DNA of 24,000 nt, taken from contig JAHZHK010000002.1 in assembly GCA_019420325.1 (NCBI GenBank), forward strand, positions 10,102-34,101. The letters are read 5' to 3'. The notes under the pieces were generated by a model, which saw nothing but the letters and a program-made list of their open reading frames with translations, was not told the DNA's origin and searched no databases. Below are positions 1-24,000 of the stretch, piece by piece. The DNA comes from Coriobacteriaceae bacterium. Lineage in GTDB: Bacteria > Actinomycetota > Coriobacteriia > Coriobacteriales > UMGS124. Made by a program: the position numbers and the translations under genes. Position 1 is the first letter of the stretch, and the number at the start of each line of letters is the position of its first letter.

Positions 1-372
1 CTGTGAGCGGATGTCAACGGTGCCGGGTATGGCGACGGGCGGGGCGGCCTGCGGCGCGATGTCTTTCTGCTCGGGCTGCGCCGCCCTCTCGATTGTGGGA
101 GCAGGACGTTTGCCGAGCGATTTCGCCGCGCGCTTGGCCGACTTGGCGCTCGCGTAAGGAGAGGTGTCCACGTCCTGGGCAAAGCTCTCCTGATTGGTGA
201 AGTCTACCGGGCCACGGCCAAAGCCCGGCTGAGGCACCTGCGTGGGGGCAGGTGCGGAGTAGGCGCCTTGGGTGCCTGCTGCCGGTTGCTTTGGGGGCAT
301 GGGTGCCATGCGTGGGTCTCCTCGGTCGGACGATGGTGCGGATGCAATCTTGGGGTTGTTCATCATAGCCAT
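1..372 (-). CDS. hypothetical protein, N-terminal part (Pro/Ala/Gln-rich, low complexity); CDS continues past the left edge of the window
   Basis: The minus-strand frame is open from ATG at 372 (MAMMNNPKIASAPSSDRGDPRMAPMPPKQPAAGTQGAYSAPAPTQVPQPGFGRGPVDFTNQESFAQDV...) down to base 1 with no stop. It has no stop inside the window and is missing from the supplied ORF track. An in-frame alternative start at ATG 309 has GAGGAG 7 nt upstream. The frame is GC3-rich like neighbouring genes and divergent from glmU. Confidence 0.4.
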   Translation of the reverse strand, partial: MAMMNNPKIASAPSSDRGDPRMAPMPPKQPAAGTQGAYSAPAPTQVPQPGFGRGPVDFTNQESFAQDVDTSPYASAKSAKRAAKSLGKRPAPTIERAAQPEQKDIAPQAAPPVAIPGTVDIRSQ

Positions 373-515
373 GATAGCGACCGTTTGCGGCTCTATCGCC
401 GTGTGGTCTTAGTTTCCATCCATCTTCTGCGCAAGCGTTGCGGTAAAGTCTTATGCGCCTGTCAATTTGACATTTTCGGACGCGTCTGCGAGGCGGGTCC
501 GTAGAAGGAGCATAT

Positions 516-1892
516 ATGGGAGTCACCGCTATTGTTTTGGCCGCCGGTGAGGGCACGCGCATGAAGTCGTCCCGCCCCAAGGTGGTCCACGAGGTTTTGG
601 GCAAGTCCATGGTGCAGTGGGTCGTCGATGCTGCCCGTACTGCGGGTGTCGACCGCTGCGTCGTCGTGGTGGGCAACGGCGCCGAGCAGGTGGAGGCGCT
701 CTTCGCCGGCGACGCCGACGTCGAGTGCGTGCTGCAGGAGCAGCGCCTGGGCACGGGCCACGCCGTTCGTGCCGCCCTTGAGAAGACGCAGGTGGAAGAC
801 GGCCAGGTCCTGGTGCTGTGCGGCGACACGCCCCTTCTGCGCGCCGAGACCCTGAAGTCGCTCGTCGACGCCGCCATGTCGCCTGCGCACGAGGCCGGCG
901 CCCTCCTTACGATGACCTATGACGACCCCACGGGTTATGGCCGCGTCATGGTGGCCGAGGACGGTTGCGCCACCGCCATCGTGGAGCAGAAGGACTGCAC
1001 GGCCGAGCAGGCGCTTGTCAAGACCTGCAACGCCGGCGTCTATTGCTTCGACGCAGAACTTCTGCGCGCTCATATCTCTGAGCTTACCTGCGAAAACGCC
1101 CAGAAGGAGTACTACCTCACCGACATGGTGGGCATCCTGCGCGCCCACGGCGCCGCCATGGCGGCCGTCGACTGCCCCGATGCGGTGGAGCTCATGGGCG
1201 TGAACTCGCGCATCCAGCTTGCCCAGGCGAGCCGCGCCATGCAGGAGCGCATCAACCTGACCCACATGGCCGCCGGCGTCACGATGCTCGACCCCACGCA
1301 GGTGTGGATCGGCCCCGACGTCACGATTGGCCGCGACACCGAGATCCTGCCGGGCACGATGCTGTGGGGCGACACCCACATCGGTGAGAACTGCGTCGTC
1401 GGCCCCCAGACCCGCCTCACCGACACGCGCGTGGGTTCGGGCTGCGTCGTGGACGAGACCGTGGCCGTGCAGGCCGTGATTGACAACGACGTGGAGTGCG
1501 GCCCGCGCGCCTATCTGCGTCCCGGCGCCCATCTGTGCGACGGCTCCAAGGCGGGCACGCACGTGGAGATCAAGAAGTCCACGGTGGGCAAGGGTTCGAA
1601 GGTGCCGCACCTCTCCTACATCGGCGACTGCACCATCGGTGAGGGCGTCAACATCGGTGCGGGTACCATTACCTGCAACTATGACGGCAAGAACAAGAAC
1701 GCCACCACCATCGGCGACGGCTCGTTCATCGGCTCGGACACCATGCTTGTGGCCCCCGTCAACATCGGCAGCCGTTGCACGGTGGGCGCCGGCTCCACCA
1801 TCACCCGCGACGTGCCCGACGGCGCCCTTGCGGTGGAGCGCTCCGAACAAACGGTGAAGCCTGGCTGGCGTCCTAAATGGGACCGCGCTTAG
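516..1892 (+). CDS. glmU: bifunctional UDP-N-acetylglucosamine pyrophosphorylase / glucosamine-1-phosphate N-acetyltransferase GlmU
   Basis: N-terminal nucleotidyltransferase motif AIVLAAGEGTRMKSSRPKV. C-terminal hexapeptide-repeat (left-handed beta-helix) acetyltransferase region (IGENCVVGP..., IGEGVNIGAGTITCNYDG). SD GAAGGAG lies 6 nt before the ATG. The glmU-prs-pth order is conserved in Gram-positives. Confidence 0.95.
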   Translation: MGVTAIVLAAGEGTRMKSSRPKVVHEVLGKSMVQWVVDAARTAGVDRCVVVVGNGAEQVEALFAGDADVECVLQEQRLGTGHAVRAALEKTQVEDGQVLVLCGDTPLLRAETLKSLVDAAMSPAHEAGALLTMTYDDPTGYGRVMVAEDGCATAIVEQKDCTAEQALVKTCNAGVYCFDAELLRAHISELTCENAQKEYYLTDMVGILRAHGAAMAAVDCPDAVELMGVNSRIQLAQASRAMQERINLTHMAAGVTMLDPTQVWIGPDVTIGRDTEILPGTMLWGDTHIGENCVVGPQTRLTDTRVGSGCVVDETVAVQAVIDNDVECGPRAYLRPGAHLCDGSKAGTHVEIKKSTVGKGSKVPHLSYIGDCTIGEGVNIGAGTITCNYDGKNKNATTIGDGSFIGSDTMLVAPVNIGSRCTVGAGSTITRDVPDGALAVERSEQTVKPGWRPKWDRA

Positions 1893-1979
1893 CGTATAAA
1901 CTGGAGTATTGTTTGTACGATGCGTTTTTATATGCAACTGTAGGCTGGGCACACAACGTTTGAGAGGGGCACGGAACAG

Positions 1980-2957
1980 ATGAATCCCATCCAGAAGAGC
2001 ATGAAGGTCTTCTCCGGCACGTCGAATAGGGCGTTCGCCGAGTCGGTGGCCGCAAAGCTCGGCACGACGCTGGGAGATCTGCAGATCGAGAAGTTCGCCA
2101 ACGGCGAGATTTACACGCGTTTTGCTGAGAGCGTGCGCGGCTGCGACGTCTTCTTCATCCAGTCGGTTTCTGGTCCTCACCTTAACGACATGCTGATGGA
2201 GGTCCTGATCGCGGCCGACGCTGCCAAGCGTGCCTCCGCTCGTACCTTCACCGCCGTGCTTACCCACTACGCCTACGCTCGTCAGGACCGCAAGGCCCAG
2301 CCCCGCGAGCCCATCACGGCCCGCCTGGTCGCCGACCTCTACGAGGCCGCGGGCGTCAACCGCGTCATCACGGTCGACCTGCACCAGGGCCAGATCCAGG
2401 GTTACTTCGACGTCCCGGTGAACCACCTCACCGCCATGCCCATCTTCGCCGAGTACTACACGGCCAAGGGCTTCGACATGAACAACACCGTCGTCGTTTC
2501 GCCCGACGTGGGTCGCGCCAAGGCCTCCAAGCGCCTGGCCGACATGCTCGGCTGCGACCTGGCCGTTGCCCACAAGAACCGCGCCGCCCACAACGAGGCC
2601 GAGGTCATGGGCATCCTGGGCAACATCCAGGGCAAGACCTGCATCATCAACGACGACATGATCGACACCGCCGGCACCCTGTGCGGCGCGGTGCGCGAGC
2701 TCAAGAACCTCGGCGCCGGCGACATCTACGTGGGTGCCACGCACGGCCTGTTCTCCGGCCCCGCCTACGAGCGCCTGCTCGACCCGACCCTGCCCATCGT
2801 CGAGGTCGCTGTCACCGACGCTGTGCCCGTGCCCGTGGAGAAGCGCGGTGACCGCATCAAGGTCCTGTCGCTTGCCGACGAGTTCGCCAAGGCCATCCAG
2901 AACGTGTACGACGAGACGTCCGTCTCCAAGATGCTGGGTGTCAACCCCGAGTTCTAA
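1980..2957 (+). CDS. prs: ribose-phosphate pyrophosphokinase (PRPP synthetase)
   Basis: Full-length PRPP synthetase pattern: MKVFSGTSNRAFAESVA, YARQDRK, VTVDLH, and the PRPP-binding loop IINDDMIDTAGT. Start could be ATG 1980 or Met8 at 2001. Confidence 0.95.
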   Translation: MNPIQKSMKVFSGTSNRAFAESVAAKLGTTLGDLQIEKFANGEIYTRFAESVRGCDVFFIQSVSGPHLNDMLMEVLIAADAAKRASARTFTAVLTHYAYARQDRKAQPREPITARLVADLYEAAGVNRVITVDLHQGQIQGYFDVPVNHLTAMPIFAEYYTAKGFDMNNTVVVSPDVGRAKASKRLADMLGCDLAVAHKNRAAHNEAEVMGILGNIQGKTCIINDDMIDTAGTLCGAVRELKNLGAGDIYVGATHGLFSGPAYERLLDPTLPIVEVAVTDAVPVPVEKRGDRIKVLSLADEFAKAIQNVYDETSVSKMLGVNPEF

Positions 2958-2966
2958 TCCGATTGG

Positions 2967-3005
2967 GGCAGGCCAGGGCATGTGCCGTGGCCTGCCTTTT
3001 GTTTT
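2967..3005 (+). terminator. rho-independent terminator after prs
   Basis: Perfect 9-bp stem GGCAGGCCA (2967-2975) / TGGCCTGCC (2988-2996), followed by TTTTGTTTT. Confidence 0.7.
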
Positions 3006-3074
3006 CTGCAAGCAAGGTACAGTGCGAGTGGTCGAGCCAGGGTTGCCTGGCTCGATTTGTATAGGAGGGGTCAG

Positions 3075-3671
3075 ATGGCGGGCAAAACCGTCAAAGACGT
3101 GCCGGTTGGCATTGTGTGCGGCCTGGGAAACCCTGGCAGTGAGTATGAGCGCACGAGGCACAACGCCGGTTTCTTGGCAATCGACGTGTTGGCCAATGAG
3201 CTGGGCGCACGCTACTGGAAAAACAAGCCGGGTGCGGCCGTGTGCGAGGTGAGCGTTGCGGGCCGCAAGGTCGTGCTTGTGAAGCCCCAGTCGTACATGA
3301 ACGTCTCGGGCGGTCCTCTCAAGAAGATTGCCGAGGAGTACCGCGTGCCCGCCGCCGGCATCCTGGTGATTCACGACGAGCTTGAGCTGCCTGCGGGTGC
3401 GGTGGCGCTCAAGATGGGCGGTGGCCACGCCGGCCACAACGGCCTGCGCTCCATCGGTGAGAAGCTGGGCACCCCCGACTACCCGCGCGTACGCTGCGGC
3501 ATTGGTCGCCCGCCGGGAAAGATGGCCCCGGCCGACTACGTCCTCCAGCAGTTGCGCGGCCGCGACTGGGAGGAGTTCGAGGTTACGGCGGCCGATGCGG
3601 CTCTTGCGGCCCGTTTCGCCCTGGAGCAGGGTGTGGCTGCGGCACTTGCCAAGTACCCGGCTAAGAAGTAG
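3075..3671 (+). CDS. pth: peptidyl-tRNA hydrolase
   Basis: Pth signature GLGNPGSEYERTRHNAGF, then HDELELP and GHNGLRSI. Start placed at ATG 3075 (AGGAGG SD at 3063-3068) rather than the track start 2982, which overlaps the prs terminator. Confidence 0.9.
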   Translation: MAGKTVKDVPVGIVCGLGNPGSEYERTRHNAGFLAIDVLANELGARYWKNKPGAAVCEVSVAGRKVVLVKPQSYMNVSGGPLKKIAEEYRVPAAGILVIHDELELPAGAVALKMGGGHAGHNGLRSIGEKLGTPDYPRVRCGIGRPPGKMAPADYVLQQLRGRDWEEFEVTAADAALAARFALEQGVAAALAKYPAKK

Positions 3672-3758
3672 GGGGCTTGTGAGGTGCTGGGCGCCTTGGT
3701 GTGAGTTTTTCAATCAGCGGTTTTCTGTGGGTGACAGACGGAGCGCGGGGGTCGCATC

Positions 3759-4676
3759 ATGGCGCATATAGGAGAGTCGAACAATGCTGACGGGGAGGGA
3801 ACCGTGCATCGAATTCTAAAGAAGGAGCTTCTGGCGCAGGGCACGTGGCTCATGCGCGTGGAAGCGCCGGCCGTTGCGGCCAAGGCGCAGGCTGGTCAGT
3901 TCTTCCTGGTACGCGCACGTGAGGGAGCCGAGCGTGTGCCGTTTACGTTCTGTGATTGGAACGCCCAAGAGGGCTGGATCGAGTTTGTGTTCCTCGTGGT
4001 GGGATACACGACCGAGCTGCTTACCACCTTCGAGGAGGGCCAGGAGCTGCTCGACGTGACGGGTCCTTTGGGCAACCCCTCCAACATGGAGGGCGTCGCC
4101 GGGCAGCGTTGGGCTGTGGCCGGCGGCGGCGTGGGCCTGGCGGCGGCGTACCCCGTGGCACGCGCGCTGGCACAGGCCGGCGCCCAGGTGAGCGCCATCG
4201 TGGCTGCTCGTAGCCGTGACTTGCTTGTGCTTGAGGACAAGTTTCGCGCAATCGAGGGTGCCGATATCATCGTTGTGACCGACGACGGCTCCTACGGCGA
4301 GAAGGGTTTTGCCACCGGTCCCTTGGAGCGCCTGGCCAAGGCCGGCGAGATCGACCATGCCTTTGTGGTGGGCCCCGTTCCCATGATGGGCGCCTGCGTG
4401 AAAGCTGTGTCGGCCTACGACGTGCCTGTGACCGTGTCACTCAACCCGGTCATGCTCGACGGTACAGGCATGTGCGGCGGTTGCCGCGTGGTGGTGGACG
4501 GCCAGGTTCGCTTTGCCTGCATCGACGGCGTCGACTTCGACGGCGCCAAGGTTGACTGGGCCGACCTGCGCAGCCGCCTGCGCACGTTTGGCGCACAGGA
4601 GAAGGAATCGCTCGAGCTTGCCCATGCCTGCCGCATGCAGGCGGCGGCCGATGCCCTGGAAGGAGCCGCACGATGA
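3759..4676 (+). CDS. nfnA: NfnA / PyrK-like FAD- and [2Fe-2S]-binding oxidoreductase subunit (sulfide dehydrogenase beta / ferredoxin-NADP reductase small partner)
   Basis: Ferredoxin-reductase-type FAD/NAD module with a C-terminal Cys cluster GMCGGCRV...FACIDG. Its stop overlaps the next start (ATGA at 4673-4676). An alternative GTG start at 3804 has a better SD (GGAGG 3794-3798) and would give the family-typical N-terminus VHRILKKE. Confidence 0.8.
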   Translation: MAHIGESNNADGEGTVHRILKKELLAQGTWLMRVEAPAVAAKAQAGQFFLVRAREGAERVPFTFCDWNAQEGWIEFVFLVVGYTTELLTTFEEGQELLDVTGPLGNPSNMEGVAGQRWAVAGGGVGLAAAYPVARALAQAGAQVSAIVAARSRDLLVLEDKFRAIEGADIIVVTDDGSYGEKGFATGPLERLAKAGEIDHAFVVGPVPMMGACVKAVSAYDVPVTVSLNPVMLDGTGMCGGCRVVVDGQVRFACIDGVDFDGAKVDWADLRSRLRTFGAQEKESLELAHACRMQAAADALEGAAR

Positions 4677-6133
4677 GCCAGCTGCAAGAGGGCGCCGCTG
4701 TGCCCGAGCGTTACAAGCCCAATGCGAAGGCGCCCCGCACGCCTGCACGCGAGGTCGCCCCGCAGGAGCGTGTGCAGGGCTTTATGCCCGTTGACCTGGG
4801 ATATACCGATGACGACGCCGTGCTCGAGGCGAACCGCTGCCTGGATTGCGCCCGCCCTTTGTGCGTGCAGGGCTGTCCTGTGGGCGTCGATATCCCCCAT
4901 TTCATCGAGGCCATCCGTGCCCGCGACTGGGAGCGCGGCCTGGACATCGTGCGCCGCGACAACCTGCTGCCGAGCGTGTGTGGCCGCGTGTGCCCGCAGG
5001 AGACGCAGTGCGAAGGTGCCTGCGTGCTCGCCAAGCGCGGCAACCCCATCGCCATCGGCCAGCTCGAGCGCTTCCTGGGCGACAAGGCCGACGAGCTTGC
5101 GGGCGGGGCTGCGGCCGATTCTGGCGCGTCTGAGGCCAACGCTGCGGGCGTTGCCCCGCGTCGCGTCGCGGTTGTGGGCAGCGGTCCTGCCGGCATTACC
5201 TGCGCCTTTGAGCTTGCGCGCGCTGGCGTAGAGGTCACCATCTTCGACTCGCTGTTCCGTTTGGGCGGCGTGCTTGTGTACGGCATCCCGGAGTTCCGCC
5301 TTCCCAAGGCCGTCGTTGCCCGCGAGCTTGAGGCCCTGGAGGCGCTCGGTGTGCGCGTGGAGACCAACATGGTCGCCGGCCGTACCTTCACAGTCGACGA
5401 GCTGCTCGGCGAGCGCGGCTTCGACGCCGTGTTCATCGGCGTGGGCGCGGGCCTTCCCAAGATGCTTGGTGTGCCTGGCGAGAACGCATGCGGCGTGATG
5501 TGCGCCAACGAGTACCTCACGCGCGTGAACCTCATGCGTGCCTATGACTTCCCGCAGGTAGATACTCCTGTGCGTCCTGGCAAGAACGTCGTCGTCTTCG
5601 GCGGCGGCAACGTCGCCATGGACGCGGCCCGCACGGCGCTTCGTCTGGGAGCCGAGACGGTCACGCTGTGCTATCGCCGTACCGAGGCCGAGATGCCCGC
5701 TCGCAGGGCCGAGATCGAGCATGCCAAGGCTGAGGGCGTGCGTCTCATGGAGCTCGTGGGTCCGCTTGGCTTCGAGGCTGACGAAGCCGGCAACGTGTGC
5801 GCCGCCCGCCTGCAGCGCATGGAGCTTGGCGAGCCTGACGAGGGTGGCCGTCGCCGCCCCGTGGCGCTTACGGGGCAGGACGCCATCGCGCAGATCCCCT
5901 GCGACCTGGCCATCACGGCCATCGGCACGAACGCCTGCCCGCTCGTGGGGGCCATGGCTCCCAGTGTCGCGCTCAACCGCTGGGGCTACATCGAGGCCGA
6001 CGAGGACGGGCGCACCAGCCAGCCGGGCGTGTGGGCCGGCGGCGACATCGTGACCGGCGCGGCTACCGTCATCCTTGCGATGGGTGCCGGAAAGCGCAGT
6101 GCGCACAGCATTCTCGAGTCCTTTGAGGCCTAG
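4673..6133 (+). CDS. nfnB: NfnB / GltD-family NADPH-dependent oxidoreductase (glutamate synthase small-chain-like, 2x[4Fe-4S] + FAD)
   Basis: N-terminal Fe-S motifs CLDCARPLCVQGCP and CGRVCPQETQCEGAC. Dinucleotide folds VAVVGSGPAG and VVFGGGNVAMD. C-terminal VWAGGD. Translationally coupled to the upstream subunit. Confidence 0.85.
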   Translation: MSQLQEGAAVPERYKPNAKAPRTPAREVAPQERVQGFMPVDLGYTDDDAVLEANRCLDCARPLCVQGCPVGVDIPHFIEAIRARDWERGLDIVRRDNLLPSVCGRVCPQETQCEGACVLAKRGNPIAIGQLERFLGDKADELAGGAAADSGASEANAAGVAPRRVAVVGSGPAGITCAFELARAGVEVTIFDSLFRLGGVLVYGIPEFRLPKAVVARELEALEALGVRVETNMVAGRTFTVDELLGERGFDAVFIGVGAGLPKMLGVPGENACGVMCANEYLTRVNLMRAYDFPQVDTPVRPGKNVVVFGGGNVAMDAARTALRLGAETVTLCYRRTEAEMPARRAEIEHAKAEGVRLMELVGPLGFEADEAGNVCAARLQRMELGEPDEGGRRRPVALTGQDAIAQIPCDLAITAIGTNACPLVGAMAPSVALNRWGYIEADEDGRTSQPGVWAGGDIVTGAATVILAMGAGKRSAHSILESFEA

Positions 6134-6164
6134 TTTCTAAAACACAAAACACCTGGTAGAGTGC

Positions 6165-6230
6165 GGTCGCGTCGCGGTTAAGCTTTTTTGGGAGCAGCCC
6201 AGACAAGCTTTGCGGACGCGACCTTTTTGT
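6165..6230 (+). terminator. probable terminator hairpin after nfnB
   Basis: GGTCGCGTC (6165-6173) pairs with GACGCGACC (6215-6223). There is an internal AAGCTT/AAGCTT helix, followed by TTTTTGT. The loop is long, hence moderate confidence. Confidence 0.55.
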
Positions 6231-6320
6231 CAAAAGCCGAGTCGCATCGCCGACGCAATCCGGCCCCGGCAGTCGTAGAATGGTATCCGACTGTCCGCAA
6301 TGTAAGGGGAGGTTTTAGCT

Positions 6321-7724
6321 GTGAACCGTACAACCGTCGCCAGCATCTTCGCTAACTCCGAAAGCCTGGGGGGAACCACGCTGACCGTGGCGGGATGGGC
6401 GCGCTCCATCCGTGACTCCAAGGCCGTGGGATTCGTCGCCCTCAACGACGGCAGCTGCTTCAACAACCTTCAGGTCGTCCTGAGCCGCGACGTCCTGTCC
6501 AACTACGACGAGATTGTCGCGCAGAACGTGGGCACCGCCTTCGTTGTGACCGGTGAGCTTGTGCTGACGCCCGGCGCCCAGCAGCCCTTCGAGCTCAAGG
6601 CGCTCTCCATCGAGGTCGAGGGCCCCTCTGCTCCCGACTACCCGCTGCAGAAGAAGCGCCACACCGTCGAGTTTCTGCGCACCATCCAGCATCTGCGCCC
6701 CCGCACCAACCTGTTCAGCGCCGTGTTCCGCGTGCGCTCCGTGGCCGCCTTCGCTATCCACTCCTTCTTCCAGGAGCGCGGCTTCGTCTATGTGAACACG
6801 CCCATCATCACCGCCAGCGACTGCGAGGGTGCCGGCGAGATGTTCCATGTGACCACGATCGACCCGGCCAACCCGCCGCTCGACGACCACGGCAACGTCG
6901 ACTACAGCCAGGACTTCTTCGGCAAGGCCGCCAATCTCACGGTGTCGGGCCAGCTCCAGGCCGAGAACTTCGCCATGGCGTTCGGCGACGTCTACACTTT
7001 TGGCCCGACGTTCCGCGCCGAGAACTCCAACACGCAGCGCCATGCCGCCGAGTTCTGGATGGTGGAGCCCGAGATTGCTTTCGCCGACCTCGAGGACGAC
7101 ATGAACCTCGCCGAGGACATGCTCAAGTACGTCATCCGCTACGTCATGGATCACTGCCCCGACGAGCTCAACTTCTTCAACTCCTTCGTCGACAAGGGCC
7201 TCATCGAGCGCCTCGAGCATGTGGCTTCCAGCGATTTCGGTCGCATCAGCTACACCGACGCCGTCAAGGTCCTCGAAGAGGCTGTTGCCGGCGGCCATGA
7301 GTTCGAGTACCCGGTGTACTGGGGCTGCGACCTGGCCACCGAGCATGAGCGCTTCCTCACCGAGCAGCACTTCAAGCGTCCCGTCTTCGTGACCGACTAT
7401 CCCGCCGAGATCAAGGCGTTCTACATGCGCATGAACGACGACGGCAAGACCGTCGCGGCCACCGACTGCCTGGTGCCCGGCATCGGCGAGATCATCGGCG
7501 GCTCGCAGCGTGAGGAGCGCCTCGAGCTGCTTGAGAAGCGCATCACCGACCTGGGCATGAACCCCGAGCAGTACAAGTACTACCTCGACCTGCGCCGTTA
7601 CGGCAGCTGCAAGCACGCGGGCTTCGGCCTGGGCTTCGAGCGCCTCGTGATGTACCTCACGGGCGTGTCGAACATCCGCGACGTGCTGCCGCACCCCCGC
7701 ACCGTGGGCAACGCGGATTTCTAA
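6321..7724 (+). CDS. asnS: asparagine--tRNA ligase
   Basis: Class IIb aaRS with the AsnRS-typical [21 protein letters not shown] block, an N-terminal OB-fold region, and C-terminal [12 protein letters not shown] start with GGGGAGG SD. Confidence 0.93.
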
Positions 7725-7867
7725 GGAACGAGCGCAAGACGCCGCACCGGCGTCACATGAGAGATTACGCGCGCGGCGTGCCATCGGGTGCGCCCCGCGG
7801 TATAGTCTTCTGCGTGCTTGGCCACGATAGCCCCCAACCTGTTTTTGCTTCGCCTTAAAGGAGTCTT

Positions 7868-8515
7868 ATGCGCATCATCGCAGGCAGTGCCCGCGGCAGG
7901 GAGATCTCGGCCCCCAAGGGGCTCGAGACGCGCCCTGTGACCGACATCATCCGTGAGTCGCTCTTCAACATCTGGCAGTTCGACGTGGAAGGGGCTGACT
8001 TCCTCGACCTCTTCAGCGGCAGCGGCTGCATGGGCCTGGAGGCCCTCTCCCGCGGCGCCAACCGTGCCGTGATGGTGGACGCAGGCTCCGACCAGGTGCG
8101 TGTCATCCGTGCCAACCTCAAGAAGACGGGCCTGGACAAGTGCCATGCCGAGGTCGTGCGCGACGACGTGTTCCGCGTCATCGGCCATCTGGGCCGCACG
8201 CACCAGACCTTCGACATCGTGTACCTCGACCCGCCCTTCACGGTGGATGAGATCTTCATCCCTGTCATGGAGGCCCTGGCCGACGGCGCCCTGCTCGCCG
8301 AGGGCGGCACGGTCGCCATCCGCACGCGCGACCGCAAGGAGATGCCCGACGACTTCGGCGTGCTGCACAAGGTGCGCCTGAAGCGCTACGGCAGCTCTAC
8401 GGTGCACTTCTACGAGCGTGTGGACGAGGAGTCGCAGGGCGAGCCTGAGACCACATCTGAGGACGCTCAGGGTGACGGTGACCCCGCAGCACAGGAGCGC
8501 AGCCAGGATGCATAG
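7868..8515 (+). CDS. rsmD: 16S rRNA (guanine966-N2)-methyltransferase RsmD, with an acidic C-terminal tail
   Basis: MRIIAGSARGR...RPVTD N-terminus, SAM motif LDLFSGSGCMGLEALSRGA, and catalytic DPPF (VYLDPPF). SD AAAGGAG precedes the ATG. The last ~30 residues are low-complexity acidic (DEESQGEPETTSEDAQGDGDPAAQERSQDA). Confidence 0.88.
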   Translation: MRIIAGSARGREISAPKGLETRPVTDIIRESLFNIWQFDVEGADFLDLFSGSGCMGLEALSRGANRAVMVDAGSDQVRVIRANLKKTGLDKCHAEVVRDDVFRVIGHLGRTHQTFDIVYLDPPFTVDEIFIPVMEALADGALLAEGGTVAIRTRDRKEMPDDFGVLHKVRLKRYGSSTVHFYERVDEESQGEPETTSEDAQGDGDPAAQERSQDA

Positions 8516-9044
8516 GCAGATGCGTCGCATCAAGCAGCGGCTGAGCCAAGAGGCGGCCGTGCAGGTCATACGCGAGGCGACCTCAGGTGTGTTGGCACTT
8601 GAGGGTGACGACGGCTATCCGTACGCCGTACCCATCAGCCATGTCTGGACTGACGAATGCCTGGGCGGCGAAGATGAGTTCATCGGCCGCATCTATTTTC
8701 ACAGTGCTCGCGAGGGCTACAAGATCGACTCCATCATGGACAGCGAGAAGGCGTCGTTTGCCGTGGTGGTGCGCGACGAGATCGTGCCCGAGGAGTACAC
8801 CACCAACTATAAGAGCGCCATTGCCACAGGGCGCGTGCACGTGCTTGAAGACGACGAGGAGCGCCTGCGCGGCCTTCGTGTCTTGGCCGAGAAGTACAAT
8901 CCTGGTCAGCAGGAAAGCGCCGAAAAGGAGATCGCCGGTGCATTCGACCGGGTGGCCGTCATTGCCTTCGAGGTGGAGGAGCTTTCTGGCAAACAGGGGC
9001 GCATGCTTGCGGACCGCGAGGCGCAGGCTTCGAACGCTGAGTAG
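8508..9044 (+). CDS. pyridoxamine 5'-phosphate oxidase family (NimA/COG3467-like) FMN-binding protein
   Basis: The N-terminus MRRIKQRLSQEAAVQVIREATSGVLALEGDDGYPYAVPISHVW matches the split-barrel PNPOx-like family pattern. Start is ATG 8508 (8-nt overlap with the rsmD stop) or ATG 8520. The track start 8418 lies inside rsmD. Confidence 0.72.
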   Translation: MHRQMRRIKQRLSQEAAVQVIREATSGVLALEGDDGYPYAVPISHVWTDECLGGEDEFIGRIYFHSAREGYKIDSIMDSEKASFAVVVRDEIVPEEYTTNYKSAIATGRVHVLEDDEERLRGLRVLAEKYNPGQQESAEKEIAGAFDRVAVIAFEVEELSGKQGRMLADREAQASNAE

Positions 9045-9092
9045 GCGGGGGATTACAAGTTGTGGTCAACCCATGAAGTAACGATGTCTTCG

Positions 9093-9121
9093 TTGACCTG
9101 AAACATGTAAAGCCCTATATT
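9093..9121 (+). promoter_or_regulatory. sigma70-type promoter for the tRNA gene
   Basis: TTGACC (9093-9098), a 17-nt spacer, then TATATT (9116-9121), about 28 nt upstream of the tRNA 5' end. Confidence 0.55.
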
Positions 9122-9149
9122 TATTTCTTGCCGAAAGGCACTCTCCAAT

Positions 9150-9226
9150 TGCGGGATGGAGCAGTCTGGTAGCTCGCCGGGCTCATAACCCGGAGGTCGT
9201 CGGTTCAAATCCGGCTCCCGCGACCA
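9150..9226 (+). tRNA. tRNA-Met (CAU), initiator type
   Basis: 77-nt cloverleaf with encoded CCA. Anticodon arm CCGGG-CTCATAA-CCCGG has the three consecutive G:C pairs typical of initiators, plus an A11:U24 pair. It is near-identical, from memory, to E. coli tRNA-fMet except at 1:72 and a few stem positions. Confidence 0.9.
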
Positions 9227-9236
9227 AGAAACTTCA

Positions 9237-9266
9237 GCTCAGGGACGTAAGTTCCTGAGCTTTTTT
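9237..9266 (+). terminator. rho-independent terminator after the tRNA
   Basis: 10-bp stem GCTCAGGGAC / GTTCCTGAGC (one G-U pair), GTAA loop, then TTTTTT. Confidence 0.75.
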
Positions 9267-9308
9267 CGTTTATGGAGCAGTTCGCTGGTAACTATCAACT
9301 CAGCAATC

Positions 9309-9337
9309 AAAAAAGAGGGCCCCTTGCGGGGCCCTCT
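9309..9337 (-). terminator. rho-independent terminator of the EF-G paralogue
   Basis: On the minus strand: AGAGGGCCCC-GCAA-GGGGCCCTCT (perfect 10 bp, GNRA loop) followed by a T-run, about 40 nt after the stop codon. Confidence 0.8.
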
Positions 9338-9378
9338 TGCGTGCGGGTCGAGATGGGGTCGAGCCCTCGCCTGTCCGA

Positions 9379-11445
9379 CTACCTGCCCTCGGAGCGGCTC
9401 TTCTGGTAGGCCTCGACGAGCTTGGCGGCGGTGTCATAGGGCACCTGCTCGTAGCCCTCGAGCTCGTAGGAGAACTCGCCGGTGCCGCGGGACAGAGACC
9501 TCAAGCGCGTGGAGTAGTCGGTGATCTCGGCGAAGGGCACGGTGGCGATGACCACGGTGTTGCCACGGCCGTCGGAGTCCATGCCGGTGACGCGGCCGCG
9601 CGAGGCGGAGATGTCGCCGGTGACGGCGCCGGCGTAGGCGTCGGGCACGGTGATGGTCATGTTGGCCATGGGCTCGAGGATGACGGGGTCGGCGTGCTCG
9701 GCGGCGGCGCGGAAACCGATGCGGGCGGCCGTCTTGAACGCGATCTCGCTGGAGTCAACGGGGTGGTAGGAGCCGTCGTAGCAGGCAACCTTCACGTCGA
9801 CCATGGGATAACCGGCCAGGACGCCCTCGGTGAGAGTCTCCTGGATGCCCTTGTCCACTGCGGGGATGTACTGGCGAGGAATCTTGCCGCCCACGATCTC
9901 GTCGAGGAACTCGTAGCCGCCGCCGGGGTTGGGCTCGAGGCGCAGCCAGCAGTCGCCGAACTGGCCGGCGCCGCCCGTCTGCTTCTTGTGGCGGCCCTGG
10001 GCGCTGGCAGCCTTGCGAATGGTCTCGCGATAGGGGATGCGCAGGGGCTCGAGGATGGCCTCGACGCCGGTGCGCTCGGCCAGGCGGTTCACCATGACGC
10101 TTACCTGGGCCTCGCCCACGGCGCTCACCACGGTCTGGTGCGTCTCCTCGTTGCGTGTGACGCTGATGGTGGGGTCGGCGTCGCAGGTCTTCTCAAGGAA
10201 GGCGCTGAGCTTGTCTTCCTCGTTGCGGTTCTTGGCGCGGATGGCCACCTGGTAGAGCGAGTTGGAGAAGCGGAAGGCCTGGGCCTCGACCTTGCCGGTG
10301 GTGCTCAGGGTGTCGCCGGTGTTGACCTCGAGCTTGGGCACCACGATGATGTCGCCGGCCAGGGCCTTCTTGACGTCGGCGGTCTCACGGCCGCACATGA
10401 GGTAGAGGTGACTCAGGCGCTCGGAGGACTGGGTGCGCGCGCAGATGAGCTCCATGCCGGGCTCGAGCGTGCCGGCAAGCACCTTGAGGAAGGACAGACG
10501 GCCTGTCTGGGCGTCGTTCAGGGTCTTGAAGACGAAGGCGACGGGGCGCTCGTCGGCGGAGCTGATCTTGAGCATCGTGCCGTCGGTGAGGGGCATCTCG
10601 CCAAAGTCGGTGGGGGTGGGGAAGTAGGTCACGATGTCGTCGAGCAGGGCGTTGACGCCCTTCTCCTGCACGGCTGCGCCCACGTAGACGGGCACGAGCA
10701 TGCGCTGGGCGATGGCGGTGCCCAGAAGGCCCTCGAGCTCCTCCTGGGTAAGGGCCTCGCCCTCGAGGTACTTCATCATGAGTTCCTCGTCGGCCTCAAC
10801 GGCCAGGTCGCACAGGGCCTCGCGTGCGGAGGCGGCGGCGTCGGCGTACTCGGCGGGAATCTCGCCCACGATTTCCTTGCCCTCGGCATCGTAGGTGCGG
10901 GCCTGCATGTGGATGACGTCGATGAGGCCCTTGAAGTCGGGGCCGACACCCATGGGGATGCTGACGAGGCCCAGGTGGTTGCCGAAGCGATCCTGCAGGC
11001 CGGCCATGGTGAGGTCGAGGTCGGCGTTGTCCTTGTCGATGCGGTTGATGAAGACGGCGCGCGCGACGGGCTGCTCGTCGGTGGCGTACCACAGCTTCAC
11101 AGTCGTGGGCTGGGGTCCCTCCACCGCGTCAACCACGAAAAGGGCCGTTTCGGCCACGGAGATGGCGGCGTAGGCGTCGCCGATGAAGTCGGGGTAGCAC
11201 GGGGCGTCGAGAACGTTGATCTTGCAACCCTTGTGCTCCACGGGCGCGATGGAGGTGGAGATGGAGAAGTTGCGCTTGCTCTCTTCGGGGTCGAAGTCGA
11301 GCGTGGGCTTCGAGCCGGCGTGACCTCCCAGGCGGGCGGTCTTGCCGGTGAGATGCAGCATGGCCTCGGCAAGCTTAGTCTTGCCGACGCCTCCCTGTCC
11401 CACAAGGACTACGTTGCGAACCTTATCGGTCTGAGGTGCAGCCAT
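9379..11445 (-). CDS. elongation factor G paralogue (EF-G-like translational GTPase family, divergent G domain)
   Basis: Five-domain EF-G layout along 688 aa, including the domain IV/V blocks GRHKKQTGGAGQFGD and YHPVDSSEIAFKTAA. P-loop GQGGVGKT and NRID (NKxD-like) are present, but switch II reads DAPCY instead of DTPGH. SD AGGAG lies 6 nt upstream. The gene is not in a str-operon context. Confidence 0.9.
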   Translation of the reverse strand: MAAPQTDKVRNVVLVGQGGVGKTKLAEAMLHLTGKTARLGGHAGSKPTLDFDPEESKRNFSISTSIAPVEHKGCKINVLDAPCYPDFIGDAYAAISVAETALFVVDAVEGPQPTTVKLWYATDEQPVARAVFINRIDKDNADLDLTMAGLQDRFGNHLGLVSIPMGVGPDFKGLIDVIHMQARTYDAEGKEIVGEIPAEYADAAASAREALCDLAVEADEELMMKYLEGEALTQEELEGLLGTAIAQRMLVPVYVGAAVQEKGVNALLDDIVTYFPTPTDFGEMPLTDGTMLKISSADERPVAFVFKTLNDAQTGRLSFLKVLAGTLEPGMELICARTQSSERLSHLYLMCGRETADVKKALAGDIIVVPKLEVNTGDTLSTTGKVEAQAFRFSNSLYQVAIRAKNRNEEDKLSAFLEKTCDADPTISVTRNEETHQTVVSAVGEAQVSVMVNRLAERTGVEAILEPLRIPYRETIRKAASAQGRHKKQTGGAGQFGDCWLRLEPNPGGGYEFLDEIVGGKIPRQYIPAVDKGIQETLTEGVLAGYPMVDVKVACYDGSYHPVDSSEIAFKTAARIGFRAAAEHADPVILEPMANMTITVPDAYAGAVTGDISASRGRVTGMDSDGRGNTVVIATVPFAEITDYSTRLRSLSRGTGEFSYELEGYEQVPYDTAAKLVEAYQKSRSEGR

Positions 11446-11561
11446 ACCAGTCTCCTAACCTCGACATTGACGGCCCCCTGACTCAGGCTGCCGTTTGGCG
11501 GCGCGGCGGGGGGCATAGACACGAGCTTGAAACCGAACATGCGTGCATGTCAGATATCTTA

Positions 11562-11590
11562 TTCACAATTCCTGCAAAAAACAATATACT
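11562..11590 (+). promoter_or_regulatory. candidate sigma70-type promoter for the 98-aa ORF
   Basis: TTCACA (11562-11567), a 17-nt spacer, then TATACT (11585-11590), about 78 nt upstream of ATG 11668. Confidence 0.4.
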
Positions 11591-11667
11591 GTCTCTTACG
11601 TCGCCGAAAGGCGGAGCAAAAGGTACCCTGCCGTGGATGGCGGGGTCACGGAGCAAAGGAGCGCATC

Positions 11668-11964
11668 ATGGGTCTCAAAGCTGCTGAACCGCTTCAAATC
11701 GCACCTGAGGAGCTCTCGTCCTACCTGAGCGCCAAGCATGCCGTGTACATGGACTACGCTGGTGCTTCCTACTACCTGACCGACGCCAACGAGAACTATT
11801 GGCGCGTTCAGGACACCGCCGCGCTCAACGACAAAGGGCATTACACCGACGTGACGTCGCCCTTGGCCCGCGTCGAGGAATTCCTCGCCGAGCCTGCCGT
11901 TGACGGCAAGTCCATCGCCGACATGGCACCCGAGGCCACCTTCTACGCATCGGAGAAGAAGTAA
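11668..11964 (+). CDS. hypothetical small protein (98 aa)
   Basis: ATG 11668 is preceded by AAAGGAG (7-nt spacing). Codon usage is GC3-rich. No family was recognised. The track start 11527 adds an implausible basic leader. Confidence 0.55.
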   Translation: MGLKAAEPLQIAPEELSSYLSAKHAVYMDYAGASYYLTDANENYWRVQDTAALNDKGHYTDVTSPLARVEEFLAEPAVDGKSIADMAPEATFYASEKK

Positions 11965-11994
11965 GGGTTTCCGCCTGCAATACGCGTGTAAGAA

Positions 11995-12047
11995 GAAACC
12001 CCGCAGGTTTCAAGCCCTGAAGGAGGGCGAGGAACCTGCGGGGTTTC
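11995..12047. repeat. perfect 15-bp inverted repeat between convergent genes (probable bidirectional terminator hairpin)
   Basis: GAAACCCCGCAGGTT (11995-12009) and AACCTGCGGGGTTTC (12033-12047) with a 23-nt loop. U-tracts are weak on both strands. Confidence 0.6.
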
Positions 12048-12062
12048 GTGTGCTGAGGATGC

Positions 12063-12368
12063 TCATACGAGCCGAGCGTAGTCCTGCGTTTGGTGAAAGA
12101 TGTGGGCGATAACGATTTTGTCGTTGGTGACTTTGTACAAGGCTACGTAACGCTTGATGTGGATGGGTCGATATCCGAGTGCGGCGAGTTCGGGTAGATG
12201 CGACAGCGGATGCATGAGGGGCATCTCACATACCAGGGTTATCTGGTGGTCGAACTCGTTCATGAATTCGTTTGCGGCCGCAGGGCTAAGCAGGGTTGAG
12301 GCCAAATATGAGACTATGGACTCGTATTCGCGCTGCGCCTCGCGGGTGATGACTGCCTTATGGGTCAT
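12063..12368 (-). CDS. type II toxin, RelE/ParE superfamily
   Basis: 101 aa from MTHKAVITREAQREYESIVSYL... to ...YVALYKVTNDKIVIAHIFHQTQDY, the ParE/RelE-typical C-terminus. The start overlaps the antitoxin stop by 11 nt. Confidence 0.8.
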   Translation of the reverse strand: MTHKAVITREAQREYESIVSYLASTLLSPAAANEFMNEFDHQITLVCEMPLMHPLSHLPELAALGYRPIHIKRYVALYKVTNDKIVIAHIFHQTQDYARLV

Positions 12369-12624
12369 AGCGCTGACGGATCGAGGCAGAGAAGGCCGAG
12401 AAGTCCGTGTAATCACCCGAGGCAATTTCGGTTTCGGCAAGCAACATGCGAGAGAGAAGTTTTGCCTTAGCGACTTCCTCGCGCTGCGCCTCGTATTCTT
12501 CGTTGCTCAGGCAATGCATCGCGCTGTATCCATTGCGCGTCACTGTGACATCGCGCTCCCGTTCAACGAGAGCGGCAAACGCCGCGGTATCTTTCATATC
12601 TCGAACCGGTACACAAACAGGCAT
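12358..12624 (-). CDS. type II antitoxin, Phd/YefM-like
   Basis: 88 aa. The N-terminal VPVRDMKDTAAFAALVERERDVTVTRNGYSAMHCLSNEEYEA fits the Phd/YefM fold pattern. Strong SD AAGGAGG lies 6 nt upstream. The gene sits upstream of and overlaps the toxin. Confidence 0.7.
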   Translation of the reverse strand: MPVCVPVRDMKDTAAFAALVERERDVTVTRNGYSAMHCLSNEEYEAQREEVAKAKLLSRMLLAETEIASGDYTDFSAFSASIRQRYDP

Positions 12625-12654
12625 CAGGACCCTCCTTCACCTAACTGTGGCCAA

Positions 12655-12660
12655 ATTGTA
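12655..12660 (-). promoter_or_regulatory. candidate -10 element (TACAAT) for the toxin-antitoxin pair
   Basis: The minus strand reads GGTACAAT in the 42-nt gap between the LuxR stop and the antitoxin start. The -35 is poor (TTGGTG inside the LuxR 3' end). Confidence 0.3.
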
Positions 12661-12666
12661 CCGCGT

Positions 12667-14145
12667 CTATTTCCTCTCCACCAAATCAAGAAGCTCCTGC
12701 TTGGAGTGGACATCGAGCTTAGTGTAGATGTGCTTGACGTGGCCACGCACGGTGTTTTCGGAAATGAGGAACGTCTCGGCGATGCGGGTCTTGCTGTGGC
12801 CGCGCACGAGCAGCTCAAGCACTTCCTCCTCGCGTGCGGTGAGGCTTCCCTTGCGGGCGAGCTGGTGGCAGCGGGTGCGCAGGTTGTCGGCCGAGGAGCT
12901 GGCGGTGGGTGCGGCGGCCTCGCGCTTCTCCAGGTCGCGCTGGGTGGCAAGCGCGCGCATCTCGGGGGAGTCGTCCTCGGCCTGGTTCAGTTCGGAGAAG
13001 ATGAGCCGGTTGCCAAGGGAGCGGTCGTCGAGCAGTACAAGAGCCACGACCACGAGCGCCCAAGTGGCAATCGAGGTGATGAGCGGCTCGATGGGACTCT
13101 CAACCATGAGCAGGCCCGCCGCGCTTCCTGCGGCAAAGGGCAAGGCGTAGGCGAGCCAGCCTGCCGCGTACACGGCCAATGCCGGGTAGGAGCTGTGCCT
13201 GGCCACATCGGCCACAGCCATGAACAGGAAGAACACCACGAGCAGGGCATGGGCGGTGCGCACGAGCGCAAAGAGCACGGCATGGGCGCCGGTGCCTGCG
13301 AGGAACGGCTCGAACACAAGCACGGTGACCATGAGGATGAGAATGAGTCGCCAGGTGCGGCCAAAATCGATGCCGCGGCCTGCGACGCTGACCCACCAGA
13401 TGAAGACAAAGGCGAGCAGTATCTCGGTGCCGTGGTTTACAAGCACGGAAAGCACGTAGGGGTTGGGTGTGGACTCGAGGATGGCCGTGCGGATGATGCC
13501 GATGGTGAAGCTGAATGCCACCACGCTTACCAATGCACGCGACAGGGACCCCACGGTGCGGGCGTTGTAGTACTGCTCGGGCTTGCTTGCGGGTGGCAGG
13601 TTGCGCGCCGCATGGCGCATGCAGGCGAATGTGGCGAAGGGCAGGCACACGAACACGGGGGCCGCCACGGCGCCGGGCAAAAAGTCGATGACCGTTTTGC
13701 AGGCAGAGCCCAGCGCCATCGTGCAGAAGAGCAGGGGAACCGAAAAGGCGAGGTCGAGTTTGGCATACACCTGGATCCAGCGGCCGTAGGCCCAGGCAAC
13801 GCCCACCCCTCCCAAGGTTGCGCCCACTGCGGTGGCCACGGCGGGCGCAGTGGGCAGCTCGACCGATAGTGCCACGCCGCCCAACGCCATGAGGGTCGCC
13901 GACACAAGGTCGCGTGCGAGCATTCTGCGGTCCCCGGGCAGGTCGAAACGCTCACCCGCTTTGCCTGCACGCCAGGCACCGATGCCTATCGCCACGAGCG
14001 TCACGCTCATGGCCGAGTACAGCACGGCCGTGACGGAGATGCCGCCGCTCTCAAGGAAGCGGTGGGTGGAGCAGTAGATCCACATGTGTACAAACGCCAG
14101 GCCCAAAAGGGACGGGCGAAGGTTTTTTAGGAAGTTTGCAAGCAT
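12667..14145 (-). CDS. polytopic-membrane LuxR/GerE-family transcriptional regulator (regulator 1)
   Basis: About 10-12 hydrophobic helices by eye over the first ~400 aa. A C-terminal HTH follows: LTAREEEVLELLVRGHSKTRIAETFLISENTVRGHVKHIYTKLDVHSKQELLDL. SD GGAGG lies 4 nt upstream of the ATG. Confidence 0.85.
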   Translation of the reverse strand: MLANFLKNLRPSLLGLAFVHMWIYCSTHRFLESGGISVTAVLYSAMSVTLVAIGIGAWRAGKAGERFDLPGDRRMLARDLVSATLMALGGVALSVELPTAPAVATAVGATLGGVGVAWAYGRWIQVYAKLDLAFSVPLLFCTMALGSACKTVIDFLPGAVAAPVFVCLPFATFACMRHAARNLPPASKPEQYYNARTVGSLSRALVSVVAFSFTIGIIRTAILESTPNPYVLSVLVNHGTEILLAFVFIWWVSVAGRGIDFGRTWRLILILMVTVLVFEPFLAGTGAHAVLFALVRTAHALLVVFFLFMAVADVARHSSYPALAVYAAGWLAYALPFAAGSAAGLLMVESPIEPLITSIATWALVVVALVLLDDRSLGNRLIFSELNQAEDDSPEMRALATQRDLEKREAAAPTASSSADNLRTRCHQLARKGSLTAREEEVLELLVRGHSKTRIAETFLISENTVRGHVKHIYTKLDVHSKQELLDLVERK

Positions 14146-14232
14146 GGTTCCTCCAGTGAGGCGGCAGTGCGCAAAGCGGTGAGCGAACAGCCCCTTTGGG
14201 GTTGTCTCGGAGTGTCGCGGGGCTTATTCGCG

Positions 14233-14247
14233 CCTGTACATAGTACT
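14233..14247. promoter_or_regulatory. imperfect palindrome CTGTAC-ATA-GTACTG in the divergent intergenic region (candidate operator)
   Basis: 5/6 symmetric half-sites with a 3-nt centre. It lies 88 nt from the regulator start and 226 nt upstream of the flavoprotein start. Confidence 0.25.
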
Positions 14248-14404
14248 GCACGTCTCGCGCCATTGACGCGAAAAACGATGGGTCACTCCACTCCAATCTG
14301 GGGTGTATACAAGCACTTTTACCTGCACAAACAAAGAAAGCCGCAAAGTGGGGGGCGAATGGGTTGCGCTGAGCGCGCTAGTGTTCGAGCTGTTCAACGC
14401 AAGG

Positions 14405-14459
14405 CACACGCCAAGCGAGGACGCATCAGCCACCGCTACAAAGCAAGGCATGACAGAAA
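14405..14459 (+). promoter_or_regulatory. two copies of the GCAAGGCA motif in the flavoprotein-1 leader
   Basis: AACGCAAGGCACACGC (14405-14420) and CAAAGCAAGGCA (14448-14459). The same motif recurs upstream of flavoprotein 2 and of LuxR regulator 2. Confidence 0.35.
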
Positions 14460-14472
14460 AGGGGTAATCGCT

Positions 14473-16212
14473 ATGCAAAGCAACGCAATGTCCCGCCGCT
14501 CGTTCGTTCAGACCGCAGGCGCCGCAGCCGCCGGCCTCGCCGCCGCAGCCGCCGTGCTGCCGGGTGCCAACCCGCAGACGGCCCACGCTGCCGTCGCCGT
14601 TCCCGAGACGTGGGACTATGAGTGCGACGTCGCAGTCGTGGGCACCGGTACGGTTCTGACCGGTGCCGGCAAGGCTGCCGCCGAGGGCAACCGCGTCATC
14701 ATCATTGAGGCCGAAGGATTTATTGGTGGTACCACCTCCATCTCCAACGGTCAGACTTGGATGCCCCTCAACTCTACCGCCATGGCGCAGGGCCTGGACA
14801 ACTACGACGACGCCCTGGCCTACATCACCGCTACCGCCGCTGGCAAGTCTACGCCCGAGATTCTCGAGGCCTTTCTGAAGTACGGCCCCGAGGCCATCGA
14901 CTTCCTGGCCGAAACAGCCGACCTCACTTGGGAGATCAGCCCCCGCGTCGACTATCATATCGACGTCTTCCCCGGCGCCAAGGACCAGACCCGCACCATC
15001 GCCCCTGTTGGCAAGCAGTCAACTGAGGCCGGCCAGATGACGGGCGCCTTCGGCACCACCTCTTCGGGCTCCTATGTCACCGACCCGCTGTGCGACGGCG
15101 TCGTGAACAAGTACGGCGGCGAGCTGTTGCTCAACACCCGCGCCATGCACCTCATCACCCGTGTCAACGACGAGGGTGTGACCGAGGTCTGTGGCGTGCA
15201 GGCCCAGGCCGAGGACGGTTCCATGATCAACATCAAGGCCACCAAGGGCGTCATCCTGGGCGCGGGCGGCTTTGGCTGGAACGACGACATGAAGAAGCGC
15301 TACATGGAGCTGCCGGCCAACCGCACCATGGAAGTCTCCACCTGCGTGGGCGACGGCATCCTCATGGGTCAGGCCGTGGGCGCCGACGTCACGCTCATGC
15401 AGTACGCCTGGGGCCAGGTCGTCTGCGTCAACCCCGAGGACATGCCCTACCACGAGTGGTGCGAGAAGCCCACTGAGATCAACCACTTCGGCCTGGGCAC
15501 CTTCTATGGCCTTATGTGCAAGCCGGGTTCCTGCGTGCTCAACAAGTTCGGCCGCCGCTTCATGGACGAGGCCGTTGACTACGACTCCCTCTACCATGGC
15601 TTCTGGGGCCGCGACCTAGGCGCCAACCAGACCGAGGAGGGAGGCACTTACGGCACGAGCTGGACGAACTGCCCGGCCTTCTACATCTGCGACTCCACTG
15701 TTGCCGATGCCGAGAACTCCGTTATGCGCGACTCCGACGGCAACATCGTGAGCTGGGTCGCCTATCAGGCCGACACCATCGAGGAGCTCCTCGACCAGAT
15801 TCCCTGGCGTGACGACTACGCCCGCCAGAAGGCCTCCAAGACCATCGAGGAGTACAACGAGAACTGCAGGAACGACATCGATCCCGAGTTCCACCGCGGC
15901 GAGACCACGTGGGATCAGGGCGGCACGAGCCGTCCCGAGAAGTCGCTGGCACCCATCGAGGTCGGCCCCTTCTACGGCATCATCTGCGAGCCCTATCCCA
16001 TGTGCACCAAGGGTGGCCTGCGCGTGAACGAGAACGCTGAGGTCCTCTCCGTCACCGGTGAGGTCATCCCCCGTCTGTACGCATCCGGCAACAACTCCGG
16101 CATCGGCGGCCCGGGCCTCTTCTACAACGGCGCCGGCGGAACCCTGGGCCCTGGCTTCACGTTTGGCTACATCGCCGGCATGAACGCCGCCCAGCTGACT
16201 CCCTGGGAGTAG
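14473..16212 (+). CDS. Tat-exported FAD-dependent oxidoreductase, fumarate-reductase/KstD superfamily (KstD-like, Cys-rich)
   Basis: Twin-arginine signal MQSNAMSRRSFVQTAGAAAAGLAAAAAVLPGANPQTAHA/A. FAD fold DVAVVGTGTVLTGAGKAAAEGNRVIIIEAEGFIGG. C-terminal block YASGNNSGIGGPGLFYNGAGGTLGPGFTFGYIAG. Start set at ATG 14473; the track start 14167 adds a non-coding-looking 102-aa leader. Confidence 0.85.
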   Translation: MQSNAMSRRSFVQTAGAAAAGLAAAAAVLPGANPQTAHAAVAVPETWDYECDVAVVGTGTVLTGAGKAAAEGNRVIIIEAEGFIGGTTSISNGQTWMPLNSTAMAQGLDNYDDALAYITATAAGKSTPEILEAFLKYGPEAIDFLAETADLTWEISPRVDYHIDVFPGAKDQTRTIAPVGKQSTEAGQMTGAFGTTSSGSYVTDPLCDGVVNKYGGELLLNTRAMHLITRVNDEGVTEVCGVQAQAEDGSMINIKATKGVILGAGGFGWNDDMKKRYMELPANRTMEVSTCVGDGILMGQAVGADVTLMQYAWGQVVCVNPEDMPYHEWCEKPTEINHFGLGTFYGLMCKPGSCVLNKFGRRFMDEAVDYDSLYHGFWGRDLGANQTEEGGTYGTSWTNCPAFYICDSTVADAENSVMRDSDGNIVSWVAYQADTIEELLDQIPWRDDYARQKASKTIEEYNENCRNDIDPEFHRGETTWDQGGTSRPEKSLAPIEVGPFYGIICEPYPMCTKGGLRVNENAEVLSVTGEVIPRLYASGNNSGIGGPGLFYNGAGGTLGPGFTFGYIAGMNAAQLTPWE

Positions 16213-16236
16213 GACAGGCTGTAAACCCCCTTTTTT

Positions 16237-16270
16237 GGGCGCTTCTCCTTCGGGAGGGGCGCCTTTTCTC
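16237..16270 (+). terminator. rho-independent terminator after flavoprotein 1
   Basis: 11-bp stem GGCGCTTCTCC / GGAGGGGCGCC (two G-U pairs), TTCG loop, then TTTTCTC. Confidence 0.75.
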
Positions 16271-16340
16271 GTTGTTAGATTGTTTCTGGTGTGTTAACCT
16301 GCCTAAATGCTCATCCGACGAGAAAAAGAGGGGGCTCGCT

Positions 16341-17852
16341 GTGGATATAAACGAATGGCTTGTCAAGGTGACAGGCGATATCGACGGCTTCATGTACACC
16401 TACATCCTGTTGGCGCTGCTTGTGTTCACGGGTATCTGGTACACGATTCGTACCCGCGCGGTGCAGATTCGCTATATCAAGGACATGTTCACCCAGCTTA
16501 CCGAGAAGAAGCACGTTGAGGGCGGGCACGCCATCTCGTCGTTCCAGGCGCTGATGGTGTCCACGGCGAGCCGTGTGGGCACGGGCAACATCGCCGGCGT
16601 CGCCACCGCCGTCGCCACCGGTGGCCCGGGTGCCGTTTTCTGGATGTGGGTCATGGCGCTCGTGGGCGCCGCCTCGGCCTTCATCGAGTCCACGCTCGCC
16701 CAGATCTTCAAGGTGAGGGGCAAGGACGGCGAGTTCCGCGGAGGCCCCGCCTACTACATCGAGCAGGGCCTGGGGCATCGCTGGCTCGGCGTCGTCTTCG
16801 CCGTGCTGCTCATCCTGTGCTTCGCGTTCGGTTTCAACGGCCTGCAGGCATTCAATGCGGCCAGCTCGCTTGAGTACTATACGGGCAAGGGCGCTCTCGG
16901 CCACAAGGCCGCCATTGCCTGCGGCATCGTGCTTGCCGTCATGACGGCGTTCGTCATCTTCGGCGGTGCGCGCCGCATCAGCGTCATCACCTCGATTATC
17001 GTGCCCGTCATGGCGCTTGTCTACATCGCCATTGCTATGTGGACCACGTTCTCTAACATCACCGACCTGCCTGCCGTCTTCGGCCTCATGTTCGCCTCGG
17101 CCTTCGACTGGCAGTCCATCTTCGGCGGATTCGCCGGTTCGGTCGTCATGCTGGGCATCAAGCGCGGCCTGTACTCCAACGAGGCCGGTATGGGCTCCGC
17201 GCCCAACGCCGCCGCCACCGCGAGCGTTTCCCACCCCGTGAAGCAGGGCCTCGTGCAGAGTCTGTCCGTCTACATCGACACGCTGGTCATCTGCACCTGC
17301 TCGGCGATGATGGTCCTCGTGTTCTATGTGCAGAACCCGGCTGCCGCCGAGGGTCTCAACGGCATGCCTCTCGTGCAGATGGCCGTGAACAACGCGGTGG
17401 GCGAGTGGGGTATCCACGTCATCACGTTCGCCATCTTCGCATTCGCCTTCTCGAGCCTCATCGGCAACTACTTCTACGCCGAGGGCAACCTGCGCTTCAT
17501 CAAGGACGGCAGCCCCGTGCTGCTTACCGTGTTCCGCCTTGCCTGTATCGTTTTCATCTACCTCGGTGCCGTCAACAGCTTCGACCTTGCCTGGAACCTG
17601 GCCGACATCTTCATGGGCTTTATGGCCATCATGAACCTCATCGCCATCCTGCTGCTGGGCAAGTGGGCCATCCGCGCGCTCGACGACTACACGGCGCAAC
17701 GCAACGCCGGCAAGGACCCGGTGTTCGTGGCCGATTCCATCGAGGGCCTGCCCGTCACCCAGTGCTGGCATGTGGGCGAGGGAGACCTCAAGGACGTGGG
17801 TCCCGAGCCGGTGAAGCAGTTCTGGCGCGAGTCGATTGACCCGGAGCAGTAA
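16341..17852 (+). CDS. alanine/glycine:cation symporter (AGCS family)
   Basis: AGCS signature SSFQALMVSTASRVGTGNIAGVATAVATGGPGAVFWMW with multiple TM helices. GTG start 16341 has an AGAGGGGG SD. The track ATG 16272 falls right after the upstream terminator. Confidence 0.9.
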   Translation: MDINEWLVKVTGDIDGFMYTYILLALLVFTGIWYTIRTRAVQIRYIKDMFTQLTEKKHVEGGHAISSFQALMVSTASRVGTGNIAGVATAVATGGPGAVFWMWVMALVGAASAFIESTLAQIFKVRGKDGEFRGGPAYYIEQGLGHRWLGVVFAVLLILCFAFGFNGLQAFNAASSLEYYTGKGALGHKAAIACGIVLAVMTAFVIFGGARRISVITSIIVPVMALVYIAIAMWTTFSNITDLPAVFGLMFASAFDWQSIFGGFAGSVVMLGIKRGLYSNEAGMGSAPNAAATASVSHPVKQGLVQSLSVYIDTLVICTCSAMMVLVFYVQNPAAAEGLNGMPLVQMAVNNAVGEWGIHVITFAIFAFAFSSLIGNYFYAEGNLRFIKDGSPVLLTVFRLACIVFIYLGAVNSFDLAWNLADIFMGFMAIMNLIAILLLGKWAIRALDDYTAQRNAGKDPVFVADSIEGLPVTQCWHVGEGDLKDVGPEPVKQFWRESIDPEQ

Positions 17853-17893
17853 GAGCGCCTGGCTGAGTCGCTCAACATACGCGTGTTCCCTGT

Positions 17894-17924
17894 GCGGCAC
17901 CCTTTGCGGGGTGCCGCTCTTTGT
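17894..17924 (+). terminator. rho-independent terminator after the symporter
   Basis: 9-bp stem GCGGCACCC / GGGTGCCGC, 6-nt loop, then TCTTTGT. Confidence 0.65.
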
Positions 17925-17997
17925 ATACGGCCTGCTACCATAGGTGGCGCATGAAGACTGTGGAGGGTGCCCTATGTGGGCCCAGAGAGGATGTGCA

Positions 17998-18606
17998 ATG
18001 AGCGAGAAGAAGACGGTGGTCGTCGCCAGCAACAACGCCCACAAGATCGAGGAGATCCGCGCGATTCTGGGCGCGGTGCTGCCCGACGCCGAGTTCAAGG
18101 CGATGGGCGAGATCGGCGGGCTTCCCGAGCCCGAGGAGACGGGCACGACCTTCGAGGAAAACGCCTTCATCAAGGCGCAGACCATCCACGACCTCACCGG
18201 CCTGCCCACGGTGGCCGACGACTCGGGCCTCGTGGTGGACGCCCTCGACGGGGCGCCGGGCGTCTATTCGGCCCGCTATTGCGGTGTGCACGGGGACGAC
18301 GCCGCCAACAACGCGAAGCTGTTGCGCGAGATGGAGGGCGTGCCGCAGGAGAAGCGCACGGCCCGCTTTATGAGCTGCGTGACCTATGTCGACGCCGACG
18401 TGCGTACCTGCGGTATCGGCTCGTGCGAGGGCGTCGTGGGTTTCGAGGGCCGAGGCACCAACGGTTTCGGCTACGACCCGCTCTTCTGGCCCGAGGACAC
18501 GCCCGGCAAGACCATGGCAGAGCTCACGCCCGAGGAGAAGAACGCCATCTCGCACCGCAAGCACGCCATCGAGGCGCTCGCCCAGGAGCTCGCGAAGCTC
18601 GGATAG
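17998..18606 (+). CDS. rdgB: non-canonical purine NTP pyrophosphatase (dITP/XTP pyrophosphatase, RdgB/HAM1 family)
   Basis: Motifs VVASNNAHKIEEI, TFEENAFIKA, ADDSGLVVDAL, GFGYDPLF and ISHR. Start set at ATG 17998 (MSEKKTVVVA). Confidence 0.9.
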   Translation: MSEKKTVVVASNNAHKIEEIRAILGAVLPDAEFKAMGEIGGLPEPEETGTTFEENAFIKAQTIHDLTGLPTVADDSGLVVDALDGAPGVYSARYCGVHGDDAANNAKLLREMEGVPQEKRTARFMSCVTYVDADVRTCGIGSCEGVVGFEGRGTNGFGYDPLFWPEDTPGKTMAELTPEEKNAISHRKHAIEALAQELAKLG

Positions 18607-18608
18607 GT

Positions 18609-18648
18609 GCGCCTTATACGCAAAACGCAAACGTATGCGCGTTTTTTT
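18609..18648 (+). terminator. terminator after rdgB
   Basis: GCGC(ctt)ATACG / CGTATGCGC stem with a 3-nt bulge, followed by G + T7 (18642-18648). Confidence 0.6.
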
Positions 18649-18697
18649 GAGGCTTTCCTGGGGAAACGCCGAAAAAAGCAGCGTACGTTTGCGTTTT
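18622..18697. repeat. 14-bp perfect inverted repeat enclosing a T7-hairpin-A6 element between convergent rdgB and dtd
   Basis: AAAACGCAAACGTA (18622-18635) and TACGTTTGCGTTTT (18684-18697). The inner hairpin is GGCTTTCC-TGG-GGAAACGCC. Confidence 0.6.
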
Positions 18698-18747
18698 AAT
18701 GCGAGAGGGGTCTGTATTGTGCGTTGTGCGGCGCGTCGGGTGGCGGC

Positions 18748-19194
18748 CTAGAGCTGCTCGGTGTCGAGCCAGATGGTGAAGGGGCCGGAGTTCACGAGGC
18801 TCACCTGCATATCGGCACCGAACTCGCCTGTCTGCACCTCGCCCATGTCGGTGCGTACCATCTCGCAAAAGCGCTCGTAGAGGGCGCGCGCGGTGTCGGG
18901 GGCGCCGGCGGAGGTGAACGAGGGGCGGTTGCCGTGCTTGCAGTCGGCGTAGAGCGTGAACTGGCTCACCACGAGCACCTGGCCGTCCACGTCGGCCAGC
19001 GAACGGTTCGTCTTGCCCGCCTCGTCCTCGAAGATGCGCAGCTTGCGAATCTTGTCCCAGAGCTTGTGAGCGACTGCCTCGTCGTCTGCCTGTCCCACAC
19101 CGAGAAGGATAAGGTAGCCGCGCCCGATGCGGCCGACCGTTGCGCCCGCGATGTCGACCTGTGCCTGTTCCACGCGCTGGATGAGTGCTCGCAT
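18748..19194 (-). CDS. dtd: D-aminoacyl-tRNA deacylase
   Basis: 148 aa: MRALIQRV..., [27 protein letters not shown]. Start at ATG 19194 with an AAGGA SD. The track ORF start 19443 is an upstream extension. Confidence 0.9.
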
Positions 19195-19250
19195 GTGCGT
19201 CCTTTCAAAGTCGTCGTTGCCGGCAGACATGATACCAACGCTCGACACAA

Positions 19251-19283
19251 AGAGCCCCGCCTTCACAGGGAAGACGGGGCTCT
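19251..19283 (-). terminator. possible terminator after flavoprotein 2
   Basis: 9-bp stem AGAGCCCCG / CGGGGCTCT with a 15-nt loop. On the minus strand it is followed only by TTGTGT, a weak U-tract. Confidence 0.4.
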
Positions 19284-19339
19284 GTGCGCATTGGGGGATG
19301 CGCGGAGGGGATTGTCGTGCGAGGGATTGTCGTCGTGCC

Positions 19340-21151
19340 TTACGCCAGGGCGTTGGCAGCGGCGGACTGGCCGGCGATGCGGCCGAAGACGATGATGTCG
19401 GTGAAGGAGTTGCCGCCCAGACGGTTGCCGCCCTGGACGCCACCCGTGCACTCGCCGGCAGCGAAGAGGTTGGCGATGGGGGTGCCGTCCTCCTTGGTCA
19501 CCTGAGCGTCGGTGTTGATGGCCAAGCCACCCATGGTGTAGTGAATCGTGGGGATGCGCTTGGAGGCGTAGAAGGGGCCGTCCTCGACCTTGTCGCCCAG
19601 GAGCTTCTTGCCGGGGTCGACCATGGTGTCCTCGCCGGCGTCGATGACCGCGTTGTAGCCGTCGATGGTCTCCTCGAGGGTGGCGGGGTCGAGCTCGATC
19701 TGCTCGGCCAGGTCGGCGATGGTGTCGGCCTGGAAGCTGTGGCCGGTGGCCACGAGGTCGGCGATCTCGTCGAGACGGTCGTCGGTGATGTCGGTGGAGT
19801 CGACGATGAGCCACATCTCGTCGTTGGTCTGCTCAAGGATGGCGTTGGCGATCTCGTCGCGGCGGCCGTCCTCGGCGGTGAAGCGCTTGGCCTCGTCGTT
19901 CACCATGACGTAGTCCTCAACGCCCAGCCAGTTGCCCACGAAGGTGGCCACGCCGCCGTTCTGGGGGTCGCCGAGCGGGTGGATCTGCACGAGCTCCATG
20001 TTCTTGAGGCCGGCACCGATCTCCTGAGCCATGGGGATGGCGTCGCCGGTGGCGCTCACGTTGCAGGAGGAGGGCATGGTCTCGGTCACGCGGGTGTCGT
20101 ACTGCATGGCGAGCTGGGGGTTGCGGGCATAGCCGCCGGTAGCCATGACAACGGACTTGGCGGTGACGGTAACAGGGTTGCCGGAGGAGACGCGCGAGCC
20201 CGTGACGCCCGTGACGTTGCCGTCGGCGTCGGTGGAGATGGCCTCAACCTTGGCGTCGGTGTAGTACTTCACGCCCAGGCGAGTGGCGCAGTCCATGAGG
20301 CAGCTCACGTAGTAGGCGCCGCCCTGCTGGCCCATCTTCTGAACCTTGATGGAGTGGCCGCGCTGCCACTTGCCACCGATTGCCGTGAAGACCTCGTCGT
20401 TGAAGACCAGGCCGTGGGCCTCCATCCAGTGAATGCCGTCGAGGGCGTTGTCGGCCAGGATATGCACGAGCTCGGGGTCGGCCTTCTCGTCGCCGCCCTC
20501 GTAGGTGTCCTCAAAGAACTTGTCGGCGCTGTCCTCGATGCCCATGGGGTCCTGGCGCTCGGGGTCGGGGGAGTTGAAGGTACCCTCGCCGCAGTTGGTG
20601 TTGCCGCCGTAGATGTCCATCTTGTCGAGCAGGATGACCTTGGCGCCAGCCTCGGCAGCGGAGACGGCAGCGGCCATGCCAGCGCCGCCCGTACCCACGA
20701 TCACGACGTCGCACTCCTCCTCGATGGCAGGCGCGGGCTCAAGGCCGCTCTCGGCGTCCTCGAGGGCGTCAACGTCGGCACCGGCCTGCTCGTAGGCGTC
20801 GGCCAGGGCAGACTTAAAGCCGAAGGAAGTGAGGGTGGCGCCGGTCACGGAGTCGAGGTTGAGCGTCTGGGACTCAAGGGCGCGCTGCGTCAGGATCTCG
20901 ATGGCAGCGTCGCCGATGTTCTTGGACTCGTCGGAGCGGGCGACGATGGCGCAGAGCTTGCCGTCCTTGAACGTGGCCTCAAGATCGATGTCGCCGTTGC
21001 GGCCGGTGCCGGTGGCGGCGTAGGTGCCGTCGACGATGGAGGAAGCGGCCTGATCGGCCTTGGCGAGCTGGACGCCGCCCATGGCTGCGACGGCGGCGAG
21101 GCCGGCTGCGCCGGCGACGAACTGACGACGGGTGGAAGTAGCGATAAACAT
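19340..21151 (-). CDS. Tat-exported flavin reductase: FMN-binding domain + FAD-dependent fumarate/urocanate-reductase-like domain
   Basis: Tat signal [36 protein letters not shown]_bind-type domain with flavinylation motif [11 protein letters not shown]. Canonical [30 protein letters not shown]. Catalytic-type blocks [27 protein letters not shown] and [10 protein letters not shown]. Start at ATG 21151 (AAAGGGG SD). Confidence 0.88.
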
Positions 21152-21227
21152 GTGGACCCCTTTCGACACTGACTTTGACGTGCATTGCCTGATGGATGTC
21201 GCTTGGCTCGGCGCCTGTGCTGCGGTC

Positions 21228-21288
21228 GCCTTGCACCCCCTGCCTTGCGTTCGGGGTGCGTGTGCCTCAAGCGCTGCGCCTTGCTTTG
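21228..21288 (-). promoter_or_regulatory. three copies of the GCAAGGC(A/G) motif in the flavoprotein-2 leader
   Basis: The minus strand reads CAAAGCAAGGCG (21288-21277), AGGCACACGC (21267-21258), AACGCAAGGCA (21251-21241) and GTGCAAGGCG (GCAAGGC = 21234-21228). Confidence 0.35.
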
Positions 21289-21424
21289 CTGACTCGTACA
21301 ATGCGCCGAAAACGCCGGTGCCGAAATTGCACGAACGGTGTGGTTGTTGGTTTTGCCTCTCGCACACCTTTGGTGTGAGTCTCATCATGCCTGGTAGATT
21401 GATGTGTCAAGCCAAAAGGTGGCG

Positions 21425-21469
21425 AAAAAGAAATCCGCCGCTCCCTCGTGGTGCGAAGGGGCGGCGGAT
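21425..21469 (-). terminator. rho-independent terminator after LuxR regulator 2
   Basis: The minus strand reads ATCCGCCGC ... GCGGCGGAT (perfect 9 bp, with an inner CCCT/AGGG helix) followed by TTCTTTTT, about 70 nt after the regulator stop. Confidence 0.75.
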
Positions 21470-21538
21470 GCGTGCAGGGGGTCGCGCAGGGTTCGAAACG
21501 GGTCGCAAGACCCCGATATGTGTCGTATTTTCGAGCGC

Positions 21539-22969
21539 CTATTTTTGACTTTCGGCCATCTGATCCATGAGCAGATCGAGCAACTCTTGCTTGGAATGGA
21601 CGCCCACTTTCGTGTACAGGTGGCGGGCGTGGCTGCGCACCGTGTTCTCCGAGATGCATAGGCTCTCTGCGATGTAGCCCTTCGAGCGGCCCTTGCAGAT
21701 GAGTTCCATGACCTCAAGCTCGCGGTCGGTGAGGCCGGAGTCGTGCCCGAGGCGCTTGCATGCGTCGCCGAGCGCGTCGAAAAGCGCCGGGGGCACGGGA
21801 GGCTTCTCGAGGTCGGCAAAGACGCGTCCCGCTGAGAAATCGCGCTCGTCGAGCATGAAGATGCTGACCATGGCAAGCAGGTACACGATGACGGAGACGA
21901 GCGAGGTCATGGCAACGCTCGTGGTGAAGAGACCGCCGAGCGCGCGTCCCACGGGGAAGGGCAGGCAGTACGCCGTCCAGCCCATGGCGAACACGGCCAA
22001 GGGGTTGATGGTGCTGCGGTGAGCCACGTCGGCGAGGAACGCCCACAGCAGCATGACCACGAGCGTCTGCCCCACAGCCACGAAGACGAGTGCCCAGCCC
22101 GAGAAGGCACGGCCGAAAAGGGGCAGTGCGAGCACGCCCGTCGCCGTGAACACGAGCGTGGCGCGCCATAGGTCGGAGAAGTGCAGCGAGCGGCGCTTGA
22201 CCAGGACAACCCAGATGATGCCGGCGGCGGTGGCGACCTCGAGCAGGTGGTGGACGAGTGAGAGTGCGGCCTTGGGGGCGGGGTCGGCTTCCACATGAAT
22301 GCCCTGCATGATGCCGATGACCAGACCGTATGCGGCGATGCCGAAGAGGATTTTGATGTAGGGGCGCTGCCTGCGTGGGTCGACCAGCACCTCGACCGGC
22401 TTGGCCGGGGGCTGCGCCGCCATGGCGCGCCCGCACAGGATGAACGACGCAAACGGAAGAACCGAGCATACTATGGCGGCCCACGCGTCGGGTATGAGGT
22501 CAATGGGGATTTTGACGAGGCTGCCTATGAGCATTGCCCCGAAGATGCAGGCAAGCGCGTCGCGCGTCTCAAGCGCCGCGTAGAAGAACGACCATTGCAT
22601 GTACGTCCAGCCCATGCCGATGCCGCAGAATACTGCCGCTGCCTGGAGTATCTGTTCGGCGGGAAGTCCTTGGGGCAACGGAAGGACGAGCGCGAGGGTT
22701 CCCAGTGCCATGAGCGTGGCGAGGGGCCAGTTGATCCACGAGAGGGTCTTTGAGGTGGGCTTTGCCAGAAGGGCCCCTATCGTGAGGCCAAGCGTGAAGA
22801 GCGTGAGCGAGATGTAGATGGTGACGGTGAGCGTCATCTGGGGGTGCGCCGCGCTGGCGAGGTGGCAGGCGTCCCAGATCCACACGTGGCCGCACAGGAT
22901 GCCGAAGTAGCACAGGCGCGGGTGCTGCAGTGTGTGGGGAAGAGCTTCGTGGTCTGGAATGAGCGACAT
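21539..22969 (-). CDS. polytopic-membrane LuxR/GerE-family transcriptional regulator (regulator 2, paralogue of 12667-14145)
   Basis: About 10-12 hydrophobic helices followed by LTDRELEVMELICKGRSKGYIAESLCISENTVRSHARHLYTKVGVHSKQELLDL. It shares membrane-domain blocks with regulator 1 (ADVA-H/R-S, GW-x-AY-x-LPF). SD GAGGG lies 6 nt upstream. Confidence 0.85.
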   Translation of the reverse strand: MSLIPDHEALPHTLQHPRLCYFGILCGHVWIWDACHLASAAHPQMTLTVTIYISLTLFTLGLTIGALLAKPTSKTLSWINWPLATLMALGTLALVLPLPQGLPAEQILQAAAVFCGIGMGWTYMQWSFFYAALETRDALACIFGAMLIGSLVKIPIDLIPDAWAAIVCSVLPFASFILCGRAMAAQPPAKPVEVLVDPRRQRPYIKILFGIAAYGLVIGIMQGIHVEADPAPKAALSLVHHLLEVATAAGIIWVVLVKRRSLHFSDLWRATLVFTATGVLALPLFGRAFSGWALVFVAVGQTLVVMLLWAFLADVAHRSTINPLAVFAMGWTAYCLPFPVGRALGGLFTTSVAMTSLVSVIVYLLAMVSIFMLDERDFSAGRVFADLEKPPVPPALFDALGDACKRLGHDSGLTDRELEVMELICKGRSKGYIAESLCISENTVRSHARHLYTKVGVHSKQELLDLLMDQMAESQK

Positions 22970-23209
22970 ATTGTGCCCTCACTTTGGGTTAGCGGTGCAT
23001 GGATGCGGGCAACATGCCATTCTACAACGCTTTTGTTCCATGCTGACGAGAGGTTACGCGGGGCCGAGGCCATGTGTTTGATTGTTTGGGGGCCGCAGTG
23101 TTATCAATCGGTGGCAAAGTCACATTCTCATGCTCTGCGCGCCGCGACGGTCGTACACTGTGCCTTGCAGGGGATGCAAGATTGGAACCTTACGAAAGGA
23201 TGTACGCCC

Positions 23210-23464
23210 ATGTGCACCAACGGCATCAACACCACTCAGTTTGAGCAGCTCATCGACCAGATCGATGACTACGTGGCCCTTCAGGTGCGCCACACCCACA
23301 AGCTTGCCCATGCCGCCGACAACGCCGGCTACGAGAACTGCCACCTGAAGCTGCATGCCGCCTCCGACATGCTCGCTGAGGTACGCAACCTGCTCGACGA
23401 GGCCAAGTTTGCGCTGGAGGATGACGTCAACTCCGTTTCTGCCGTCGACGTTCACGCTGTGTAA
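23210..23464 (+). CDS. hypothetical small protein (84 aa, probably helical)
   Basis: GC3-rich frame MCTNGINTTQFEQLIDQIDDYVALQVRHTHKLAHAADNAGYENCHLKLHAASDMLAEVRNLLDEAKFALEDD.... ATG 23210 has AAAGGA 9 nt upstream; ATG 23174 is an alternative. The gene is divergent from LuxR regulator 2. Confidence 0.5.
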   Translation: MCTNGINTTQFEQLIDQIDDYVALQVRHTHKLAHAADNAGYENCHLKLHAASDMLAEVRNLLDEAKFALEDDVNSVSAVDVHAV

Positions 23465-23717
23465 GTTGCGGAACCTGATGCGCTGCGTTCCGCGGAGTCT
23501 CACGTACGTCCAGTACGCATCGACTCCGCGCGTCTTGCGCATCAGAACCCGCGTTTTAGAGGGTTGCGGAGCCTGATGCGCTGCGTTCTCCACGGGACTC
23601 GTCGCAAAGGGCGCTCCGTGCACAGGAGCTCATGTACTCCAGTACACATCGCACCTGTGCGCCTTGCGGACGAGAACCCGCGCTTTAGAGGGTTGCGGAA
23701 CCTGATGCGCTGCGGTT
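23465..23717 (+). repeat. three copies of a 26-nt direct repeat bracketing two long related hairpins (extragenic structured repeat)
   Basis: GTTGCGGA(A/G)CCTGATGCGCTGCG(T/G)T occurs at 23465, 23563 and 23692. AGAACCCGCG(T/C)TTTAGAGG occurs at 23544 and 23673. Unit 1 stems: CTGATGCGC/GCGCATCAG and CGCGGAGTC/GACTCCGCG. Unit 2 stems: CTCGTCGCAAAGGGCGC/GCGCCTTGCGGACGAG and GTGCACAGG/CCTGTGCGC. Confidence 0.8.
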
Positions 23718-23729
23718 TTTGAGTGCATG

Positions 23730-23767
23730 AAAAAAGCCGCTCGGCTTGTGCTCGGGCGGCTTTTTTT
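23730..23767. terminator. bidirectional rho-independent terminator
   Basis: A6-GCCGCTCGG-cttgtg-CTCGGGCGGC-T7. It serves the plus-strand small-ORF/repeat transcript and the minus-strand VanZ-like gene. Confidence 0.8.
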
Positions 23768-23769
23768 GG

Positions 23770-24000
23770 CTATGCTGGGGTTTTCTTGGCTTTGCGCTGG
23801 GTTGCCAACGCATGGGCGAGCAACGTGAGCGCAACTCCGGTGGCAGCACCGCAGCAGTCAAGTAGGACGTCGCTTACCTGTCCCGAGCGCCCCTCGACGA
23901 AGAGCTGGATGGTCTCGTCACAGCTCGGCACGCCCACAAGCAGCGCGGCGCACAGCACGACGGCACCTGTGCAGCGAGGCGAGCGATGGGGCGTAAACGC
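23770..24000 (-). CDS. VanZ-like family membrane protein, C-terminal part (CDS continues past the right edge)
   Basis: The C-terminus DETIQLFVEGRSGQVSDVLLDCCGAATGVAL resembles the VanZ DE..Q.F.pGR...DV..n..G motif. The frame stays open upstream of the track start (GTG 23958) to base 24000. Confidence 0.55.
   Translation of the reverse strand, partial: AFTPHRSPRCTGAVVLCAALLVGVPSCDETIQLFVEGRSGQVSDVLLDCCGAATGVALTLLAHALATQRKAKKTPA

Follow-up and report, generated by a model that had tools for sequence, protein, structure and literature searches.

A membrane LuxR-type regulator divergent from a Tat-exported KstD-like flavoprotein: a predicted substrate-inducible reductase module

In the window, the 24-kb stretch of DNA analysed here, which comes from an uncultured gut Eggerthellaceae bacterium, a gene for a LuxR-type regulator lies divergent from a gene for an exported flavoprotein, forming a two-gene module (module 1). 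By sequence and predicted fold, the flavoprotein most resembles 3-ketosteroid Δ1-dehydrogenase (KstD) and cyclohexanone dehydrogenase (CDH) and is not fumarate-reductase-like. Its most likely role is that of an FAD enzyme, induced by its substrate and located outside the cytoplasm, which reduces C=C bonds adjacent to a ring carbonyl. This reading starts from the observed gene structure, domains, export signal, fold class, and conservation of the catalytic residues and of the gene pairing. The features of the locus are as follows.

12667–14145, minus strand: regulator gene, 12-TM LuxR-type (ORF, 492 aa)
13030–14109, minus strand: regulator membrane domain, aa 13–372, 12 predicted helices, presumed ligand-sensing (hydropathy peaks, loop K/R distribution)
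12682–12846, minus strand: regulator C-terminal LuxR/GerE HTH, DNA-binding, aa 434–488 (PF00196)
14146–14472, no strand: divergent intergenic region with the promoters of both genes, 327 nt
14290–14400, plus strand: conserved non-coding block, candidate promoter/operator of the flavoprotein gene (core 14290–14360, weaker 14380–14400)
14473–16212, plus strand: flavoprotein gene, Tat-exported FAD protein of the KstD/cyclohexanone dehydrogenase type (ORF, 579 aa plus stop codon)
14473–14592, plus strand: twin-arginine signal peptide, MQSNAMSRRSFV...AHA/A, about 40 aa (TIGR01409)
14953–14955, plus strand: Tyr161 codon, equivalent to KstD1 Tyr119 and CDH Tyr195 (DY(H/Y) motif aligned with PDYY of 4c3x)
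15580–15582, plus strand: Tyr370 codon, equivalent to KstD1 Tyr318 and CDH Tyr376, catalytic base/acid (alignments)
16123–16137, plus strand: Tyr551 to Gly555 (YNGAG), equivalent to KstD1 Tyr487/Gly491 and CDH Tyr570/Gly574 (alignments)
16237–16264, plus strand: hairpin resembling an intrinsic terminator (12-bp stem, then a T-rich tail), 25 nt past the flavoprotein stop

The two divergent genes, their products of 492 and 579 aa and the 327-nt gap described in an earlier note on this DNA are all present. An AAGGGG ribosome-binding site is located 8 nt before the flavoprotein ATG at 14473. A longer, 681-aa GTG ORF over the same gene was discarded as an artefact, the orthologues being 577–592 aa long with the same Met start. 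The terminator-like hairpin after the stop codon implies that the flavoprotein gene is monocistronic. Genes for a cytochrome, ApbE or a quinol dehydrogenase, noted before as missing next to the flavoprotein gene, were found nowhere in the 24-kb window, and no electron-transfer partner for the module 1 flavoprotein (cytochrome, FMN-binding domain or NrfCD-type module) is encoded in it.

The regulator has 12 hydrophobic segments, and its K/R-rich loops alternate as expected for an N-in/C-in topology under the positive-inside rule. Its HTH matches PF00196 with 57.6 bits against a cut-off of 23.5 (E 1e-15; Pfam). This sequence architecture is in line with the 12-TM LuxR regulators published for Coriobacteriia, and the earlier assignment to the membrane LuxR regulators of Eggerthella-type substrate-inducible reductases agrees with work on this family in Eggerthella, where knockout and complementation showed that DadR, CadR and HcdR activate the adjacent reductase genes in response to the substrate of the enzyme (PMC9734109). 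E. lenta DSM 2243 has 50 transmembrane LuxRs located near flavin enzymes (PMC9734109), and E. lenta electron acceptors switch on their own flavin reductases (bioRxiv 10.1101/2022.12.26.521950). The regulator is accordingly placed among predicted substrate sensors, and would sense its ligand and activate the adjoining flavoprotein gene.

The pairing of regulator and enzyme is kept in the related loci L001, L002 and L080, with enzymes 87% identical and regulators 62–66% identical, and also in L092, where an enzyme 40% identical occurs with a divergent 492-aa GerE protein. The locus has syntenic counterparts in L084–L089, and the flavoprotein gene is intact in a metagenome-derived 90%-identity cluster of 298 members. 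Within the intergenic region (14146–14472), no Rfam family was matched, and the leader folded no better than shuffled sequence (z = -0.10). When the window was compared with L001 and L002/L080 (87% identity between the flavoproteins), the block at 14290–14400 was the only well-conserved intergenic stretch, with 9–14 of every 20 bases identical in the three lineages against 0–6 of 20 in most of the rest. The block includes TACCTGCACAAAC and a direct repeat, CAA(A/T)nTGGGG, at about 14295–14304 and 14344–14353, and it is kept in L002/L080 although extra genes lie between the regulator and the enzyme there. Judged from sequence, it may serve the flavoprotein gene as promoter/operator.

HMM searches suggested in the earlier note gave a PF00890 match for the flavoprotein (E 5.5e-45; Pfam), and in NCBIfam its top matches were KstD equivalogs (239 and 224 bits), followed by models of 4-oxocyclohexanecarboxylate dehydrogenase (189 and 167 bits), flavocytochrome c (116 bits) and, as a partial match, the vinylphenol reductase VprA (89 bits). 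The scores lie far under every curated NCBIfam cut-off, and at ~25–26% identity, with 239 bits against an equivalog cut-off of 789, the flavoprotein is by sequence not a KstD orthologue. The best PDB sequence matches were 7p18 (3.9e-40) and 4c3x (4.4e-34). Foldseek with the AlphaFold model (pLDDT 84.9, pTM 0.87) returned 7p18, 8am3 and 4c3x at the top (E 2e-41 to 3e-38, TM 0.72–0.82), with KstD and CDH before urocanate and fumarate reductases; the KstD likeness, first proposed in the earlier note, is thus borne out by the predicted fold as well as by the alignment of all four KstD1 catalytic residues described below. Loops near residues 185–196, 326–341 and 384–393 are clade-specific and have pLDDT values below 50, so that the substrate pocket is not readable from the model. 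The dinucleotide motif reads GTGTV-L with the third Gly deleted, as had been observed, but this is a feature of the Tat-exported clade and not a defect.

The twin-arginine signal SRRSFV...AHA/A, also recognised previously, scores 18.3 with TIGR01409 against a cut-off of 16.7. At the lipobox position, orthologues (76–80% identity) and homologues (37–43%) have LAGC, LVGC or LGGC; the Cys of most relatives is Ala here, which indicates a signal peptide of the signal-peptidase I type. Roughly half of the nearest clusters at 50% identity have Tat-like N-termini.

The active site was aligned to that of Shewanella Fcc3 (1d4c) transitively, by way of P0038, a fumarate-reductase-like protein. The HPT histidine of Fcc3 falls on Gln315, the TRD arginine (Arg402) on Tyr370, the second histidine of HHTMGG on Cys511 and the NRLGG arginine (Arg545) on Tyr551; all four catalytic or carboxylate-binding residues of fumarate reductase are therefore changed, as the by-eye comparison had indicated. 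Alignment to KstD1, which had been set as a check, places Tyr119, Tyr318, Tyr487 and Gly491 at Tyr161, Tyr370, Tyr551 and Gly555. The residues at the Tyr551 and Gly555 positions hold the substrate carbonyl in this enzyme class. Tyr161 is invariant in alignment A1, Tyr370, Tyr551 and Gly555 are each found in 90% or more of 139 relatives, and the whole tetrad is retained in 118 of the 139 aligned relatives. The agreement with the CDH catalytic residues Tyr195, Tyr376, Tyr570 and Gly574 (PMC10966990) is one of motif and spacing, the equivalents of Tyr161 and Tyr370 lying outside the aligned stretches.

From the loss of Arg and His, the earlier note had also concluded that the substrate is not a carboxylate. 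The KstD-like class stands, but that line of reasoning does not: cinnamate reductases of H. filiformis, characterised alongside E. lenta enzymes, also carry Tyr at the Arg402 and Arg545 positions (CirA Y469/Y634; bioRxiv 10.1101/2022.12.26.521950), so the tyrosine set by itself is compatible with a carboxylate or phenylpropanoid substrate. An enzyme of the same class could thus act on a phenylpropanoid alkene (a hydroxycinnamate, resveratrol-type stilbene or vinylphenol), with a para-phenol or carboxylate, not a ring ketone, as electron sink, in the manner of a Cir/Crd/RER-like polyphenol reductase. We consider this unlikely, even though E. lenta and its relatives encode a number of cinnamate-reducing flavin enzymes and one that acts on resveratrol (bioRxiv 10.1101/2022.12.26.521950), Tyr takes the place of Arg at the Tyr551 equivalent in clades 2–4 of those enzymes, and the VprA model gives its partial match. 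The polyphenol reductase of this comparison also reduces the enones apigenin and isoliquiritigenin. Against it, the scores of the KstD and ring-ketone desaturase models are two- to threefold those of VprA or flavocytochrome c, and the complete Tyr/Tyr/Tyr/Gly set, including the Tyr119 equivalent, is a signature of ketone alpha,beta-desaturases. Among the matches found, no protein was 45–75% identical to the flavoprotein and none carried an E. lenta name, and by the 59% criterion of the RER paper the flavoprotein is not an RER orthologue. No orthologue with an assigned substrate was found either, in keeping with its earlier description as an orphan.

In the preferred reading, reduction next to a ring carbonyl, the 12-TM LuxR protein would sense an extracellular small molecule from within the membrane and activate the divergent promoter, with the block at 14290–14400 as candidate operator. 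The flavoprotein would fold with its cofactor in the cytoplasm and then be exported by Tat to the outer face of the membrane. There, the Tyr551 hydroxyl and the Gly555 backbone NH would polarise the substrate carbonyl, FAD N5 would trade a hydride with the beta carbon, and Tyr370, helped by Tyr161, would trade a proton with the alpha carbon. The host being an anaerobe, the reaction most likely proceeds in the opposite direction to desaturation: a C=C bond in conjugation with a ring ketone or lactone would be reduced in a respiratory-type process, with electrons from a donor presumably encoded elsewhere in the genome. We infer the substrate class; candidates are a 3-oxo-Δ1/Δ4 steroid or bile-acid intermediate, and a flavone, isoflavone, chalcone, coumarin, butenolide or other cyclic enone.

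As for direction (reductase or desaturase), reduction is the likely one in an anaerobe. An exported alpha,beta-desaturase acting next to a ring ketone, with Δ1- or Δ4-3-oxo steroids or bile acids as possible products and with electrons passed to the membrane electron-transport chain, is doubtful and we give it little weight. All structurally characterised tetrad members (KstD1, AcmB and CDH) are dehydrogenases, CDH, which has a Tat signal, belongs to a bacterium that respires anaerobically, and Eggerthellaceae oxidise steroid and bile-acid hydroxyl groups. However, the exported superfamily enzymes so far characterised in Eggerthellaceae (Cgr2, UrdA and CrdC/CrdD) are reductases, E. lenta uses their substrates as electron acceptors, and a desaturase depends on an acceptor of high potential, of which the gut has few. 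AcmB also carries out the reverse 1,2-hydrogenation (PMC9736390), hence the chemistry is reversible.

The mature flavoprotein has 13 Cys, the number counted before, all beyond residue 50. The accompanying suggestion that they bind an Fe-S cluster fared poorly. In no case does Cys form the majority of the alignment column across the 139 relatives. Most of the 13 take the place of hydrophobic core residues, in columns of V, I, L, A, G or N, and only 8–9 of the 13 are kept within orthologues of 76–87% identity, no better than overall identity. The Cys content of relatives with a Tat signal exceeds that of cytoplasmic ones (1.64% vs 0.90%), and Cys318, Cys330, Cys349 and Cys354 lie in or around a clade-specific, poorly modelled insertion. 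It is nevertheless very unlikely that part of the 13 Cys ligate a [4Fe-4S] cluster as in Cgr2. Cgr2 has 16 Cys and no recognisable Fe-S motif, yet an EPR-detected cluster, and it has in common with the flavoprotein the Tyr/Gly pair (Y532/G536), the Tat signal and the PWE C-terminus (for Cgr2, from primer sequence), but its single Cys-to-Ala mutants kept the cluster signal, occupancy was 0.13–0.25 per monomer, and no Cgr1-like cytochrome gene adjoins the flavoprotein gene.

Among known systems, KstD1 of Rhodococcus erythropolis (4C3X/4C3Y) and AcmB of Sterolibacterium denitrificans (7P18), the top matches, share the two-domain FAD_binding_2 fold, and the motifs GTKGG and EFHRGE are common to KstD and the flavoprotein. 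The flavoprotein differs from KstDs in its Tat signal, a dinucleotide-binding loop one residue shorter, three clade-specific insertions (about residues 181–200, 320–345 and 383–395), a strictly anaerobic host in which a reductive role is expected, and a position outside any steroid-catabolic gene cluster. CDH of Alicycliphilus denitrificans K601 (8AM3/8AM6/8AM8) shares the Tyr/Tyr/Tyr/Gly active site and is matched by Foldseek with E about 1e-40 and TM 0.75–0.80, and its N-terminal SRRGFL twin-arginine signal aligns with that of the flavoprotein; CDH accepts monocyclic ketones and, after engineering, a lactone (PMC10966990). In contrast, it is only 22–23% identical and is a Betaproteobacterial catabolic dehydrogenase in which no membrane LuxR regulator is involved.

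Cgr2, the cardenolide reductase of Eggerthella lenta, is likewise a Tat-exported, Cys-rich FAD_binding_2 protein without the fumarate-reductase residues; the C=C bond that it reduces is in conjugation with a lactone carbonyl, and a 12-TM LuxR gene lies nearby. It lacks three of five KstD residues whereas the flavoprotein keeps the whole tetrad, and it is encoded with the membrane cytochrome Cgr1, a partner the flavoprotein does not have. The Cir/Crd/RER-like group also comprises exported FAD_binding_2 enzymes that are induced by their own substrates, several clades having Tyr for Arg at a key position, but its known substrates are enoates and stilbenes and none is reported as KstD-like. Cgr2, RER and CrdA–D are compared here by their published features. 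The module 2 enzyme of the same window, FMN_bind plus FAD_binding_2, looks closer to the Cir/Crd/RER-like group than does module 1.

On the regulatory side, DadR, CadR and HcdR (Dong et al. 2022, PMC9734109) have the same N-terminal 12-helix membrane domain and C-terminal GerE HTH, and in their family, as here, the membrane domain diverges much faster than the accompanying enzyme, although these three control molybdopterin catechol dehydroxylases, not flavoproteins. As with other 10–12-TM LuxR regulators of Coriobacteriia, the regulator gene adjoins and is divergent from a flavin reductase gene. Gut Eggerthellaceae bacteria carry modules of this type by the dozen, and module 1 is a further example.

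The module consists of a regulator gene and a flavoprotein gene that diverge, with start codons 327 nt apart, in a window with a G+C content of ~63%, as the ORF coordinates and the intergenic sequence confirm for the gene pair described in an earlier note. A second regulator/flavoprotein module lies at 19340-22969 among the flanking genes. The features of the two modules are as follows.

12667..14145, minus strand: regulator ORF, 492 aa
14473..16212, plus strand: flavoprotein ORF, 579 aa plus stop codon
16237-16264, plus strand: terminator with a 12-bp stem, 3' of the flavoprotein stop codon
19340-21388, minus strand: second-module flavoprotein, 682 aa, exported-type, with an FMN_bind domain plus FAD_binding_2
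21539-22969, minus strand: second-module 12-TM LuxR regulator, 476 aa

A mechanical call of a 681-aa ORF from GTG 14167 was rejected as the gene, because an AAGGGG ribosome-binding site is located 8 nt 5' of ATG 14473 and the flavoprotein orthologues (577-592 aa) share the Met encoded there as their start. The terminator that follows the stop codon indicates that the flavoprotein gene is monocistronic. The other genes flanking the module are housekeeping or unrelated and encode an EF-G paralogue, a ParE/Phd-like toxin-antitoxin pair, a Na+/alanine symporter, Ham1 and Dtd. The earlier note had found no cytochrome or ApbE gene adjacent to the flavoprotein, and no cytochrome, ApbE or NrfCD-type gene was found anywhere in the 24-kb window. 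A functional tie between the flavoprotein and the downstream Na+/alanine symporter was rejected because a strong terminator stands between their genes and the 87%-identical orthologues have no symporter gene beside them.

Several features of the surrounding DNA vary among related contigs. The EF-G paralogue and the LuxR gene are separated by genes for a ParE toxin and a Phd/YefM-like antitoxin (12063-12624, minus strand), a strain-variable insertion adjoining the module that occurs in contigs L086-L088 and, in similar form, in L085 but not in the otherwise syntenic L084. At the position of the second module, whose regulator is 33% identical to that of the first, L084 has no called flavoprotein gene and carries two plus-strand ORFs instead, so that the flavoprotein copy may be disrupted in this contig. 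Elsewhere in the window (3759-6133, plus strand), a gene for a PyrK-like Fe-S/FAD protein (305 aa) is next to one for a GltD-like protein (486 aa) with Fer4_20 and Pyr_redox_2 domains; this pair resembles an NfnAB-type NADH-dependent ferredoxin:NADP oxidoreductase and is unrelated to the module.

The flavoprotein belongs to the FAD_binding_2 family (PF00890; 154.7 bits against a cut-off of 20.4, E 5.5e-45), with residues 52-557 matching model positions 1-413 of 414 and thus both halves of the split FAD domain. None of the curated NCBIfam family models reaches its cut-off on this protein. The 3-ketosteroid Δ1-dehydrogenase (KstD) equivalogs NF009478 and NF005882 score 238.7 and 223.8 bits against cut-offs of 789 and 788, respectively, and the flavocytochrome c model TIGR01813 scores 116.2 bits against 285.45. 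Models of FAD-dependent oxidoreductases or FAD-binding proteins with no function assigned to them, among them PRK06134 and PRK12843, score 204 to 172 bits and are interleaved with those of the ring-ketone desaturases ChcC1 (189 bits) and ChcC2 (167 bits), and the vinylphenol reductase model scores 89 bits. The best sequence matches of known structure are AcmB (7p18, 3.9e-40) and KstD1 (4c3x, 4.4e-34), and identity to the solved KstDs is 25-26%. An AlphaFold model built with 40 homologues (pLDDT 84.9, pTM 0.87) retrieved 7p18, the cyclohexanone dehydrogenase (CDH) entries 8am3, 8am6 and 8am8, 4c3x, 8joj and 8jbz at Foldseek ranks 1-11, with E values of 2e-41 to 3e-38 and TM scores of 0.72-0.82 for 7p18, the CDH entries and 4c3x. 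Urocanate reductase appears from rank 12 and Shewanella Fcc3 from rank 15. Judged from this model, the nearest fold class is that of the KstD/CDH-type ring-ketone alpha,beta-desaturases and not that of the fumarate/urocanate reductases.

The active-site residues agree with this assignment. In the HMMER alignment to 4c3x, in which chain numbering equals native numbering plus 20, Tyr119 and Tyr318 of KstD1 correspond to Y161 (motif VDYH) and Y370 (VDYD) of the flavoprotein, and Tyr487 and Gly491 to Y551 and G555 (FYNGAGG). Nine homologues, with identities as low as 35%, keep all four residues without exception, and the tetrad is found in 118 of the 139 nearest 50%-identity clusters recovered when 1.8 billion representative proteins were searched exhaustively. 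The same catalytic set occurs in CDH as Tyr195, Tyr376, Tyr570 and Gly574 (PMC10966990), and its local sequence Y-x3-G-x-TLGP is collinear with that of the flavoprotein. The fumarate-reductase residues were mapped transitively through P0038, a fumarate-reductase-like protein that aligns residue for residue with Shewanella Fcc3 (1d4c). By this route the His of the HPT motif (His365) corresponds to Gln315, the catalytic Arg402 to Tyr370, the His of HHTMGG (His504) to Cys511 and the Arg of NRLGG (Arg545) to Tyr551, so that no His or Arg occupies a catalytic position. The by-eye alignment in the earlier note, in which every fumarate-reductase residue was changed, thus holds up, as does the Tyr/Gly resemblance to 3-ketosteroid dehydrogenases that was noted with it. 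KstD-likeness extends to the tetrad and the fold but not to orthology, which neither the equivalog scores nor the 25-26% identity indicates. With the KstD/CDH catalytic set complete, the probable substrate bond is a carbonyl-conjugated ring C=C rather than an enoate.

Two further features had been singled out from the sequence, a dinucleotide motif without its third Gly and a high Cys content, and both are real. The dinucleotide-binding loop, GTGTV-L, is one residue short of the canonical GxGxxG. The canonical loop is missing in 61 of the 72 Tat-bearing relatives versus 22 of the 67 without a Tat-like N-terminus, and the loop region of the flavoprotein is modelled at a pLDDT above 97; the idea of a degenerate or FAD-less protein was rejected on these two grounds. 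The shortened loop is a clade signature and not a defect. The 13 Cys residues were confirmed, and among relatives the Cys content of exported proteins is 1.64% versus 0.90% otherwise. Their proposed role as Fe-S ligands is not borne out by conservation: in none of the 13 alignment columns do most relatives have Cys, most of the 13 fall where relatives carry V, I, L, A, G or N, and only 8-9 of the 13 are kept among the 76-87% orthologues, which argues against a conserved ligand set. No Fe-S motif was found in the flavoprotein; Cgr2, an Fe-S flavoprotein, likewise lacks a recognisable one. Cys318, Cys330, Cys349 and Cys354, found within or near an insertion that is modelled at low confidence, could still belong to a clade-specific site.

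The flavoprotein is predicted from its N-terminus to be exported by the Tat pathway. Residues 7-31 match the Tat signal model TIGR01409 (18.3 against a cut-off of 16.7), and a hydrophobic stretch at residues 11-29 is followed by AHA/A, in keeping with the twin-arginine signal recognised earlier. This AHA/A is a signal-peptidase I-type site in place of a lipobox: Ala occupies the lipobox position in the flavoprotein and in the proteins P0002 and P0077, while Cys (LAGC, LVGC, LGGC) is found there in the 76-80% orthologues and the 37-43% homologues. This comparison covers window positions 14473-14592 (plus strand) and the proteins P0004, P0007, P0009, P0011 and P0012. Because most Tat-bearing relatives have the lipobox Cys and the flavoprotein and its 87% orthologues have Ala, a lipid anchor on the external face of the membrane looks ancestral and appears to have been lost in this lineage.

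The regulator carries a C-terminal LuxR/GerE HTH (PF00196, E 1e-15, aa 434-488), and a heuristic hydropathy scan places 12 hydrophobic segments in residues 13-372, which bears out its description as a membrane-spanning LuxR protein. Its K/R-rich loops alternate in a positive-inside pattern that places both the N-terminus and the HTH in the cytoplasm. With an HTH, 12 predicted TM helices and an adjoining flavoprotein gene, it has the architecture of the 10-12-TM LuxR family of Coriobacteriia. E. lenta DSM 2243 encodes 83 transmembrane LuxR-type regulators, most with 10-12 helices, of which 50 are near flavin enzymes, and deletion and complementation showed that DadR, CadR and HcdR each switch on the neighbouring reductase gene when the substrate of its enzyme is present (Dong et al., PMC9734109). 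We infer that the regulator studied here also senses a ligand. In L085 (7546-7674) the regulator gene aligns in two pieces (codons 1-39 and 40-492) with 11 nt between them; the gene is called as 447 aa, and the apparent frameshift may reflect a strain that naturally lacks a working regulator or a mistake in assembly.

The pairing of the two genes is conserved. The flavoprotein gene falls in a 298-member 90%-identity cluster known from metagenome and MAG data only, six independent contigs share the gene order of the locus, and 87%-identical orthologues from Coriobacteriaceae MAGs were among the matches listed in a genome-collection scan. Flavoprotein and regulator occur together in loci L001, L002, L080 and L092. 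In L001, a regulator orthologue (66% identical) is directly divergent from an 87% flavoprotein orthologue; in L002 (2543-6000) and L080 (4546-8000), which also carry an 87% flavoprotein orthologue, DUF3990/DUF3791 genes are inserted between the regulator (62% identical) and the flavoprotein; and in L092, a 40% flavoprotein homologue also has a divergent 492-aa GerE protein. Alignment of the upstream region from three lineages revealed one conserved block at 14290-14360 and a weaker stretch at 14380-14400, with 9-14 identical bases per 20 versus 0-6 across most of the remaining region, and these we regard as a candidate promoter/operator. The block is kept next to the flavoprotein in L002 and L080 despite the DUF3990/DUF3791 insertion. 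An 18-nt direct repeat, CGCAAAG(C/T)GG(T/G)G(A/G)GCGAA, with 83% identity between copies, is present just upstream of the regulator start codon (14170-14187) and within the conserved block 5' of the flavoprotein gene (14342-14359); the two copies may form an operator common to both genes or may match by chance. A sigma-70 promoter scan of the intergenic region, which is uninformative for a high-GC actinobacterium, gave no match. An RNA element in the long flavoprotein leader was rejected, as an Rfam scan of the leader matched no family and the fold z-score was -0.10.

In the mechanism we consider most likely, the regulator would sense an extracellular compound and switch on the flavoprotein gene, and the FAD-loaded enzyme would be exported by the Tat pathway. 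Tyr551 and the backbone NH of Gly555 would then polarise the substrate carbonyl, while FAD N5 and Tyr370/Tyr161 would deliver a hydride to the beta carbon and a proton to the alpha carbon (or, in the opposite direction, withdraw them). By analogy we favour enone reduction as the direction, because those exported flavin enzymes of the superfamily that have so far been characterised in Eggerthellaceae are reductases, because E. lenta uses the substrates of those reductases as electron acceptors, and because KstD chemistry is reversible (PMC9736390). Candidate substrates would be a steroid or bile-acid enone, a flavonoid, a lactone or another cyclic enone, a class left broad because the pocket loops and pocket-forming insertions are modelled at low confidence. 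A phenylpropanoid is a serious rival substrate: the H. filiformis cinnamate reductases and their reductase clades also have Tyr at the Arg-equivalent positions (bioRxiv 10.1101/2022.12.26.521950). Within the favoured enone reduction, a narrower reading seems to us improbable, namely that this uncultured Eggerthellaceae species, prevalent in the human gut, uses the flavoprotein as an extracytoplasmic, respiration-linked reductase of the ring-A C=C in 3-oxo-Δ1/Δ4 steroids or bile-acid intermediates. If true, it would make this the first known KstD-family protein to serve as a terminal reductase and a way of reducing steroid rings that has no relation to the OYE/FadH-type enzymes OsrA/OsrB and BaiCD/BaiH, and its 12-TM LuxR partner would be a membrane steroid sensor.

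Eggerthellaceae genomes each encode tens of exported flavin reductases. To our knowledge, only a handful have known substrates, and every new substrate that we know of has been a drug, dietary compound or host metabolite (digoxin, urocanate, cinnamates, resveratrol, itaconate). The prediction made from this module is unusually specific and cheap to test. Were a steroid or bile-acid enone the substrate, gut steroid metabolism would gain a new enzyme family, and with it would come a ready-made ligand-responsive pair of regulator and promoter; a flavonoid or lactone would extend the range of known polyphenol reductases.

Modules of this type, their regulator family and the divergence of active sites in the superfamily have already been published, so that the module is incremental rather than conceptually new and would not surprise a specialist. 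Among proteins with a name, 'FAD-dependent oxidoreductase [Arabiibacter massiliensis]' comes nearest (78% identical); orthologues are confined to one 50%-identity cluster, and the next relatives are 35-44% identical. No orthologue with an assigned function or substrate was found in databases or in the literature on gut steroid reductases, KstD in Eggerthella, 21-dehydroxylation, OsrA, RER and Cgr2, and the flavoprotein keeps the orphan status that the earlier note gave it. OsrA, the gut Δ1-steroid reductase, is an OYE/FadH-type Fe-S flavoenzyme and no homologue of the flavoprotein. Shewanella Fcc3-type enzymes have a haem c domain or an adjacent cytochrome through which electrons enter, and Cgr2 is co-encoded with the membrane cytochrome Cgr1, whereas the flavoprotein is a single domain with no cytochrome gene in the 24-kb window. 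The C-terminus ..PWE (16201-16209) is shared with the protein P0041 and with Cgr2 (LEPWE, deduced from a published cloning primer), and in Cgr2 the C-terminus may also lie equally far from the Tyr/Gly pair; these C-terminal features hint at a relatively close relation to Cgr2. The flavoprotein is a distinct orthologue group with three private insertions; its comparison with Cgr2, RER and CrdA-D was by published descriptions. At least 59 of the nearest 139 clusters at 50% identity contain Tat-exported proteins with the KstD tetrad; what is specific here is the complete KstD/CDH catalytic set within a respiratory-type module of Eggerthellaceae.

Follow-up and report, generated by a model that had tools for sequence, protein, structure and literature searches.

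Pairs in which a 12-TM LuxR gene stands next to a flavin reductase gene are known from Eggerthella lenta (PMC9734109; bioRxiv 10.1101/2022.12.26.521950). For three members of this 10-12-TM LuxR family, genetics show that the neighbouring reductase genes are activated in response to their substrates (PMC9734109), and 64 reductase genes of E. lenta have such a regulator as neighbour and are induced by substrate (bioRxiv 10.1101/2022.12.26.521950). Enzymes combining FMN_bind and PF00890 domains act in respiration as extracytosolic reductases, and the genes for their electron-transport partners lie elsewhere (PMC8238504). The set described for them is a Tat signal, a flavinylatable FMN_bind domain and a fumarate-reductase-type FAD domain (PMC8238504; bioRxiv 10.1101/2022.12.26.521950). 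FrdA of the Gram-positive Listeria monocytogenes (Light et al. 2019), as far as it is described in PMC8238504, is an extracytosolic reductase of this FMN_bind and PF00890 type, with its partners ApbE/FmnB and electron-transfer proteins encoded elsewhere on the genome.

We analysed a 24-kb stretch of DNA (the window) from an uncultured human-gut Coriobacteriales bacterium, in which a gene for a LuxR-type membrane regulator (LuxR2, 21539..22969) is followed by one for a two-flavin reductase with predicted export (19340..21151). Both genes and all features described below lie on the minus strand. Cassettes of this type have been reported many times over in Eggerthellaceae, and the pair in the window is a further member, an ordinary case of the known gut-Actinobacteria cassette. 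As in the E. lenta modules, a regulator with 12 hydrophobic segments and a C-terminal GerE domain adjoins a secreted PF00890 reductase in a gut member of the Coriobacteriia. The window differs in that its organism is uncultured and that the regulator and enzyme genes are co-directional with a terminator between them. The likeness is one of architecture, the sequences of E. lenta UrdA, IrdA and CrdA-D not being part of the comparison. The closest named homologues of the enzyme, from Raoultibacter, Adlercreutzia, Eggerthella sinensis and Cryptobacterium, are only about 60-66% identical to it. In our synteny comparison the regulator-enzyme pair was adjacent in every orthologous locus with enough flank; in two loci mobile DNA lies between the two genes, and there the promoter block remains with the enzyme gene. 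Each sequence feature listed by a first-pass annotation of this DNA was reproduced, position for position. Taken as a whole, we consider it likely that the locus is a self-contained sensor-plus-reductase cassette, in which a dicarboxylate reductase has its own promoter with palindromes bound by the regulator.

The reductase gene lies within an open reading frame spanning 19340-21388. We chose the ATG at 21151, which has the ribosome-binding site AAAGGGG six nucleotides upstream (21157..21163) and yields a protein of 603 aa. At the ribosome-binding site, GAAAGGGG is kept in close orthologues. The part of the frame upstream of this ATG is not conserved, and three orthologous loci (L005, L006 and L013) carry an in-frame stop 9-20 codons before the ATG. 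The first 32 residues (21056..21151) form a predicted twin-arginine signal peptide, STRRQFV ... AKA/D, with STRRQF at 21136-21119. The Tat signal proposed in the first-pass annotation scored 18.5 bits with TIGR01409 (cut-off 16.7), and the RRxF is present in 13/13 orthologues; with the Pfam model TAT_signal PF10518 it scored 18.6 bits, below the cut-off of 22.7. By eye, AKA/D is compatible with an AxA signal-peptidase site. In the AlphaFold model (pLDDT 91), residues 1-34 are the sole low-confidence part. In our proposal the enzyme would bind FAD and fold in the cytoplasm before Tat carries it across the membrane, and the signal peptide would be cut after Ala32.

The signal is followed by an FMN_bind domain (aa 50-121; 20789..21004), which passed the PF04205 threshold with 34.1 bits (cut-off 22). 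Within the segment of aa 99-109 lies D100-S-V-T-G-A-T106 (20834..20854), a match to Dxx(s/t)gA(T/S), the target motif of ApbE (bioRxiv 10.1101/2023.03.04.531086). The motif had been noticed before, and the codon given for Thr106, 20834-20836, is exact; moreover, D-x-x-[ST]-G-A-[TS] is retained in 99/99 homologues examined. FMN would be attached to Thr106 on the outer side of the membrane, by a transferase of the ApbE type whose gene would lie elsewhere. Among the proteins of the 24-kb window we found neither an ApbE nor a membrane electron-transfer protein (quinol dehydrogenase or other donor), in agreement with the earlier reading.

The FAD_binding_2 catalytic domain (aa 148-582; 19406..20710) scored 257 bits with PF00890 (cut-off 20.4), and its GxGxxG, already pointed out in the first-pass annotation, is GTGGAG at aa 153. 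The protein also exceeds the cut-off of TIGR01813, the flavocytochrome c subfamily (374.7 bits, cut-off 285.45). With the NCBIfam equivalog NF005064 'flavocytochrome c' it reached 319.6 bits, short of the cut-off of 542; we assume that this model represents the Listeria FrdA type. Foldseek returned Fcc3 and UrdA as the best structural matches of the enzyme model, with an rmsd of 2.6 Å to 1D4D (succinate complex) and a TM-score of 0.91 to 6T85. The assignment to the extracytosolic respiratory flavin reductases, made earlier from the architecture, matches the published descriptions (PMC8238504; bioRxiv 10.1101/2022.12.26.521950). Listeria FrdA, compared by description only, is listed as Sec/SPII, whereas our enzyme carries a Tat signal. 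We propose that electrons would pass from a membrane donor to the covalent FMN, on to FAD and finally to the C=C bond of an α,β-unsaturated carboxylate, and that the two-flavin reductase probably serves anaerobic respiration, with fumarate or an acid like it as the substrate.

The enzyme and Shewanella Fcc3 (PDB 1D4C/1D4D/1QJD) are 40.7% identical over the FAD and clamp domains, with rmsd values of 2.4-2.8 Å, and both are soluble extracytoplasmic respiratory enzymes, in our case by prediction. Fcc3 has an N-terminal tetrahaem domain where the enzyme has its flavinylatable FMN_bind domain; the enzyme further differs by its Tat signal and by three extra residues inserted behind the active-site loop. 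The first-pass annotation had recognised a catalytic tetrad in QIHP, GRRDE, HYTMGG and GNRLGGN. Aligned residue by residue with Fcc3 His365, Arg402, His504 and Arg545, it is intact as His391 (codon 19979-19981), Arg431 (19859-19861), His537 (19541-19543) and Arg577 (19421-19423), and Thr377 of Fcc3 is likewise kept as Thr403 (19943-19945). All five residues are conserved, invariant or almost so, together with the flavinylation motif, in about 66 Coriobacteriia homologues. In the proposed mechanism, His537 and Arg577 would hold the carboxylate beside the double bond, His391 and Thr403 would hold a second carboxylate, and Arg431 would act as the proton donor. However, in place of the Fcc3 proton relay Glu378/Arg381 the enzyme has Phe404 and Asn407, neither of which varies among the orthologues. 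Given this loss, the predicted active site departs from that of a canonical fumarate reductase.

Since all fumarate-contacting residues of Fcc3 are kept and the urocanate determinants discussed below are missing, the most likely substrate, and our leading guess, is fumarate or a closely related C4/C5 dicarboxylate, itaconate or mesaconate for example. An ordinary, constitutively expressed fumarate reductase had been named as the reading that would contradict the first-pass annotation, and on the substrate the residue evidence speaks for a fumarate-like compound rather than against it. Alternatively, the enzyme could reduce a monocarboxylate enoate of the cinnamate, acrylate or crotonate type, or another dietary compound, with His391 and Thr403 merely inherited and contacting no second carboxylate. 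Little et al. (bioRxiv 10.1101/2022.12.26.521950) have the cinnamate reductase CirD beside UrdA in their Arg-containing 'clade 1', and prediction of the substrate from five residues has failed before: it pointed to acrylate for a V. ruber protein that is really a cinnamate reductase. The missing Glu378/Arg381 relay and a hinge segment that is a subfamily signature of its own would also fit such a substrate. On the other hand, about 65 Coriobacteriia orthologues show no variation at His391 and Thr403, while Thr403 is lost in Firmicutes relatives of 42% identity, which suggests selection on this residue in the Coriobacteriia clade. We therefore hold a monocarboxylate substrate to be possible but doubtful.

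LuxR2 has 476 aa. A predicted 12-helix membrane region (aa 19-371; 21857..22915) is marked by 12 hydrophobic peaks, a count from hydropathy and not from a dedicated topology predictor, and is followed by a GerE/LuxR helix-turn-helix domain (aa 412-465; 21575..21736; PF00196, 57 bits). By these features LuxR2 is a member of the 10-12-TM LuxR family. Its DNA-binding core GRSKGYIAExLCISENTVRSHARHLY is essentially constant in 13 orthologous regulators, whereas the membrane region is 44-64% identical in orthologues with an unaltered core. The regulator of module 1, a second regulator-enzyme module in the window, is 34% identical to LuxR2 over the full length and differs in the core, where it reads TVRGHVKHIY (LuxR1). 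In our proposal LuxR2 would be an activator, and its N-terminal 12-helix membrane domain is presumed to be the sensor.

The regulator gene is followed by an intrinsic terminator (21424..21469), as the first-pass annotation had claimed. It consists of 16-nt arms (21469-21454 / 21448-21433) with one bulge, 88% complementarity and a 5-nt loop, followed by UUUCUUUUU; a simple scan had overlooked it. At the same place, L005 and L006 carry terminator-like hairpins that differ from it in sequence. The LuxR2 transcript would end here. A terminator scan gave a second terminator 3' of the enzyme gene (19244..19283), with a 14-bp stem followed by UUUGUGU. Because there are terminators on both sides, the enzyme gene is monocistronic. 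That it needs a promoter of its own had been proposed before, and both the upstream terminator and the conservation of a promoter/operator block back the claim.

A sigma-70 scan found no promoter. Upstream of the enzyme gene, only three stretches are strongly conserved (at least 0.85 among divergent sequences). Two are the palindromes CACACC-AAA-GGTGTG (site 1, 21363..21377) and CACACC-GTT-CGTGCA (site 2, 21328..21342), each found in 13/13 loci, and the third is CATnGT, here CATTGT at 21298..21303. G-C-A-T-n-G-T is invariant in the 13 loci. CATnGT matches TATAAT poorly; its candidate role as the -10 hexamer comes only from its position. The centre of site 2 lies 32 nt 5' of CATnGT in all 11 aligned loci, whereas the distance between the two sites is 35/36 nt or 46 nt among the orthologous promoters. 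Two related palindromes and CATnGT at fixed or helically phased spacing in 13 orthologous promoters make a candidate operator, site 1 being the distal and site 2, centred at about -44, the proximal element. The enzyme gene would be transcribed alone from a promoter at about 21298-21377, and LuxR2 dimers would bind the two palindromes (CACACC-N3-SGTG). Counted from the start implied by CATnGT, the proximal one would have its centre about 44 nt upstream; the distal one would lie another 35 or 46 nt away from the start and face the same side of the helix. The operator-like footprint and the conserved recognition helix give indirect support to an activation of the enzyme gene by LuxR2 in response to the substrate. 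Orthologues of about 60% identity, from an Eggerthella sinensis-like contig and from Cryptobacterium curtum, have a divergent regulator gene and a different spacing of the palindromes, so that support for the operator model is confined to the clade of at least 74% identity.

The palindromes could instead be leader-RNA hairpins or sites of another, global regulator, in which case the enzyme gene might be constitutive or transcribed by read-through. The literature gives no binding site for any 12-TM LuxR, and site 1 is able to form a 6-bp hairpin. Further upstream, the block CTTGACA-N8-TACCAG (21391..21411) is conserved in 11/13 orthologous promoters, and its CTTGACA could be a -35 element that would place the palindromes inside the transcript. 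However, no conserved -10 follows it, and the energy from RNAalifold was just -6 kcal/mol, its covariation term being +0.4, while three loci have A.C mismatches. The spacing between the sites shifts by 10-11 nt, which is one DNA helical turn, and conservation of the LuxR2 recognition helix parallels that of the sites. Read-through into the enzyme gene would be blocked by the strong terminator. This explanation thus seems unlikely to us, and binding of LuxR2 to the palindromes remains our preferred reading.

Automated annotation names several homologues urocanate reductase: the JGI name is given to P0009 (75% identical to the enzyme) and P0017 (68%), and the UniRef name to Eggerthella sinensis and Adlercreutzia homologues (about 62%). 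This would make the enzyme a UrdA that forms imidazole propionate. S. oneidensis UrdA (PDB 6T85-6T88) does resemble it, with a covalent-FMN domain, predicted in our enzyme, joined to an FAD domain, and this likeness in domain architecture and structure speaks for the name. Arg411, His520 and Arg560 of UrdA are conserved, and the Glu of the Fcc3 relay is missing from both proteins. However, Tyr373 and Asp388 are the determinants of urocanate reductases, Asp388 being essential and replaceable only by Asn or Gln (PMC7921117). At the position of Tyr373 the enzyme has His391, as do 66/66 close homologues, and at that of Asp388 it has the invariant Gly406, while the neighbouring Asn407 aligns with Ser389. 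Furthermore, Arg390 is without a counterpart, Phe391 is replaced by Trp408, and UrdA is listed as a Sec/SPII lipoprotein, whereas the signal of the enzyme is of the Tat type and includes an AxA site. The FAD domain is also nearer to that of Fcc3 (40.7% identity) than to that of UrdA (36.5%). Urocanate reduction is thus very improbable, and the names given to the homologues look wrong. It is just as hard to credit an oxidative or non-respiratory role, as a dehydrogenase, in detoxification or in redox balancing without energy conservation, for although the PF00890 superfamily also holds KstD, succinate dehydrogenase and cyclohexanone dehydrogenase, such relatives are far more distant and have neither signal peptide nor FMN_bind, and the secreted flavinylated members are respiratory reductases in the cited surveys (PMC8238504).

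The first-pass annotation had contrasted this reductase with module 1 as having the same regulator family but different chemistry. The contrast holds insofar as the module-1 enzyme is without FMN_bind and the His/Arg tetrad, but it was imprecise, because that enzyme is likewise a Tat-exported PF00890 flavoprotein and belongs to the same superfamily as the two-flavin reductase. Among near-identical genomes some have module 1 and others do not, a strain variation in reductase content that the window shares with the E. lenta modules.

The regulator and the reductase of module 2 lie on the minus strand, and LuxR2 (21539-22969, 476 aa) is co-directional with the enzyme gene and 5' of it. Its GerE/LuxR helix-turn-helix spans aa 412-465 (57 bits), and the stretch from aa 19 to aa 371 holds 12 hydrophobic peaks. 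The core of the DNA-binding domain, GRSKGYIAExLCISENTVRSHARHLY, has hardly changed across 13 orthologues, whereas identity in the membrane domain falls to 44-64%. A small ORF 5' of the regulator (23142-23464, plus strand) has a 3' part with 88-92% DNA identity in the orthologous loci L005 and L006, and this part is more conserved there than the regulator (about 60% protein identity). Its match to DUF7438 is weak and sub-threshold.

The reductase gene (19340-21151) starts at ATG 21151, 6 nt downstream of the ribosome-binding site AAAGGGG, and encodes 603 aa within an ORF that reaches 21388; its homologues are 605-631 aa long. Gene callers place the start at ATG 21388, and the cluster representative with this start (P0001, 681 aa) has 514 member sequences. 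The N-terminal extension of the long form (21152-21388) overlaps the promoter/operator block, and in three orthologous loci (L005, L006 and L013) an in-frame stop codon is found 9-20 codons 5' of the enzyme ATG. Because the extension spans the promoter/operator block and is broken by stops in orthologues, the 681-aa form is a start-codon mis-call.

The first-pass annotation had described a Tat-exported enzyme with a covalent-flavinylation motif, an FMN-bind and an FAD domain, and we recovered each of these sequence features. The Tat motif STRRQF is located at 21136-21119. The N-terminus passes TIGR01409 TAT_signal_seq (18.5, cut-off 16.7) and just misses Pfam TAT_signal (18.6, cut-off 22.7), and RRxF is present in all 13 orthologues examined. 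The FMN_bind domain (PF04205) scored 34.1 bits against a cut-off of 22. The flavinylation motif occupies aa 99-109, and its Thr106 is encoded at 20834-20836, as proposed. It agrees with the ApbE recognition motif Dxx(s/t)gA(T/S), as it appears in a passage of Bertsova et al. (bioRxiv 10.1101/2023.03.04.531086), and D-x-x-[ST]-G-A-[TS] is retained in 66 Coriobacteriia and 33 Firmicutes/Paenibacillus homologues. The FAD domain (PF00890 FAD_binding_2, 257 bits) carries GTGGAG at aa 153, QIHP at aa 389, GRRDE at aa 429, HYTMGG at aa 537 and GNRLGGN at aa 575, and NCBIfam TIGR01813 "flavocytochrome c" was reached with 374.7 bits (cut-off 285). The AlphaFold model, built from 58 sequences, has a mean pLDDT of 91 and a pTM of 0.88, and is of low confidence only at residues 1-34, the signal peptide.

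To place the catalytic residues, we aligned the enzyme to the Shewanella oneidensis flavocytochrome c3 fumarate reductase Fcc3 (1D4C), counting the PDB numbering per residue; an independent alignment agreed. Fcc3 His365, Arg402, His504 and Arg545 map onto His391, Arg431, His537 and Arg577, so the His/Arg/His/Arg tetrad, first assigned by eye, is real. Thr403, 12 residues past the first tetrad histidine, is also retained and corresponds to Fcc3 Thr377. This threonine (Thr244 in E. coli FrdA) contacts the distal carboxylate of fumarate. Thr403 is invariant in the Coriobacteriia orthologues, and the 42%-identical Firmicutes relatives have Glu, Gly or Gln instead. We conclude that the enzyme retains what dicarboxylate binding would need. 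Fcc3 Met375 maps onto Val401. Unlike Fcc3, the enzyme has no Glu/Arg proton relay, since Glu378 is replaced by Phe404 and Arg381 by Asn407. Because the relay is absent and the NF005064 model is not reached (319.6, cut-off 542), we could not call it a canonical fumarate reductase. Our leading guess at the substrate, held at slightly less than even confidence, is fumarate or a C4/C5 dicarboxylate close to it.

In the FAD domain, the enzyme shares 40.7% identity with Fcc3 and 36.5% with the S. oneidensis urocanate reductase UrdA (6T85); the two references are 41% identical to each other. When the model was searched with Foldseek, the Fcc3 succinate complex came out on top (rmsd 2.6 Å), with UrdA close behind (TM-score 0.91). 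In UrdA, Tyr373 is the discriminator and Asp388 is essential, with only Asn or Gln tolerated (PMC7921117). The module-2 enzyme differs at both positions, with His in place of Tyr373 and an invariant Gly in place of Asp388, and on these residues we rejected an identity as urocanate reductase.

An 18-residue hinge segment of the enzyme is conserved even among distant relatives and marks a separate subfamily. The Coriobacteriia clade with this segment may represent a Tat-exported, flavinylated fumarate/dicarboxylate reductase without the classical Glu/Arg relay. JGI and UniRef name four homologues of the enzyme (P0009, P0017, P0146 and P0157) 'urocanate reductase'. On a clade that has His where UrdA has Tyr373 and Gly where it has Asp388, such labels are probably a systematic mis-annotation. 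Homologues under this name fail the published UrdA residue test, which bears on annotation-based counts of imidazole-propionate producers; if true, the mislabelling would inflate metagenomic estimates of these producers.

We then looked at how the enzyme gene is transcribed. A terminator hairpin (21469-21433, minus strand) lies about 70 nt past the regulator stop codon and consists of 16-nt arms, 88% complementary, and a 5-nt loop, followed by UUUCUUUUU. After the enzyme gene, a strong 14-bp hairpin (19283-19244, minus strand) is followed by UUUGUGU. There are hairpin terminators on both sides, and the enzyme gene is therefore monocistronic, with 273 nt from the upstream terminator to its ATG, which bears out the earlier suggestion of a separate unit. 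No sigma-70 promoter came out of a consensus promoter/terminator scan, which also overlooked the luxR terminator because of its bulge; terminators were assessed by folding and repeat finding instead.

For the window and for ten orthologous loci (enzyme 74-99% and regulator 44-97% identical), we aligned the region from the regulator stop to the enzyme ATG. Among seven divergent sequences, conservation of at least 0.85 was limited to three stretches, all located here on the minus strand. Two are variants of one palindrome and candidate operators, namely site 1 (CACACC-AAA-GGTGTG, 21377-21363) and site 2 (CACACC-GTT-CGTGCA, 21342-21328). The third, G-C-A-T-n-G-T, contains the candidate -10 CATTGT (21303-21298). 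Across the 11 loci, CATnGT always follows the centre of site 2 by exactly 32 nt. In eight of them the two palindrome centres are separated by 35 or 36 nt, and in the other three by 46 nt, so that the spacing differs by one turn of the helix. We infer that CATnGT would be the -10 element of the enzyme promoter, and that site 2 (centred at about -44) and site 1 would bind regulator dimers in a class-II-like arrangement.

Together with CATnGT at its fixed distance, the two helically phased palindromes (CACACC-N3-SGTG, near -44 and -79/-90) may be the first operator/promoter architecture to be defined for a 12-TM LuxR. Dong et al. (PMC9734109), who defined the 10-12-TM LuxR family, reported no operator for it, and the block provides a concrete, testable candidate operator and promoter for one member. 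If true, the operator would be a direct handle for reporter-based de-orphaning of such cassettes. That both results are new, a first 12-TM LuxR operator and a mislabelled dicarboxylate reductase clade, is a claim we put forward tentatively and would sooner doubt than assert.

A conserved RNA structure in the promoter block was also considered. RNAalifold gave only -6 kcal/mol with a covariation of +0.4, and we discarded this reading and prefer DNA sites. An Rfam scan of the window returned one tRNA only, and the intergenic region matched no riboswitch or leader family. The shortened pattern CACC-N3-SGTG, a short motif, has 11 matches in the window against 3.4 expected. The matches outside the promoter lie in coding DNA and are uninformative on the regulon, and in the window no copy precedes luxR2 or falls within the intergenic region of module 1. 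Of 13 orthologous promoters, 11 keep a CTTGACA-N8-TACCAG block (here 21411-21391, minus strand), without a matching -10; related TTGAC elements abut the palindrome on the opposite strand in three loci (L008, L012 and L016).

We were unable to extend the operator model to the approximately 60%-identical orthologues of an E. sinensis-like contig and C. curtum. There the regulator adjoins the enzyme but is divergently transcribed, and is 39% and 35% identical to LuxR2, respectively. The recognition helices read TVRSHSKNLY and TVRSHSKHLY, and the promoters carry related palindromes at a different spacing.

The closest genomes are human-gut Coriobacteriales MAGs (UMGS124, MGYG-HGUT-00585 and Hadza MAGs), with 95-97% DNA identity over 12 kb and an enzyme 98-99% identical. 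More distant orthologues of the enzyme are 74-92% identical, and identity drops to about 60-66% in the named homologues, which belong to Raoultibacter, Adlercreutzia, Eggerthella sinensis and Cryptobacterium curtum. In two orthologous loci, mobile or defence DNA is inserted between the regulator terminator and the enzyme promoter block. L013 carries a BsuBI/PstI-type restriction endonuclease and methylase between regulator and enzyme (2077-4471), and L010 an insert of about 6.9 kb (about 1025-7600) with a Schlafen/AlbA_2 ATPase, a HipA-like protein and an rve-integrase IS. In both, the entire promoter block remains with the enzyme gene. The spot just past the regulator terminator appears to be an insertion hotspot.

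Module 1 had been described as the same regulator family with different chemistry. The shared family holds, as LuxR1 (12667-14145) is 34% identical to LuxR2 over the full length. Its recognition helix, TVRGHVKHIY, departs from TVRSHARHLY of LuxR2. The chemistry needs rewording, as the module-1 enzyme (14473-16212) is a Tat-exported PF00890 flavoprotein too. It has no FMN_bind domain and none of the four tetrad residues, and is in this respect similar to clades 2-4 of Little et al. (bioRxiv 10.1101/2022.12.26.521950), which are arginine-less. It is more accurate to say that the modules share a superfamily and differ in active site and electron entry.

Module 1 (window 11965-16258) is present in two of four near-identical genomes (L001 and L007) and missing from the others (L002 and L003), and the cassette is therefore a presence/absence polymorphism. 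In L002, 98 nt (13119-13216) stand in place of 3.36 kb, and the last 185 nt or so of the module-1 enzyme gene remain. In L003, a 1.6-kb segment with a Fic-domain ORF (12893-14502) replaces module 1 and the adjoining toxin-antitoxin pair. In the window, this ParE-toxin/Phd-like antitoxin pair (12063-12624, minus strand) is flanked by fusA and the regulator of module 1. Among near-identical strains, the surroundings of the locus thus gain and lose both neighbouring cassettes and mobile defence genes.

The secreted PF00890 and molybdopterin reductases of Eggerthellaceae number from tens to hundreds; E. lenta has 64 reductase genes immediately beside transmembrane transcriptional regulators, and the reductases are substrate-induced (Little et al.). 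Of the 83 transmembrane LuxRs of E. lenta, 74 have 10-12 helices and 50 adjoin flavin enzymes, and deletion and complementation showed that three activate adjoining reductase genes on substrate (PMC9734109). In gut Eggerthellaceae, tens of such sensor-plus-reductase cassettes decide which dietary and host metabolites are respired or transformed. Module 2 is a straightforward member of this well-described kind and adds little that is conceptually new. As previously noted, no ApbE or membrane electron donor is encoded in the window, which is the normal situation for such cassettes. Overall, the first-pass observation is confirmed, and its interpretation as a predicted substrate-inducible respiratory reductase is supported.

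The remaining genes of the window are housekeeping genes (glmU, prs, pth, asnS, rsmD, fusA, an alanine symporter, rdgB and dtd). An NfnAB/sulfide-dehydrogenase-like pair (3759-6133, plus strand), with DHODB Fe-S/NAD-binding and Fer4_20/Pyr_redox_2 subunits, is cytoplasmic and shows no obvious connection to either reductase cassette. Finally, GTTGCGGAACCTGATGCGCTGCG occurs three times in 23465-23717, two copies lying within 77-nt repeats 129 nt apart, with an inverted partner at 23537-23552; it is a REP/MITE-like intergenic repeat.
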